Positions 1-64,000 of a stretch of DNA of 64,000 nt are shown here, piece by piece. The notes beneath the pieces are model-generated. The model did not search any database and was not told the DNA's origin. It was given only the letters and a program-made list of their open reading frames with translations. The stretch comes from Actinomycetota bacterium (GTDB lineage Bacteria; Actinomycetota; Acidimicrobiia; Acidimicrobiales; VFJN01). Location: NCBI GenBank assembly GCA_049325515.1, contig JBMOLI010000010.1:49602-113601 (forward strand). The letters run 5' to 3'. Every line of letters begins with the position of its first letter. Position 1 is the first letter of the stretch. The translations under genes and the position numbers were made by a program.

Positions 1-578
1 TCCCAGGCATCGCCAAGGCGCTGTCCATGGCCTTCCACGACGACCCCGTCATGCAGTGGCTGTTCGGCGATCAGCACCCTCGCCCCATGCGCTACTCGGA
101 GCCGTTCTTCGCGCACGAAGGGGCACGCCACCTGCGCCACGAGCAGGTCTTCACCGTCGACGGCACTCCCGGCGCCGCCTACTGGGACCCGCCGGGGCGC
201 TGGAAGACCAAGCCGCGCGACATCCTCCGCCTGGCTCCGCTGATGGCACGGGGGATGGGCAGCCGCACCGTCAAGGCGCTGCGCGGCCTGAGCCGCATGG
301 AGGCGTTCCATGCAAGGCAGCCCGACCACTACTACCTCGCGGTGCTCGGCACCCGCCCCGACAGGCAGGGCGAGGGCCTCGGCAGCGCGCTCATGGCCCC
401 GGTGCTCGAGCGCTGCGATGCCGATGGCATCGGTGCATACCTGGAGAGCTCGAAGGAGTCGAACATCCCCTTCTACCGCCGGCACGGCTTCGAGGTGCTC
501 GGTGAGGTGTCGTTCCCGTCGGGCCCGACCATCTGGCCCATGTGGCGCGACCCGGGTCCCCCCGGAAGCCGCCCATGA
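1..578 (+). CDS. GNAT family N-acetyltransferase (5' end probably lies outside the window)
   Basis: ORF 27..578 stays open in the same frame back to base 3. The C-terminal part has GNAT-like motifs (RQGEGLGSALMAPVL, FYRRHGFEV). The N-terminal AFHDDPVMQWLF resembles the usual position ~30 of this family. Confidence 0.75.
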   Translation, partial: PGIAKALSMAFHDDPVMQWLFGDQHPRPMRYSEPFFAHEGARHLRHEQVFTVDGTPGAAYWDPPGRWKTKPRDILRLAPLMARGMGSRTVKALRGLSRMEAFHARQPDHYYLAVLGTRPDRQGEGLGSALMAPVLERCDADGIGAYLESSKESNIPFYRRHGFEVLGEVSFPSGPTIWPMWRDPGPPGSRP

Positions 579-1993
579 GCGAGTCGCTCATCGAGCCGAC
601 GAGGCGCTTCATCGACGCCGTCACCGAGGGCCTCGAGGAGGCTGCGAGCGGGGTCGGCGATGTGCGCCCCGATCGATGGCGACACGATGCCACGCTCGAG
701 GCGTTCAACCTGGTGTGCGGGCTGCTCGCGGCCGACGAGCGCGTGAGCGACGCCGAGCTGTGGGAGCTGCTCGCTGCGTTCGGACCCCTGCTGGAGACGC
801 GGCTGGCGGGGGCCACGCCCGAGGCACTGCGAGAGTCGGGCCTCGTCGACGCCCAACGCGGCTTCACGGCAGCTCCGTCCGCCTTGTTCGAGGTCCTGCT
901 TGCGGCCGACGCGCGTACGGGCGGCCGGCACGCGATGCGCTACTACGAACATGCCGTCGAGATCGCCTTCGCCGTCGGAGCGATCGACCTCCACACCTCA
1001 GAAGCTGAGCTGGCGGCGATCGAGGACTTCAGAGGCATGCTGCTCGGCGCTGTTCGAGGGGCAGCGGCCCCCGGCAGCGCGGCCCCCGCCACGGGCGCTG
1101 CCGCAGCTGCAGATGCCGCAACGGCAGAGGCGGCCACGCCGGCGCGGCCGATCGACGAGCTTCTGGCTGAGCTCGACGACCTGATCGGCCTCGACGACGT
1201 GAAGCACGAGGTCAAGCTCGTCACCAACCTCTTGCGCATCCAGCGAATACGTGCCGACCGCGGCCTGCCCGTGCTCGAGCAGAGCCGCCACCTGATCTTC
1301 ACGGGCAACCCCGGCACGGGAAAGACGACCGTCGCCCGTCTCCTCGCACAGATCTACCGGAGCCTCCAGGTCGTCGAGCGCGGGCACCTGGTGGAGACCG
1401 ATCGAGCCGGCCTGGTGGCCGGGTACGTGGGCCAGACCGCTCCCCTGGTGACAGCGCGCTTCGACGAGGCTGATCAGGGGGTGCTCCTGATCGACGAGGC
1501 GTACGCGCTCGTGCGCGGCGGCGAACGTGACTTCGGTCGCGAAGCGATCGACACGATCGTGAAGCTGATCGAGGACAGGCGCGACCGGATCGTCGTCATC
1601 ATGGCCGGCTACCCGGATGAGATGGATGAGCTGATCGTCTCCAACCCCGGTCTGCGATCACGGTTCCCGAAGGTGATCCACTTCCCCGACTACACGACCG
1701 ACGAGCTGCTCGCCATCATCGACAGCCTCGGCCAGCGCGGTGGGTACAGCCTCGATGCGGGAGCGCGGGCTCGCGCCCGCATCTGGCTCGACTCGGTGCC
1801 GCGCGACAAGGGCTTCGGCAACGGCCGAACCGCTCGCAACCTCTTCGAGCACGCCGTCGCCATGCATGCGACGCGCCTTGCATCGGTGGACCAGCCCACC
1901 GACATGGAGCTCACGGTCCTCGTGGCAGACGACGTCCCGCCGCCCGGGACAGGGCCGATCACGGCCACCCGCCCCTCGCTCAGTAGTTTCTGA
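575..1993 (+). CDS. AAA+ ATPase of CbxX/SpoVK type with TerB-like N-terminal domain
   Basis: Walker A GNPGTGKTT and Walker B VLLIDEAYAL, with a CbxX/SpoVK-like core. The N-terminal ~190 aa carries two TerB-like helical repeats (LLAADERVSDAELWELL; AVGAIDLHTSEAELAAIEDF). The ATG at 575 overlaps the GNAT stop (ATGA). Confidence 0.8.
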   Translation: MSESLIEPTRRFIDAVTEGLEEAASGVGDVRPDRWRHDATLEAFNLVCGLLAADERVSDAELWELLAAFGPLLETRLAGATPEALRESGLVDAQRGFTAAPSALFEVLLAADARTGGRHAMRYYEHAVEIAFAVGAIDLHTSEAELAAIEDFRGMLLGAVRGAAAPGSAAPATGAAAAADAATAEAATPARPIDELLAELDDLIGLDDVKHEVKLVTNLLRIQRIRADRGLPVLEQSRHLIFTGNPGTGKTTVARLLAQIYRSLQVVERGHLVETDRAGLVAGYVGQTAPLVTARFDEADQGVLLIDEAYALVRGGERDFGREAIDTIVKLIEDRRDRIVVIMAGYPDEMDELIVSNPGLRSRFPKVIHFPDYTTDELLAIIDSLGQRGGYSLDAGARARARIWLDSVPRDKGFGNGRTARNLFEHAVAMHATRLASVDQPTDMELTVLVADDVPPPGTGPITATRPSLSSF

Positions 1994-1996
1994 CGC

Positions 1997-2929
1997 GTGG
2001 CGCAGCGCGTGCTGGCGGTGCTGGGGGCTGTGGCGATCGTCCTGGTGGCGATCGTCGTGCGGGCTGCGATCGACGACGACGGCGGGCCCGGTGGCAGCGA
2101 CGACGACGGGAGCGAGCTGGTAGTGGCATGCGACACAGACCTCGCCGCCTACTGTGAGGCCCTGACGGGCCTCGACGGCCGCATCGTCGAGGCCTCCGAC
2201 GTCACGAGCCTCGGGATCCTCGGCGGCACCTTGAACGAGATCGATGCCTGGGTCACCACCGACGCCTGGTACGAGGTGACCGCCGGTCGCTCCGCACGGC
2301 CGATCGGCGAAGCCGAGCTGCTGGCGTCGAGCCCGATCGTCGTGGCAGCCGATCCGGATCGCGTCGCGGCGGTGGAGACGCTCTGCTCAGGTCGCGCGAC
2401 CTGGCGTTGCCTGGGTGACAGAGCTGGGGAGCCTTGGGACACGATCGGCGGCCAAGCGGCGTGGGGGCGGCTCAGCGCTGGACTCCCCGATGCCGACACC
2501 TCGACCGGTCTCAGCGTGCTCGCTGCCGTTGCGATCGGGTACTTCGGCGACGCCGACTTCGCCGCCAACGAGTTCGACGACGCCTTCGCCAGCTGGCTCG
2601 CCAAGCTCTCCCTGCCGGCGCCCGGCGGAGACCCCGACCCCGCCAACACGCTCGTCGTGCGCCGTGGCACCTACAGCGTGGCGGGCACTACGGCCGCCCG
2701 TCTCAGCGGCATCAGCCGGCCGGTCGGGCGCGTCGACGCGGAGCCACCGGTCGAGGCCGGCATCGTGCTCGTGCGGCTTGCCGGCGGTGACGACATCGAT
2801 GCCATCGACCAGCTGCGCGACGATCTTGTCGCGTCAGGCTGGACACGGGCTTCTGGCCAACCCGAAATGATGCTCAAGCCAGGAGTCCTGGCCGCCCTGC
2901 ACACCCTCTGGATGGAGGTCGCCCGATGA
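1997..2929 (+). CDS. membrane-anchored solute-binding-like protein (paralogous to the N-terminal half of the next gene)
   Basis: GTG start lies 3 nt after the upstream stop. N-terminal TM helix (VLAVLGAVAIVLVAIVV) is followed by an acidic linker. WGRLSAGLPDADTSTGLSVLAAVAIGYF aligns by eye with WGAFRLGKTNPNFSTSGLSALIAQAYA of the 608-aa neighbour. Confidence 0.6.
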   Translation: MAQRVLAVLGAVAIVLVAIVVRAAIDDDGGPGGSDDDGSELVVACDTDLAAYCEALTGLDGRIVEASDVTSLGILGGTLNEIDAWVTTDAWYEVTAGRSARPIGEAELLASSPIVVAADPDRVAAVETLCSGRATWRCLGDRAGEPWDTIGGQAAWGRLSAGLPDADTSTGLSVLAAVAIGYFGDADFAANEFDDAFASWLAKLSLPAPGGDPDPANTLVVRRGTYSVAGTTAARLSGISRPVGRVDAEPPVEAGIVLVRLAGGDDIDAIDQLRDDLVASGWTRASGQPEMMLKPGVLAALHTLWMEVAR

Positions 2930-4752
2930 CCCGCTCGCTCGTCCGCTCGCTCGCAGCAGTAGTAGCGCTCGGCTTGGCGGCGGCAGCCTGTGCCGCATCC
3001 GAGGACGACGCGGGCGACGGGTTGTCCGATGGCAACGTGCTCGATGACCCGGGCGACTGCATCGTCGTCGACCTGTCGGTGTCGTCGGAGAAGATCCAGC
3101 TGCTCACCGACCTTGCCCACGACTTCAACCGGAGCGACGAGGCCAGGGTCGACGACCGTTGCGTGTTCGCGCGCGTGCAGAGCAAGGCGAGCGGTGGTGC
3201 GGCGCAGCTGCTAGCGGGAGGTTGGGACGAAGCGACCGAGGGTCCGCGGCCCGTCATCTGGTCACCAGCTGCATCGAGCTGGGGCGCGATCCTCAACCAG
3301 CGGCTCGAATCGAGTGGAAGATCCCCGATGACGGGCGACTTCACATCGTTCATGCTCACGCCGCTCGTGATCGCGATGCCGAGGCCCATGGCGGAGGCGC
3401 TGGGCTGGCCCGACGAATCGCTCGGCTACGCGGACATCCTCGCCCTGTCGCAGGACCCGAACGGGTGGGCGACGCACGGCCGGCCCGAGTGGGGGGCGTT
3501 CCGGCTGGGCAAGACCAACCCCAACTTCTCGACCAGCGGCCTGTCTGCCCTGATCGCGCAGGCCTACGCCGCGAACGGCAAGACCTCGGGTCTGTCCCTG
3601 GAGGACCTCGACAAGCCCACGACCCAGCAGTTCGCGCGCGGAGTCGAGTCAGCCGTGGTGCACTACGGCGACATCACCATGACCTTCATGAACAACTGGT
3701 TCCGAGCCGACCAGCGCGGCAACCCGTTCGGGTACGTGTCGGCGGTGGCCGTCGAGGAGAAGACGGTCATCGACTACAACAGCGGCAACCCCGACGGGAT
3801 CCTCCAAGAGGGCGAGGAGCCTCGTGAGCCGCGCGTGCCGCTCGTGGCGATCTACCCGGAGGAGGGCACGCTCTACTCCGACAACCCGCTGTTCGTGCTC
3901 GACGCCGAGTGGGTCGACGGGGACGAGGCCGAGGGTGCGGCCAAGTTCATCGAGTTCGTGCAAGAGCCCGCCAACCAGCGCAAGGTCCTCGAGTTCGGGT
4001 TCCGCCCCGGCAACCCGGATGTTGCGATCGGCACCCCGATCGACTCCGGGCATGGAGTCGATCCCGACCAGCCGCAGACCCTGCTGGAGGTGCCGTCGCC
4101 TGCCGTGCTCGCTCGTCTGCTCGATGACTGGCAGGACCAGCGCAAGCCTGCACGCGTCGTGCTGCTCGTCGACGTGTCCGGCTCGATGGGCGACATCGCC
4201 GATCCCGACACTGGCGCCACCAAGCTCGACCTCGCCAAGGAGGCCGCCATCGGAGCGCTCGACGACTTCAATGACGACGACGAGGTCGGCCTGCGCGTCT
4301 TCACCACCGACATCGCCGTCGACGCAGAGGTGCTCACGCTCGTGGAGACAGCGCGCGTCGGTGACGTGCGCGAGCAGCTGAAGACGAAGATCCGAGACCT
4401 GGTGCCCCTCAACGGCACGCCCCTCTACCGCGCCACGCAGACGGCCTACGAGGACCAGCTCGACACGTACGACCCCACGCGCATCAACGCGGTGGTGCTG
4501 CTCTCCGATGGCATGAACGACGACGGCGAGCCCGACGACGATCGAGAGCAGCTCGAAGAGCTGCTCGACGCGCTGACGTCCGACACGGAAGGGCGGGGGC
4601 AGGCGGTGCGCGTGTTCCCGATCTCCTACGGCGAGGGCGCGGACCTGGCCACCCTGCGCCGCATCGCCGAGGCCAGCCAGGCCGCCGTCTACGACTCGAG
4701 TGATCCGCGCAGCATCAGCAAGGTGTTCGTGGCCGTCGTCTCCAACTTCTGA
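2926..4752 (+). CDS. exported solute-binding-like plus von Willebrand factor A (vWA) domain protein, probable lipoprotein
   Basis: ATGA overlap with the upstream gene. Signal or lipobox-like N-terminus (LGLAAAACAAS). C-terminal vWA domain with MIDAS elements (LLVDVSGSMGD, NGTPLY, LLSDGMND). Confidence 0.8.
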   Translation: MTRSLVRSLAAVVALGLAAAACAASEDDAGDGLSDGNVLDDPGDCIVVDLSVSSEKIQLLTDLAHDFNRSDEARVDDRCVFARVQSKASGGAAQLLAGGWDEATEGPRPVIWSPAASSWGAILNQRLESSGRSPMTGDFTSFMLTPLVIAMPRPMAEALGWPDESLGYADILALSQDPNGWATHGRPEWGAFRLGKTNPNFSTSGLSALIAQAYAANGKTSGLSLEDLDKPTTQQFARGVESAVVHYGDITMTFMNNWFRADQRGNPFGYVSAVAVEEKTVIDYNSGNPDGILQEGEEPREPRVPLVAIYPEEGTLYSDNPLFVLDAEWVDGDEAEGAAKFIEFVQEPANQRKVLEFGFRPGNPDVAIGTPIDSGHGVDPDQPQTLLEVPSPAVLARLLDDWQDQRKPARVVLLVDVSGSMGDIADPDTGATKLDLAKEAAIGALDDFNDDDEVGLRVFTTDIAVDAEVLTLVETARVGDVREQLKTKIRDLVPLNGTPLYRATQTAYEDQLDTYDPTRINAVVLLSDGMNDDGEPDDDREQLEELLDALTSDTEGRGQAVRVFPISYGEGADLATLRRIAEASQAAVYDSSDPRSISKVFVAVVSNF

Positions 4753-4779
4753 CGGGCGCCAGCCCGTAGCCTGCGGCCC

Positions 4780-5550
4780 ATGGCCAGGCTCTCGCTTCGC
4801 GACCGGTTCTTCACGCCGCCGGTCGCACGGGCCATCACCTCTCCTTCGGGCATCCTCGCGCTAGGTCTGGGCGCCGGCCTCGGGATCATGACGGGCGGCG
4901 GGCTCCTCGCAGCTGTCGCAGGTGGCATCGCCGCGTATGCAGCACGTGTCGGCCTCGCCATCCCGCGCACCCCCCAGGAGCAGCGCATCGACCCGTTCAC
5001 GCTGTCGGAGCCGTGGCGCCACTACGTGCAGGACGCCCTTCAGGCCCACACGCGCTTCCGGGAGGCGGTGCACGGAGCCCGACCCGGACCCACACAGGAG
5101 CGGCTGCGCCAGATCGATGACCGCGTCGACACGGGGGTGCGCGAGGTCTGGCGCATCGCTCGGCGGGGTCACGATCTGGTGGACGCTCGCCGGCGGCTCG
5201 ACCCCGACGCGGTCCGCCGCGAGATCGCCGCCTCCGAATCGCTGCCACATGACCCAGATGGCAGCCCGACGCGTGACCGCATGCGTGAGGCGCTGCAAGC
5301 GCAGCTCGCCACCGTGGAGCGACTGGAGCGCGTCATCCGCGATGCGGACGATCGGCTGCGCCTGCTCAACGCCCGCCTCGACGAAGCCGCCGCACGCACG
5401 ATCGAGCTCGCCGTTCAGGCGAGCGACGTGTCCGACCTCGGCGGTCTCGGCCAGGACGTCGACCAGATGGTCGACGAGATGGAAGCCCTTCGCCAGGCCA
5501 TCGAGGAGACCGGCGGCGGGAGCAGCGCCGCTGCGACGGGAGCTGGGTGA
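4780..5550 (+). CDS. membrane-anchored coiled-coil protein, function unknown
   Basis: Two Gly/Ala-rich hydrophobic segments at the N-terminus (GILALGLGAGLGIMTGGGLLAAVAGGIAAYAA). A long Arg/Glu/Leu-rich helical region follows. The stop overlaps the murJ start (GTGA). Confidence 0.55.
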   Translation: MARLSLRDRFFTPPVARAITSPSGILALGLGAGLGIMTGGGLLAAVAGGIAAYAARVGLAIPRTPQEQRIDPFTLSEPWRHYVQDALQAHTRFREAVHGARPGPTQERLRQIDDRVDTGVREVWRIARRGHDLVDARRRLDPDAVRREIAASESLPHDPDGSPTRDRMREALQAQLATVERLERVIRDADDRLRLLNARLDEAAARTIELAVQASDVSDLGGLGQDVDQMVDEMEALRQAIEETGGGSSAAATGAG

Positions 5551-7223
5551 GCGATCTCACAGGAGACGACGCGATCCCGCAGCGGCGCGGCTCCTACATG
5601 GTCGCGGCCGGGATCCTGCTCTCGCGGCTAGCAGGTCTCGTCCGCGAAATAGCGATCTCCGGCTACCTCGGCGTCGGTGCAACCGCAGACGTCTTCAAGG
5701 CGGCGCTACGCATCCCGAACCTGCTCCAGAACCTGTTGGGCGAAGGCGTGCTGTCCGCCTCGTTCATCCCCGTGTACTCGAGGTTGCTCGACGACGACCG
5801 CGCCAAGGCCAACCGCCTGGCCGGGAACATCCTCGGGATGATCCTCGTCGCCACCGCGGCGATCGTGGCGTTGGGCATGCTCCTTGCCCGGCCCCTCACC
5901 CAGCTGATCACACCCGGGTTCAGCGGCGAGCGGCTCGAGCTCGCGACAACGCTCCTGCGGATCATGTTCCCGGGGATCGCGCTGCTCGCGCTATCGGCCT
6001 TCTGCACGGGGATCCTCAACAGCCATCGCCAGTTCTTCCTCTCCTATGTCTCACCCGTGATGTGGAACGCCGCCCAGATCGCGTTCGTGGTGGCAGCGGG
6101 CGTCTACGGGGCGACCGACGTCGGCATCGCTCACGCGCTCGCCTGGGGCGTGGTGGCGGGCGGTGCGCTCCAAGTGGCTGTACAGGCGCGTCCCGTGATG
6201 CGTCTGATGCGCGGCTCTCGCCTCGCGATGGCGCGCGACGACCCTGACGTCCGTGATGTGCTGGGGCGCTTCGCTCCCGTGGTCGTCGGTCGCGGCGTCG
6301 TGCAGGTGCTGAGCTACGTCGATCTCGTGCTGGCCAGCCTGCTCGCCATCGGAGCCGTGTCGGCTCTGACCTACGGCCAGGTGCTCTACCTGCTTCCGAT
6401 CAGCCTCTTCGGCATGGCTGTGGCAGCTGCCGAGCTGCCCGAGCTCTCCCGCCTCGGGCGTGCCGGTCGGGGCGCCATCCGAGAGCGACTCCACACGGGC
6501 ATGGAGCGCATCACCTTCTACGTCGCGATCACCGCGTCGGTCTACGTGTTCGCTGGCGACGTGCTGGTCGGGGTTCTCCTACAGCGCGGCGAGTTCGGCG
6601 CGCAGGACACGCGACTCGTCTGGCTCGTCGTCGCTGCCTTCGCGCTCGGCTTGCTCGGCACGACGCGGTCACGTCTCCTGCAGAACGGCCTCTACGCGCT
6701 CGACAGACCGAAGCTCGTGGCACGCATCGCGATCCTGCGGGTGGCGTTGGCGGCCGCGCTCGGTGCGCTGTTCATGTTCCCGCTCGACCGTCTGGCGATC
6801 GTGGGCACGTCGGTGCATCGGCTCGGTGACCTCGGACTGTCCCCACTTCCCGACAGCCTGCGTCTGGAGCTCACCGGCCCGCCAAGGCTCGGTGTCGTGG
6901 GCCTGGCACTCGGCGCGGCGATCTCGTCGTGGGTCGAGTACCGCCTGCTGCGCGGTGCGCTCGAGTGGCGCATCGGGCGGCTTCCCCGATTGGGCCACGA
7001 CAGCCGCTGGTCGCTGCTGGCCGCGGCCGCCTGCGGGGTTCTGGCGGCTGGGCTCCGGTCTGTGACCGACGATGCGCCACGCCTTGTTGCTGCGCTCGTC
7101 GTGCTGGTGCCGACGGGCGTCGCCTACCTCACGATCACCGCCACGATGCAGGTCTCAGAGGCCAGCGCAGTCGTGGCGAGAGCACGCAGGCTGCTGCCGG
7201 TTTCGCCCCGGGATGGGCGTTAG
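5547..7223 (+). CDS. murJ: lipid II flippase MurJ (MviN family)
   Basis: Characteristic N-terminus LSRLAGLVREIAISGYLG..ADVFKAALRIPNLLQNLLGEGVLSASFIPVYS. Polytopic membrane protein of ~558 aa. Confidence 0.9.
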   Translation: MSDLTGDDAIPQRRGSYMVAAGILLSRLAGLVREIAISGYLGVGATADVFKAALRIPNLLQNLLGEGVLSASFIPVYSRLLDDDRAKANRLAGNILGMILVATAAIVALGMLLARPLTQLITPGFSGERLELATTLLRIMFPGIALLALSAFCTGILNSHRQFFLSYVSPVMWNAAQIAFVVAAGVYGATDVGIAHALAWGVVAGGALQVAVQARPVMRLMRGSRLAMARDDPDVRDVLGRFAPVVVGRGVVQVLSYVDLVLASLLAIGAVSALTYGQVLYLLPISLFGMAVAAAELPELSRLGRAGRGAIRERLHTGMERITFYVAITASVYVFAGDVLVGVLLQRGEFGAQDTRLVWLVVAAFALGLLGTTRSRLLQNGLYALDRPKLVARIAILRVALAAALGALFMFPLDRLAIVGTSVHRLGDLGLSPLPDSLRLELTGPPRLGVVGLALGAAISSWVEYRLLRGALEWRIGRLPRLGHDSRWSLLAAAACGVLAAGLRSVTDDAPRLVAALVVLVPTGVAYLTITATMQVSEASAVVARARRLLPVSPRDGR

Positions 7224-7233
7224 GCTCGCCCGC

Positions 7234-8034
7234 ATGTTCAGAGCCCTAAGGCGTCTTTGGAAGTACCTCGGAGCGAAGCTCAGCTCCAGTTTCAACGAGA
7301 AGGCCGATCCCAAGGTCCAGCTCGAGCAGGCGATCCTCGAGGCGCAGGAGCAGCACCGCAAGCTGCGCGAGCAGGCCGCCAACGTGATCGCCAACCAGAA
7401 GCAGACCGAGATGCGCCTCGATCGAGCGATGGAAGAGCTGGAGAAGGTGGAGGGGAACGCGCGGCAGGCCGTCCTCATGGCCGACGAGGCCGCCAAGCAG
7501 GGCGACTCCGCCAAGGTCGCCGAGCTCACGTCAGCGGCGGAGTCCTTTGCCACTCGCCTGATCGCCATCGAGAGCGAGGTGGACGGGCTCAAGCAGCTGG
7601 CACTCCAGTCGGCCCAGGCCTCCGACCAGGCGAAGGCGGCGGTCCAGCAGAACGCCAGCCAGCTGCAGAAGAAGCTGGCCGAGCGCAACAAGCTGCTCTC
7701 GCAGCTCGACCAAGCCAAGATGCAGGAGCAGGTCAACAAGGCAATGGCGTCGCTGTCGGAGACCGTCGGGCAAGACGTCCCCACCTTCGACGAGGTGCGC
7801 GACAAGATCGAGGCGCGCTACGCCAAGGCCAAGGGCGTCTCCGAGCTCACGGAGTCATCGGTCGAGAGCCGCATGCTCGAGGTGGAGCAGGCTGCCGCCA
7901 ACACCGAGGCGCAGGCTCGCCTCGCCAAGATCCGCGCCCAGCTCGGACTCACGCCCGCTACGGCTGAGGAGTCGCCGGCCGGCACCGCCGAGGCGGCCGT
8001 CGAGCCCGGCTCGACCGAGACCGGAACAGCCTGA
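7234..8034 (+). CDS. pspA: PspA/IM30 family protein
   Basis: Start at the internal ATG (MFRALRRLWKYLGAKLSS..). Contains NEKADPKVQLEQAILEAQEQHRKLREQAA and a long coiled coil typical of PspA/IM30. Confidence 0.85.
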   Translation: MFRALRRLWKYLGAKLSSSFNEKADPKVQLEQAILEAQEQHRKLREQAANVIANQKQTEMRLDRAMEELEKVEGNARQAVLMADEAAKQGDSAKVAELTSAAESFATRLIAIESEVDGLKQLALQSAQASDQAKAAVQQNASQLQKKLAERNKLLSQLDQAKMQEQVNKAMASLSETVGQDVPTFDEVRDKIEARYAKAKGVSELTESSVESRMLEVEQAAANTEAQARLAKIRAQLGLTPATAEESPAGTAEAAVEPGSTETGTA

Positions 8035-8039
8035 CGAGC

Positions 8040-8672
8040 TTGGCTTCCGGGGCAACGGAGCCAACGGGCCTCGGCCCCGAGGTCGGCGTCGGGCCCTACC
8101 CCCAGCCGTGGCCTGACGACCCGCGGCTCGACCGTACGCTGCTGGCCGAGGGCGACCAGCGCAACGTCGTCGACCGCTACCGCTACTGGAGCATCGACGC
8201 CATCGTCGCCGACCTCGATGAGCGACGGCACCCGTTCCACGTGGCGATCGAGAACTGGACGAGCGATCTCAACATCGGGACCGTGGTGCGCAACGCCAAC
8301 GCGTTCCTGGCTGCATCCGTGCGAATCGTGGGCAACCGCAAGTGGAACCGGCGCGGTGCGATGGTGACCGATCGGTACCAGCACGTCGCACATCACGACG
8401 ACGTGGACGCGCTCCTGGCGTGGGCGATGGCGGAGGACCTGCCCGTGGTCGGCATCGACAACCTGCCAGGTGCCACACCGCTCGAACGGACTGACCTGCC
8501 CGAGCGATGTGTCCTGCTGTTCGGTCAAGAGGGCCCTGGGCTCTCGGTAGATGCCCGTGAGGCGTGCGCCGTCGTCTGCTCGATAACCCAGGTCGGCTCG
8601 ACCCGTTCGATCAACGCCGGTGTGGCCAGCGGCATCGCCATGCACACCTGGCTCCGCCAGCACGCCCTCTGA
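8040..8672 (+). CDS. TrmH/SpoU family RNA 2'-O-methyltransferase
   Basis: SpoU motifs NIGTVVRNANAF, LLFGQEGPGLS and GSTRSINAGVASGIAMH. TTG start is uncertain. Confidence 0.8.
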   Translation: MASGATEPTGLGPEVGVGPYPQPWPDDPRLDRTLLAEGDQRNVVDRYRYWSIDAIVADLDERRHPFHVAIENWTSDLNIGTVVRNANAFLAASVRIVGNRKWNRRGAMVTDRYQHVAHHDDVDALLAWAMAEDLPVVGIDNLPGATPLERTDLPERCVLLFGQEGPGLSVDAREACAVVCSITQVGSTRSINAGVASGIAMHTWLRQHAL

Positions 8673-8682
8673 AGACCCACGC

Positions 8683-9777
8683 CTAGGGCAGGACGACGAG
8701 GTCGTCGCGGTGGACGACCTCGTGGGGGACGCCCTCGGGCAGCTCGGCTGTTCGCATGCCGGCCACCTGGCGCAGGCTGACTGATCCCAGCCTGGTCAGC
8801 CCCTTGGCGAAGACCTTGCCATCCGGGCCGGCGATCTCGACGGCGTCGTCGACCTCGAAGCTGCCCTTGATGCCCTTCACGCCCGCCGCGAGCAGCGAGA
8901 CCCCGCGCTCGAGCAAGACCGAGCGGGCACCCTCGTCGACCATCACCGTGCCGTTGGAGCCGACCGCGAACGCGATCCACAGCTTGCGAGCGGGCAGACG
9001 CTTCGCCTTCGGTTGCACGACAGTGCCGGCGCCAGCCTCACCAGAGACGACCGCGGCCAGCACCTCTGCGCGGGACGCCTGGGCGATGACCGCTCGCACA
9101 CCCGACCAAGCGGCGATCTTGGCCGCCGCCAGCTTCGATGCCATCCCGCCACTCCCCCGGGCAGTGCCCGTGCCCCCCGCCAGCGCCTCGAGCGAGTGGT
9201 CGACCTCGACGATCTCCTCGATCAGTGAGGCCGATGCATCGAGCCGCGGATCGGCGGTGAGCAGTCCCGGCGCATCAGTGAGCAGCACGAGGAGGTCGGC
9301 CGCAACCAGGTGTGCGACGAGTGCGGCCAGGCGGTCGTTGTCACCGAAGCGGATCTCGTCGTCCGCGATCGCGTCGTTCTCGTTCACGACGGGCACGACC
9401 CCAAGATCGAGCAGTCGGCCGAGCGTGGCGCGCGCGTGCAGGTACTGCTGGCGGATCATGAAGTCGAGAGGGGCTAGCAGCACCTGCCCGCTGACCATGC
9501 CGTGGAACGCCAGCGCCTTCTCGTACACGCGCATCAAGCGGGTCTGCCCCACGGCCGAGGCGGCCTGCAACGTGACGGCGTCACGAGGCCGCGTGCCCTC
9601 GTCGTAGCCGAGCGCAGGTAGGCCGGCCGCGATCGCACCCGACGTCACCATCACGACGCGGTGACCCAGCCGACGCAGCCCAGCTACCTCTGAGCAGAAC
9701 TTCTGGACCGCGGCATCGTCGATGGCGCCGTGGGCGGTGGTGATGGAGGAGGTGCCGATCTTGGCGACGACGATCAT
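8683..9777 (-). CDS. proB: glutamate 5-kinase
   Basis: Amino-acid kinase fold N-terminus (VVAKIGTSSIT, VVMVTSGAIAAG) and a C-terminal PUA-like region. ATGA overlap with obg. Confidence 0.93.
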   Translation of the reverse strand: MIVVAKIGTSSITTAHGAIDDAAVQKFCSEVAGLRRLGHRVVMVTSGAIAAGLPALGYDEGTRPRDAVTLQAASAVGQTRLMRVYEKALAFHGMVSGQVLLAPLDFMIRQQYLHARATLGRLLDLGVVPVVNENDAIADDEIRFGDNDRLAALVAHLVAADLLVLLTDAPGLLTADPRLDASASLIEEIVEVDHSLEALAGGTGTARGSGGMASKLAAAKIAAWSGVRAVIAQASRAEVLAAVVSGEAGAGTVVQPKAKRLPARKLWIAFAVGSNGTVMVDEGARSVLLERGVSLLAAGVKGIKGSFEVDDAVEIAGPDGKVFAKGLTRLGSVSLRQVAGMRTAELPEGVPHEVVHRDDLVVLP

Positions 9778-11015
9778 GCGTCCTCTTCGTACTCGAAGCT
9801 GAGGCGCCCGATGTGGACGATGTCGCCCTCGCGGGCCCCGGCGCGGGCCAGTGCCCGGTCGATCCCGATCGACTTCAGCCGCCGGTGCGCCTCGTCCATC
9901 GCCTCCACCTGGGTCAGATCGGACAGCGCGACGGCGCGCTCTGCTTGGCGGCCGATCACGTGCCAGGCGCCGCTGTCGTCTCGCTCGATGCGGAAGCCCT
10001 CGGCGACTGGGCGGTGGACGACGAAGGCCTCGGGCTCCGGAAGCTGCGATCGTGCCTCCTTCACTGCCGCCGCCATCGCCCCGAGGAGCGGCCTGATGCC
10101 CTCCCCGGTGACCGAGGCGATGCGTAGCCCCTCGAACCGGACGTCGTCCTCTGCCAGGTCCGCCCGAGATCCGACGACGATGCGGGGGCGTTCCAGCAGA
10201 TCCGGCTGGTATTGCCCAAGCTCGGTGAGAAGGATGCGCTCCTGCTCAACGGGCGAGTGCTCGGCGGTGGGCGCCAGATCGAGGAGCAGCACGAGCACTC
10301 GGGCGCGCTCGACGTGGCGCAGGAACTGATGGCCGAGCCCGCGGCCTTCGCTGGCCCCTTCGATGAGACCGGGCAGGTCGGCCACGACGAACTGCGTGTC
10401 GTCGTCGAGGCGCACGACTCCGAGGTTGGGTTCGAGCGTGGTGAAGGGGTAGTCAGCGATCTTCGGCTTGGCCGCAGAGATGACGGAGATGAGCGTCGAC
10501 TTGCCCACGCTCGGGAAGCCCACGAGCGCGACGTCGGCCATCAGCTTGAGCTCGAGGCGGAGCCACCGCTCCTCCCCCACCTCGCCCTGTTCGGCGAAGG
10601 CCGGGGCGCGCCGCCGGTTCGACAGGAAGCGCGCGTTGCCCCGACCGCCACGCCCTCCCTCGGCCGCCATCCAGCGCTGGCCGGCGTGAACGAGGTCGGC
10701 CAGCACGACGCCCTGCTGGTCCTTCACGACGGTGCCCTCGGGCACGGGCACCTCGATGTCGTCGCCCCCGTGGCCGTGCTTGCCCTTGCCCTTGCCGTGC
10801 GTGCCGCTCTTGGCGGCCCGGTGCGGGTGATCCTTGAAGGCGATCAGCGAGGAGACGTTGTGGTCGACGACGAGCCAGACATCGCCGCCCGAGCCACCGT
10901 CACCGCCGTCGGGCCCGCCCATGGGCGTGTGCGCCTCGCGCCTGAACGACACGCAGCCCGCACCGCCATCGCCGCCCTTGACGTGCAGCCCACACTCATC
11001 GACGAACTGCGACAC
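9774..11015 (-). CDS. obg: GTPase Obg/CgtA
   Basis: Obg-fold N-terminus (FVDECGLHVKGGDGGAGCVSFRRE), G1 GFPSVGKST, G3 DLPGLIEGA, and a C-terminal TGS/OCT-like tail. GTG start. Confidence 0.95.
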   Translation of the reverse strand: MSQFVDECGLHVKGGDGGAGCVSFRREAHTPMGGPDGGDGGSGGDVWLVVDHNVSSLIAFKDHPHRAAKSGTHGKGKGKHGHGGDDIEVPVPEGTVVKDQQGVVLADLVHAGQRWMAAEGGRGGRGNARFLSNRRRAPAFAEQGEVGEERWLRLELKLMADVALVGFPSVGKSTLISVISAAKPKIADYPFTTLEPNLGVVRLDDDTQFVVADLPGLIEGASEGRGLGHQFLRHVERARVLVLLLDLAPTAEHSPVEQERILLTELGQYQPDLLERPRIVVGSRADLAEDDVRFEGLRIASVTGEGIRPLLGAMAAAVKEARSQLPEPEAFVVHRPVAEGFRIERDDSGAWHVIGRQAERAVALSDLTQVEAMDEAHRRLKSIGIDRALARAGAREGDIVHIGRLSFEYEEDA

Positions 11016-11092
11016 CCAAGCAGGCTACGGGAGGAGCAACGAGGCGAGGGAACCCACGTAGCTCCGGCCTGCACTCCGCGTCGCTGTAGCCG

Positions 11093-11626
11093 TCAGGCCA
11101 GGTTGCAGGTGACCTTGCCAGCGCCGTTGACGCTGCAGGTGACGACTCGCTGCACGATGACTCCGCCTACATCTGCCCGAATGCTGCGGCTACCAGCGGC
11201 GGTGAAGGTGACCACCGGTGGCACACCGGTGAAGCCAGTCGGTGGGACCACATCCCAGACGGGCACCGTGGGCGACGGATCCGGGTTCAGGCTGAAGACG
11301 CAGTCGTTCTTGTTGCCATTGGTGCCTGTGCAATCGCCCTGGATCGTCCCCGTGTAGGCCGGCGGTGCCGTGGTTGGCGTCGTCGTCGTGGCGCCTCCAC
11401 CTCCTCCGCCGCCACCCGTCGTGGTGCTGGTCACGCCCTCCGCCGCAGGGTGCCCGATGCTCCCGCCGCTGGCGCCGAGCTCATCTTCGGCTTCACCTTG
11501 CACGAACTGAAGGGCGCCGATCAGGGCAACAGCGACCAGCCCCATCCCGAGGGAGTACTCGACAAGGGTGGCACCGCGCGCGCCACCACTTCGGCGACGG
11601 CTGATCGCTTGGAGGATTCGACGCAT
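11093..11626 (-). CDS. Flp-type prepilin-like protein with extended C-terminal domain
   Basis: Internal ATG chosen, 2 nt downstream of the preceding stop. Basic leader, then RG/ATLVEYSLGMGLVAVALIGAL matching the Flp G/XXXXEY processing motif. Then a Gly8 run, a Thr/Pro-rich linker, and a ~110-aa domain with four Cys. Confidence 0.65.
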   Translation of the reverse strand: MRRILQAISRRRSGGARGATLVEYSLGMGLVAVALIGALQFVQGEAEDELGASGGSIGHPAAEGVTSTTTGGGGGGGGATTTTPTTAPPAYTGTIQGDCTGTNGNKNDCVFSLNPDPSPTVPVWDVVPPTGFTGVPPVVTFTAAGSRSIRADVGGVIVQRVVTCSVNGAGKVTCNLA

Positions 11627-11628
11627 GC

Positions 11629-13236
11629 CTACTTCACCAACCTGATGCGAGCCAGACCGATCGGGTCCGGGAACGGCGGGTTGCTCGTGGGATCGCACAC
11701 CGTGCCGGGAAGCGCCCCGCAGGGGACCACGATGCCGGACACTCGGTGGATCACGTCCGAGCCGGAGCTGTCTCCACACTTCATGCCCTTGCCTGGGTAG
11801 TGAATGGCCCACGTGGTCGAGAGCAGGGGCGTCGCCGGGTTCGTCAGATCGCAGATGCCGGCGTTGTCTTGGTAGAGACCGTCGATGTAGACCGGGCTGA
11901 AGTTGTTCACGTGGACATTCGACAGGGGACCGTTGCCCTGGCAATCGGGATCGCTCGGCGGGTTGGGCTGGGTATCGCAGAGCCCGCGCTCAGCGATCCG
12001 CGGCACGAAGCCGAGCCGTTTCTGGTCGGCGATGTCGTCAGTGAACAGCTGCCCACTAGTCCAATTTGTCAGGCAGTCGCGCAGCGCCGCCCGACGCAGG
12101 TAGAACTCCGTCAGGTTCGACTTGGCGACCGTGCACGACGCCGGGCTCCCTGAGGGAAGCGAGCCCACGAAGTAATCCCAGAGCGCTGTGTCGTTCACAC
12201 CCAGCTCGGCGAACTCAGCCGTGGCGATCGGTCCAGACAGCCTGCCGGACTGGCCGCTCGTCGCCGAGGAGCCCGAAGCGCATGGAACCTCGAGCAGCGA
12301 GCACCTGAGCAGCTGCGCCGTCAGACCCGTGTCGATGTCGACTGTGTTGGGCAGGGCGACGGTGCAGCCACCCCCGCCGTCGATGCGGGCACCGGGGTTG
12401 GAATCCAACAGGTTGGCGCTGGCTCCGGGCGCAAGGGTCACCTCGGGGTCGAACACACCGATCTGGTGGTCCATGCCGACCATGATGGCGTCGACGATCG
12501 ACTGATTGCCCGTGGGCCTGTTGCAGCCCACGTAGAAGTAGGGCTTGATGGTGCCCCGACCGCCCTCATGCGTGTCGAAGCTCTGTTCGTTGCACGGGTC
12601 TAGCTGGAACCCCTGGCCATACGGATCGTCCGGAGGGGGCGGCTGGTCGGGCGGCTCGTCGCCACCGGTGCCATCCGTCCGCAGGCAGATCTGGTCGCCC
12701 GGACCGTTGAGCGAGGTCACCACGAACGGCAAGGCTCCGCCGCCCGCCGGTGTGGTCGACACCTCTGCGAAGGCACTGGATGTGAAGGAGTTGAGTCCGA
12801 CGACTCGACCGAAGGTGGTGTTGATCGTCTGGTTCGGGATGCGCACACGGACTCGATCGAACCCAGCCGAGAAGCTGATGCAGTCGGTGGCGGGGGTCAA
12901 CGCCAGCGTGACGGCTGTCCGAGTGAGGTTGGCGGGATCGGAACAGGCGGTCCACTCGCTGTTCGAGACTGTCCGCTCCAGGTCATCGTTCACCTTGGCC
13001 ACGATCTCGTCGACCGCTGCCTGCGCTGACTGCACGCGCAAGAGCTGAACCGCTCCGGATGTTGCCGCGGCGTCGACGCTGTTCTGATCGTTGCGCCGCT
13101 CCGTGTACACAAGGCCCAAGTCGAGCACGAAGGCGGCGAACACCATGAGTATCACGAGGCTCAGCGCAACGAGCGGGATGGCCAGACCTCGGTCGTCGGA
13201 TTGCCGACTCCTATGCGATCGCGTCGATCTCAACAT
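11629..13236 (-). CDS. TadG-like (Tad_N domain) pilus-associated protein
   Basis: N-terminus DDRGLAIPLVALSLVILMVFAAFVLDLGLVYTERRNDQNSVDAAATSGA matches the TadE/G-like N-terminal pattern. Large Cys-rich extracellular body. Confidence 0.7.
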   Translation of the reverse strand: MLRSTRSHRSRQSDDRGLAIPLVALSLVILMVFAAFVLDLGLVYTERRNDQNSVDAAATSGAVQLLRVQSAQAAVDEIVAKVNDDLERTVSNSEWTACSDPANLTRTAVTLALTPATDCISFSAGFDRVRVRIPNQTINTTFGRVVGLNSFTSSAFAEVSTTPAGGGALPFVVTSLNGPGDQICLRTDGTGGDEPPDQPPPPDDPYGQGFQLDPCNEQSFDTHEGGRGTIKPYFYVGCNRPTGNQSIVDAIMVGMDHQIGVFDPEVTLAPGASANLLDSNPGARIDGGGGCTVALPNTVDIDTGLTAQLLRCSLLEVPCASGSSATSGQSGRLSGPIATAEFAELGVNDTALWDYFVGSLPSGSPASCTVAKSNLTEFYLRRAALRDCLTNWTSGQLFTDDIADQKRLGFVPRIAERGLCDTQPNPPSDPDCQGNGPLSNVHVNNFSPVYIDGLYQDNAGICDLTNPATPLLSTTWAIHYPGKGMKCGDSSGSDVIHRVSGIVVPCGALPGTVCDPTSNPPFPDPIGLARIRLVK

Positions 13237-13778
13237 GTGAAGTTGTCCGTCGCTGTGAGGTCCGCGTAGGTCGCTGGCTGCTCGAGCCTTGTCTTCACCG
13301 TCGAGTCCAGCGTGACGCCATTGAGCGCGAACGCAAGGAAGTTGGTCAGCTGCTGAAGATCCTTGGTGATCGTCACGGTCACCTCATCACCGATGTCGAA
13401 GATCGTGGCGTCTCCCGCGCCGTCCGCGACGAGCGACCCGTTGACATCGATCTGCACCTGGACCGGGGGCCCCGTGTCGGCATCCATCCGGTTGCAGATC
13501 TCCCGAGCGATCCGCGCCTGCTGGGTGGACTCCCCGTTTGAGGGGTTGGCATTGACTGCGGCCAACCGGATCCCCTCCCGCGCCCCATGACGTACGTCCA
13601 GGTTCTGCCTGAAAGCCCATCCGAACTCGATGATGCCGAAGATGAGCAGGAACAGCAGCGGCATGATGATCGCAAACTCGACCAGTGCTACGCCCTTGTC
13701 GCCGCGACCCCTTCGCTCGGGGAGGGCGGCCTTCAGGGCGCCGCGCCGGGGCCCGCGATGACTGGAGAGTGGTTGCAT
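13230..13778 (-). CDS. TadE-like pseudopilin
   Basis: Internal ATG start. KG/VALVEFAIIMPLLFLLIFGIIEFGWAF...GAREGIRLAAV is the TadE family pattern, with a G-X4-EF prepilin-type motif. Confidence 0.75.
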   Translation of the reverse strand: MQPLSSHRGPRRGALKAALPERRGRGDKGVALVEFAIIMPLLFLLIFGIIEFGWAFRQNLDVRHGAREGIRLAAVNANPSNGESTQQARIAREICNRMDADTGPPVQVQIDVNGSLVADGAGDATIFDIGDEVTVTITKDLQQLTNFLAFALNGVTLDSTVKTRLEQPATYADLTATDNFTC

Positions 13779-13858
13779 CACGGGGGTGATCGTACGGAAC
13801 TCGGCTCGTGTTATGGGGCGTGGTGGAAATTTCACGGAAAGTGGTTCTTTCGGCCCAC

Positions 13859-14878
13859 TCAGTCGGTGAGCGCCACGATCCTCGCTCCGTTGGCGTCGGC
13901 TGGCCCCACGATCCCGCCGGTGTTGACGGTGGCGCGGCCCAGGAAGGTGCCGTCCACGTCGTGGTTCTCGACCTTCGTGATCTGGAAGAGGCCCAGATCG
14001 CTGCAGAACATCGAGAACCCGGAGCCAGTCTGGCCGTTGCCGCGCGGGCAGAGGGGCAGCACCAGCACGCAACCGACCGTGTAGTCGGGGCTGCACGCAG
14101 TCCCGGAGTTGACGAGGCGCACGGTGGGACCGTTGGCGTTGCCCGTGTCGGCGTCCCACGACCCGGGGATCGAGTAGCTGGGGGCGTCGCAGCTGTTCTC
14201 GTCGAGACAGACGTTGCCGCGGTAGCTGGAAGAGTCGTTTCCGCAGTCCTTGCCGTCTTGCCTGATCTCGTTGCCGTAGAGGTCGTAGGTGACACCGATG
14301 GCCGCCGGGTTGACGCTGAAGCCCTCGGGACCGGCCAGGTCGGGGATGAGGATCTGCGGCACATGGCCTGGCGCTGTGGCACATACGAGGAAGGGTGCGA
14401 CATATGGCCCGCCTGGCCGGCCGATCTGCGCGGTCGCGTCCGCGGCGGCGGTGAACGAGGTGTTACCGAGCGCGCGCATGAAGAACGTCTCCTGTGTGGA
14501 ACCCGTGGTGACCCGCACACCCGCGGCCACCAGCCGGGTGGCGGGCGACATCGTGGCAGACGTAGGGCACGGCTCGATCACTGCTCGGGCAAAGGTGACG
14601 AGCTGGCAGGTGACCTTGCCGGGGTCCGCGCCGTTCTGCTCGGCCGTGTCCGCCACCGCGTCGGCGATGGCACCGGCGTCGGAGATGACCCCAGTCAGAT
14701 AGAGGTCGAGCTTGCGGGTGCCTGCCATCGCCGCGCTGTCGGCGGCATTCTGCATCTCCCGGCGCTCGGCGTAGGCGCGCCCGCCGTCCAAGGCCAGCCC
14801 GGCCATACCGGTGAGAGTCAGCGCCGAGACGGCGATGATCACGAGGGTCGCGCCGCGCTCATGTTTGGTGCGTCGCAT
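13859..14878 (-). CDS. TadG-like (Tad_N domain) pilus-associated protein
   Basis: ERGATLVIIAVSALTLTGMAGLALDGGRAYAERREMQNAADSAAMAG matches the Tad_N pattern. Cys-rich C-terminal body. Confidence 0.75.
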   Translation of the reverse strand: MRRTKHERGATLVIIAVSALTLTGMAGLALDGGRAYAERREMQNAADSAAMAGTRKLDLYLTGVISDAGAIADAVADTAEQNGADPGKVTCQLVTFARAVIEPCPTSATMSPATRLVAAGVRVTTGSTQETFFMRALGNTSFTAAADATAQIGRPGGPYVAPFLVCATAPGHVPQILIPDLAGPEGFSVNPAAIGVTYDLYGNEIRQDGKDCGNDSSSYRGNVCLDENSCDAPSYSIPGSWDADTGNANGPTVRLVNSGTACSPDYTVGCVLVLPLCPRGNGQTGSGFSMFCSDLGLFQITKVENHDVDGTFLGRATVNTGGIVGPADANGARIVALTD

Positions 14879-14886
14879 GAAGGCTC

Positions 14887-16329
14887 CTATGTGAGGGTGA
14901 GCGTGCCAGTCACGGTTGTCCCGCTCGACGTGACGGTGACGATGCGAGTCGAGGGGGCGGGCATCCAGTTCCTGGTCCCGTTGGCGATGGTGTACTCACA
15001 CGAGACGCCGCTGCAGACCATCGCCTTCGGCGTGGTGAGGTCGGTCGCCGTGCCCGCCGGGCCGCTGGCGCCGGGCGTCACCGTGATCGATGGCACCGCA
15101 CACAGCACGGTGCTGCTGCGCGTGACGGTGATCCGCACTCTGCGCCTGATGTCCTGGTTGCCGGTGCGCCGCACGGGCGCACTCGATGGCGAGATGAGAA
15201 GGTTGGAAAGGACGCACGGGATGACGGGATCGCTCACGACGAGGGTGATGGCTGTGGTCGTGCCGGTGGCTGAGGCGGTGACGGTGTAGGTCGAGGCAGT
15301 CCATGTCCCCTGTCCAGCCGGCATGGTGAACCTGTAGGAGGTTCCCGACACGAGGCTCATCGCCTGGGGGCCCGCGTAGCCCGCCTGGGCGGGGAACGTG
15401 AGGGTCGGGACGCCACATGCCCCGATGTCGCTCACGGTCACGTCGAACACGATCTGGGGCAGGTCACCGCTGGAGTGCGTGGTCGCGCTGGGCGATGCGG
15501 TACCGGCCGAGATGACGCACACGGTCGGTTCGACGACGGTGAGCGTGATCGGGGAGGTGGTGGCTCCGCCGTTGGCGCTGGCCGTCACGGTCTTGGCGCC
15601 TGCGGTCCAGAGGCCCTGCCCGGCCGGCATCGTGAAGGTGAACGTGCTGCCGCTTACGAGCGCCATGGTCTGAGACCCGGAGTAGGCGGCTTCCGCCGGG
15701 AACGACAGCCGAGGGGTGCCGCACGAGGCGAGGTCGCTGACAGTCACGGAGAAGGCGACCGCCGGCAACAGGCCCGCCGAGTGGGTGACGGACGCGGGGG
15801 TCGCCGACGCCGCGCTGAACGAACACGTCGTGGGCGTGGTCGAGCCCGAAGGCGGGGTGCCGACGATGCGCATGACGGCCTTGTCCGTGCGGAAGCCACT
15901 CCCTACGAACCCCGTGATCCCGCCTCGCCGGTTCCACGTGACGCTGACCTCTATGAAGTCGCGGCCCAGCTCGATCGAGTCACCGCTCACCGTGCTGCAC
16001 GACCCGCTCGACGGCCGGGCGCTGCCATCAGGGTTGAGGCAGCGGACCGTCACAGCCGGCGTGCCCTTGACGTTGCCCGCCAGCCGCTCGTTGACCGCCG
16101 CCGCGATCAGATCGTGGTTGGCGCTCCCCGGGACATGCGCGCCGTCGTACTGGAGGATGCCGACGCGGGCCCCCTCCCGTGCGGCGTTGCTCCCGGCCGC
16201 GTCGGACAGCTCCGCCAGTGCGAAGTCGGCCAGCGCGAGGATCAGCGCCAGCAGCACCGGCACCACGAACGCGAACTCGACGATCACCGCTCCGCGATCG
16301 CGGGACTTGCCACCTGCGCCTCGTCTCAC
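14887..16329 (-). CDS. TadE-like pseudopilin with three tandem ~100-aa C-terminal repeats
   Basis: RG/AVIVEFAFVVPVLLALILALADFALA...AAREGARVG is a TadE N-terminus. Residues ~168-268 and ~270-368 are clearly repeated (…VTVSD[LI][AG][SA]CG.P.L[ST]FPA.A.Y.G.Q.M.LVSG..[FY].FTMPAGQG.WTA...). A third, divergent copy follows. Confidence 0.75.
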   Translation of the reverse strand: MRRGAGGKSRDRGAVIVEFAFVVPVLLALILALADFALAELSDAAGSNAAREGARVGILQYDGAHVPGSANHDLIAAAVNERLAGNVKGTPAVTVRCLNPDGSARPSSGSCSTVSGDSIELGRDFIEVSVTWNRRGGITGFVGSGFRTDKAVMRIVGTPPSGSTTPTTCSFSAASATPASVTHSAGLLPAVAFSVTVSDLASCGTPRLSFPAEAAYSGSQTMALVSGSTFTFTMPAGQGLWTAGAKTVTASANGGATTSPITLTVVEPTVCVISAGTASPSATTHSSGDLPQIVFDVTVSDIGACGVPTLTFPAQAGYAGPQAMSLVSGTSYRFTMPAGQGTWTASTYTVTASATGTTTAITLVVSDPVIPCVLSNLLISPSSAPVRRTGNQDIRRRVRITVTRSSTVLCAVPSITVTPGASGPAGTATDLTTPKAMVCSGVSCEYTIANGTRNWMPAPSTRIVTVTSSGTTVTGTLTLT

Positions 16330-16808
16330 TGGACGACGACCTCGACGTCGGCGCGGATCGTGGGTGATCCGAAGAGGGCCGACCCGAGCGGGCTGAGTGG
16401 TGTGAAGGGTGCGCTCACGCTGACCTCGATGTGGTCGCCGGGCGTGATCGTGAACGACGAAGGCGTCTGGCAGCCGGAGTAGGCAGTGCCGTTCTTCGTC
16501 GTGGTGACGACCAGATCGGTCCGGCGCGAGCCACCCTCGGTCTGGGCGCGGTAGACGATGTTGTCTGGGTTGGCGCAGGCTGAGCCGGAGGCGCTCTGGG
16601 ACCAGGGGTCGCGCTCGGCGAAGACGGCTCCCTCTCGCGCAGCGTTCTTCACCTGGTTCCAGGTGATGAAGGCGCGGCCCAGGTCGATGGCTCCGAAGAC
16701 GATCACTCCCAGGAAGACGAAGCCGATGGCAAACTCGATGATCGCGACACCGCGGTCCGCGCCTGGGAGGCGCGCTGTGCTACGCCTTCCCCGTGCCCCC
16801 GTTGTCAT
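16326..16808 (-). CDS. TadE-like pseudopilin
   Basis: RG/VAIIEFAIGFVFLGVIVFGAIDLGRAF...NAAREGAVFA is the TadE pattern. The stop overlaps the start of the next gene. Confidence 0.8.
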   Translation of the reverse strand: MTTGARGRRSTARLPGADRGVAIIEFAIGFVFLGVIVFGAIDLGRAFITWNQVKNAAREGAVFAERDPWSQSASGSACANPDNIVYRAQTEGGSRRTDLVVTTTKNGTAYSGCQTPSSFTITPGDHIEVSVSAPFTPLSPLGSALFGSPTIRADVEVVVQ

Positions 16809-16953
16809 GGCGTGATATTGACATCGGGGCGCGCGAACTTCGGTGATACTCGGGTGCCCAATGGACTACTGAGTGAGCGCCGCTATTCAGCGATCGGCGC
16901 CGGGTACATTGAGTCCAATTCGCCTATGCACCATTGGGGCTATATGCCCGATA
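16809..16953 (-). promoter_or_regulatory. AT-richer spacer between rpmA and the pseudopilin cassette; probable promoter and rpmA terminator region
   Basis: This stretch is visibly less GC-rich than its surroundings. An imperfect hairpin (GGGCTATAT GCCCG ATATCAGCCC) overlaps the rpmA stop. No convincing -35/-10 pair could be assigned. Confidence 0.3.
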
Positions 16954-17211
16954 TCAGCCCTCGGTGACGAGGATGTCGACCAGCTTGCGACCCTTGCGCT
17001 GGCCGAACTTCACCTTGCCGTCGGCGGTGGCGAACAGCGTGTCGTCGCCCCCGCGGCCCACGTTCTCACCGGGGTGGAACTTGGTGCCGCGCTGGCGCAC
17101 GATGATCGTGCCGGCGGTGACGGCAGTGCCGTCGAACTTCTTCACGCCGAGGCGCTGGGCGTTGGAGTCGCGGCCGTTGCGGGTGGAACCGCCGCCCTTG
17201 GTCTTGGACAT
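16954..17211 (-). CDS. rpmA: 50S ribosomal protein L27
   Basis: [28 protein letters not shown]...[17 protein letters not shown] is a canonical L27 sequence. Confidence 0.97.
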
Positions 17212-17223
17212 GTCGTCTCTCTC

Positions 17224-17535
17224 CTAGCCCTTCGAGATGCCGGTGATCTCGATGGCGCTGTAGTGCTGGCGATGGCCCCAGCGCTTGCGCTGGTTGCTCT
17301 TGTTCTTGTACTTGAAGCCCGTGATCTTGGGGCCGGTGGCCTCGCCGACCACCTTGGCCGTCACGCTGGCACCCGAGAGCTGCGCGGGGGTGGCGAGAAC
17401 GGTGTCGCCGTCGACGAGGAGGACAGGCGTGAGGCTGACCTCGTCGCCGATCTCCTTGCCGAGCTTCTCGACGTTGAGGACCTGGCCGGCCTCGACCTTC
17501 TCCTGCTTGCCACCGGTCTTGATCACTGCGTACAT
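17224..17535 (-). CDS. rplU: 50S ribosomal protein L21
   Basis: Internal ATG start. MYAVIKTGGKQEKVEAGQVL...KRWGHRQHY is a canonical L21 sequence. Confidence 0.95.
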   Translation of the reverse strand: MYAVIKTGGKQEKVEAGQVLNVEKLGKEIGDEVSLTPVLLVDGDTVLATPAQLSGASVTAKVVGEATGPKITGFKYKNKSNQRKRWGHRQHYSAIEITGISKG

Positions 17536-17628
17536 GGGGCTCTTCCTGGTGCGCACTGCCTGTGGCACGTGCCGATGCGGGACGGATGATGCTACCCCGA
17601 GGGCGCAGGAAGCCTCAATCCGGGGACG

Positions 17629-19590
17629 TCAGTCAGTGGGCAGCAGCTCCTGGTCGATCACCACACCACGGCCCTCACAGGTGGGACAGCGGCCCGCGAA
17701 GCTCTCGAGCAATCCCTCGCCGATGCGCTTGCGCGTCATCTCGCACAGACCGAGCTCGGAGATCTCGAACACCTGGGTGCGGGTCTTGTCCCTCGCCAGC
17801 GCCTCCCGGAACACCCGGGTGACCTCGTCGCGGTTGGGCTTGATCTCCATGTCGATGAAGTCGACGACGATGATCCCGCCGACATCACGCAGGCGGAGCT
17901 GCCGAGCGATCTCCGTGGCGGCCTCGAGGTTGTTGCGGAACACCGTCTCCTCGAGGTTTGAGGTGCCGACGTTCTTGCCGGTGTTCACGTCGATGACCGT
18001 CAGCGCTTCGGTGTGCTCGATGATCAATGAGCCGCCGGAGGGCAGCCACACCTTGCGATCGAGAGCCTTGTGCAGCTGCTCGTGGATGTGGAGCTGCTCA
18101 TAGAGGGCCAGCGGCTCTTCGCTCGGGTCGAAGTACTCCACCCGGTCGGCCAGCTCGGGGCTGATGCTCGACACGTAGTCGCGCACCGACTCGTAGAGCG
18201 CAAGGTCGTCGATGATCACGCCCCGGTAGTCGCTGTTGAACTCCTCCCGGATGACGCGCACGGCCATGTCGGGCTCGCGGTACAGCAGCGCCGGCGCCTG
18301 CGATCGCTTCGCCAAGGCGTCGATCTGGCCCCACTGGTCGAGCAGGCGGCGCACGTCGAACTCGATCTCCTCCGTGGTGACGCCCTCGGCCGCAGTGCGC
18401 ACGATCACGCCGTGCTCCTTCGGCTTGACCCGGTCGAGGATCGACCGCAGCCTCTTGCGCTCGTCGTCTGACAGGCGCTTGGAGATCCCGTAGGTGGAGC
18501 TGTTGGGGATGAGCACCACGAAGCGGCCGGGCAGGGAGACCTCCTGGGTGAGGCGGGCCCCCTTAGCTCCGATGGGGTTCTTGGTGACCTGGCAGATGAT
18601 CGTCTGCTTGGGCTTCAGCATCTGCTCGATCCGCAGGTTGCTCTGCCCCTTGGCCTTGCCGCCGCCTTCGATGTCTTCTTGGTCGTAGTGCACGTCACCG
18701 CGGTAGAGCACGGCGTTCTTGGGTGTGCTGATGTCGACGAAGGCCGCCTCCATGCCGGGCAGCACGTTCTGCACCTTGCCGAGGTAGATGTTGCCGTGGA
18801 TCTGGGAGACGTCGTCCGCAGGCCTCGACACGTAGTGCTCTATGAGCGCGCGGCCCTCGAGCACCGCGATCTGGGTGGCACCGTGTGAGACGTGCACCGC
18901 CATCAGATAGCGCCCGACAGGGCGGCCCTTGCGCTCACGCCCGCGCCGCGCCTCGAGGATGTCGTCGCCGAGGTCGACGCCGCCGGTGGGCAGCACGGCT
19001 TCGATGGGTGAGCCGGCACCACGGCCGCGACCGCCGTTGGGGCTCTGACCCTGCCGCTGGCCGACCTGCTGGTCGCCTCCCCCACCGCCGCTCCCGCGGC
19101 CTCGCCCGCCACGGCGCCGCTTGCGCTTGGGGGCTGCGCCCTCCGCAGGCTCGCTGCGCCCGTTGGGCCGCCCGGGCGGCGGCATTGCCGGTGCCGGCAT
19201 CGAATCGCCGATCTGTGGCTTGCGGGCCGGCGCGCCACCGGCTGGCGCCTTGGGCACCAGCGCTGCGGCGGCGGCCTCGACCGACGCCGGCTTGCCCTCC
19301 CTGGGAAGGTCGGGGAGCTCAGGGTTCCGGTCGGAGGCCGTGTCGTCTGGGTCGTCGGCGACGGCCTCGCCGCCCAAGGTGTCGGGACGTGCCCGGCTGC
19401 GGTTGCGTCCGCCGCGCGACCCGCGCCGGCGTCGCTTGGCTGCGGCCGACTCGCCGGACGGATCAGCGTCGGGGCCCGAGGCGGTACCGCCGCCTGCGCC
19501 CGCCTCGGGAGCTTCGCCCTGGCTAGACGGCGGGTCCTCGCGCTCGGGCGTGGGCCCCGCGGCGGGGCTGTCTGTGGGTAGGTCGGTCAT
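17629..19590 (-). CDS. rne: ribonuclease E/G family endoribonuclease
   Basis: Arg/Pro/Gly-rich N-terminal extension, then an S1 domain and the RNase E/G catalytic core (NIYLGKVQNVLPGMEAAFVDI, GGIIVVDFIDM, Zn-link CPTCEGRG). Confidence 0.92.
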   Translation of the reverse strand: MTDLPTDSPAAGPTPEREDPPSSQGEAPEAGAGGGTASGPDADPSGESAAAKRRRRGSRGGRNRSRARPDTLGGEAVADDPDDTASDRNPELPDLPREGKPASVEAAAAALVPKAPAGGAPARKPQIGDSMPAPAMPPPGRPNGRSEPAEGAAPKRKRRRGGRGRGSGGGGGDQQVGQRQGQSPNGGRGRGAGSPIEAVLPTGGVDLGDDILEARRGRERKGRPVGRYLMAVHVSHGATQIAVLEGRALIEHYVSRPADDVSQIHGNIYLGKVQNVLPGMEAAFVDISTPKNAVLYRGDVHYDQEDIEGGGKAKGQSNLRIEQMLKPKQTIICQVTKNPIGAKGARLTQEVSLPGRFVVLIPNSSTYGISKRLSDDERKRLRSILDRVKPKEHGVIVRTAAEGVTTEEIEFDVRRLLDQWGQIDALAKRSQAPALLYREPDMAVRVIREEFNSDYRGVIIDDLALYESVRDYVSSISPELADRVEYFDPSEEPLALYEQLHIHEQLHKALDRKVWLPSGGSLIIEHTEALTVIDVNTGKNVGTSNLEETVFRNNLEAATEIARQLRLRDVGGIIVVDFIDMEIKPNRDEVTRVFREALARDKTRTQVFEISELGLCEMTRKRIGEGLLESFAGRCPTCEGRGVVIDQELLPTD

Positions 19591-19605
19591 TCGGAGAGTC
19601 CCTTC

Positions 19606-20369
19606 TCATGACGCACGCGCTCCCGCGTGCGGGGCCGACGTCGCGCCGCTTGCGCCGAGGTCCCCCAGGGGGATCGGCTCGCAGCGGGCGCCGTCGACCG
19701 ACGTCCATTGGTGAGTTCGCAACACACGGCCCTCTAGCCAAGTGGGGTCGAGAGCCCGGAGCAGCTCCGCCGGGCGAAGGCTGCGGGGTTGGGTGGCCAG
19801 CTCTGCTTCGAGCACGACGCTCGAGCGCAGCGGGACCACCCCACTGGGCAGTGCTTTTTCGCCGTCTTCCGCGGAAACGACCGCTAGGGCGAGGATGGCA
19901 GGACGGGCGTCGACGAGCGCTTCGCTACCCTTGCGCTCGACGACGATCGGCAGTTCGTCTGCGCGCAGGGCTCGGTCCACCGCATCCTCGACGGCATCGG
20001 CGGTGGAGCCAACCACCTCGAGCCGCCACGTGGAGCTCGTCACCGACGCCTGGAGCGATTCCGTGCCGAGCTCCAACGGCACAGAGCGCTGAGCAGCCAT
20101 CCCATCTGGCAGAAATGGCGTGACCAGCGCGGGCAGTGCGGCCGGATCGACCGCTGCATCGACGCGGAGATCGATGTCGAGGTACTCGCCCAGGCTCTCG
20201 TAGCCGGTTGACAGGGCCAGCCCGAAGCTCAGCCGAGGCCGAGGCGAGAAGCCCTCGCTGTATGCGACACGGACGCCAGCACGCCGCAGACCGCGCTCCC
20301 ACACGCGGGCGATGTCACGATGCGAGAGGAAGCGGATCTTCCCCAGCTTGGTGAAGCGGACACGCTGCT

Positions 20370-20373
<4 letters not shown>
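19606..20373 (-). CDS. radical SAM-associated protein (DUF2344 / TIGR03936-like)
   Basis: N-terminus RVRFTKLGKIRFLSHRDIARVWERGLRRAG..YSEGFSPRPRLSF is typical of this family. Overlaps the upstream radical SAM gene. Confidence 0.8.
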
Positions 20374-22325
<1,952 letters not shown>

Positions 22326-22409
22326 GGCCTCGTCAGGCTACCGGACCGACCACTCAGCCCTGACATCCCCCCTGGTCAGCGCCCCCAACCCCGGTAGGAC
22401 CAGGTGGCC

Positions 22410-23582
22410 TCAGCTGAAGCGGCGCATGTGGACGTTGAGGACCAGGCCGATGGCGATGAAGGCAGTCAGGGTGCTGGAGCCGCCGTAGCTCATGAAAGGC
22501 AACGGGATGCCCGTGACAGGCATGATGCCCATGGCCATCCCCGTGTTCTCGAACACCTGGAAGACGAACATCGACAGCACGCCTACGCAGATGAGCGTTC
22601 CGAGCGGGTCGCGAGCCAGCTGCGCGGTGCGCCAGATCCGCCAAGCGATGATCGAGAGCAGGGCGAGGATCGAGCCGGCGCCCACGAAGCCGAGCTCTTC
22701 GCCGACGGCGGTGAAGATGAAGTCGGTGTGCTGCTCGGGGACGATGTCGAGCCGGGTCTGGGTGCCTTGGAACAGCCCGGCGCCGAGCACACCGCCCGAG
22801 CCGATGGCGACCTCCGCTTGGTCCTGGTTGTAGGCGGCGTCGCGCTCGGCGCAGTCCTTGTTCTCCTGCTCGAGGAACGAGGTCAAGCGGCACTGCTGGT
22901 ACGTCTCGAGCATCCCCGAGTTGAGCACCACCGCCACGCCGACGATCCCGACGATCGTGAGCGCAGCGATGTGGCGCACCTGAGCCCCGCCGATGAGCAG
23001 CATGCCCATGCTGACGGCGACGAACACGAGCGACGTCCCGAGGTCGGGCTGCAGCAGGATCAACGCCATCGGCACGCCAGCCGCGGCCATGATCACGAGA
23101 AGGCGCCTGGCGTCGAGCTCGCTGTCGAAGTGGGCGATGAGCGACGCGATCGTGACGATGACGACGATCTTGGCCAGCTCAGAGGGTTGGAGCTGGAAGG
23201 GGCCGAGTTGGAACCACGCCTGTGAGCCCTTGCGCTCGCTGCCGAGCCCGGTGACGACCATCGCCAGCATCAGCAGCAGGCCGCCGTACGCGATCGGTGC
23301 GAGCTCGCGGTAGCGCCGGTAGTCGAAGAAGGCGGTCACGACCATGGCAAGCACGCCCACGGCCATGAAAAGCACCTGCTTGGCGACGAAGCTCGTGTCG
23401 AAGTCGGACGGATCGCGACCACGCGTGGCGCTGAAGATCATCAGGCAGCCCAGCGCGCACACGACCAGGACGCAGGCGACCAGCACGACATCGAGGTGAC
23501 GCCAGGGCGCCGCCGGGTTGCGTGAGGTGCGGCCGAGGGCGCCCGGGGCGACACGCGTGCGACTCGGGAGGACCATGGACAT
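22410..23582 (-). CDS. rodA: SEDS family peptidoglycan polymerase RodA
   Basis: FtsW/RodA/SpoVE pattern (QPSELAKI, TDFIFTAVGEELGF, GIPLPFMSYGGSS). The start is set at the ATG that overlaps the mrdA stop (ATGA). Confidence 0.88.
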   Translation of the reverse strand: MSMVLPSRTRVAPGALGRTSRNPAAPWRHLDVVLVACVLVVCALGCLMIFSATRGRDPSDFDTSFVAKQVLFMAVGVLAMVVTAFFDYRRYRELAPIAYGGLLLMLAMVVTGLGSERKGSQAWFQLGPFQLQPSELAKIVVIVTIASLIAHFDSELDARRLLVIMAAAGVPMALILLQPDLGTSLVFVAVSMGMLLIGGAQVRHIAALTIVGIVGVAVVLNSGMLETYQQCRLTSFLEQENKDCAERDAAYNQDQAEVAIGSGGVLGAGLFQGTQTRLDIVPEQHTDFIFTAVGEELGFVGAGSILALLSIIAWRIWRTAQLARDPLGTLICVGVLSMFVFQVFENTGMAMGIMPVTGIPLPFMSYGGSSTLTAFIAIGLVLNVHMRRFS

Positions 23583-25606
23583 CAGTCGCGCACGTCCCCG
23601 CCCTCGGGCACAAGCGCACCGAGGTCGCCGAGCTGGCCACCCTCGGGCGCGGGAGGCAGCGGCACCGTGCCGGAGAGCACGTCGAACAGGCGGCGAGCCA
23701 CGGGCGCCGCGACCGAGCCGCCGTAGCCCGACTCCTCCAAGAGGACCGACACCGCGAACTGCGGCGTGCCGGCCGGTCCGAAGGCAGCGAACACGGCTGT
23801 CGGAGCCTTGCGCGCCACCTGTGCGGTTCCGGTCTTGGCGGCCACCGGGAAGTTGTTCGACGGGAAGCCGCTGAACGCCCCGACCGCGGTACCGCCCTCC
23901 TGAGTGGTCACTCCGACGAGGCCCTCGATCATCGCCTGGCGCCATTCCGGCGCCATCTCCACCTGGCCCGCCTGCTCCGGGGCGATCGCTCGCTTCACCT
24001 CGCCCGTTACGCCGTCGAGAACCTCGCGCGCGACGTGGGGGACCCAGCGGGTGCCTCCGTTGCCGAGGGCGGCGTAGGCGGCCGCCAGCTGGAGCGGCGT
24101 CACGAGGACCTCACCTTGCCCGATCGCCATGTTGACGCTCTTGCCGGTGCGCCACTCCGACGCGTCGTCTGTGCAGGTGACCTGCTCGCAGTACGCGGCG
24201 AGCCACTCCGGCGAAGGGATGCGCCCCTCCTGCTCGCCTGTCAGATCGATGCCCGTGTCGGAGTAGAACCCCCAGCGTTCGAGCAGCTCGGCGAACCGCT
24301 CGGGCCCGCCGAGCGCATCCTGCTCGATCCAGAACCGGGCGCCCAGGTTGTAGTAGTAGAAGTCCGACGACACGGTGAGGGATCGGCGCAGGTCGACCAT
24401 GCCGTAGGCACGGCTGTCGTCGTTGCGGAAGAAGCACGAGTCGCCGCGGCACCCGGGAACCTCGAAGACACCCGTGTCTCGCACCGACGAGTTCGGGGTG
24501 ATCAGCCCGGCTGACAGCGCAGCCGACGCCGTGAAGGGCTTGAAGGTCGAGCCTGGCGCGTACTGACCCTGGAGCGCCCAGTTGTTCAGCGGGTAGTGGT
24601 TGGCGGGGTCGCTGAGGAGCGCCCACTCGTTCTCGCTGATCCCGTCTACGAACCCCTCCGGCGAGAACGTCGGATACGACGCCATGGCGATCACGCCACC
24701 CGTGTTCGGATCGAGCACGACCGTCGATCCGACCTTGCCCACGTTCGGTTCGTCGTACCCGCGGGGTGGACGGCTGGCAGCGCGCGCGAGGCCCGTCTGA
24801 AGTGCCTGCTCAGCGGTGGCCTGCACGTCGATGTCGAGATTCAGGACCACGTCGTCTCCGGGGACCGGCGGCGTGGTCCCCTCGTCGATCACACGGACCG
24901 TGTTGCCGTCCGTGTCGACCTCGATCTGGGTGATCCCCGGCGTGCCCCGCAGGTCGTCCTCATAGACGCGCTCGATGCCAGACTTTCCGATCTCGTCGTT
25001 GAGCGTGTACGGCTTCGGCGTGACGCCTTTGGCGTCGAGCTCCTCCTTGGTGATCTTGCCCGTGTAGCCCAGCACGTGCGCCGCCAACCGCCCGTACGGG
25101 TAGCGGCGCACCGCAACCCGCTCAGCTGCGACCGACGGGAGCTCCTGCGCGTGCTCATCGATCCAGATCTTGAGCTCCTCCGGCACGTCGCCCGCCACGG
25201 GCACCGGCACGTAGGGGCTGAAGCGCTGGTCGGCCACGCGCGCCTCCAGCTGCTCGGCCGTGGTCGGCTTGCCGGAACGCGACAGGCCGTCCGCGAGATG
25301 AGCCAGAACCGCAGCTCGCTCGTCGTCGTCGAGCTCGGCCAGCTGGCTGCGGTCGATCGTCACCTGCACCGAGATCCGGTTGTCGACGAGCACCTTGCCG
25401 TTGCGGTCCAAGATGCGTCCGCGCGGGGCTTCGACGGGGATGGTGCGGATCCGGTTCGACTGGGCCTCGACCTGGTAGTCGTCCGCGACCATCACCTGCA
25501 GGTACCAGAGGCGAGCGAACAGGGAGGCGAAGAGCGCGAAGACGACGATGCCCAGCACCGAGATCCGCAGGCGCGGGGAGTCCTGGTTGACCGAACCGGT
25601 CCTCAT
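23582..25606 (-). CDS. mrdA: penicillin-binding protein 2 (elongation transpeptidase)
   Basis: N-terminal TM segment, SxxK (GSTFKP) and KTG (AAKTGTAQ) motifs. The start is set at the ATG that overlaps the mreD stop. Confidence 0.88.
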   Translation of the reverse strand: MRTGSVNQDSPRLRISVLGIVVFALFASLFARLWYLQVMVADDYQVEAQSNRIRTIPVEAPRGRILDRNGKVLVDNRISVQVTIDRSQLAELDDDERAAVLAHLADGLSRSGKPTTAEQLEARVADQRFSPYVPVPVAGDVPEELKIWIDEHAQELPSVAAERVAVRRYPYGRLAAHVLGYTGKITKEELDAKGVTPKPYTLNDEIGKSGIERVYEDDLRGTPGITQIEVDTDGNTVRVIDEGTTPPVPGDDVVLNLDIDVQATAEQALQTGLARAASRPPRGYDEPNVGKVGSTVVLDPNTGGVIAMASYPTFSPEGFVDGISENEWALLSDPANHYPLNNWALQGQYAPGSTFKPFTASAALSAGLITPNSSVRDTGVFEVPGCRGDSCFFRNDDSRAYGMVDLRRSLTVSSDFYYYNLGARFWIEQDALGGPERFAELLERWGFYSDTGIDLTGEQEGRIPSPEWLAAYCEQVTCTDDASEWRTGKSVNMAIGQGEVLVTPLQLAAAYAALGNGGTRWVPHVAREVLDGVTGEVKRAIAPEQAGQVEMAPEWRQAMIEGLVGVTTQEGGTAVGAFSGFPSNNFPVAAKTGTAQVARKAPTAVFAAFGPAGTPQFAVSVLLEESGYGGSVAAPVARRLFDVLSGTVPLPPAPEGGQLGDLGALVPEGGDVRD

Positions 25607-26130
25607 CGCATGACCGGGCGTGCCCGGACCCGCTCGGACGTGCAGGTGGCCCACCTGACGGCTCGCAGCACAGCCGGTGCGACGATCGCGTTCATCGTGC
25701 CCACCACGAGCGCGATGCGCAGGAGGTCGGTGTCGAGCAGCTCCTCACCCACCATGGTGCCGAACACGCCGTAGAGGATGACACCGAGCGAGCTGGCGAT
25801 GGCCGCGGTCGCCACGGGGATCCACCACGCCGCGCGAAGGACCGAGTCGTGGAGTGACCCGGCCACGTAGGCGACGATCGAATAGGTGAGAGCCGAGAGC
25901 CCGAACGGGCTCTGGAGCAAGAGGTCGAAGCTGATCCCCGCGGCGAACCCGACTGCGGCGCCGCGATCCGCACCGGCAGCCAGTCCGGCGCACACAGCCA
26001 CGAGGAGCATGAGATCGCCCTGCACGTCGAGCAGCTCGAGCCGTGAGACGACACCCAGCTGCACCGTCAGCACGAGCACCAGCAGGAGTGACGTGCGGGT
26101 GGCGATGACGAGCGGGCCTTGCTGCGTCAT
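25603..26130 (-). CDS. mreD: rod shape-determining protein MreD
   Basis: Small polytopic membrane protein located between mreC and mrdA. ATGA overlap with mreC. Confidence 0.8.
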   Translation of the reverse strand: MTQQGPLVIATRTSLLLVLVLTVQLGVVSRLELLDVQGDLMLLVAVCAGLAAGADRGAAVGFAAGISFDLLLQSPFGLSALTYSIVAYVAGSLHDSVLRAAWWIPVATAAIASSLGVILYGVFGTMVGEELLDTDLLRIALVVGTMNAIVAPAVLRAVRWATCTSERVRARPVMR

Positions 26131-26960
26131 CCTTCCTCCCGCCAGATCATCACGGTGACGAAGGCGAGCTTCTCCGTGTTCGCCAGCGGGTCGACGACCA
26201 GCTCGAGCGTGAGGCCTCCGCTTGCCTCCCGTGTTCGGCTCACCTCGCCGACCGGGATGAAGCCGGGAAAGGCGCTCCGATCCGCTCCGCTGGTGGTGAG
26301 GGTCGTGCCCGCCTTGACCTCGACGTCTGCTTCGAGCCCCGTGTCCACGAGCAGGTCCTTCCCAGGCCCCGCGCCGCGCGCCGTCCCGAGAGCGCCATCG
26401 GGCACAAGGCGCACACCGACGGTGAAGTCAGGGTCGGTGATCAGCCGCACGGTCGAGCGCCGCGCCGTCACGAGGACGACCTTGCCCACCAAGCCAGCGC
26501 CGTTGACGACTGGCATCCCCACTCCGAGGCCGTGGTCGGACCCCTTGTCGATGTCGATCGTGTGCGAGAAGTTCGAGGCTGGGCCCGCCACGACGCGAGC
26601 CGTGGCGGTTGGTATGTCGCCGACCCACTCGATCTCGAGCTGCTGGAGGAGCGCCGCCAGCTGTTCCGCCGCGTCCTCGTCCTGCACCGCCTGGCCGCGG
26701 AGCTCATCGAGCTGCGCCCGCAGCTCTTCGTTCTCCGCCTCGAGGTCTCCGTAGTCGGTGACGCCGTGCCACGCGTCGGAGACCGGCTCGGTCACCGTCT
26801 CGGCCGCCCCGCGAAGGGGGGCGAAGGCCGAAGCTGCCACTCGTCTGGCGGAGGCGACTATCTCCGCGTCCCGGAAGTCGAGGGTGAGCACCGCGAGCGA
26901 TGTCAGGACGAGCAGCGCGAGAGTGAGGCGGGATCGGCCGGTGCGCCGGGAGATGGCCAC
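26127..26960 (-). CDS. mreC: rod shape-determining protein MreC
   Basis: N-terminal TM segment, a coiled coil (ENEELRAQLDELRGQ), then beta-rich domains (GMPVVNGAGLVGKV). Confidence 0.88.
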   Translation of the reverse strand: MAISRRTGRSRLTLALLVLTSLAVLTLDFRDAEIVASARRVAASAFAPLRGAAETVTEPVSDAWHGVTDYGDLEAENEELRAQLDELRGQAVQDEDAAEQLAALLQQLEIEWVGDIPTATARVVAGPASNFSHTIDIDKGSDHGLGVGMPVVNGAGLVGKVVLVTARRSTVRLITDPDFTVGVRLVPDGALGTARGAGPGKDLLVDTGLEADVEVKAGTTLTTSGADRSAFPGFIPVGEVSRTREASGGLTLELVVDPLANTEKLAFVTVMIWREEG

Positions 26961-26977
26961 GGGCTACGTCGCGGACG

Positions 26978-28015
<1,038 letters not shown>

Positions 28016-28113
28016 CGCGGCAAGGCCTCCGCTCGCTGCCACCGGCGTTCGGGGCAGACTACTCGTGCGCTTCTCCGGGCGCGCGGCTGCCGCCACGGCG
28101 CTCGGAGGTCCGC

Positions 28114-28143
28114 ATCCTACGCTTCGTAACGGGAACGCAACAA
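28114..28143 (-). promoter_or_regulatory. candidate sigma-70-type promoter for mreBCD
   Basis: On the minus strand: TTGTTG, an 18-nt spacer, then TAGGAT (TANNNT-type -10), ~100 nt upstream of the mreB ATG. Assigned by eye only. Confidence 0.25.
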
Positions 28144-28162
28144 TCGCGAGGGCAGGCGCGCC

Positions 28163-28573
28163 TCAGCGAGCGGGGAACCAGAGCGCGATCTCGCGTGCCG
28201 CGGACTCGGGGCCGTCGGAGGCGTGAACGAGGTTCTCCGTGGTGACCGTCGCGAAGTCGCCCCGGATGGTGCCGGGCTCCGCGTCGTCGACCTTGGTGGC
28301 CCCGACCACCTTGCGGATGAGCGAGAACGTGTTGTCGGCCGGGCCCTCGACGATCATCGCGAACACGGGTGAGCGCGTGAGGAAGGTCACCAGCTCACCG
28401 AAGAACGGCTTGTCGACGTGCTCCGCGTAGTGCTCCTCGGCCAGGGCCTTGTCGACCGAGCGCAGCTCGGCGGCGACGAGCGTGAAGCCCTTGCGCTCCA
28501 GCCGGCCGACGATCTCTCCGACGAGACCGCGCTCGACGGCGTCGGGCTTGCACATCACGAAGGTCTGGTTCAT
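28163..28573 (-). CDS. ndk: nucleoside-diphosphate kinase
   Basis: MNQTFVMCKPDAVERGLVGEIVGRLERKGF and the active-site region NLVHASDG. Confidence 0.93.
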   Translation of the reverse strand: MNQTFVMCKPDAVERGLVGEIVGRLERKGFTLVAAELRSVDKALAEEHYAEHVDKPFFGELVTFLTRSPVFAMIVEGPADNTFSLIRKVVGATKVDDAEPGTIRGDFATVTTENLVHASDGPESAAREIALWFPAR

Positions 28574-28631
28574 GGCCCGCAGGCTAACCACGTCAGTGAG
28601 CCCGCTTGTCCGCATGGCGGCAGCGAAGGTT

Positions 28632-30044
28632 TCACAGAAGCCGAAGGCCGAGGCCTCTGCAGGCCGCTCTCGCCTCGCCGACGGTGTAGAGCGAGCCGGT
28701 GATGAGGACGGCGTCCTCGGCCGCGGCGTCCGACAGGGCGGTCTCGACCGCGCTCTTCACGCTGCGAACCACTCGCGGGCTTCCACCGACTGCGCTGACA
28801 TCCGACGCAAGTGCGTCGGCCGCGAGCGCGCGCGGCGTGTCGGGCTGGCAGCACAAGACATCGACGGCGTGAGCCGCGCCGAGCGCGGTGAGCATCTCGC
28901 TCGGGTCGCGGCCGTCGAGGGTGCCGATGACGAGCCGGAGTGAGCCCGCCACCGCGAAGCCCTCAGCCAGCGTCGCCGCGACTGCACGGCCGCCGTCCGC
29001 GTTGTGCGCGCCGTCGAGCACAACCAGCGGATCGCGTCCGACGATCTCGAACCGACCAGGGTTCCGAACGCCGGCGAAGGCCTCTGCCACCAGGCCGGCA
29101 TCGAGCGGGCGGTCGAAGAACGCCTCGACTGAGGCAAGCGCTATGGCAGCGTTGTCACCCTGGTGCTCGCCGTGCAGCGCGACGAAGACGTCGTCGTAGC
29201 TGCCCCGGGGCGTGCGCAGATCGACCACCCGCCCGCCGACCGCGAGGCGGTTCGTCGCGCAGCCGAAGTCGACGTCGCGCCGCCAGATCTCCCGCGCGGG
29301 CGTGGCCTGGAAGATCGGTTCGAGGGCCGGATCACGCTCCCCCACCACGAAGGTCGACCCAGGCTTGACGATGCCGCACTTCTCCGTCGCGATGCGCTGC
29401 CGCCAGTCGCCCACCCCGTCGGTGTGATCGCGGCCGATGTTGGTGAGGACGGCGACCACGCCGTCGACGACGTTGGTCGCATCCCAGCGCCCCAGCAGGC
29501 CGACCTCGACGACGGCGGCCGCGACCGCCTCGTCGGAGAACCACCGGAATGCGGCTGCGGTGAGCAGCTCGAAGTAGGAGGGCCGGTGCGAGAGCAGCGG
29601 TTCGATCCGGGCGACGTCGCTCAGAACCTGTGCCAGCGCGGCGTCGGCGATGGGCTCGCCGTTGCGGGAGATCCGCTCGTTGACCGTCTCGAGGTGGGGG
29701 CTCGTGTAGGTGCCAGTGGGCAGGTCGTGGGCACCGAGCAGAGCTGTGACCATCCGCGCCACCGAGCCCTTGCCGTTGGTGCCGGTGATGTGGACGGTCG
29801 CCTGGTCGTTCTGGGGGTCGCCCAGCACGCTGCACAGCTCGCGCATGTTGTCGAGCTTCAGGCCCTCGACCTTGCCGGCGACGGCCTTGTCGGCCTCGAG
29901 GTTGATGTGCTGGCCCAGCCAGGCCAGCGCCTGCTCGAGGTTCAGGATGCAGCCCGGCGGGGGCGCTGCTGGCGCGGCGCTTCGCCTCGGGGAACCAGAG
30001 TGGGGTTGACCTTGTCGAGCACGACCTGGCGGTCGATCACGCAC
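28632..30044 (-). CDS. folC: bifunctional folylpolyglutamate synthase / dihydrofolate synthase (start uncertain)
   Basis: Mur-ligase P-loop [10 protein letters not shown] and a FolC-like C-terminal domain. The only upstream ATG (30044) overlaps clpX by ~100 nt. No ATG/GTG/TTG lies between the clpX stop and the internal Met, so the true start is unresolved. Confidence 0.8.
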
Positions 30045-31216
30045 TTCTCGACGTCGGTGCGCGACGGCAGGTCGTACATGACGTTGAGGAGCACCTCCTC
30101 GAGGATGGCTCGCAGCCCGCGCGCTCCGGTGCCGCGCAGCAGAGCCTGGTCGGCGACGGCCTCGAGAGCGTCGTCGCTGAACTCGAGCTCGACGTCTTCG
30201 AGCTCGAAGAACTTCTTGAACTGCTTGACCAGCGCGTTCTTGGGCTCACCGAGGATGCGGATGAGGGCCTCGTGGTCGAGCGGCGAGACGGCGCCGATGA
30301 CGGGGAGGCGGCCGATGAACTCGGGGATGAGACCGAACTTGAGGAGATCCTCGGGCAGCACGTTGGTGAGAACGGAACCGGCGTGCTTCTCGTCGTAGCG
30401 GCGGATGTCGGACGTGAATCCGATGCCGTTGGATCCGAGCCTGCCCTCGATGATCTTCTCGATGCCGGCGAAGGCACCGCCGCAGATGAACAGGATGTTG
30501 GTGGTGTCGATCTGGATGAACTCTTGGTGCGGGTGCTTGCGCCCGCCCTGCGGCGGAACCGAGGCGGTGGTGCCTTCCAGGATCTTGAGCAGGGCCTGCT
30601 GCACGCCCTCGCCGGAGACGTCACGGGTGATCGACGGGTTCTCGCTCTTGCGGGCGATCTTGTCGATCTCATCGATGTAGATGATCCCGGTCTCGGCCTT
30701 CTTGACGTCGTAGTCGGCGGCCTGGATCAGCTTGAGCAGGATGTTCTCGACGTCTTCACCGACGTAGCCCGCCTCGGTGAGGGCCGTGGCGTCGGCGATT
30801 GCGAAGGGCACGTTCAGCATCCGGGCGAGGGTCTGCGCGAGCAGCGTCTTGCCGCAGCCGGTGGGGCCCAGCAACAGGATGTTCGACTTGGCGAGCTCGA
30901 CGTCGTCGTGGTGGGAGGCGCCGAACTGCACGCGCTTGTAGTGGTTGTAGACGGCGACAGAGAGGATCTTCTTGGCGTGGTCCTGACCGATGATGTAGTC
31001 GTTCAGGAAGTCGTAGATCTCACGCGGCTTGGGCAGCTCGTCGAAGCGGAGCTCAGAGGTCTCGGAGAGCTCCTCCTCGATGATCTCGTTGCAGAGATCG
31101 ATGCACTCGTCGCAGATGTAGACGCCGGGCCCGGCGATGAGCTTCTTGACCTGCTTCTGCGACTTGCCGCAGAACGAGCACTTCAGCAGCTCTCCGCCGT
31201 CTCCGAACTTGGCCAC
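29942..31216 (-). CDS. clpX: ATP-dependent Clp protease ATP-binding subunit ClpX
   Basis: GTG start ([27 protein letters not shown] zinc finger) with GGGGGA upstream. Walker A GPTGCGKT. Confidence 0.95.
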
Positions 31217-31250
31217 GTCGTAATCCCCCGTTGCCTCTCGTGATGCCGGG

Positions 31251-31910
31251 TCAGCTGGCCCGGGTGATCGGTCCGGTGTTGTCGGCCAGCGTACGGGCCG
31301 TGATGACCTCGTCGATGATGCCGTACTCGCGGGCCTCATCCGCGGACATCACGAAGTCGCGCTCGGTGTCGGTGTGGATCTTCTCCGAGTCCTGCCCGGT
31401 GTGGTGGGCCAGAAGGTCGTCGAGCTGGATGCGCATGCGCAGGATCTCACGGGCTGCCAGCTCGACGTCGGTGGCCTGACCGCCGGCCTGACCCCACGGC
31501 TGGTGCAGCAGGACGCGGGCGTGGGGAAGAGCCAGGCGCTTGCCCTTCGTGCCCGCAGCGAGCAGCACCGCCGCGGCTGACGCCGCTTGCCCGAAGCAGA
31601 TGGTGGAGATGTCGGGCTTGACGAAGCTCATCGTGTCGTAGATCGCGAAGAGCGCCGTGATGTCGCCGCCCGGACTGTTGATGTAGATGTTGATGTCGCG
31701 GTCGGCGTTCTCCGACTCGAGGTGGAGCAGCTGGGCGCAGATGAGGTTCGCGATCGTGTCGTCGATCGGGGTGCCCAGGAAGATGATGTGCTCCTTGAGC
31801 AGACGGCTGTAGAGGTCGTAGGCGCGCTCGCCCCGGTTGGTCGACTCGACGACCGTCGGCACCAGGTAGTTGCGGATCACGTTCTGGTGCTGGCCGATGA
31901 GCTCTGTCAC
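31251..31910 (-). CDS. clpP: ATP-dependent Clp protease proteolytic subunit
   Basis: ClpP pattern ([45 protein letters not shown]). The GTG start overlaps the tig stop (GTGA). Confidence 0.9.
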
Positions 31911-33286
31911 GCGTCTTCCGTTCCGTCGGCGACCTCGGTGGTCGCGGTGTCGTCCTCGTCGTCGCTGTCTACCGGGAGCTCGAGCTCGCTGCGGTCGATC
32001 GTCGCACCGTCGGGATCGAGCACCTCGGCCCGTTCCAAGAGCCACTCGAGCGCCTTGCGCTTCTTGATGTCGGAGCGTACCGCCGACAGTTGGCCGACGC
32101 GCTCGAAGCGGGCACGAACCTCAGCCGCGTTCTGCCCGACCCGGGCCGCCACCCCGTCGATCTCCGCGGCGAGGTCGTCCTCGGTGCACTCGATGCCCTC
32201 GGCGTCAGCGACTGCACGCAGAGCCAGGTCGACCTTCACGCCCGCCGTCGCCGTGTCGCGCAGCTCCTGGCTGAAGGTCTGCGGGTCGGCACCGGTCATG
32301 GCCAGGTACTGCTCGAGCTGCATGCCCTGGGCCTGAAGGCGCAGGGCGAGGTCTTGCAGGCGGTCTTGCATCTCGTGGCTGACCAGGGCTTCTGGCAGCT
32401 CATCGGTGACGAGGGCTGCGAGCGCCTCGCCGACCTTCTCGCGCAGCACCATCTGCGCCTGAGCCTTGCGGACGCGTGTCATGCGGTCAGCCAGGCTGGC
32501 CCGCAGCTCGGCCAGCGTGGCGAACTCGGAGGCCTGGGCCGCCCACTTGTCGGTTGGCTCCGGGAGGACCTTCTCCTTGACCTCCTTGACCTGCACCTCA
32601 AAGTGCAGCTGGCGGGACTCGTCCGGGTCGGGGTGGGTGGCCTCGAACGACAGCGTGTCGCCGGCCTTGGCCCCCCGCAGCGCCTCGTCGACTTCTGGGG
32701 TTATGGCCCCCGAGCCAACCGTGTAGCTGTAGTCGTCGGCGGTGAGGCCCGCCTGCGGCTCGCCGTCGAGCGTGCCGGCGACGTCGATGGTGACCGTGTC
32801 GCCGTCGGTGGCCTCGCGGTCGACCTCTTCGAGGGTGCCGTCGAGCTCTCGCATGCGGTCGATCTGAGCGTCGATGACCTCCTCGTCGACCGCCGGCCGA
32901 TCCATGGTCACGGACAGGGCGCCGTAGCCGGGGACCTCGATCGTGGGACGCACCTCGACGACGGCCTCGAAGGCAACGTCGCCGCCATCGTGACCACCAG
33001 TGATGTCGATCTCAGGGGGAGCGATGACGTCCACGTCATGCTCGATGACAGCCGCCGAGTAGTACTCGGGGAGGGAGTCCTGGAGGGCCTGCTCGCGGCC
33101 CACGAGGGGCCCGAGGCGGGTCTCGAGGATCCGGCGCGGGGCCTTGCCCGGACGAAAGCCCGGTATGCGGACCTCCTTGGCGATCTTCTTGAAGGCCGCC
33201 GTCACGGCCTCCTCGAACTCGCCGGCCTCCACCTCGACGGACACCTTGACCTTGTTCCCCTCGAGGGGTTCGACCGTGGATCTCAT
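31907..33286 (-). CDS. tig: trigger factor
   Basis: Internal ATG start ([19 protein letters not shown]...[15 protein letters not shown]). The upstream part of the long ORF runs antisense through two tRNA genes and is not coding. Confidence 0.93.
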
Positions 33287-33374
33287 GCGAACGGCGAGTG
33301 TATCGGCGGGGGTGTGACCCCTTGACACGGCGTTTCGGGGCCAGTTCCACGCCCCCACTAACCTCGGCGCCGTC

Positions 33375-33447
33375 ACGGGGAGTGGCGCAGTGGTAGCGCA
33401 CCTGCTTTGGGAGCAGGAGGTCGGGGGTTCGAATCCCCCCTCCCCGA
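33375..33447 (+). tRNA. tRNA-Pro (anticodon TGG)
   Basis: Cloverleaf read by eye: acceptor CGGGGAG/CTCCCCG, anticodon loop TTTGGGA, T-arm GGGGG-TTCGAAT-CCCCC. Confidence 0.9.
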
Positions 33448-33528
33448 CTCGTGCGCGGCAATGATGCCGGAATGTCCATGGAGCGTTGGAGCGCCGCGCA
33501 CCGAGACGGCTACGGTCGCCGGGAACCT

Positions 33529-33603
33529 GCGGGCGTAGCTCAACGGCTAGAGCCCCAGCCTTCCAAGCTGGTGGTGCGGGTTCGATTCCCGTCGCCCGCT
33601 CCA
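33529..33603 (+). tRNA. tRNA-Gly (anticodon TCC), CCA encoded
   Basis: Acceptor GCGGGCG/CGCCCGC, anticodon loop CTTCCAA, T-loop TTCGATT, 3' TCCA. Confidence 0.9.
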
Positions 33604-33674
33604 GTACACGCACGAGGTGAGTCGCCCTGAGAACGCCCGAGAAGCTGATCCTCGCCGCCGCCGCTGCCCTGGCG

Positions 33675-33995
33675 GTGGCCGGGAGCGCGCTCGCGATCGT
33701 TCAGCCCGGCGACCTTGGTGACGAGGACTCGGCGCAGCCGGCCGAGTCGACGACCACGACCAGCCCTCCCACCGACCTCACGACTTCATCGACCATCGCG
33801 GTGACGACGACCAGCGCTCCATCCGGCGAGACGACCACAACGATCGCTGGGAGCGGCCTCGGGGTGTCGGAACCACCCTCCGGCGGTGCGGATGGCGCCG
33901 CCGGCACCGGTGGCGAGTCGATGATCGGGCTGGGAATGGCGCTGCTCGGGCTGGGGCTGCTCCTGAGGCGAGGCCTTCGCCTGCAACCCGCCTGA
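33675..33995 (+). CDS. small Thr/Ser-rich protein with C-terminal hydrophobic anchor (hypothetical)
   Basis: Low-complexity T/S/P-rich body. C-terminal MIGLGMALLGLGLLLRRG. The first canonical start is the GTG at 33675; an upstream hydrophobic stretch in frame has no canonical start. The stop lies 6 nt before the next gene. Confidence 0.35.
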   Translation: MAGSALAIVQPGDLGDEDSAQPAESTTTTSPPTDLTTSSTIAVTTTSAPSGETTTTIAGSGLGVSEPPSGGADGAAGTGGESMIGLGMALLGLGLLLRRGLRLQPA

Positions 33996-34000
33996 CCCAG

Positions 34001-35494
34001 GTGGGGCCCCTGACCCCCCGCGCTCGAGCGCACCTGCTGGTGGCGGGCGTCGTCGGTGTCGCGCTGACGACACAGACCTTGCGACAGCTGTGGTCGTCCG
34101 ACGTCTGGCAGCACGCCGCCTCGATCGGCGCCTTCGAGGCACACCCCTTCGACCCCAACCACCCGCTCTCGGTCGGCCTGGTCGATGACCCCTACTTCCT
34201 CAACCCTTGGGGCTTCGTGTGGGGGCTCTTCTCGCGCCTGACAGGGCTCGACGTCTTCTCCACGCTCGTGGTGTCGGGCCTCGTCAACATGCTGCTCATC
34301 GGCACCGGCCTGTACCGCCTCACCACACGCTTGTCCGCTGCGCCGCTGGCCCCGGCGTTGGCGATCGTGTCCCTCCTACTGCTGTGGGGACCCACCCCTT
34401 GGCGCTGGAGCGGCTACCCGAACCTCAACTCGATCGGCTTCGGGCTCCCCTATCCCTCGTCCTTCGCGCTGGCGCTGTTCCTCTTCGGCGTCGCCGCCGC
34501 GATCGACATCGCCCGGGGGCCGAGCAAGCCCGCGATCATCGTGATGCTCACCTGCGTCACCCTCGCGGTGCTCAGCCACGCCCTGACCGGCGCTGCGCTG
34601 ATCCTCAGCACCGTGGCGATCACTGTCGCGCCACCGGCCTACGGGTCAACTGCACGGAAGCGGATCGTTGTCGTCGCCGGCATCGTGACCGTGAGCGTCG
34701 GCCTCGCGCTGCTGTGGCCCTTCGGCCACCTGTGGGATCTCGCAGGCGCGCCCGCCGCGTTCGACGACATCAACCGGAGCGTCAACCGCAACCTTGCGGG
34801 CGGCGCCATCTGCGCACTGCTGGTCGCGCCGCTGGCGCTCACGCGAGTGGCGTCCATCGGCGCGTGGCCCCTGCGCGCGATGTTCTTCGCGAACGCGACC
34901 GTCGCAGCCGTCGGCTTCCTCGGGGGGCCCACGTCCGCTGGAAGGTTTCTGCCGTTCGCGCTGCTCGCCGTGCAGCTCGCCTTCGCAGACGTGCTGGCGC
35001 GCTCGCTCGAGCGGTCCGATCACCGGGCCGCCATAGGGGTCGCAGCCGCCTTGCTGCTGGCAGTCGGTCTTGTCGGCTCGCGTGGTGCCCTGGCGCGCCT
35101 CATCCCCAGCCAGGTGCTCACGACCACGCTCGAGGAGGACGACCGGCTCGGGCGCGCAAGCCGAGCCGCGGCACGAGTACCGCAGATCCCCGTCGACGAC
35201 CCGGTCGCGATCGCCGGCGATGGTGTGGATGCTCGTCTGCTCGTGGCCAACGGTGTCCGTGTCGTCTCGCCCCCGTATCCCGTCGCCACGCTCTCAGAGC
35301 GCGAGCTGGCGCGTCGTGCCAGTGACTCTGACCGCTTCCTCAGCGCGTCCGCCGGCGATCAGCGAGCGATCCGCCAGCGCTACGACGTGGACGTGCTCGT
35401 CGTACCGCACGACACGCCCAGCGCGCTGCAGCTAGGGGCGCTCATCGCGTCGAGCCCCACGATGTGGGTCATCGATGTGTCGGGCCTCGACTGA
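34001..35494 (+). CDS. polytopic membrane protein, possibly a GT-C-type glycosyltransferase (function unproven)
   Basis: Roughly 10 or more hydrophobic segments across 497 aa, with a soluble C-terminal region. No diagnostic motif recognised. Confidence 0.5.
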   Translation: MGPLTPRARAHLLVAGVVGVALTTQTLRQLWSSDVWQHAASIGAFEAHPFDPNHPLSVGLVDDPYFLNPWGFVWGLFSRLTGLDVFSTLVVSGLVNMLLIGTGLYRLTTRLSAAPLAPALAIVSLLLLWGPTPWRWSGYPNLNSIGFGLPYPSSFALALFLFGVAAAIDIARGPSKPAIIVMLTCVTLAVLSHALTGAALILSTVAITVAPPAYGSTARKRIVVVAGIVTVSVGLALLWPFGHLWDLAGAPAAFDDINRSVNRNLAGGAICALLVAPLALTRVASIGAWPLRAMFFANATVAAVGFLGGPTSAGRFLPFALLAVQLAFADVLARSLERSDHRAAIGVAAALLLAVGLVGSRGALARLIPSQVLTTTLEEDDRLGRASRAAARVPQIPVDDPVAIAGDGVDARLLVANGVRVVSPPYPVATLSERELARRASDSDRFLSASAGDQRAIRQRYDVDVLVVPHDTPSALQLGALIASSPTMWVIDVSGLD

Positions 35495-37786
35495 CCGACC
35501 GCTCGGCTCTCCGCCCGTCGCGCCGCTCACCCTCGAGCGGTACCGCTCGGCGGGGCGCGCCGGTGATGGCACCTCGGGGGCATGGTCCACCAGGTCGATG
35601 ACCGACGCACGGGGGGAGGCGCTCGTGGTCTTGAGGTGGAGCGTGAACTCAGCCCCGTCACCAGCCTCGCTCTTCACGGTCAGCTCGGCCCCCATGCTGC
35701 GCGCCAGAGCCCGCGAGATGTAGAGGCCGAGGCCAGTGCCTGCCTTCTGCTTGGCGGTGTCCAGCCGCTCGAAGCGCTCGAAGATGCGCTCCTGTTCGTT
35801 GGCCGGGATGCCGGGACCCCAGTCACGTACCGAGACCACGACCCCGTCCTCGCCTTCGCCACGCACCTCGATGCGCACAGGCCCGTTCCCGGCGTATGTC
35901 AGAGCATTGGAGAGGAGGTTGACGAGGATCCGCTCGAACGAGAGGAGGCTTCCGTGAGCTCGCCAGGCACCCCCACCGGTGTCCACTTCGATGTGGGAGG
36001 CGGGCCAGGATTCTTGCACCTCCTCGACCACACGCCCGACGACCTCGCGGATGTCCAGCTCGGTCGGGATGAGATCCGCGGACCGGCGAGCGTCGATGCG
36101 CGTCACCTCTAGCAGGTTCGAGACGAGGCGCTCGAGACGGCGGGTACCACGACGGATGCGACCCAGAGCCTCCGAGCGCATGTCGTCGGAGATCCCGCTG
36201 CGCGGATCGAGCAGCTCGGTGAAGCCCCGGATGGCCACCAGCGGGGTGCGGAGCTCGTGCGACACCGTCCCGATGAAGTCGTCCTTCATCTGATCGATCT
36301 CCTTGGCCCGCGTGACGTCGCGGGCGACCACCACGAGCGTCGCGCCGCCGGCCCCAACCGCGGAGGAGCAACCGAGCCAGCGGTCGCCGCCGGTTGCTGT
36401 GTTGATGAGGACATCCTGAGGGATGCCGACCTCCATCCAGTGCTCGAACCAGATGCGGTTGCCCTGAGCATCGCGCGGCCGGAACCGCGACATCCCAGAC
36501 GTGCCGACGATCTCGGACGCGGGCACACCCGTCATCTCCTCCATGGCCGGGTTCCAGCTCTCGATCACGCCGGCGGCCCCAACCGTGAGTATCCCGTCCG
36601 AGGAGCGGCCGACGATCTCGGCGAGGTTGGCGCGCTCATCGACGATCACACCGAGGAGTGCGCTCTTCTCGAGCGCGCGGCTGACGGCGTCAGCGAGCGC
36701 GACCATCACGGCCTCCTCGCCTTCCTCGAACCCCTCGAAGCCCGTCTTGTCGTATGAGGCGAGGACGCCCACCACGTTGCCATCACGCGTGAGCGGTGCA
36801 GCGATGACGTCGCTTCTCCCCGCAGCGACGAGCGCGGATGCGATGACGCTGTCTGGGCCGGTCGACGACGCGCGGCACGGAACGCCCGCCAGGGCCAGGA
36901 TCCGCCCCAGATCGACCGCCAGAGCGTCGTGCGTGCCGCGCGCCCCCGCGGTCAGCACGCTCGGCGGGTCGAACACCACGAGCTCGACCGAGGCCGACGA
37001 GAACGCCCCTCGAACGTCCTCCAGGAACAGCGCGAGCGAATCCTTCGGATCGATTGGAGCAGCTAGCCGTGCCACAGCACGCGCAAGACCATCGAGGCGT
37101 GCGCGGTCTGCTCTCATCGAGAGGAACGCCTGGTGGCTCCTCCGCACGAACGCGAGCGGTCCGAGCAGGAGAAGGGCCGTGACAGGGCTGGCAACGACGG
37201 CCGCAGCGAAGACGACGCCGAGCGCGGCGTTGATCGACCAGATGACGCCATGCGGCAGGTAGCTGGGCGCTAGGTCTGCGAGCACCTGCCGCATCGGGGC
37301 TCGGCGCACCAACCTCAGCACGCATGCCATCGCGATCTCGTTGGTGGCTGCGAAGACGAGCAGCGCCACGACAAGCGCGGGGATGGTCGAAGCGGTGCCA
37401 GCACGATCGCCCGCAAGCGATCTGTAGACCAGGCTCGCCATCCCGACGGCGGCGCACCACTGCGCGACGTTGAAGATCGCCTTGGTGCGATCGATGCCGA
37501 GTCGGTGCTGCGAGATGCCCTTCGAGACGACCGCGAGGGCTACTGCAGGCGGCCCCGAGAACGTGATCAGGACCGGCGCGAGCACCGCTTCGAAGACGTC
37601 GACGGCGCGCACCTCGTCGCCGTATTGGAACTCGACCTGCAGCGACTCCGCGATGACCAGCGCCAGCGCCAGCGGCGCGAGCAGCCACAGCTCGGCGACT
37701 GGTCCGCTTGCGTAGGCACCTCCGACAGCACCCAGCACGAAGAGCGCGGCTGCCAAGCCGTGCACGGAGCGAGATCCCACCGCCAT
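35432..37786 (-). CDS. sensor histidine kinase (multi-TM, GAF-like, PAS, HisKA, HATPase_c)
   Basis: H-box VSHELRTPL, N/G boxes NLLSNALTY, RDWGPGI and GTGLGLYISR. PAS-like segment IVGRSSDGILTV. N-terminal membrane domain. Confidence 0.85.
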   Translation of the reverse strand: MAVGSRSVHGLAAALFVLGAVGGAYASGPVAELWLLAPLALALVIAESLQVEFQYGDEVRAVDVFEAVLAPVLITFSGPPAVALAVVSKGISQHRLGIDRTKAIFNVAQWCAAVGMASLVYRSLAGDRAGTASTIPALVVALLVFAATNEIAMACVLRLVRRAPMRQVLADLAPSYLPHGVIWSINAALGVVFAAAVVASPVTALLLLGPLAFVRRSHQAFLSMRADRARLDGLARAVARLAAPIDPKDSLALFLEDVRGAFSSASVELVVFDPPSVLTAGARGTHDALAVDLGRILALAGVPCRASSTGPDSVIASALVAAGRSDVIAAPLTRDGNVVGVLASYDKTGFEGFEEGEEAVMVALADAVSRALEKSALLGVIVDERANLAEIVGRSSDGILTVGAAGVIESWNPAMEEMTGVPASEIVGTSGMSRFRPRDAQGNRIWFEHWMEVGIPQDVLINTATGGDRWLGCSSAVGAGGATLVVVARDVTRAKEIDQMKDDFIGTVSHELRTPLVAIRGFTELLDPRSGISDDMRSEALGRIRRGTRRLERLVSNLLEVTRIDARRSADLIPTELDIREVVGRVVEEVQESWPASHIEVDTGGGAWRAHGSLLSFERILVNLLSNALTYAGNGPVRIEVRGEGEDGVVVSVRDWGPGIPANEQERIFERFERLDTAKQKAGTGLGLYISRALARSMGAELTVKSEAGDGAEFTLHLKTTSASPRASVIDLVDHAPEVPSPARPAERYRSRVSGATGGEPSGRSVEARHIDDPHRGARRDERP

Positions 37787-37815
37787 CTACCCGCCTCTGG
37801 TCGCTTGCCTGCTGG

Positions 37816-39372
37816 CTATTGCCAGCTCGTCCCTTGCCAGGAAGTCCCTTGCCAGCTGGTGCCCTGCCAGGAAGTCCCTTGCCAACTCGTCCCTTGCCAA
37901 CTCGTGCCCTGCCACGAGGTCCCTTGCCAGCTGGTGCCCTGCCAGGAGGTCCCTTGCCACGAGGTGCCCTGCCAGCTCGTCCCCTGCCACGAGGTGCCCT
38001 CGTACTCGGTGCCCACGAGGTCGGTGGCACTGGGCGAACCGGCCGGGAACAAGATCGGGTGGAAGTTCGACTGGTTGGCCAGGCCGCCCGGGGCCGACAG
38101 CGCGGCTGCGACGTCGATGATCCCGCTACCGGTGTCGTACGCGGACCCGATCGGACGGGCCGTCGCCATCAGGGCGAACTTGACGCGGTCGTTGGTCGCT
38201 GTCGGGTCTGCTTGGTGCAGCAGCGCGGCCGCGCCGGCGACCTCCGGGGCCGAGAAGCTGGTGCCGCTGCCGAGACGGCGCTCCTCGTCGACGAAGTACG
38301 GGTAGCGGATGTCCGCTTCGCTCCCCGGCGACCGCAGCGAGTGGACGCTACGGCCGGGTGCGGCGACGTCGGGCTTGGCCAGACCGTCGACGAGGGTCGG
38401 GCCGCGCGATGAGAACGGTGCGACCGTGTCGTCGTCGATGGAGACAGTGCCGTGGTCATCCGTCGCGCCGACGGTGATCACCCAGGGATCGTCGCCAGGC
38501 TTGGCGATGGTTCCGGCCTCGCTGCCCTGGTTGCCTGCTGCGACCACGACGGTGATGCCGTTGGCCCACACCTGCTCGACGGCGAGGTTCAGCGGATCGA
38601 GTCGGTAGGACAAGCTCGAGTCACTGCGCATCGAGAGGTTGAGGACGTCGATGCCATAGGCCTCGCGGTTTCCGATGACCCACTGAAGCGCGGTGAGGAC
38701 GGTGCTGACGTTCGACGTGCCGTCACGACCCGACAGCTTGATGGCGATCAGGTCTGCCTCTGGGGCGACGCTGTTCACCATGCCCGCGACGAACGTGCCA
38801 TGGCCGAACGAGTCGTCGCACCCGGGCTCCGTCGACAGGTTCACGCAGCGCTGCGTGACGCCCGCTGAGTCGACGACAGGGCGGACCCGCCCGGCAAGCG
38901 CGGGAACATCCGCGATGCCAGTGTCGATCACGGCAACGGTCGTGCCCGCGCCTGTCAGCCCCTGCGAGCTCGCCGCGGTCGCACCGACGACCTCCCGATG
39001 CACCGACGGGCCGACGGTCGTCGCCGTGCCACCGTCGAGCGGGACGACCATATGGTCGCCGGACACCACACGAACCCCCGGGTGCGCCGCAACATCCGCC
39101 AGGGCGCTCGGAGGGATCGTCGCTGCGAACCCGGAGACGATCGGCAGCGGCTTGGTGACCTGACCACCGAGCAGCGAGACGAGGGTCGACGGGCCAGGGT
39201 CGGCCGGGTCGAGCTGCTGGACTATGACGTTGATCGGGGGCGGCGGCGCCGGCACATCAAGCGCTCGCGCTGGCGTGGCCGCCAGACCACCGAGCATCGC
39301 AACGAGGGCGGCCTTGGCCGCGAGGCGGATCATCCTCGTCCTCGTAACTCGCCCTTGCGCCCTTTGATCCAT
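37816..39372 (-). CDS. S8 family (subtilisin-like) serine peptidase with C-terminal (GTSWQ)x12 tail
   Basis: Catalytic triad contexts VAVIDTGI (D), HGTFVAG (H) and GTSFSAPEVAG (S). Signal-like N-terminus (MIRLAAKAALVAMLGGLAATPARA). Start taken at the ATG at 39372; 39333 is also possible. Confidence 0.85.
   Translation of the reverse strand: MDQRAQGRVTRTRMIRLAAKAALVAMLGGLAATPARALDVPAPPPPINVIVQQLDPADPGPSTLVSLLGGQVTKPLPIVSGFAATIPPSALADVAAHPGVRVVSGDHMVVPLDGGTATTVGPSVHREVVGATAASSQGLTGAGTTVAVIDTGIADVPALAGRVRPVVDSAGVTQRCVNLSTEPGCDDSFGHGTFVAGMVNSVAPEADLIAIKLSGRDGTSNVSTVLTALQWVIGNREAYGIDVLNLSMRSDSSLSYRLDPLNLAVEQVWANGITVVVAAGNQGSEAGTIAKPGDDPWVITVGATDDHGTVSIDDDTVAPFSSRGPTLVDGLAKPDVAAPGRSVHSLRSPGSEADIRYPYFVDEERRLGSGTSFSAPEVAGAAALLHQADPTATNDRVKFALMATARPIGSAYDTGSGIIDVAAALSAPGGLANQSNFHPILFPAGSPSATDLVGTEYEGTSWQGTSWQGTSWQGTSWQGTSWQGTSWQGTSWQGTSWQGTSWQGTSWQGTSWQGTSWQ
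37819..37998 (-). repeat. 12 tandem 15-nt units encoding GTSWQ
   Basis: The units differ at synonymous sites: Gly GGG/GGC, Thr ACG/ACT/ACC, Ser AGC/AGT/TCC/TCG, Gln CAA/CAG. All twelve translate to GTSWQ, and the last is followed directly by TAG. Confidence 0.95.
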
Positions 39373-39657
39373 GCGCTTGCTCACGGTGCGTCCCCCTCCA
39401 GGTGCGTCGCGTGCTGCACTTCGCATTGTTGGGTCGTGAGGGACGTCAGTCCATGGCCCGAAGTGGTCAATCGTCCATGGCCACGACCGCCAGGATGGGT
39501 GAGACAAGACGCGCAAACCAACCGATCACCGCTGAGTTGGACCGACCCGGACTAGCCACTCGAGCTGCTCGGCACGCCTCCGACTCCCTACAGACGGTGG
39601 CGGAGCGGTCGGGACTGTCGCATCTGCCAGGTACGCCCATGGGTAGTCTCCACAACG

Positions 39658-39731
39658 GCCCTCGTAGCTCAGCTGGATAGAGCAGGTCACTTCTAATGAC
39701 GAGGTCGCAGGTTCGAGTCCTGCCGAGGGCG
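39658..39731 (+). tRNA. tRNA-Arg (anticodon TCT)
   Basis: Acceptor GCCCTCG/CGAGGGC, anticodon loop CTTCTAA, T-arm GCAGG-TTCGAGT-CCTGC. Confidence 0.9.
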
Positions 39732-39810
39732 CACGCGGCCCGCTGCCTCCGGCAAGTGCTTCGTGGTTGATGGGCGCTCCGGGAGGTGGCCTATGCTGAC
39801 CGCTCCCCAT

Positions 39811-39888
39811 GGTGGCCGTAGCTCAGGTGGTTAGAGCGCCAGGTTGTGGCCCTGGAGGCCGGGGGTTCAAGTCCCCTCGGTCACCCCA
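39811..39888 (+). tRNA. tRNA-His (anticodon GTG), with G-1 and encoded CCA
   Basis: An extra 5' G precedes acceptor GTGGCCG/CGGTCAC. Anticodon loop TTGTGGC, T-loop TTCAAGT, 3' CCCA. Confidence 0.9.
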
Positions 39889-39962
39889 ATCAAGTCCGGT
39901 CGCCCACACGGCCGGTAGGCCTTCGTAGCCGGGCGCGCGAGCGCCTAGGCTACGAAGCCCAC

Positions 39963-40036
39963 GCCCCTCTAGCTCAATTGGTCAGAGCGTCGGACTCTTA
40001 ATCCGCAGGTTCTGGGTTCGAGTCCCAGGGGGGGTA
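39963..40036 (+). tRNA. tRNA-Lys (anticodon CTT)
   Basis: Acceptor GCCCCTC/GGGGGGT (two G-U pairs), anticodon loop CTCTTAA, T-arm CTGGG-TTCGAGT-CCCAG. Confidence 0.85.
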
Positions 40037-40044
40037 CACCGCAC

Positions 40045-40078
40045 CTACCAGGGCCGTCCACAGCGAGGGCCCTGGTAG
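40045..40078 (+). terminator. perfect 11-bp stem hairpin immediately after the tRNA cluster
   Basis: CTACCAGGGCC, a 12-nt loop, then GGCCCTGGTAG. It starts 9 nt after tRNA-Lys. There is no clear U-tract. Confidence 0.4.
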
Positions 40079-40275
40079 GGCAAGGGTTCGGCCGGATCGG
40101 CGGTTGGTGGGCCACCGCGTTCATGTCGGCGGCTATCCCGGACTCTGTCGCGCTCGGCGCGCGATCAGCAGCGGCAGGTCCTGCCGAAGGGTCCTCCGAA
40201 TCGGGCCCATCGCCCCTGCCTGTCGTGTCCGATTCGGGCGGACGATGTCGCTGTAGCCGATCAGAGGAGGACCCG

Positions 40276-40980
40276 ATGGTTCGCAAGTCGCTCTGGGCCG
40301 TGCTCGTGGCGGGGTTGATGATGATCGTCGCCCCGTTCGCGCTCGGGTTGCCGTCGAAGGCGAGCGCCGGCCAGAAGATGATGGATGGGTTCCGGCCGAT
40401 CATGCAGCCGGCGAACGTGGAGAAGACAGCGTCTTACTACGACGACACCTTCGTCCCGCTCGGGCAGGTGGTGCCTGCTCTCAGCAAGGAGAACATCGCC
40501 AAGTTCAACGGGTACGTACACGGCTTCACAGCCATGGGCGTCGACGCGCAGAACCTGGTGCCCACCCTCGCGCAGGCCATGAACATGACCGCCGCCCAGG
40601 TGCAGGACTTCATGGTCGCCCAGTTCCCGGCCATGAGCCAGATGCTGCAGGCACTGCCGACCATGGAGAAGGACTTCATGGACCTCATGGGCCTGATGGA
40701 GCAGAACGTGGCGATCTTCGAGCAGGTCCCCGGGGGCCTCGCCCACTACAAGCCCCTGGTGACCACCATGCAGGCGAACGTGGACAACTACCGCCGGGCT
40801 GACAGCCTGCCGAACATGAACCTGTTCACCTGGTTCTTCGTGGTTCCGGGTGTCCTGCTCGTGGGGCTCGCCTGGCTCGGCCTCGCCGGGACTCGCAAGT
40901 CCGAACGTCGGCCCACCACAAAGGCGACGCCGGTGCCGGCCCGCGACGCCGAGAGGGTGCCGGTGTCGTCAGCTCTCTGA
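40276..40980 (+). CDS. Met-rich bitopic envelope protein, function unknown
   Basis: AGGAGG lies 7 nt upstream of the ATG at 40276. N-terminal signal or TM segment and a C-terminal TM segment (LFTWFFVVPGVLLVGLAWLGLAG). About 18 Met in 234 aa, concentrated in AQAMNMTAAQVQDFMVAQFPAMSQMLQALPTMEKDFMDLMGLMEQ. Confidence 0.7.
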   Translation: MVRKSLWAVLVAGLMMIVAPFALGLPSKASAGQKMMDGFRPIMQPANVEKTASYYDDTFVPLGQVVPALSKENIAKFNGYVHGFTAMGVDAQNLVPTLAQAMNMTAAQVQDFMVAQFPAMSQMLQALPTMEKDFMDLMGLMEQNVAIFEQVPGGLAHYKPLVTTMQANVDNYRRADSLPNMNLFTWFFVVPGVLLVGLAWLGLAGTRKSERRPTTKATPVPARDAERVPVSSAL

Positions 40981-41098
40981 CGCTCCCGGCTCGTCGAGAC
41001 GGGCGCACGCCGCCAAGTCGGTGTCGGGTGCCCGTCTTGCGCGCAGCCGCTCCTGATCGATGGTCGAGTCCGATCGGCGCTCGCCCACAGCGCTTGAG

Positions 41099-43417
41099 TC
41101 AGGCGGCGGCTCGGAAGCGCAGGCACATGCGCACGCCACCGGCGGGCTCTGGCTCGGCCCAGGCCTCGCCGCCCATGCGCTGCATGAGCGTCCGCACCGT
41201 CGCCAGGCCGGTGCCGGTGCCCTCGACCCCGTCGGCAGATCGGCCGCGGTGCCCGGGCTCGAACACCTTCTCGAGCTCGTCGATGCTGATGCCCTTGCCC
41301 GTGTCAGCGACCACGACCACCCACGACGACGGCCCGTCAGTCCGCGACTGGATGTCAAGAACGAGCTGACGCTCGGGGTGGCGGTATCGGCCGGCGTTCT
41401 GCACGAGGTTGGCGAGAACCTGCGTGACGAGACCGCGGTCGGCCGCGACCACAGGCAGATCCCCGACGATCACTTGCGCGTCACCGATCTCGGTGACCAG
41501 GCCCGGCACGAGCTCTGCCACGACGCGCCCTAGGTCGACTGGCACCATAGGCAGCTCTTCCTCAGCCGCGTTCCGGTAGAGCGCCTCGATGGCCTGTGAG
41601 ATGCGGTCCTTGCCACGGATCGCGCCCTCCACCCACTCGCGATGCTCCTCGTCGAGCTCGTTCGCGTCGCGCTGCAGGAGAGAGAGGAACCCGTCGAGCG
41701 CCACGATCGGCTGCATCAGGTCGTGGGAGAGCGTCCCCGCGAAGGTCGCCAGGCGCAGGTTGGCTGCCGCCAGCTCGGCGGCGTGAAGGCCCAGCGCCTC
41801 GTGAGCTTCCACGAGTGCGGCGCCAGCGGCACGCTGGTCTGCCACATCCCTTGCGAGGGTCACCAGTCCGATGCGAGCTCCTGTTGCATCCACGATGGGG
41901 CCGACTGTCACGTCGACGGCCCTGGGCTCACCTGACGCGCTCAACCAGGTTGCGTCAGGCCAGCGGACGGCTTGGCCGGCCGTCGCGTCCCCCAGGGCGC
42001 GCGCCAGGCGCAGCTGCGAGTCGGGACCGACAAGCCGTGTGAGCGACGCGCCGAGCATCTGCTTCTCCGTCCAGCCGAACAGGCGCTCGGCGGCCGGGTT
42101 CCACAGGGTGCATCGACCCATGCCGTCCGCGATGATCAACGCGTCGGGCGATGCAGCAACGATGCTGCGCAGGACGGCGGCGTCTTCCGTCACCTGGCGG
42201 CTGTCCTCGATGCTGCGGATCTGACGGAGCAGGCGTGCGGGCGTGCCGTTGGCCAGGTGGTCGCCTGGAACGCAGGTGACCGTCACCTCCACCCAGCGCG
42301 CGCTTCCGTCGGCACCGACTACGCGCTCTTCGACGACGTAGGTGGGGCGCTCACCTCGGAGCAGCTCGTCCATGCCGGCAAGGTCCGCGACGAGGTCTTC
42401 GGGATGCACCGACTCCCAGCAGGTCATCTGGAGGAGGTCGGCCACCTCACGCCCGAGGATGCCACCGACCGCGGGGTTGGCCGCGAGGTGCCGCCCGGTC
42501 TCGTCGACGAGGACCATGCCGATCGGGGCCGACTCGAACACCGCCTCCAGGAAGCGAGTGGCGCTCAGCGCCGTGGGCGTGCCCTCCCAGAGGGTGCTGT
42601 GCTCGGGCGGCCGGCGCTCCAGCGAGCCCAGTGCAGCTTCCTCAGCGCGGGCGACCGTGGTGACCAGGTCCTCGGCCGGCTTGGCGTAGAGCCAACCCTG
42701 CACCGCGTCGCAGCCAAGCGAGCGGAGCATCTGCTCCTGCACCGGTCGCTCCACGCCCTCGGCAACCGTGTCGAGGCCGAGAGACTGAGCCAGGCGGACG
42801 ACGCCCCTCACGATCGTGGCGGCGTCGCCATCTGCGTCCATCTGAGCGACGAACGAGCGGTCGATCTTCAGCTCGTCGAGGTGGTAGCGCTGCAGCGCGA
42901 CCAGTGACGAAGCCCCCGTGCCGAAGTCGTCCACGGACAGGCGGATGCCCATCTGCTTCAGCGCCAGGAGCGTCGGGCCGACGGCGTGACCGAGCTCGTG
43001 CAGAGAGTCCTCGCTGAGCTCGAGCGAGAGCAGCTCAGGATCGAAGCCCGTCGCTGACAGAGTCCGCTCGAGCTGCTCGACCGCATCGGGCTCGGTGAGC
43101 TGGTGGAGCGAGAGGTTCACGGCGAGGCGAAGCGGAGCACGGTCGGCGTTGGAGGAGTTGAACCGGCTGACGGCGGTGCAGGCGCTCTGCATGACACGCT
43201 GCCCTATCGGCACGATGCTGCCGGTCTTCTCGGCGAGGGCCAAGAAGAGCTGGGTGTCGAGCACTCGGTCAGCACGGTGCCAGCGGGCCAGTGCCTCGAC
43301 CCCGATCACGCGCCCGTCGTCGAGGCCGACGATGGGCAGGTAGTGGACGCGCACCTCGTCGCGCTCCAATGCCAGCTGGAGGTCGGCTCCAGCGTCGAGC
43401 ACCGAGTCGACAGTCAT
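41099..43417 (-). CDS. EAL phosphodiesterase - PAS - PAS - histidine kinase fusion protein
   Basis: N-terminal EAL domain (GVEALARW, DDFGTG, ELKIDRSF), two PAS-like regions, an H-box LSHDLMQPI, and HATPase_c (ADTGKGI, GTGTGLATV). The start overlaps the stop of the upstream regulator. Confidence 0.8.
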   Translation of the reverse strand: MTVDSVLDAGADLQLALERDEVRVHYLPIVGLDDGRVIGVEALARWHRADRVLDTQLFLALAEKTGSIVPIGQRVMQSACTAVSRFNSSNADRAPLRLAVNLSLHQLTEPDAVEQLERTLSATGFDPELLSLELSEDSLHELGHAVGPTLLALKQMGIRLSVDDFGTGASSLVALQRYHLDELKIDRSFVAQMDADGDAATIVRGVVRLAQSLGLDTVAEGVERPVQEQMLRSLGCDAVQGWLYAKPAEDLVTTVARAEEAALGSLERRPPEHSTLWEGTPTALSATRFLEAVFESAPIGMVLVDETGRHLAANPAVGGILGREVADLLQMTCWESVHPEDLVADLAGMDELLRGERPTYVVEERVVGADGSARWVEVTVTCVPGDHLANGTPARLLRQIRSIEDSRQVTEDAAVLRSIVAASPDALIIADGMGRCTLWNPAAERLFGWTEKQMLGASLTRLVGPDSQLRLARALGDATAGQAVRWPDATWLSASGEPRAVDVTVGPIVDATGARIGLVTLARDVADQRAAGAALVEAHEALGLHAAELAAANLRLATFAGTLSHDLMQPIVALDGFLSLLQRDANELDEEHREWVEGAIRGKDRISQAIEALYRNAAEEELPMVPVDLGRVVAELVPGLVTEIGDAQVIVGDLPVVAADRGLVTQVLANLVQNAGRYRHPERQLVLDIQSRTDGPSSWVVVVADTGKGISIDELEKVFEPGHRGRSADGVEGTGTGLATVRTLMQRMGGEAWAEPEPAGGVRMCLRFRAAA

Positions 43418-44142
43418 CAGAGGCAGGCGACGTTAGGGGTGGCGCCGTCACCTGAGCCTGGGAGCCGAGGCGCCACGAGGCCGAGGCGGATCGCCTCTGA
43501 GACGGCCGAGAGCCGGTCGTGGACCCCGAGCTTGAGCATCGCCCGCGCCAGGTGGTTGCGAACCGTGTTGTTGCTGATGCAGAGCCTCCGAGCGGCGTCG
43601 ACGGTCGACTCGCCGCAGGCCAGCGCCTCGAGCACGTCGAGCTCGCGTCGCGACAGGTCGTTCCGTCCGACCACGTCGGACCTACCCGTGCGGGCCAGCA
43701 GCACCGGCGTGAGAGCTGCTGGCACGACGAGATCGCCTGCGACCACGCGAGCGACGGTGTCGAGGATCTGGGCGACGGGCTGCGTCTTGGAGATGATGCC
43801 CTGCACCCCGGCGTCGAGAGCCGCGAGACATGACCGCTGCGTGGGCCAACCGGTCATCATCACGATCCGCGATCCCGGGCTTGCAACCTTCAGCTCAGCC
43901 ACGTGCTCGTCCATGTCGCCGTCCGGCAGGCGCCGGTCGGTGAGGATCACGTCGGGCTGGATCGACGCTGCCGTGACCACACCATCTGCGATAGATGACG
44001 CCGTACCGACCACTTCGGTACGTCCGTCCTGGGCGAAGGCGGCCCGGAGCGCCGAGCTGAGCAGCTCATGGTCGTCGATCACCAGAACGGTGATCGTCCT
44101 GACTGCTTCCATGGTTTCCATCTTGAGGTGTTCCTCTCGCAT
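43417..44142 (-). CDS. LuxR/NarL-family response regulator (start uncertain)
   Basis: Receiver domain (TVLVIDDHELL...D...) and a C-terminal HTH (LSRRELDVLEALACGESTVDAARRLCISNNTVRNHL). Several in-frame starts between 44112 and 44157. Confidence 0.85.
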   Translation of the reverse strand: MREEHLKMETMEAVRTITVLVIDDHELLSSALRAAFAQDGRTEVVGTASSIADGVVTAASIQPDVILTDRRLPDGDMDEHVAELKVASPGSRIVMMTGWPTQRSCLAALDAGVQGIISKTQPVAQILDTVARVVAGDLVVPAALTPVLLARTGRSDVVGRNDLSRRELDVLEALACGESTVDAARRLCISNNTVRNHLARAMLKLGVHDRLSAVSEAIRLGLVAPRLPGSGDGATPNVACL

Positions 44143-44335
44143 GGACGTTTCCCTCAAAACGCCTCAAGGGACCATCGGCGGGATCGACATGCACCTTTAG
44201 AGCACTTCAGCGTGAATCGATCCGCCTGGGTCCATCGGCTCAGTCCTCGTGGATCAGCGGTGATGCGCCATCGCACCAATCATCGGGTGCAGGCTGATCT
44301 GCTCGCACCTCGAGCGGGTGGTCGACGTGTTGGGC

Positions 44336-45085
44336 ATGGCAAGACCCGACCGCATCGCTCGCCCCTTCCGCTGCATCGCGCTGGCCATCCTCGTGCTCCA
44401 GCTGGGCGCCGCAGCCGCCATCGCCGATGCCCGCGAGAGCAAGGCCTCGACGGCCGACACCAGCGACCGCATCACCGCCCAGGCGGTGGAGGGCGCGGTT
44501 GCCGAGGTCGCTGAGCCAGTGATCGCAGTCGAGCCGACGGTTCCGTCGACGACGACCCCCGCCCCTCCCGTCACCGCCCCTCCGGCCCCCAAGCCCGCTC
44601 CGGCGCCGGCGCCGGTCGAGGCCCCTCCGGCTCCGCCGGCACCGCCTGCTCCGCCGGTCGATCCCGCCGTCCGGGTGCAGGCCGCTTACGAGTCTTCGGT
44701 CCCCGCCGCCTGGCGGGACGCCATCGCCGTTCGCTTCGAGCTGATCGAGGGCAACACCTCATGGGCCGCTCACGACGGGACCATCCAGATCGGCTCCGTC
44801 CACGCCAACGGCAACGAGGCCCTGCTGCGGGCCACAGTGGCTCACGAGTTCGGTCACCTGATCGCCTTCAAGTACGGCTCACAGGCGTTCAACGGTGCCG
44901 CCCCCGAGGGCTGGCCCGCCTACAGCGACCGGCCCGAGGAGGCCTGGGCCGACTGCGTGTCTCGTGCCTTCACGGGCATCAACGACCCGTCCCACGGCCT
45001 GCCCGACTGTGCCGGTGCGTCGCTCTCGTGGACAGCCGACTGGACCGCAGCCGGCCCCGCCGCACACCCCCGCACCGCCGCCTGA
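44336..45085 (+). CDS. secreted protein with Pro/Ala-rich linker and HExxH metallopeptidase-like motif
   Basis: Signal-like MARPDRIARPFRCIALAILVLQLGAAAAIADA. A PAPAP-rich spacer. VAHEFGHLIAF in the C-terminal domain. Confidence 0.6.
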   Translation: MARPDRIARPFRCIALAILVLQLGAAAAIADARESKASTADTSDRITAQAVEGAVAEVAEPVIAVEPTVPSTTTPAPPVTAPPAPKPAPAPAPVEAPPAPPAPPAPPVDPAVRVQAAYESSVPAAWRDAIAVRFELIEGNTSWAAHDGTIQIGSVHANGNEALLRATVAHEFGHLIAFKYGSQAFNGAAPEGWPAYSDRPEEAWADCVSRAFTGINDPSHGLPDCAGASLSWTADWTAAGPAAHPRTAA

Positions 45086-45103
45086 CGCCTGACGCCTGAC
45101 GCC
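45080..45103 (+). repeat. (GCCTGAC)x3 heptamer repeat at a gene 3' end
   Basis: TGA occurs at 45083, 45090 and 45097. The 7-nt period places a stop codon in each of the three forward frames. Confidence 0.9.
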
Positions 45104-45133
45104 CAGTGCTCCGGCCGGCGACGACGTGCCCGG

Positions 45134-46315
45134 CTATCGGAGGTCGAACCTGGACACCACCTCGACGTGCGAGGTGTGCGGGAACAGGTCGACCAGCGTG
45201 GACGAGCTCAGCGAGTAGCCAGCCGCTTCCAGAAGCTTGGCGTCACGACCCAGCGACGCCGGGTCGCAGCTCACCAGAGCGAGTCGTTGGGCATGCGTCC
45301 CCGCCACAGCGGCGACACCGGCTGGCCCGAGGCCTGCGCGTGGAGGATCTGCGATCACCGCATCAGCCCGTGCCGGCCGCCAGCGGGCGACGTCGGACTT
45401 CAGCACGCGTGCGTCGAGACCTGCGAGGTTCACGCGAGCGTCGGCTACGGCGGAGGCACCCGATTCGACGAGCGTGACATGACCGACAGGGCTGACGGCG
45501 CCTGCGAAGAGGCCCACACCGCCGTAGAGGTCGACCAGGCGCGAGGTGGGCACGAGGCAGCCGGCGAGGGCCTCCTGCACCGCGTAGACGAGGGCATCCG
45601 CGCCATCAGGGCGCGCCTGGAAGAACGAGCGGGCCGAGACGCGCCAACGACGACCGACCACTTCCTCGTGGTACCAGGCGCGCGTTCCGGCCGTGAGCTC
45701 TGCTTTGGCGACGACGCGAACGTCTGAGGGCAGCTCGACGCCCTCCGCGGAGGGGACGATGGCGAGGCGCTCGCCGGTCCTGGCCCCGACCCGGAGGATG
45801 ACCTCGCCGTCCGGAAAGCGACCCTCGACGATCAGCTCGTCGAGCAGCGGGTGGGCGACGAGGCACGGTGCGACACGCACGAGGTCGTGGCTGCCGCGGT
45901 GTCTGAGCCCGAAGCGGCCCGCCTCAGCCGCACCGCGGACGGTCGTGCGGTAGGCGGTCGACTGGAGATCCGGGCCCAAGCGCACCGACGTGTCGAGGTG
46001 CGCCTGCCTGCGAAGCGCGTCCGCCACGATGTCAGCCTTGAGGCGCCGCTGGCCCTCAGGGGTGATGTGCTGCCAGTCGCACCCACCGCAACCCGCGCCG
46101 ACGAACCTGCACGGCGGTTCGACCCGCATCTGCGCGGGACGCAACACCTCGAGGAGGGTCGCCCGAGCGAAGTCTCGGCGCTCCTGCTGAAGCGCTGCCC
46201 GCACGCGCTCGCCTGGAAGAGCACCTTCGACGAAGGTGACTCGCCCACCCTCATCGCGAGCCAGACCGTCCCCGCCGGCCACGATCCCGGTGACCTCGAC
46301 GGTTACGACATCCAC
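45134..46315 (-). CDS. TrmA/RumA-family RNA (uracil-5-)-methyltransferase with Fe-S cluster motif
   Basis: GTG start chosen before a TRAM-like N-terminus (VTVEVTGIVAGGDGLAR). Cys cluster PPCRFVGAGCGGCDWQH. SAM-MTase motifs LVDLYGGVGLF and DPPRAGL. Confidence 0.8.
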   Translation of the reverse strand: MDVVTVEVTGIVAGGDGLARDEGGRVTFVEGALPGERVRAALQQERRDFARATLLEVLRPAQMRVEPPCRFVGAGCGGCDWQHITPEGQRRLKADIVADALRRQAHLDTSVRLGPDLQSTAYRTTVRGAAEAGRFGLRHRGSHDLVRVAPCLVAHPLLDELIVEGRFPDGEVILRVGARTGERLAIVPSAEGVELPSDVRVVAKAELTAGTRAWYHEEVVGRRWRVSARSFFQARPDGADALVYAVQEALAGCLVPTSRLVDLYGGVGLFAGAVSPVGHVTLVESGASAVADARVNLAGLDARVLKSDVARWRPARADAVIADPPRAGLGPAGVAAVAGTHAQRLALVSCDPASLGRDAKLLEAAGYSLSSSTLVDLFPHTSHVEVVSRFDLR

Positions 46316-46376
46316 TGGGGCAGCGTAGGCGCCGTCGCGACCCGCTCCCGTGGGAGGATGCGAGGATGCCCGATAA

Positions 46377-47084
46377 ATGGACCGACCAGTGAGCGACCGG
46401 CCAGGAACCGACCGCCGCATCGAGATCGCCCCGTCAGTGCTGCCCGCCGACTTCGCCCGTCTGGGTGACGAGGTGGCGGCGCTGGAGGCCGCTGGGGTCG
46501 ACCGCATCCAGTGGGATGTGATGGACGGCCGCTTCGTGCCCAACCTGACCTTCGGACCCGACGTCATCAAGTCGTGCCGTGCCCACGCCTCGGTCCCCTT
46601 CGAGGCGCATCTCATGGTCGAAGAACCGGACCTGTTGGCATCCCGCTACGTGGATGCGGGCTGCGAGATGCTGATCGTCCACGCCGAGGCGGCTCGCCAC
46701 CTGCACCGAACGCTGGGCCACATCCGGGGGCTCGGAGCCAAGGCGGGCGTCGCTCTGAACCCCGCGACTCCCGCCTCTGCCATCGAGCACGTGCTCGACC
46801 TCGTCGACCTCGTCCTCGTGATGACGGTCAACCCCGGCTTCGGGGGCCAGGACTACATCTCGACCATGGAGGTGAAGATCGCCGCCGTGCGCGACCTCGT
46901 GCTGCAGGGCGGCTACGACATCGACCTCGAGGTGGACGGCGGGATCGGCCCGGCCACCATCCAAGGGGCCACCTCGGCCGGGGCCAACATCCTCGTGGCA
47001 GGCTCGTCGCTCTACCGCGACCCTGAGGGGCTCGCCCACGCCGTCGGGGAGCTGCGCGGCCTGGCCGAGGCGGCCCGCACCTAA
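46377..47084 (+). CDS. rpe: ribulose-phosphate 3-epimerase
   Basis: IAPSVLPADFARLGDEV, DVMDGRFVPNLTFG, VMTVNPGFGGQ and EVDGGI are canonical Rpe motifs. Confidence 0.93.
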   Translation: MDRPVSDRPGTDRRIEIAPSVLPADFARLGDEVAALEAAGVDRIQWDVMDGRFVPNLTFGPDVIKSCRAHASVPFEAHLMVEEPDLLASRYVDAGCEMLIVHAEAARHLHRTLGHIRGLGAKAGVALNPATPASAIEHVLDLVDLVLVMTVNPGFGGQDYISTMEVKIAAVRDLVLQGGYDIDLEVDGGIGPATIQGATSAGANILVAGSSLYRDPEGLAHAVGELRGLAEAART

Positions 47085-47086
47085 GG

Positions 47087-47485
47087 ATGCGCCGGGCGAT
47101 CGCGCTCGGCTGCGTCGCCGTCTTGGCCGCCTGCGGCGGTGACGAGGGCAGCGCCGAGGAGCTGTGCGCGGCGGTCAGAGCAGACCGGTCGACCCCAGCC
47201 GTCTTCTCCGGATTCGACCCGACGGACACCTCCCGCGCGGTGGAGCAGCTGCGCGAGGCGCGCGTCACCCTCGGCGAGCTGCGCGATGCGGCCCCGTCGG
47301 AGCTGCGTGACGACATCGACCTGGAGATCGCCTACGTGCAGGCGCTGCTCGAGCGGCTCGAAGACCTTGGCGGCGCGGAGCCCGAGAGTGTGGTGCAGGC
47401 CGTGCGGGAGGTGACTGACGCCCACCCAGACGTCGCCGACGCCGCTGCTCGGCTCGACGCGTGGAGCGACGAGAGCTGCCCCTGA
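47087..47485 (+). CDS. small lipoprotein, function unknown
   Basis: Lipobox MRRAIALGCVAVLAACGG. Acidic helical body. Confidence 0.6.
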   Translation: MRRAIALGCVAVLAACGGDEGSAEELCAAVRADRSTPAVFSGFDPTDTSRAVEQLREARVTLGELRDAAPSELRDDIDLEIAYVQALLERLEDLGGAEPESVVQAVREVTDAHPDVADAAARLDAWSDESCP

Positions 47486-47503
47486 CGATCGGTCAGGCGC
47501 GGG

Positions 47504-48115
47504 TCACGCCGTGGGGCCGTCGGAGCGCTTCTCGCGCACGTGGTCGATGATGCCGTACTCCTTGGCCTGCTCCGCTGTGAACCAGCGATCGCGCTCGGAG
47601 TCGGCCTGCACCTGCTCGACGGTCTGGCCGGTGTGGTGCGCGATGCGCTCCGCCATCAGTCGCTTGATGTAGATCAGCTGCTCGGCCTGGATGGCGATGT
47701 CGCTGGCCTGGCCCCGCACGCCGCCCGAAGGCTGGTGCATCATGATCCGCGCGTGCGGGAGTGCGAAGCGCTTGCCGGGGGCGCCAGCCGCCAACAGGAA
47801 CTGGCCCATCGACGCCGCAAGGCCCATGCAGATCGTGGCGACGTCAGGGCGGACGAACTGCATCGTGTCGTAGATGGCCATGCCGTCCGTGACCGAGCCG
47901 CCAGGGCTGTTGATGTAGAGCCAGATGTCCTTGTCGGGATCCTCGCCCTCGAGGAACAGCATCTGCGCGCAGATGATGTTCGCCACATCGTCGTTCACGT
48001 CGGTGCCGAGGATGATGATCCGATCACGGAGCAGCCGGTTGAAGATCTCCGATGTCGGGTTGGCGATCGGGCTCTGGGCGTAGGGCATGGGGGGCTGTGC
48101 GTGGTTCTGGCTCAT
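47504..48115 (-). CDS. clpP: ATP-dependent Clp protease proteolytic subunit (second paralog)
   Basis: [33 protein letters not shown] and MMHQPSGG. Confidence 0.9.
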
Positions 48116-48173
48116 TGCCGATGGAGGCTAGCGGCACGTCTGGCGCGCCAGGCGCGGCCTACGCTGCTCCGAC

Positions 48174-48257
48174 GCACCAGTGGCGGAATTGGCAGACGCG
48201 CGGGCCTTAGGAGCCCGTGAGCTAACGCTCGTGTGGGTTCGACCCCCACCTGGTGCA
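48174..48257 (+). tRNA. tRNA-Leu (anticodon TAG)
   Basis: Acceptor GCACCAG/CTGGTGC, anticodon loop CTTAGGA, long variable arm, T-arm GTGGG-TTCGACC-CCCAC. Confidence 0.9.
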
Positions 48258-48313
48258 CCGCACGATCTCAGCGGGGGAACGACGGCCGTAGGACGCCCGA
48301 TAGCCTCCCGGCC

Positions 48314-49318
48314 GTGAAGGTGCACGACCTGGCGACGCCTGCGCTGCTGGTCGATCTTCCGGCCTTCGATCGCAACGTGGCGAGGATGGCGAGCCGCTGG
48401 CCGGGCACCGCGCTCCGACCCCACGTCAAGGCGTTCAAGTCAACCGCCCTGGCCCGGAGGCTCGCGGACGCGGGTCACACAGCGTTCTGCTGCGCCACCG
48501 TGCGCGAGATGGTCGGCATGGCGGCGGCCGGGCTCGGACACGACCTACTTCTGGCGAACGAGAGCCTGGCCCTCGAGCGGCTCACCCCACTCGTCGAGTC
48601 TGATGCCGCCAGGGTCACTGTCGCGGTCGACTCGGTGGAGACGATCGAAGCAGCCGCGCGAGCCCGCCTGCGCGAGGTGCTCATCGACGTGAACGTCGGC
48701 ATGCCGCGCTGTGGCTGCGAGCCAGAGGATGCAGGTCGGCTCGCGGATCTGGCTCGCGCCAAGGGGCTGGAGGTGCGGGGGGTGATGGGCTACGAGGGCC
48801 ATCTGATGCGGGAGCCGACCGCGACGAAGGCGGAGATGGTCGAGCAGTCGATGAGGCTGCTGCTCGATGCCCATGGCGCCGTCGGCGGGGAGGTCGTGTC
48901 AGGGGGAGGTTCCGGCACTTGGGATCTCAACACCTGGGTGACCGAGCTGCAGGCAGGCTCCTACTGCCTCATGGACTCCGAGTACACGCCCCACGCCACG
49001 GGCTTCGAGAACGCGCTGTTCGCGCTCACCACCGTCATCTCGGTGTCGTCACGAGGGTGGGGTGTGCTGGACGCCGGGCTCAAGGCCTTCGGCATGGACC
49101 ACGGCGATCCGACCGTCCTCGAGGTGGGGCGCTGCTGGTTCACCTCCGACGAGCACATCACCTTTGGCATCGCCAAGGACGTCACGGTGAGCGTGGGCGA
49201 CAAGGCCCGCGTGCTGACCGCCCACGTCGACCCGACCGTCGCGCTGCACGAGCGCATGCACGTCATCGACGGAGACGACGTGGTCGACACCTGGCCTGTC
49301 GACCTCCGCGGCTGGTAG
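48314..49318 (+). CDS. alanine racemase N-terminal domain / D-threonine aldolase-like (DSD1 family) PLP enzyme
   Basis: GTG start before TPALLVDLPAFDRNVARM. PHVKAFKS carries the PLP lysine context. The C-terminal region is D-serine dehydratase-like. Confidence 0.7.
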   Translation: MKVHDLATPALLVDLPAFDRNVARMASRWPGTALRPHVKAFKSTALARRLADAGHTAFCCATVREMVGMAAAGLGHDLLLANESLALERLTPLVESDAARVTVAVDSVETIEAAARARLREVLIDVNVGMPRCGCEPEDAGRLADLARAKGLEVRGVMGYEGHLMREPTATKAEMVEQSMRLLLDAHGAVGGEVVSGGGSGTWDLNTWVTELQAGSYCLMDSEYTPHATGFENALFALTTVISVSSRGWGVLDAGLKAFGMDHGDPTVLEVGRCWFTSDEHITFGIAKDVTVSVGDKARVLTAHVDPTVALHERMHVIDGDDVVDTWPVDLRGW

Positions 49319-49371
49319 CGGCCCGGTCCGCGTTCTCTGAACTCTGACGCGCGGTATGCGAGCGTCAGGGT

Positions 49372-49926
49372 TCAGAGAACGCGGAGAAGAGCGCGAAACG
49401 CGCGGGCTCGGTGGCTGATGAGGTGCTTCTCCTGCGGCGACATCTCGGCGAACGTGCGACCGTCGCCCTCGAGCGGGACCACGATCGGGTCGTAGCCGAA
49501 GCCACCGTCGCCCCGTGGTTCGGCGGCGATCACACCGGCGACCTGGCCGCGCACGACGACCTCACGACCGCTCGGCCACACGGCGGCGGCAGCGCACACG
49601 TATCGACAACCTCGCTGTGACGGCTCGGCATCGGCGAGCTGGCGGAGCACTCGCGGTATCCAGTCCGCCTCGTGCGTCCAGCGGGCGGATTGGATACCGG
49701 GCGCCCCGTTGAGGTGGTCGATCTCGATGCCGGAGTCGTCCGCCAGCGCAACCTCACCGCGTTGAGCGGCGAGGGCGCGTGCCTTGATGAGGGCGTTCTC
49801 CTCGAACGTGGTGCCCGTCTCCTCGACGCCCGGGTCGTGCGCCTCGACCTCGAAGCTCGGGCCCAGGATGTGCCGGACCTCGTCGAGCTTGTGCGCGTTG
49901 CCCGTCGCGAGCAGGAGCCGGGTCAC
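49372..49926 (-). CDS. rdgB: RdgB/HAM1 family non-canonical purine NTP pyrophosphatase
   Basis: [43 protein letters not shown] and SHRARAF. The GTG start overlaps the rph stop. Confidence 0.88.
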
Positions 49927-50663
49927 CGCGGGGCGGGAGGCTCGCTGACCATCTCCTTCTGGAGACCGATCAGCTCGTCGATGCCCTTCTCCGCCAGGGC
50001 GAGGAGAGCATCCAGCTCGGACCGGCTGTAGGGCGCGCCCTCGGCTGTGCCCTGCACTTCGACGAACCCGCCCAGCGAGGTCATGACGACGTTCATGTCG
50101 ACCTCGGCGGTGGAGTCCTCCGAGTACGGCAGATCGAGCATCGGGATGCCACCGACGATGCCGACCGAGATCGCTGCGCAGAAGGCGGTCAGTGGATGGC
50201 TCCTGATGGTGCCTGCCTGGACGAGACGGCTCAGCGCATCGTGCAGCGCCAGGTAGCCACCGCAGATGGAGGCCGTGCGCGTGCCCCCATCTGCCTGGAG
50301 CACGTCGCAGTCGACGATCACCTGCCGCTCCCCCAGTGCGCGCATGTCGCACACGGCACGCAGCGATCGACCGATCAGCCGTTGGATCTCCTGCGTGCGT
50401 CCTGATGGCTTGCCGTCCTTCACCTCTCGGCGGATGCGCTCCGGCGACGAGCCCGGCAGCATCGAGTACTCAGCGGTGACCCAGCCCTTGCCGTTGCCAC
50501 GCATCCAGCGCGGCACGTCCTCGTCAACCGACGCCGTGCAGAGAACCTTCGTTCCCCCGAAGCTGACGAGGCACGACCCAGCGGATGTCACAGTGAAGTC
50601 GCGCTCGAAGGTGATCGGGCGCAGCTCGTCCGCGGCGCGGCCATCCGCACGGGTTGTTGTCAT
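49923..50663 (-). CDS. rph: ribonuclease PH
   Basis: Internal ATG start. [13 protein letters not shown]..., [30 protein letters not shown]. Confidence 0.93.
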
Positions 50664-50718
50664 GGGCGCATCCTCGCAGGCACCAGAGGGGGCGGGCGAC
50701 CCGGCTCGGCCGACGCCG

Positions 50719-51525
50719 TCATGGCCAGGTGATGGGCTGCGCCTCGTCAAGCTCGGGGCCCAGGAGCTGGCGGCCGAGCCGCCGGAACCAGCCCACGTCA
50801 CCGGACGACAGCCAGAGGTGGCGCGGCGGACCAGCACTCGGATGGCGGGCGAGCGCAGTCCCCTCGAGCAGGCGGAGCACCTCGAAGGCCGTCTCGTCGG
50901 CAGACGACACGAGGACGACTTCTCGACCCATGACGTCGCTGATCGTGCGGGCGAGGAATGGATAGTGGGTGCAGCCGAGGAGCAGAGCATCGACCTTGGA
51001 GTCACGCACCGGTGCGAGAAGGCGCTCGGCGAGCACCATCACCTGGTCGGTGCGCGTCTCGCCGCGCTCCACGAACTCAACGAAGCCCGGACAGGCGGCG
51101 CAGGTGAGCTGAAGGTCGGGCGCCAGGTCGGCGACGGCCTGCTGATATGCGCCGGAGCCGATCGTGCCGACCGTGCCGATGACTCCCACCCGGCCGCTCT
51201 GGGTCGCCTGCGCCAGGCTGCGGACACCCGGATCGATCACGCCGACGACGGGGACATCGACACGCGCCTGCAGGTCGCTCAAGCCCGTCGCCGCTGCCGT
51301 GTTGCAGGCGACGACGACGAGCTTCACGCCGTGCTCGTGCACGAGCAGGTCAGTGATCTGCTGCGCGAAGCCACGGACCTCCTCGAGTCGCCGGGGCCCG
51401 TAGGGATAGCGGCCCGTGTCGCCGACGTAGACCAGGTGCTCGGCGGGGAGCAGGTCGATCAGCGCTCGGGCGACCGTGAGGCCTCCGAACCCGCTGTCGA
51501 ACATGCCGATGGGCCTGTCGTCCAC
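50719..51525 (-). CDS. murI: glutamate racemase
   Basis: [20 protein letters not shown] and LGCTHYP. Confidence 0.93.
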
Positions 51526-51563
51526 GGCTTCGAGGGTACGACGGGGCGCCCTACGATCCGTTC

Positions 51564-51920
51564 ATGGCTGATCTGACCCTCTGGCACAACCAGCGCTGCT
51601 CGAAGAGCCGAGGCGCAAAGGAGATCCTCTCGGAGGCAGGCGTCGCCTTCGACGAGAAGCGCTACCTCGAGTCGCCGCCGACGGCCGAGGAGCTCGGCGC
51701 CGTGCTCGACTCCCTCGGCATGCAGCCCTGGGAGCTGGCTCGGATGGGTGAGGAGGTCGCCAAGGAGCTGGCACTGAAGGACCTGCCCCGCGATCGCGAC
51801 AAGTGGATCGAGGTCATGGTCGCGCACCCGATCCTGATCGAACGCCCGATCCTCGTCACCGCCGACGGGCGCGCTGTCGTAGGGCGCCCACCGGAGGCGG
51901 TGCTGGGTCTGCTCGCGTAA
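51564..51920 (+). CDS. ArsC/Spx-family (arsenate reductase-like) protein
   Basis: 118 aa. LWHNQRCSKSRGA gives the N-terminal Cys context, with a thioredoxin-like fold length. Confidence 0.7.
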   Translation: MADLTLWHNQRCSKSRGAKEILSEAGVAFDEKRYLESPPTAEELGAVLDSLGMQPWELARMGEEVAKELALKDLPRDRDKWIEVMVAHPILIERPILVTADGRAVVGRPPEAVLGLLA

Positions 51921-51933
51921 GTCGCGTCAGCGG

Positions 51934-52920
51934 TCAGAAGTAGATCGTGGCCTTGGCCCGCGCCTCGACCGCGTCGAGATCGTCGGTCCAGACGCCAGCG
52001 GACAGGTACTTCCAGCCGCCATCGCAGACGATCATCACGATGGTGCCCTCGGCGATGAGGCCCGCAGCCTTGACGGCGCCGGCGAGGATCGCACCGGAGG
52101 AGATCCCAGCGAACACGCCCACCTCGGTGAGCCGGCGGCACCACTCGATCGACTCTCGGGGCCGCACGATGAGACGGCGCGAGAGGATCTCGTAGCCGTC
52201 GTTGTCGGTGAACACGGGCGGGATGAAGCCCTCGTCGATGTTCTTGAGCCCGTCGACCATCTCGCCGGCGGGCGGCTCGATCGCCCAGATCTGTACGTCC
52301 GGGTTGCGCTCCTTGAGGAAGCGACCCACGCCCATCAGGGTGCCGGCGGTGCCCAGCCCGGCGACGAAGTGGGTGATCTCCGGCACGTCCTGCCAGATCT
52401 CGGGGCCCGTGCCCTCGTAGTGGGCCTTCGGGTTGGCCGGGTTGCCGTACTGGAACGGGAACCACCAGTCGGGATGCTCTGCGGCCATCGCCTGGGCGCG
52501 CCGCATGGCGCCGTTGGAGCCTTCCTCGCCCGGACTGTCGAGGATCTCGGCGCCCCATGACTCGAGCAGCTGGCGCCGCTCGACCGAGACGTTGGTGGGT
52601 AGGACGACCTTCAGGTGGTAGCCCCGCGTCTTCGAGATCATCGCCAGCGCGATGCCCGTGTTGCCCGAAGACGACTCGAGGATCACCTGACCCGAGCCAG
52701 GGACGAGGATCCCGTCCTTCTCGGCGTCGATGATCATCTGCTTGGCAGCCCGATCCTTGACGGATCCGCCCGGGTTCTGACCCTCGAGCTTGGCGAGGAT
52801 CCGGACCGCTGGGTTGGGGCTCAGCTGCGAGATGTCGACGATCGGAGTGTTTCCGATGAGGTCGAGCGCAGATTCGTACACGGCCACGGGGGCTCCGATG
52901 CGGAAAGTCGACTGGTTCAC
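51934..52920 (-). CDS. cysM: cysteine synthase (CysM/CysK family); start uncertain
   Basis: LIGNTPIV and the PLP-lysine motif NPGGSVKDRAA, plus SSGNTG. The alternative GTG at 52992 would overlap the stop of the upstream JAMM gene. Confidence 0.85.
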   Translation of the reverse strand: MNQSTFRIGAPVAVYESALDLIGNTPIVDISQLSPNPAVRILAKLEGQNPGGSVKDRAAKQMIIDAEKDGILVPGSGQVILESSSGNTGIALAMISKTRGYHLKVVLPTNVSVERRQLLESWGAEILDSPGEEGSNGAMRRAQAMAAEHPDWWFPFQYGNPANPKAHYEGTGPEIWQDVPEITHFVAGLGTAGTLMGVGRFLKERNPDVQIWAIEPPAGEMVDGLKNIDEGFIPPVFTDNDGYEILSRRLIVRPRESIEWCRRLTEVGVFAGISSGAILAGAVKAAGLIAEGTIVMIVCDGGWKYLSAGVWTDDLDAVEARAKATIYF

Positions 52921-52991
52921 TCGGGATTCTACGTGACCAGCGTGCCGAAGCCACCCCCCTGACCGACGCCACCCCTCGAGGCGACCGATCA

Positions 52992-53399
52992 CTAGCCGCC
53001 GACCAGCGCTACGACCTCTTCGACGATCGATTCATCGACGATCCGGTACGAGCGCAGCGTCGGCGCCTCCGCCCTCAGCGAGACGATGACGTAGTGCCAG
53101 CCAGGGTCTGGCGCCTGCTCCACGTCAGTCGGGGACGGGTACGCCTCCGTGTGGGTGTGGGAGTGCATCACGCCGATGATCTCGAGTCCGCGGCTCTCGG
53201 CGTCGCGATCGGCGCGGAGGTGATCCTTCGGGTCGACTGTGTAGAGCTTGCTCGACGCGGCCGCATTGCGGCAGGCGTAGAACTCCGTGCATCGCTGCGT
53301 GCCTGCCGGGCCCGCCAGGAGACCGCACGCCTCGTCGGGGAGACCGTCATACGCATGACCGATCATCTGGGCCCAGGTGCGGCTGGTGAGCTGGAGCAC
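52992..53399 (-). CDS. mec: JAMM/MPN+ metallopeptidase (Mec-like)
   Basis: DEACGLL and HSHTHTEAYPSPTD (the HxHx7Sx2D JAMM motif). C-terminal LRSYRIVD as in mycobacterial Mec. Confidence 0.8.
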   Translation of the reverse strand: MLQLTSRTWAQMIGHAYDGLPDEACGLLAGPAGTQRCTEFYACRNAAASSKLYTVDPKDHLRADRDAESRGLEIIGVMHSHTHTEAYPSPTDVEQAPDPGWHYVIVSLRAEAPTLRSYRIVDESIVEEVVALVGG

Positions 53400-53454
53400 G
53401 GCGGAAGGGTACCGGCCTGCCAGCGAGGGTCGGACCGGTAGCCTGAGCGACCCC

Positions 53455-53928
53455 ATGAGGCCGACCGGGATCAAACCGATCGCGAGCAACAGGCAGGCTC
53501 GCCGCAACTACGAGATCCTCGAGACGATCGAGGCCGGCATCGTGCTGCGCGGAAGCGAGGTGAAGTCACTGCGTGAAGCGAAGGTGCAGATCGCCGATGC
53601 CTTCGCCCGCATTGACGGCAACGAGGTCTGGCTGCACCAGCTCCACATCGCGCCGTGGCTCTACTCGCAGTCCCACACGGGCCACGACCCCGACCAGAAG
53701 CGCAAGCTCCTCCTCCACCACCACGAGATCATGCGGCTCAAGGCACGCGTCGAGCCGGAGCACCTCTCGTTGATACCGCTGTCCATCTACTTCAAGGAGG
53801 GCAGGGCGAAGGTGGAGCTCGGCCTGGCCAAGGGCAGGCGCACGCACGACAAGCGCCAGGTGATCGCCGAGCGCGACGCCGCGCTCGATGTGCGCCGCGA
53901 GCTGGCGCATCGCGACCGCGACCGCTGA
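53455..53928 (+). CDS. smpB: SsrA-binding protein SmpB
   Basis: IASNRQARRNYEILETIEAGIVLRGSEVKSLR and DPDQKRKLLLHHHEI. Basic C-terminal tail. Confidence 0.95.
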   Translation: MRPTGIKPIASNRQARRNYEILETIEAGIVLRGSEVKSLREAKVQIADAFARIDGNEVWLHQLHIAPWLYSQSHTGHDPDQKRKLLLHHHEIMRLKARVEPEHLSLIPLSIYFKEGRAKVELGLAKGRRTHDKRQVIAERDAALDVRRELAHRDRDR

Positions 53929-53959
53929 CCCGATCGAGGTCGGCAGGCGCACGGACCGT

Positions 53960-55981
53960 TCAGCGGATGAGGCTTATCGCCCCCGGGATCCTGGTCGGGA
54001 CGGCGTCGTCCTTGCTGGGGCGCAGGAACAGCGAACCCTGGCCGGAGATGTCCAGTCGCCGAGCGATGAACTGCGCGTTGAGAGGTTGACTCTGCGTGGC
54101 TTGCCCCGTGAACGTCACCGACGAGTTGGGCAGGAAGAACACCCCCTCGGTGCGGTTCAGTCCCTGCCCCTTGATTGCCGACGGATCGCTCGCCTCCGCC
54201 CAGAGAGCGAGATCCTCGAACGGATAGGTGGCGAAGTCGGTGAGCGTCGGGGGCGTTGCGACCTGGTTCGGCGCGGACCAGTCGATGCTGCCGCTTCCAC
54301 CCGTGATCGCTATGAACCCGTCACCGCCCTCGTTGGATGGACAGGGGCGGATGGCCGTGCACTCGGCGATGGCTGGATAGCTGGGGGATCCGACGCCCGT
54401 CGACTCGACGGACTGCCGCGAGTACGGCGAGATGTCCTTGCCCAGGTAGAGCGCTGTCTGGCAGAGCCGGACCTGTCCCGTCGCCCTGAACGGTCCGTCG
54501 AACGTGGCCATGCGCACCCAGTTCGTGTACGCACCGGGCGGTTCGGCACCCGGCCCGGGCCGCGAAGCGCAAGCCAGGTCGGCTCCGGTGCCCGTAGCAA
54601 GCGTGTTGACGCGGAGCTCGCCGGCGACCTCCACGGAGTAGTTGCCGCCACCAGTGCATCCCGGGCAGCCCCGCACGTAGACGCGCTGGGCGGCGGGTAG
54701 AGACATGAACTTGTTGTTGGCAACGCTGATCTTGCCCGTGAACACCAGGTCTGTCGCGGCGGGGAACACGGCCGTGTCGGGCGCGAAGTCCGGGCACTGA
54801 ACGAAGATGTGCGTTGCCGCGGCATACGCAGGGTTGGTCGTCGTGTCGAGGCCATTGCATGCGGCGCCGGTGATGCTCGCCCAGCCGACGGGAGCGGCAG
54901 AGAGGGTGACGAGCAACCGCCCCTGGTTGTGAAGCGTCGAGATCTGCGCGTGCCCCCCCGCTCCCGACGGGCGGTTGTAGCGGTTGTCCGCGACCTGGCG
55001 AGAGTTGATGCCCGACCCGACGGGTGCGGGGTACAGCCCCGTCGGCACCACCGCGCCGCCCCGGCCGCCGACCTCGATCGCGCGTATGGCGACTATTCCT
55101 TCGATCCCGTTGTCCGCAGGCTCGACCTGGATGCTGGGCCCACCGCCGCCAGCGGTCGGGAGCGCAGTGCCGTAGATCACGTAGCCGTCGGCGTTCTCGT
55201 TGGTGGTGCAGAGTCCGGAACCGATCTGCCCAGCGCTGTCGGTCTGGATGACGCCGGGGTTCGTAGCGCTCGACGCTTGCACCACGACGCCGGAGCCGGT
55301 GGTGCCGCCACCCGACGTCTGGAGCACGCCGCATCCCATGCGCTCGAGCAGGAGCAACGCCGCGACTCCGTCCACGAGCGCGCTGCTGTTCGCTCGCACG
55401 ACGGTGTTGGCGCTCACCCTGTGGGCTTGGAGCCCGAAGATCCCCGCGAAGAACGTCGAATCCTCCCGCTCGAGAGCGACGCGCATGCGCTCGCACTGGT
55501 TGCTCCCGTCCTCGAGCCCGACTCCGTGCCGGAACCGCGGCTCCGTGATCTGGCTCGCTGGGACGGGATAGGTGATGGTGAGGACGTAGGGCCCACGCGC
55601 GATCACGACAGGCGCGGGGCCGGGAGAGCAACCGCCAAAGGTCGTCGTGGGGAAGGCTGCGCACGCGGTCTCGCGCTGAAGGGACGTGAGAGCAGGCGTG
55701 AAGCCCTCGGTGTTGATCTGCACTGCATCGATCGCGCCGATGCATGCTGCCCGCGGGCTGGGGTTGACCGGGTTCGTTCCACGACCAGACAGGTGGTATC
55801 CCGCAGCGAGTGCAGCCAGGTCGGTGACCGATTGGTTTGCACGCCGGCTGCTGCGGAGCTGGCCGAGGTCGACGACGATGGCCACCATCCCGAAGATGAG
55901 CACCATGCCCATCGCCAGCATGACGAGAACTGCCCCTCGGTCGCGCTCGTGCGCCGAGTCGGTGCGCCCGTTGTGCGTCAA
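53960..55981 (-). CDS. TadG-like (Tad_N domain) large pilus-associated protein
   Basis: The TTG start overlaps the upstream stop (TTGA). ERDRGAVLVMLAMGMVLIFGMVAIVVDLGQLRSSRRANQSVTDLAALAAG matches the Tad_N pattern. Gly/Thr/Cys-rich body of ~600 aa with no DxSxS vWA motif seen. Confidence 0.7.
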   Translation of the reverse strand: MTHNGRTDSAHERDRGAVLVMLAMGMVLIFGMVAIVVDLGQLRSSRRANQSVTDLAALAAGYHLSGRGTNPVNPSPRAACIGAIDAVQINTEGFTPALTSLQRETACAAFPTTTFGGCSPGPAPVVIARGPYVLTITYPVPASQITEPRFRHGVGLEDGSNQCERMRVALEREDSTFFAGIFGLQAHRVSANTVVRANSSALVDGVAALLLLERMGCGVLQTSGGGTTGSGVVVQASSATNPGVIQTDSAGQIGSGLCTTNENADGYVIYGTALPTAGGGGPSIQVEPADNGIEGIVAIRAIEVGGRGGAVVPTGLYPAPVGSGINSRQVADNRYNRPSGAGGHAQISTLHNQGRLLVTLSAAPVGWASITGAACNGLDTTTNPAYAAATHIFVQCPDFAPDTAVFPAATDLVFTGKISVANNKFMSLPAAQRVYVRGCPGCTGGGNYSVEVAGELRVNTLATGTGADLACASRPGPGAEPPGAYTNWVRMATFDGPFRATGQVRLCQTALYLGKDISPYSRQSVESTGVGSPSYPAIAECTAIRPCPSNEGGDGFIAITGGSGSIDWSAPNQVATPPTLTDFATYPFEDLALWAEASDPSAIKGQGLNRTEGVFFLPNSSVTFTGQATQSQPLNAQFIARRLDISGQGSLFLRPSKDDAVPTRIPGAISLIR

Positions 55982-56496
55982 CCGCCTGACTCCGACTTGG
56001 CCGTCGCCTTCGACGACATCGTGAACGTCATGTCCGGGAATATGACGAGCTCGATCGACCCGGGCCTGGACACGGTCACCTGAGCGCGCAGACCGGTGTC
56101 GGTGCCACCGAACTCCGGATAGGTCTGTCCGGAGATGCACGGGGTCGAGGCCCCCGCCGTGGAGTAGTTGCCTGAGCTCGCGTAGACGGTGCCCGGGCTC
56201 CCCTCGACAAGGGACACGCACACCTGGGCGCTCACGAGGTCGCCGTTGGACCGCTCGACCACGAGGTCGCGCACGTTGTTGGCCCACGTGTCGCCGTTCG
56301 CGAACACCTGACTGGGCGCAACCGTGGCTGCGAAGCGCGCCCCCTCACGGGCCGCGTGGGTGATCTGGAGCTTCTGGTTGTAAGCGGTTCCAGCGGTGAC
56401 CATCCCCACGATCAACATGACGAGCAGGGGGAAGATGAGCGCGAACTCGATGAGAGTCGCACCCCGGTCCGCGTCACGAGCCGTGGATCCCTGCAT
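55978..56496 (-). CDS. TadE-like pseudopilin
   Basis: RG/ATLIEFALIFPLLVMLIVGMVTAGTAY...HAAREGARFAA is the TadE pattern. ATG at 56496 preferred over the GTG at 56547. Confidence 0.78.
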   Translation of the reverse strand: MQGSTARDADRGATLIEFALIFPLLVMLIVGMVTAGTAYNQKLQITHAAREGARFAATVAPSQVFANGDTWANNVRDLVVERSNGDLVSAQVCVSLVEGSPGTVYASSGNYSTAGASTPCISGQTYPEFGGTDTGLRAQVTVSRPGSIELVIFPDMTFTMSSKATAKSESGG

Positions 56497-56645
56497 CGTC
56501 ACCTGGAAACCGCCCTTCCCAGAACGGTGAACGCTCAGAGCGGTCACCAGGGTACGACAAGTTGCGGATTTCGTCCCAGAAAACCTGAACCGGCATGTAG
56601 CCTTGATGCGTCCCGAGCGATCGGGCGCTACTTGACACCCTTCAC

Positions 56646-57033
56646 GGGGCTGATCGGTTTCGACGTTGAGACTGCTCGGCGATTCGTGCGACCGGAGTTG
56701 CTCAGACTCCTAAAACGGGGCAAACCAACAACTGCCAACGAGCAGTACGCCCTCGCTGCCTAGTTCCGACTAGGTGGTGGAGAGCACCAGTGACCGGTGA
56801 CGGCACACGGGGCCAGGTCACCGCAGCCCGGCAACAGAAGCGGTGGCGGACGGTAGGGAGAGACCACTGACGGCGGGAAAGACCGCTGGCTTCGAGGAAA
56901 GACTCGGCGGCGAGCACCCCCGCGTGCTCCTCCGACCCGGCGGTGCGCCAGCCGAAGTGGCGTGATCTCGGGAATGGTCGTATCGCGAACGTCGACCGCT
57001 TGGCGGACGAGGGTTCGATTCCCTCCAGCTCCA
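56646..57033 (+). ncRNA. ssrA: tmRNA (SsrA)
   Basis: 5' GGGGCTGATCGGTTTCGACG pairs with 3' ...GAGGGTTCGATTCCCTCCAGCTCCA, giving a tRNA-Ala-like acceptor and T-arm. The internal tag ORF ends ...AAC GAG CAG TAC GCC CTC GCT GCC TAG (..NEQYALAA stop). Confidence 0.93.
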
Positions 57034-57035
57034 AG

Positions 57036-57064
57036 AGTGCTCAATCCCCTTCGGCTTGAGCACT
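57036..57064 (+). terminator. hairpin terminator after ssrA
   Basis: AGTGCTCAA, an 11-nt loop, then TTGAGCACT, followed by GTTGG. Confidence 0.5.
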
Positions 57065-57180
57065 GTTGGAGCTGCCCGATGCCCGTGTGGGTGAGCTTGC
57101 ACGGCTTGGCGACTCGCGGCATCGGCCGGACAGGGCTAAATCGGCTCCAGATCTGGGGCTGAACGGCCGACAAGACCTTC

Positions 57181-59454
57181 GTGGCGGTGAACCCGACGGT
57201 GCGCCTGCGCGAGGAAGGAGCGACGGCTCCCTCTGGGCCCGCGCCGACGAGCGCCCGGCTGACGCGCTCCCCGCTCCCCTCATTGGCCCAGGCCACCGCC
57301 GCCGTCCGGACCATCCCGCCTGTCGCTGGGGCCTGCTCGGTCGGCGCTGCCCTCGTCGCCTACGTGGCGGGACGAGGAGGGGCTTCGACCGACGCTGTCG
57401 TCGCCGTTGCGGCCATCGCAGTGGGGGCAGCCGCGTTCGCGGCCTTCCACGCGACGGAACGGATGCGCCTGGCCTGGACGGCGATCGCTGCCGGTGTGGC
57501 TCTGTGGGCCGCTGGTCGGGAGGCTCGACCCATCTGGGACGCCCTGAGAGCGGGTGCCTCAGATCCGATCTCGCTGCGCGACATCGCCAGCCTCGGGTCG
57601 ATGGCCCTGCTCGGTGTGGGGGTGCTGCTCCACCTCGACAAGCCCGTGGGACGCGTCACGCAGCTGCGCGCGCTCACCGAGGCTCTCATGATCACCGGCA
57701 GCATCCTGTTCGCCAGCTGGGCGCTCACGCTTCCCGAGGCCTTCGATGCCGCCGACGAGCGGCTCCTCCTCAGCCAGATCCTCCTCTTGGCGTATCCCAT
57801 CGGTGACCTGCTGCTGATCGCAGGCGTGGTCTTCGCCGCCACCCGCCTGCCACCTGATGGCCTTTGGACCATGCCGCTCCTCGCCGGGGTGGGGTCGCTC
57901 ACCCTCTTCTCGGGGCTGCTGAGCCACACCGACCCCGGGAGCGCCGCCGGCATAGCGCTTGTGGACTCGGCGACGGTCGCCGGGCTCCTCGCAGTCGTCC
58001 TGGCTGCCGTCCGCTTCTGGCATCCCTCCGCAGAGGAGCAGGCGATGGTGCCGCGGCACGCGCAGCGTCTGCTGCTGTCTGCTCCTGGCCTGTCGGTCCT
58101 GATCGTCATCGGTACAACTGTGCGGCAGGTCACCGGCCAGCCGGTGGCCGAGGAGCTGACCTGGATAACCATCGGCGTGCTCGCCCTCAGCGTGGTGCTC
58201 CATCTGGCGGTCGTGTTCGAGAACCACACGCTGAGCACCGATCTTGCGGTCGCCCGCGATGACGCGATCCATGCGTCAGTGCTCAAGTCGTACTTCCTGG
58301 CGAACATGAGTCACGAGATCCGCACGCCCATGAACGCCGTGATCGGCCTCACCGGCCTGCTACTCGACACAGACCTCGACGCCGAGCAGCGCGAGCTCGC
58401 CGTGGGAGTCTCGACGTCGGCCGAGGGTCTGCTGGGTCTCATCGACGACATCCTCGACTTCTCCAAGATCGAAGCCGAGCGAATGGAGCTCGAGGAGATC
58501 GACCTCGATCTCGAGGACCTCATCGACGAGGTGGCCGTCATCGTGGGCGACGGCGCCCGCCGCAAGGGCATCGAGCTGTTCGCGTACTGCGAGCCCGGAC
58601 TCAAGACGGTTCGGCGCGGCGACCCGGTGCGTCTGCGCCAGATCCTGCTCAACCTGGCGGCCAACGCCGTCAAGTTCACCGCAAAGGGGTCGGTCACGAT
58701 CCGCGCACTGGCCGTGCCAGACCAGAGCGATCAGGTCGCCTTCGAGGTGATCGACACCGGCATCGGGATCCCCGCAGGCGAGCAGGCGAGGCTGTTCGAA
58801 CCCTTCTCGCAGCTCGACGAGACGATCACGAGGAAGTTCGGCGGCACGGGTCTGGGGTTGGCGATCGTCACCGACCTCGTCGAGCTCCAGGGCGGCACGA
58901 TCGAGCTCGACAGCGAAGTCGATGTCGGCACCAGCTTCCGCGTCACGCTGCCGCTCCGGGTGGGAACCCAGCGCGAGGTGGAGCGGGCGCTCGACGCGCT
59001 GGTCGGGCTGCGAGCTCTGGTCGTTGACGACAACGCCGTCAACCGGTCGGTTCTTGCGCACACGCTTCACACCTGGGGCTTCGTCGTTGATCAGGCGGCG
59101 ACGGCCGAAGAGGCGCTCGACCAGTACTGCTGGAGCGGCTCGCCCGACGAGGTGTACGCGCTGGCGCTCATCGAGCACCAGATGGACGGCATGGACGGGC
59201 TCACGCTGGCCGAGGTGCTGCGCTCACAGGCACCGACCGCAAGGACGGTGATCCTGCTCCTCACCTCCGTCGTCGAGCTGTCACGTCAGGCCGTGCACGA
59301 CGCCGGCATCCAATCCGTTCTCATCAAGCCCGTCCGCAACACCTACCTGCTGCGGCGGATCATCGACACCCTCGTCAACAACACAGCTCCACGGTCCCTC
59401 GGACCAGGACCATCAGGAAAGGATGCGACCCATGCATCGAGTGCTGCTCGCTGA
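57181..59454 (+). CDS. hybrid sensor histidine kinase / response regulator
   Basis: Multi-TM N-terminus. H-box [15 protein letters not shown]. HATPase_c ([25 protein letters not shown]). C-terminal receiver ([10 protein letters not shown]...[10 protein letters not shown]). The GTG start is uncertain. Confidence 0.85.
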
Positions 59455-59821
59455 GGACAACAAGCTCAACCAGATAGTGGCGGCCGGCACGCTTCAGAAG
59501 CTCGGCTACGACGTCGAGATCGTCGACGGCGGGCTGGACGCGGTCGAGGCGTGCCGCAACTCTCAGTTCGACGCCGTCCTGATGGACATCATGATGCCGG
59601 ACATGGACGGCTACCAGGCGACCGCCGAGATCCGCTCGCTCGAGGCGCGCAGGGGTGACGTGCCCACGCCGGTCATCGGGCTCAGCGCCCGAGCCATGGA
59701 GGGTGACCGTGAGATCGCGCTCGCTGCAGGTCTGAGCGACTACATCACCAAGCCGTTGCGCGAGGACGAGCTGAAGGACGTCCTCGAGCGTTGGATCGGC
59801 GCCCCGGTGGTGATCCGCTAG
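59432..59821 (+). CDS. single-domain response regulator (CheY-like receiver)
   Basis: [24 protein letters not shown] and ITKP. Overlaps the 3' end of the hybrid kinase gene. Confidence 0.85.
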
Positions 59822-59929
59822 AGGGCAGATCTCGGTCGCATGCGCGGCCAGGCACACCTCTGACCTGGCGCGTGGCTCCCGCGGAGGCACGCCGCCGCTG
59901 GATCCATGGGCTGCGCAGACGACAGAGGA

Positions 59930-60550
59930 TCAGGCGCCGTAGGGAAGCACCAGCGACTGACGGGTGCCGTACCCATGCCGCAGCTCACGGGCTACGACCG
60001 ACCGCGCACGCCAGCGGCGGTGCCAGATCGGATCGAGGTCGGCGGCGATCTGCTCGATCCGGCCCTGATTGGTCTCCCAGAGCGAGCCCAGAGCGTGCAT
60101 CTGCGCCTGCTCGTTGATCGTCAGCTCGTCGTGCGGCTTGGCGCACATCAGCTCGTGCAGGTCGTTCGTGTCGGCCGCGGCGGCGGCCAGCTCCAGATCG
60201 GCTCGGCTCCCCGGCTCAGCCGCGTCACGGGCATGCTCGATCAGCTCGAGCATCGCGGCCGTCCACTGAGCCATGCCCTCGACGTAGGTGACGGCGCCGG
60301 CCTCGGTGGGCGCGGCCAGCTCTTCGGCGGCGGGCCTCGCTCGCTCCACGAGCACGTCGGCGCGGGTCGCGCGGTGTGACCTGGCGGCCACCAGGCCGGC
60401 GGCGGACACCGTGCCGCAGAGGCCGAGTAGGAGCACGAGCTGCTCCGCCGTCGCTAGGTGCTGGCCCCGGAGGGCCGTTGCGACGTTCACGAAGCCGAGC
60501 ACGAGTGACGCACTGATCCAAGGCAGCACCGACTCGCCGATGAAGGGCAT
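59930..60550 (-). CDS. hypothetical membrane protein (two predicted TM segments plus a helical domain); start uncertain
   Basis: Hydrophobic segments VLPWISASLVLGFVNVATAL and LVLLLGLCGTVSAAGLVAA. No recognisable family. Divergent from the tad core operon. Confidence 0.4.
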   Translation of the reverse strand: MPFIGESVLPWISASLVLGFVNVATALRGQHLATAEQLVLLLGLCGTVSAAGLVAARSHRATRADVLVERARPAAEELAAPTEAGAVTYVEGMAQWTAAMLELIEHARDAAEPGSRADLELAAAAADTNDLHELMCAKPHDELTINEQAQMHALGSLWETNQGRIEQIAADLDPIWHRRWRARSVVARELRHGYGTRQSLVLPYGA

Positions 60551-60808
60551 GGCCGCGTCCCCCTCGTCACCTGCATGCGAGTGAGGGTTGCGCGCGCTTG
60601 TCAGGAGCCCCATGGCCGATCCATCGGCTGATTCGTCCCTGACCTGAACTCGCACATGCCCTATGGCCCATGCGTTGGGGAGGAGTGGCCTTGATTCCGG
60701 AGATGGCGGCCAATTCGGCTCAAGTTGCCGTGCGGCGGCTCCGACGTAGAGAGGGTGACGGTACGCCAGCACTCCGCGTCAAAGAACAGGCATGAGGAGG
60801 GCGAGGCG

Positions 60809-62011
60809 ATGGCCACCGTGATCCCGCTCGTGCAGCCAGGACAGGTCGCTCAGGAGGGATCGCATCCCGTCGATACCATGATCTCCACCCCACAGACCCC
60901 CGTGGCCGACTCCCTCGAGCGCGCTGTAGGCCTCTTGCAGCGGCTCGCCGGAGCGGACGCGGGAGATCTCCCGAGCACTCTCGGTCAGGTCGCCGCCCGC
61001 GCCGAGTGGCTCTTGGCCGAGGGCCCTACCGCACTCGACACGGCGACCTCGGAACCCGCACAGGCGCTTGACCGTGCCTCGCACGTGGTCGCAGCGAGCA
61101 GGTCGCTGCTCGATCTCATCCTCGAGGAGGTCGAGGTGCTGAGCGAGGCGATCTCCGCCCAGCTCACCTCCGCCTCGCTGGGAAGCATCCATGACATCGC
61201 CGATGCGATCCTGGATCTGGCGACCGTGTCCCGAGCCGCGCCCCACTGGGGAGACCCGAACGCCGCCGACGCGGCGGAGCTGGTGCTCGGAGTGCTTGCT
61301 GAGGACCTCCGTGAGGCGGCGCAAGCACATGAGGCGCTGTACCAGCGCTTCACGGAGAGCATCTGGCAGGTGCCAACGCCGCTGCTCCGCGCCGGGCGCC
61401 ACCGCTGGCGCCTGATCGCCCGCGCCAGGCTGCGCCGCCAGCTGCGCGCCGCCAGCCGCAGCGATCGAGTCGGCAAGATCGCGGCCGCCGCCAAGGATGT
61501 CCTCGAGGTGCGAGCCATCCGAGATCGCGTCGACGCGCTCGCGCCGCTGCTCGCCCACCACCTCGGCGCGCTCGACTGCGGGCCGCTCAGCGACATAGAC
61601 GGCGCCCTCGTGCCCCTGAAGGCAGTGCGGAGGCTGCAAGGCGCGCTCGGCGACCGAGTCGAGGGAGCGCGGATGCAGCAGATGCTGCTCGCAGACGCCT
61701 TCCGAACCCACGACGTGACCGGCCCGGCGCTTCGAGTTCGCAACGCGATCCGCGCCTGGCAGAGCGATCTCGCTCGTGCCGACGCGTCGGACGCATCCTG
61801 GATCCACCTGGACGAGCTGAACGACTGGGTCATCGAGTGCGCAAGCACCGTCCCGGCGCTTGCCGAGGGCCTCGACGCAGCAACGGGTCTGGGGCTCTCC
61901 GTTGAGTCGGTGCGAGCGCTGGTCGACGTGCTCGTCCTGCGAGAGCACGTCGAGCGCCTCATCGAGGCCGAGGGCGCGAGCGTTGCAGACATCTCGGAGA
62001 GCGCGTCATGA
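60809..62011 (+). CDS. unassigned ~400-aa Ala/Leu-rich helical protein, first gene of the cpaB-cpaF operon
   Basis: AGGAGG lies upstream of the ATG at 60809. No TM segment, no P-loop and no family motif recognised. The stop overlaps the cpaB start (ATGA). Confidence 0.6.
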   Translation: MATVIPLVQPGQVAQEGSHPVDTMISTPQTPVADSLERAVGLLQRLAGADAGDLPSTLGQVAARAEWLLAEGPTALDTATSEPAQALDRASHVVAASRSLLDLILEEVEVLSEAISAQLTSASLGSIHDIADAILDLATVSRAAPHWGDPNAADAAELVLGVLAEDLREAAQAHEALYQRFTESIWQVPTPLLRAGRHRWRLIARARLRRQLRAASRSDRVGKIAAAAKDVLEVRAIRDRVDALAPLLAHHLGALDCGPLSDIDGALVPLKAVRRLQGALGDRVEGARMQQMLLADAFRTHDVTGPALRVRNAIRAWQSDLARADASDASWIHLDELNDWVIECASTVPALAEGLDAATGLGLSVESVRALVDVLVLREHVERLIEAEGASVADISESAS

Positions 62012-62802
62012 ACAGGCTGGGGGTGGTCGCGGTTGCGGCCTTCGTGTCGCTGGCCTCCGGGTTCGGCCTGGTGCAGTACGTGAGCGGTGCCGAGGAGCGC
62101 GCGACTGAGTCGGCCACACCGGTTGAGGTGCTCATGGCGACCGCCGACATCCCGGATGGCACGGCGTTCGATGCAGCTCTCGCCGACGGCCGCATCGCCC
62201 CGTCGCAGACCCTTCGTGCCTCTCGGCCTGCGACGGCGGTGACCGACGCCTCCGTCCTCCGCGGGACGGTGGCCGACGGCGTGCTGAGGGCGGGACAGAT
62301 CGTGGTGAGCGGCACCTTCGTCGACCCGGCCGAGACGCGAGTGGGAGCGGGACCCCCGACCTTTGCCGATGACCTGCCGGAAGGGACCGTCGCCGTCTCA
62401 TTCGACGCCGCTGGCGCTTCAGCAGTCTCGAACCTCATCAGCCCCGGCGACCGCGTGAACCTGCTCGTGAAGGTGCCGAATGCCTCCGACCTCGGGCTGC
62501 CCGACTCTGGTGGGCCAGCGATCGTCCACGTGTTCCAGGCGCTCGAGGTGATCGCCATCGGGACGACCGTCCGGCCACCCGAAGGCGCCGAGGAGCCAGT
62601 CGCCAACCCTGGCGCGAGCACCTACACGGTCGCGGTAGCCCCCCGCGACGCCGCGCGCCTGCTCTACCTGACACGCGAGTACGAGGTGCTGCTGGCCCTG
62701 GTCGGTCCAGGCAACGATCCCGCTCCACAGACGCCTGTTGGCAAGACCGACGCGCTGCCGGGCTCGCTCACCCCGGAGCCATCTGTCACGGGAGACGGCT
62801 GA
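62008..62802 (+). CDS. cpaB: Flp pilus assembly protein CpaB (SAF/RcpC domains)
   Basis: N-terminal TM segment (VVAVAAFVSLASGFGLV). SAF-like VEVLMATADIPDGTAF...LRAGQIV. RcpC-like GDRVNLLV...VIAIG. Confidence 0.8.
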   Translation: MNRLGVVAVAAFVSLASGFGLVQYVSGAEERATESATPVEVLMATADIPDGTAFDAALADGRIAPSQTLRASRPATAVTDASVLRGTVADGVLRAGQIVVSGTFVDPAETRVGAGPPTFADDLPEGTVAVSFDAAGASAVSNLISPGDRVNLLVKVPNASDLGLPDSGGPAIVHVFQALEVIAIGTTVRPPEGAEEPVANPGASTYTVAVAPRDAARLLYLTREYEVLLALVGPGNDPAPQTPVGKTDALPGSLTPEPSVTGDG

Positions 62803-64000
62803 TGAGCGCGCTCCGCGAGCGGATCCTGGCTGCCCGCAAGGACCTCGACGGCGGTGACACCGGGACATCCGAAAGCCCCCCCGCCGACGTCGACGCAACG
62901 CTCGAGGCCCAACAGGACGACGGCGTCGCTGACATCCTCCGACCGTCTGTCGCGGCGCCGCCACCCGAGCCGCGAGCCAGCCTGCCGGCCAACCTGCACG
63001 CTGAGATCCACCGGCGCGTCGTCAAGGATCTCGGGCCGCTGCTGTTCGACGACACTGTGCACGACGCCGAGCTGGAAGCGCGGCTCCGCGAGACGATCGC
63101 GGTGGCCTTCGAGGACTCTGGCATCCCTGCGGGCGGCGATCTGTACGAGCAGTTCGCCACAGACATCCGCAACGATGTCGTCGGCTACGGGCCGATCGAA
63201 GACCTCCTAAACGACGACACAGTGACCGAAGTGATGGTCAACGGGCCCGACATCGTCTTCGTCGAGCGAAACGGCAAGGTGGTCGAGGTCGCATCAGGCT
63301 TCGTCGACGGCACCCACGTGCGCCGCGTGATCGACAAGATCGTGTCGAACGTCGGTCGCCGCATCGACGAATCATCGCCCATGGTCGACGCCCGCCTGCC
63401 GGACGGGTCACGCGTCAACGCCATCATCCCGCCGCTGGCGATCGACGGGCCGTTCCTCACGATCCGCAAGTTCGCCCGTGACCCGTTCATGGCCGCCGAC
63501 CTCGTCAAGTTCGGCACGCTCGATGAACGCAGCGTCCGCTTCCTGCGCGCATGCATCGAGGGTCGGATGAACATCGTTGTGTCGGGCGGTACAGGCACCG
63601 GCAAGACGACGCTGCTCAACGTCCTCTCGTCGTTCATTCCCAACGACGAACGCATCGTCACCGTCGAGGACGCCAAGGAGCTGCAGCTCCACCAGCGCCA
63701 CGTCCTCTGCATGGAGACGCGGCCACCCAACGTAGAGCGGGCAGGCGAGGTCACGATCCGCGACCTCGTGAAGAACAGCCTTCGCATGAGACCCGACCGC
63801 ATCGTGGTCGGCGAGTGCCGTGGCGGCGAGGCGCTCGACATGCTGCAGGCGATGAACACGGGCCACGACGGCTCGATGACCACCGTGCACGCGAACAGCC
63901 CCCGCGACGCTCTCAGCCGCATCGAGACGCTTACGCTCATGGCCGGCTTCGACCTGCCCGTGCGGGCGATCAGGGAGCAGGTCGCATCCGCCGTCGACGT
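62802..64000 (+). CDS. cpaF: CpaF/TadA family type IV pilus (Tad) secretion ATPase, 3'-truncated by the window edge
   Basis: This frame is not in the ORF track because no stop is reached. My own translation from ATG 62802 (which overlaps the cpaB TGA) gives Walker A SGGTGTGKTT, VTVEDAKEL, Walker B RPDRIVVGECRGGEA and His-box GHDGSMTTVHAN. Confidence 0.88.
   Translation, partial: MSALRERILAARKDLDGGDTGTSESPPADVDATLEAQQDDGVADILRPSVAAPPPEPRASLPANLHAEIHRRVVKDLGPLLFDDTVHDAELEARLRETIAVAFEDSGIPAGGDLYEQFATDIRNDVVGYGPIEDLLNDDTVTEVMVNGPDIVFVERNGKVVEVASGFVDGTHVRRVIDKIVSNVGRRIDESSPMVDARLPDGSRVNAIIPPLAIDGPFLTIRKFARDPFMAADLVKFGTLDERSVRFLRACIEGRMNIVVSGGTGTGKTTLLNVLSSFIPNDERIVTVEDAKELQLHQRHVLCMETRPPNVERAGEVTIRDLVKNSLRMRPDRIVVGECRGGEALDMLQAMNTGHDGSMTTVHANSPRDALSRIETLTLMAGFDLPVRAIREQVASAVD

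What the first reader, a model, noticed from the sequence alone, without database searches (positions are those of the whole stretch)
37819..37998. S8 peptidase ends in twelve perfect GTSWQ pentapeptides encoded by synonymously divergent units
The last 60 residues of the subtilisin-like protease are exactly (GTSWQ)x12, and the stop codon follows the final Gln. The twelve 15-nt units are not identical. Gly uses GGG/GGC, Thr uses ACG/ACT/ACC and Gln uses CAA/CAG. Ser alternates between the AGY and TCN codon families, a change that needs at least two substitutions. Perfect peptide conservation over divergent DNA argues for selection on the peptide repeat rather than recent slippage. A regularly spaced Trp array could be a cell-wall or glycan-binding tail, or a self-association tail. 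The gene lies 29 nt upstream of a GAF/PAS histidine kinase.
Basis: seen in the sequence. Interest (0 to 1): 0.6.

Follow-up and report, generated by a model that had tools for sequence, protein, structure and literature searches.

The report
Tryptophan pentapeptide tail on sensor-linked subtilase
A secreted subtilisin-type protease of an uncultured actinobacterium ends in twelve identical Gly-Thr-Ser-Trp-Gln units; this tryptophan-every-fifth-residue tail is kept by selection in hundreds of related proteases, whose genes nearly always sit directly upstream of a membrane sensor gene, and neither the tail nor the gene pair appears to have been described.

Summary
The minus-strand gene 37816..39333 encodes a pre-pro-subtilase whose last 60 residues are (GTSWQ)x12. 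They are encoded by 11 different 15-nt units, followed by a stop codon, a 29-nt gap and a membrane histidine kinase gene.

The tail is not a one-off.
- More than 100 homologous S8 peptidases carry a C-terminal G-x-x-W-x array of 4-37 units. They come from Acidimicrobiia and other Actinomycetota, Chloroflexota and Dormibacterota.
- Units are uniform within a clade and differ between clades (GTSWQ, GSNWQ, GSSWY, GASWH and others).
- In the GTSWQ clade, 341 of 346 units are perfect, while the rest of the protein is 16-29% diverged. Copy number runs from 6 to 17.

So arrays turn over by unit duplication and loss, under very strong purifying selection on the peptide.

The protease gene is almost always followed, within 2-70 nt, by a sensor with a polytopic membrane domain (weakly MASE9-like) and a GAF domain. 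The sensor's output is either a histidine kinase or GGDEF-EAL. This holds in 26 of about 32 protease-centred loci and 54 of 63 sensor-centred loci.

The fold is unresolved. GTSWQ matches four of the five positions of the pentapeptide-repeat consensus, with Trp replacing the central Leu/Phe, but AlphaFold2 gives pLDDT below 30.

Best reading: an envelope-docking tail that couples a secreted protease to its partner sensor. Function is inferred, not shown.

The parts
37816..39333 (-). Gene for a secreted pre-pro-subtilase (S8 peptidase, 505 aa) with the Trp-pentapeptide tail
   Evidence: ORF and translation. Pfam S8 E 5.9e-42. 100% identical NCBI MAG protein P0001 of 505 aa. ATG 39333 is preceded by GAGGACGAGG. 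Residues D137, N268 and S359 are invariant and H178 is nearly invariant in 54 homologues. In the AF2 model most of the propeptide and catalytic core (residues ~31-430) has pLDDT above 90, with lower-confidence loops. Foldseek best matches are pro-subtilisins.
39262..39333 (-). Predicted Sec signal peptide (MIRLAAKAALVAMLGGLAATPARA, with an Ala-x-Ala site)
   Evidence: Read from the sequence. AF2 models residues 2-15 as a helix with low confidence. Cleavage is inferred, not tested.
39040..39234 (-). N-terminal propeptide (inhibitor I9-like beta-alpha-beta fold, residues about 34-98)
   Evidence: AF2 secondary structure E34-40, H47-54, E58-63, E68-73, H75-83, E87-92. Foldseek matches cover the propeptides of Tk-SP and pro-subtilisin E. 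The homologue P0119 has a weak Pfam Inhibitor_I9 hit.
38152..38952 (-). S8 catalytic domain
   Evidence: Pfam PF00082 covers residues 189-455 of the 566-aa ORF, which is 128-394 of the 505-aa protein. The catalytic residues are conserved.
37999..38151 (-). Linker between the catalytic domain and the repeat (contains the conserved motif NFHPILFP ... DLVGTEYE)
   Evidence: Tails of homologues listed. AF2 confidence falls from residue 431 onward and is below 50 from residue 441.
37819..37998 (-). Twelve GTSWQ units (the finding): Trp every fifth residue, 11 distinct DNA units
   Evidence: Homologous arrays occur in more than 100 proteins. AF2 pLDDT is below 30.
37816..37818 (-). Stop codon TAG directly after the last Gln
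   Evidence: The array runs to the stop codon in all 28 GTSWQ-clade proteins: the last two residues are Trp-Gln in 27 and Trp-Glu in one (P0016).
37787..37815 (-). 29-nt intergenic gap with a GAGG ribosome-binding-like site; no terminator-like site; probable co-transcription
   Evidence: Sequence. Terminator scan. The same tight spacing, 2-70 nt, is seen in related loci.
35432..37786 (-). Partner sensor histidine kinase (784 aa): polytopic membrane domain, GAF, PAS, HisKA, HATPase_c
   Evidence: Pfam. Hydropathy shows six or more hydrophobic segments, with short connecting loops, in residues 1-215. A homologous membrane+GAF module lies directly downstream of tail-bearing S8 genes in other loci.
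37112..37786 (-). N-terminal polytopic membrane sensor domain of the kinase (weakly MASE9-like)
   Evidence: Pfam MASE9 PF20972, E 6.6e-4, 20.1 bits, below the 24.3-bit cut-off. Weak MASE9 marks on orthologues. Together with the GAF domain, this is the part of the partner that is conserved, while the output domain varies.

Best explanation
The tail is a real, selected, family-defining module. It is a C-terminal array of G-x-x-W-x pentapeptides on a secreted, catalytically competent subtilase. The subtilase gene forms a conserved two-gene unit with a membrane sensor made of a polytopic, weakly MASE9-like domain plus a GAF domain.

The most likely role is docking. After export and propeptide removal, the periodic Trp array holds the protease at the cell envelope, at the membrane interface and/or on the sensor's membrane domain. 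Protease and sensor would then work as a pair in one of two ways: the protease or its products feed the sensor's input, or the sensor gates the protease. The array may be a regular solenoid with stacked Trp, Ser/Asn and Gln/Tyr ladders, related to pentapeptide-repeat helices, or an extended strip that orders only on binding.

Arrays evolve by duplication and loss of units. Strong purifying selection keeps every unit identical within a clade.

Shown: the repeat, its conservation, its taxonomic spread, the copy-number turnover, the intact catalytic residues, the signal-peptide-like N-terminus, and the gene pairing.

Inferred: secretion, envelope or partner docking, the direction of signalling, and the fold.
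For: Conservation
- In the GTSWQ clade, 341 of 346 units are perfect, while the remainder of the protein is 16-29% diverged.
- Synonymous heterogeneity is present in all nine sequenced GTSWQ arrays. Only the terminal units show positional orthology: the last unit is GGG ACN AGC TGG CAR (ACG in four) in 5 of 6 arrays, and the first unit uses a TCN serine codon in 6 of 6.

Family-wide feature
- All full-length proteins among the 120 best homologues, apart from two with frameshifted tails (P0062, P0063), carry a period-5 Trp tail.
- A DNA-pattern scan of GTDB species genomes gave 38 genuine S8+tail genes among 120 rows, in several phyla.
- A scan of 1.84 billion representative proteins gave 252 hits at E<=1e-10, with S8 peptidases carrying 12-37 units among the best.
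- A more degenerate clade keeps eight aromatic units with position-specific sequences, plus a conserved ...SAWYGAWE end. This argues for a defined structure or interface rather than junk.

Secreted active enzyme
- Signal-peptide-like N-terminus, I9-like propeptide, conserved Asp/His/Asn/Ser, and two invariant Cys.

Pairing
- The sensor gene lies directly downstream in the window and in all nine homologue-derived loci that extend past the S8 stop (L001-L006, L127-L129; a short contig carrying P0004 also has an unannotated ORF there). Flanking genes differ between unrelated loci.
- It is also there in 26 of about 32 GTDB loci.
- Reciprocally, 54 of 63 sensor-centred metagenome loci have the tail-bearing S8 directly upstream.
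- Only the membrane+GAF part of the partner is conserved. The output switches between HisKA/HATPase and GGDEF-EAL. This places the functional link at the input, membrane side.

Physical plausibility
- On the Wimley-White interfacial scale (values from my own knowledge), GTSWQ sums to about -1.0 kcal/mol per unit. Nearly all other unit types are also negative, whereas a canonical ADLSG pentapeptide is +1.0.
- G-x-x-W-x arrays also occur in other extracellular proteins: a cadherin-like protein, an adhesion-GPCR ectodomain, and peptidoglycan-binding proteins.
- MASE9 was proposed to bind its ligand within the membrane, and that ligand is unknown (bioRxiv 10.1101/2021.11.05.467447).
Against: - No experiment or structure supports docking.
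- AlphaFold2 gives no confident structure for the tail in two different variants (pLDDT below 30 and 22-38). Neither a solenoid nor an interface is visible.
- Simple membrane-interface binding does not explain why Thr, Ser and Gln are also invariant within a clade.
- About one fifth of tail-bearing S8 genes have no sensor within 8 kb, so the tail can exist without the partner.
- Gene adjacency could reflect co-regulation only.
- The MASE9 match is below Pfam's threshold.
Confidence: 0.42

Rival explanations
1. [quoted passage not shown] It would act as a rigid structural block or a protein-binding surface. This concerns the fold and could coexist with the docking role.
For: - T-S-W-Q-G fits four of the five positions of the updated consensus (A/C/S/V/T/L/I)(D/N/S/K/E/I/R)(L/F)(S/T/R/E/Q/K/V/D)(G/D/E/N/R/Q/K). 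There are at least 8 contiguous repeats (PMC8145042).
- The GANWQ homologue P0042 passes Pfam Pentapeptide (28.3 bits against a 20.2 cut-off). As a query it hits designed and natural pentapeptide-repeat structures with Trp aligned to the central Leu (4yfo 1e-33, Np275/276, Qnr, Rfr).
- The only PDB hit of GTSWQx12 is AhQnr 3pss (E 0.011), which itself contains an N-R-W-Q-G unit.
- The modal copy number is 12. Other clades have 8 units, then a short insert, then 3-4 more units.
Against: - GTSWQx12 itself has no Pfam hit.
- Only 4 of 25 unit variants hit Pfam Pentapeptide. A family-level profile finds only AhQnr, at E 0.59.
- AF2 does not predict a helix.
- The position that should face the core (i-2) is Lys, Arg, Gln, Asn or Trp in several family members: GKNWQ, GRSWS, GQSWS, GNTWT, GWNWQ.
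- By my own rough volume estimate, four Trp plus four Thr per coil need about 70% more core area than Leu/Ala.
- Copy numbers are not restricted to multiples of four.
Confidence: 0.2
2. The tail is a poly-pentapeptide signal precursor. The attached subtilase, or a sister molecule, cuts after each Trp and releases about 12 identical peptides (QGTSW). These are sensed in the membrane by the adjacent polytopic sensor, giving an autocrine or quorum-type circuit.
For: - Units are identical within a protein and differ between clades. This is the pattern seen in multi-copy peptide precursors.
- Selection acts on every residue of every unit.
- Pairing with a polytopic sensor of unknown ligand is conserved.
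- From my own knowledge: subtilisins prefer large hydrophobic P1 residues; Bacillus Phr pentapeptides are released by subtilisin, Epr and Vpr; and peptide pheromones are sensed by polytopic kinases such as AgrC.
Against: - Related clades with the same partner gene have eight non-identical, position-specific units (PSDWY, LSTWE, VNRWN and so on). These cannot yield one signal.
- Arrays in non-protease proteins (a cadherin-like protein, a GPCR ectodomain) argue for a structural module.
- There is no evidence of cleavage.
- Unit number is fixed at eight in some clades.
Confidence: 0.1
3. The tail binds the cell wall or a glycan non-covalently. It would be a functional analogue of the choline-binding, GW or WxL modules of Firmicutes, with no direct contact to the sensor. 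The gene pairing would reflect only co-regulation of an envelope protease by an envelope-stress sensor.
For: - C-terminal aromatic repeats on secreted Gram-positive enzymes are commonly wall anchors (my own knowledge).
- Verrucomicrobiota proteins combine GRNWN repeats with a C-terminal sequence resembling a peptidoglycan-binding domain (recognised by eye, not scanned against Pfam).
- Some tail-bearing S8 genes lack the sensor.
Against: - There are no Pfam or NCBIfam hits to any known wall-binding module.
- The output domain of the partner varies, including c-di-GMP enzymes that do not regulate transcription directly, while the membrane domain is conserved. This fits an input-side link better than co-regulation.
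- Binding has not been tested.
Confidence: 0.2
4. The tail is a C-terminal propeptide or a neutral low-complexity expansion. It is removed or irrelevant after maturation, or is an assembly artefact.
For: - Several subtilases have C-terminal pro-sequences (my own knowledge).
- AF2 predicts no structure.
- Copy number varies.
- A few database entries have frameshifted tails: P0062, P0063 and L029.
Against: - Neutral expansion is excluded by zero amino-acid change over heavily diverged synonymous sites and across 28 orthologues.
- An artefact is excluded by independent assemblies from many studies.
- Frameshifted tails are rare, about 3 in about 160.
- A removable propeptide is not excluded, but it would not explain clade-wide identity of units.
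Confidence: 0.06

Closest known systems
Pentapeptide repeat proteins (Pfam PF00805; Rfr right-handed quadrilateral beta-helix, e.g. MfpA, Qnr, Np275/276)
   Same: Tandem five-residue units, at least 8 in a row. A small or polar residue at i-2, Ser/Asn at i-1, a hydrophobic residue at the centre and Gly at i+2. The GANWQ-type homologues pass the Pfam threshold. AhQnr contains one N-R-W-Q-G unit.
   Different: The centre residue is always Trp, not Leu/Phe. GTSWQ itself has no Pfam hit. The i-2 position can be Lys, Arg, Gln or Trp in relatives. AF2 predicts no helix. The array is an extracellular C-terminal appendage of a protease, a context not mentioned in the review (PMC8145042 has no occurrence of 'Trp', 'tryptophan' or 'protease').
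Subtilases with C-terminal extensions (Tk-SP with a beta-jelly-roll domain, PPC/P-domains, the aqualysin C-terminal pro-sequence)
   Same: A classical pre-pro-subtilisin core with an extra C-terminal part. The best structural matches are Tk-SP (3afg, 30% identity), pro-subtilisin E and Tk-subtilisin.
   Different: The extension is a perfect pentapeptide array rather than a globular domain, and no known C-terminal domain family matches it.
Non-covalent cell-wall anchoring repeats of Gram-positive secreted proteins (choline-binding CW_binding_1, GW modules, WxL)
   Same: C-terminal, aromatic-rich, repeated, and found on secreted enzymes. Plausibly the same job of surface retention.
   Different: Those repeats are 20-80 residues long and have known folds. 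There is no sequence match here. Binding is untested.
Extracytoplasmic protease plus membrane signalling protein pairs (LapG-LapD; PepD-MprAB; HtrA-CssRS)
   Same: The gene for a secreted or periplasmic protease lies next to a membrane GGDEF-EAL protein or histidine kinase. LapD controls LapG by direct binding (my own knowledge).
   Different: The protease classes differ (Cys or S1 against S8). The sensor here has almost no extracytoplasmic domain. No homology was tested or expected; this is an analogy only.
MASE9 membrane sensor domain (Pfam PF20972; Galperin & Chou, bioRxiv 10.1101/2021.11.05.467447)
   Same: A polytopic N-terminal sensor domain, promiscuously fused to HK, GGDEF-EAL or HD-GYP outputs. 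Its ligand is unknown and is proposed to bind within the membrane. There are weak Pfam matches in the window kinase and its orthologues.
   Different: The score is below the gathering threshold (20.1 against 24.3 bits). The paper reports no association with a protease.
Tandem-repeat peptide-signal precursors and Phr pentapeptides released by subtilisin, Epr and Vpr
   Same: Identical short units in tandem. An S8 protease acts as the processing enzyme. A sensor gene is adjacent.
   Different: Here protease and repeats are one polypeptide. No cleavage has been shown. Sister clades have non-identical units.

Membership tests
Peptidase S8 (subtilase) | Match to the family profile above the curated threshold | tested here: met
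   PF00082 at 144.4 bits against a cut-off of 21.8.
Peptidase S8 (subtilase) | Catalytic Asp-His-Ser triad and oxyanion Asn, in the order D, H, N, S | tested here: met
   D137, N268 and S359 are invariant and H178 is at least 90% conserved in 54 homologues. The subtilisin fold is modelled with pLDDT above 90, and Foldseek matches pro-subtilisins.
Type VII secretion mycosin (TIGR03921) | Score above the NCBIfam equivalog cut-off | tested here: not met
   124.6 bits against a cut-off of 278.75.
Pentapeptide repeat protein (PF00805 / Rfr fold) | At least eight contiguous five-residue repeats | tested here: met
   Twelve contiguous units. The definition is from PMC8145042.
Pentapeptide repeat protein (PF00805 / Rfr fold) | Consensus (A/C/S/V/T/L/I)(D/N/S/K/E/I/R)(L/F)(S/T/R/E/Q/K/V/D)(G/D/E/N/R/Q/K), with Leu or Phe at the centre | tested here: not met
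   T-S-W-Q-G fits four of five positions. The centre is Trp in every unit, and in almost every unit across the family (Phe replaces Trp in one unit of one degenerate clade).
Pentapeptide repeat protein (PF00805 / Rfr fold) | Pfam gathering threshold | tested here: not met
   There is no hit for GTSWQx12 even at E<=10. It is met only by some relatives: P0042 (GANWQ) at 28.3 bits and P0127 (GAVWE) at 23.7 bits. Four of 25 unit variants hit.
Pentapeptide repeat protein (PF00805 / Rfr fold) | Right-handed quadrilateral beta-helix fold | tested here: inconclusive
   AF2 gives pLDDT below 30 for the tail in the window protein, and 22-38 in the degenerate homologue P0119. There is no experimental structure.
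MASE9 sensor domain (PF20972), for the partner kinase | Pfam gathering threshold over the N-terminal membrane region | tested here: inconclusive
   E 6.6e-4 and 20.1 bits against a cut-off of 24.3. Weak marks on orthologues. Polytopic topology is supported by hydropathy.
Known cell-wall binding repeats (CW_binding_1, GW, WxL, SLH, LysM, PG_binding) | Profile match in the tail | tested here: not met
   There is no such Pfam or NCBIfam hit in the protein or in the isolated tail.
Sortase, lipoprotein or CTERM-type sorting signals | LPXTG-like motif plus a TM helix and basic tail, or a lipobox Cys | tested here: not met
   The sequence ends ...GTSWQ-stop with no hydrophobic segment, and there is no Cys at the signal-peptide cleavage region.

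The most novel reading that the evidence does not exclude
The protease and its tail form a self-contained signal generator. The subtilase cuts its own, or a neighbour's, tail after each Trp. This releases a dozen identical, clade-specific Trp pentapeptides, which partition into the membrane and are read by the adjacent MASE9-like sensor. That would be a new kind of bacterial peptide signalling in uncultured soil Actinomycetota, and it would give a first ligand class for a MASE-type intramembrane sensor.
Probability: 0.1. Interest if true: 0.9.

Novelty: new variant of a known kind. Interest (0 to 1): 0.62.

Why it matters
Three points would interest specialists.

1. The array is an unusually clean natural case of near-perfect protein-level conservation. 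It holds over about 350 units in 28 species, on top of scrambled synonymous sites and changing copy number. It is a textbook system for separating selection from slippage in tandem repeats, and for asking why every unit must be identical.

2. The module is a Trp-centred pentapeptide array that lies at the edge of, or outside, the pentapeptide-repeat family. AlphaFold2 does not resolve it, so the fold or binding mode may be new.

3. Its tight and reciprocal genetic coupling to a polytopic membrane+GAF sensor gives a concrete, testable lead. The ligands of MASE-type intramembrane sensor domains are essentially unknown, and this pairing suggests what such a domain might sense or control. The output domain swaps between histidine kinase and c-di-GMP enzymes.

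The family is abundant in soil metagenomes. Every genuine example among the rows examined comes from an uncultured organism.

Tried and rejected
Structure
- Two AlphaFold2 runs, one on the window protein with 54 homologues and one on the degenerate homologue P0119 with 48, gave no usable model of the tail. A fold search could therefore be used only for the catalytic part.

Literature
- Searches for the unit strings GTSWQ, GSNWQ, GSSWY, GASWH and GTNWQ returned only unrelated hits.
- Searches for pentapeptide, tryptophan and subtilisin topics found nothing relevant.

Positional orthology of units
- No significant signal between species, apart from the terminal units (30 comparisons, smallest p about 0.01). 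Synonymous sites are saturated, since flanking DNA is only about 79% identical, so the test has little power.

Genome pattern scan
- About two thirds of the 120 rows were out-of-frame artefacts of other GC-rich repeats and were discarded.
- Many short GVAWR, GVVWC and GLAWL 'proteins' in the representative search look like mistranslated simple DNA repeats.

Ideas rejected
- A RiPP or radical-SAM Trp-modification idea: no such enzyme is a conserved neighbour, and only the sensor is.
- A cognate response regulator: a stand-alone receiver gene sits next to the protease gene in four GTSWQ-clade contigs (L002, L127, L129 and the P0003 contig), but there is no homologue in this window.
- Mycosin membership.

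DNA could not be fetched for two of the closest orthologues, P0003 and P0004.
Full report
OBSERVATION

On the minus strand, an ORF ending at 37816 encodes a subtilase (Pfam PF00082, E 5.9e-42). Its last 60 residues are exactly (GTSWQ)x12, at window 37819-37998, followed by TAG at 37816-37818.

The twelve 15-nt units comprise 11 distinct sequences. Codon counts are Gly GGG 7 / GGC 5; Thr ACC 6 / ACG 4 / ACT 2; Ser AGC 4 / AGT 2 / TCG 3 / TCC 3; Gln CAA 7 / CAG 5. Tandem Repeats Finder sees the array at period 15, and more cleanly at periods 30 and 45.

The probable start is ATG 39333, preceded by GAGGACGAGG. This gives a 505-aa protein identical to an NCBI MAG entry (P0001). The next gene starts 29 nt downstream, at 37786. 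It encodes a protein with GAF, PAS, HisKA and HATPase_c domains. The gap holds GAGG and no terminator-like site.

THE PROTEIN

The N-terminus (MIRLAAKAALVAMLGGLAATPARA|LD) looks like a Sec signal peptide. AlphaFold2 models an I9-like propeptide and a subtilisin core, most of it at pLDDT above 90. Foldseek matches pro-subtilisins: Tk-SP 3afg at 30% identity, pro-subtilisin E and Tk-subtilisin. D137, N268 and S359 are invariant and H178 is nearly invariant in 54 homologues, as are two Cys residues. The protein is not a mycosin: it scores 124.6 bits against a cut-off of 278.75. It is, by inference, a secreted and active pre-pro-subtilase.

THE TAIL IS A FAMILY FEATURE

The 120 best homologues are 45-84% identical and come mostly from soil metagenomes and from Acidimicrobiia, Microthrixaceae and other Actinomycetota MAGs. 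All full-length proteins among them, apart from two with frameshifted tails, end in a tail with Trp every fifth residue.
- Units are uniform within a protein and differ between clades: GTSWQ, GTNWQ, GSNWQ, GANWQ, GKNWQ, GWNWQ, GSSWY, GASWH, GASWY, GSNWY.
- One clade has eight non-identical but position-specific units (GAPWL PSDWY LSTWE VNRWN RVTWY GNDWP GSKWH GSSWY), followed by a conserved ...SAWYGAWE end.

Thirty-eight are genuine S8+tail genes. They come from Acidimicrobiia, Thermoleophilia, Frankiales, a Mycobacteriales MAG, Acidothermus, Nitriliruptoraceae, Euzebyaceae, Chloroflexota, Dormibacterota and Acidiferrales/Angelobacter bins, and all are MAGs. Most other rows are out-of-frame artefacts.

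A full HMMER scan of 1.84 billion representative proteins with the tail alone gave 2166 hits at E<=1e-3 and 252 at E<=1e-10. S8 peptidases with 12-37 units are among the best (GISWD x37, GNSWT x31, ATSWG x32). A few other extracellular proteins also appear: a cadherin-like/Big_9 protein with GVDWN x15, and an adhesion-GPCR ectodomain with 93 units.

EVOLUTION

In the 28 GTSWQ-clade proteins, 341 of 346 units are perfect. The exceptions are ESSWQ, GSSWE and ATSWQ twice, all as the last unit, and one internal GTTWQ. Meanwhile the rest of the protein differs by 16-29%. Copy number is 6-17, with a mode of 12 (13 of 28), then 14 and 16.

DNA was obtained for nine GTSWQ arrays.
- The fraction of distinct units ranges from 5 of 12 to 11 of 12. 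The window's array is the most heterogeneous.
- Within-array difference (3.44 of 15 nt) is not smaller than between-species difference (about 3.1).
- Only the terminal units look orthologous. The last unit is GGG ACN AGC TGG CAR (ACG in four) in 5 of 6 arrays, and the first unit uses a TCN serine codon in 6 of 6.
- AGY and TCN serine codons coexist in eight of the nine arrays (all but L001).
- Other arrays show recent expansion. In the L003 GSNWQ array, 10 of 15 units are identical at the DNA level. L001 has runs of identical units.

In the window, rare codons are over-used relative to four neighbouring genes: CAA 7 of 12 against 11% (p about 1e-4), GGG 7 of 12 against 22%, and AGT 2 of 12 against 1.3%. 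CAA is always followed by GGG, and CAG by GGC in 4 of 5 cases. These counts are not independent, because units are related by duplication.

My reading is as follows. Arrays are old. Interior units turn over by duplication and loss, often of two-unit blocks. An old serine-codon polymorphism is shuffled by this process. Purifying selection on each residue of each unit is stronger than on the catalytic domain. The between-clade switch of the whole array to another unit type requires array turnover (concerted evolution), not parallel substitution. Frameshifted tails are rare (P0062, P0063, L029).

THE PARTNER GENE

The sensor gene lies 2-62 nt downstream of the protease gene in all nine homologue-derived loci that extend past the S8 stop (L001-L006 and L127-L129). 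A short contig carrying P0004 also has an unannotated ORF there. Flanking genes differ between unrelated loci.

In the GTDB loci with enough downstream DNA, 26 of about 32 have a downstream ORF that matches the N-terminal polytopic membrane+GAF part of the window kinase. Six to nine have none within 8 kb.

The C-terminal output differs. It is HisKA/HATPase in the Acidimicrobiia-type pairs and GGDEF+EAL, sometimes with extra PAS/GAF domains, in others. The membrane part is weakly MASE9-like (E 6.6e-4, below the cut-off). Hydropathy shows six or more hydrophobic segments with short connecting loops.

The reciprocal test started from an alignment of the sensor N-termini. It retrieved 76 metagenome loci. 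Of the 63 with at least 250 nt upstream, 54 have an S8 gene with a period-5 aromatic tail directly upstream, at a gap of 5-70 nt. The nine without are the most distant sensor matches.

MASE9 was defined as a promiscuous intramembrane sensor of unknown ligand (bioRxiv 10.1101/2021.11.05.467447). That paper mentions no link to a protease.

STRUCTURE

By sequence, T-S-W-Q-G fits four of the five positions of the updated pentapeptide-repeat consensus, and there are more than 8 repeats (PMC8145042).
- The GANWQ relative passes Pfam Pentapeptide. It also hits solved pentapeptide-repeat structures with Trp aligned to the central Leu.
- The only PDB hit of GTSWQx12 is AhQnr (E 0.011), which has one N-R-W-Q-G unit.

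The case against is also substantial.
- GTSWQ has no Pfam hit.
- Only 4 of 25 unit variants do, and a family profile finds only AhQnr at E 0.59.
- The supposedly core-facing i-2 position can be Lys, Arg, Gln, Asn or Trp.
- AF2 gives pLDDT below 30 for this tail and 22-38 for the degenerate tail.

I therefore do not file the tail as a pentapeptide-repeat protein. It may be a Trp-ladder solenoid of related or different geometry, or a strip that orders only on binding. On the Wimley-White interfacial scale (values from my own knowledge), GTSWQ sums to about -1.0 kcal/mol per unit, and nearly all other unit types are also favourable. Membrane-interface binding of an unfolded tail is therefore physically plausible.

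MECHANISM

My best-supported reading, at confidence about 0.4, is that the tail is an envelope or partner docking module. It would keep a secreted subtilase next to a polytopic sensor with which it forms a functional pair.

The link is placed at the membrane, input side because only that part of the partner is conserved. The direction of signalling is unknown: the protease could feed the sensor, or the sensor could gate the protease as LapD gates LapG.

The rivals are as follows.
- A canonical Rfr helix. This is a statement about the fold, and it is compatible with docking.
- Cell-wall or glycan binding, with the gene pairing reflecting only co-regulation.
- A self-processed poly-pentapeptide signal precursor.
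- A removable C-terminal propeptide.

Neutral expansion and assembly artefact are excluded by the conservation data.

NOVELTY

No curated family (Pfam, NCBIfam) covers the tail, and no paper in the searched library mentions these units. The review of pentapeptide-repeat proteins mentions neither Trp nor proteases.

I rate this as a new variant of a known kind: a repeat appendage on a subtilase, at the margin of the pentapeptide-repeat class, with a previously unreported conserved protease-sensor gene pair.

Noticed in passing
window 41099-43417 (-) and 43417-44157 (-): A single protein combines an N-terminal EAL domain with two PAS domains, HisKA and HATPase_c. This is an unusual EAL-histidine-kinase fusion. 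A LuxR-type response regulator gene lies directly upstream, and its stop overlaps the kinase gene's start.
   Followed up: no
window 39658-40037 (+), 33376-33603 (+), 48174-48259 (+), 56646-57033 (+): A tRNA-Arg/His/Lys cluster lies just upstream of, and divergent from, the protease gene. The window also holds tRNA-Pro/Gly next to the trigger factor gene, tRNA-Leu, and a tmRNA with tag peptide ANEQYALAA. The short ORFs 39526-39810 and 39969-40403 overlap tRNAs and are probably not genes.
   Followed up: partly
L093 and L110 (Verrucomicrobiota / Candidatus Udaeobacter MAGs): Small secreted proteins carry GRNWN/GHNWN pentapeptide repeats, then a Gly/Tyr/Trp-rich low-complexity stretch, then a C-terminal sequence resembling a peptidoglycan-binding domain. 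This is a non-protease context for Trp pentapeptide arrays at the cell envelope.
   Followed up: partly
P0122, P0208, P0233 (representative proteins): Trp pentapeptide arrays occur in other extracellular proteins. An adhesion-GPCR-type protein (GPS + 7tm_2) has 93 GQVWN/GLVWN units in its ectodomain. A bacterial cadherin-like/Big_9 protein has GVDWN x15. An NHL-repeat + S8 protein has GSSWS x19.
   Followed up: partly
L002 7260-7646, L127 2419-2805, L129 772-1158, and the P0003 contig: A stand-alone receiver-domain protein of 128-131 aa is encoded next to the protease gene in four GTSWQ-clade contigs. It may be the kinase's partner. No homologue was found in this window by tblastn.
   Followed up: partly
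window 37819-37998 (-): Codon choices are coupled across the unit boundary. CAA is followed by GGG in 6 of 6 cases, and CAG by GGC in 4 of 5, so G-runs stay at three. Together with the better 30-nt periodicity, this suggests either two-unit duplication blocks or avoidance of longer G runs.
   Followed up: partly
P0062, P0063, L029: A few database homologues have tails that shift frame inside the repeat and continue as Arg/Gly/Pro-rich sequence. They may be sequencing or assembly indels in the repeat, or rare pseudogenised tails.
   Followed up: no
window 26978-33286 and 47504-48115: Housekeeping genes surround the locus: MreB, a Mur ligase, ClpX, trigger factor and ClpP. ORF 34001-35494 (+), convergent with the kinase gene, has no Pfam match.
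   Followed up: no
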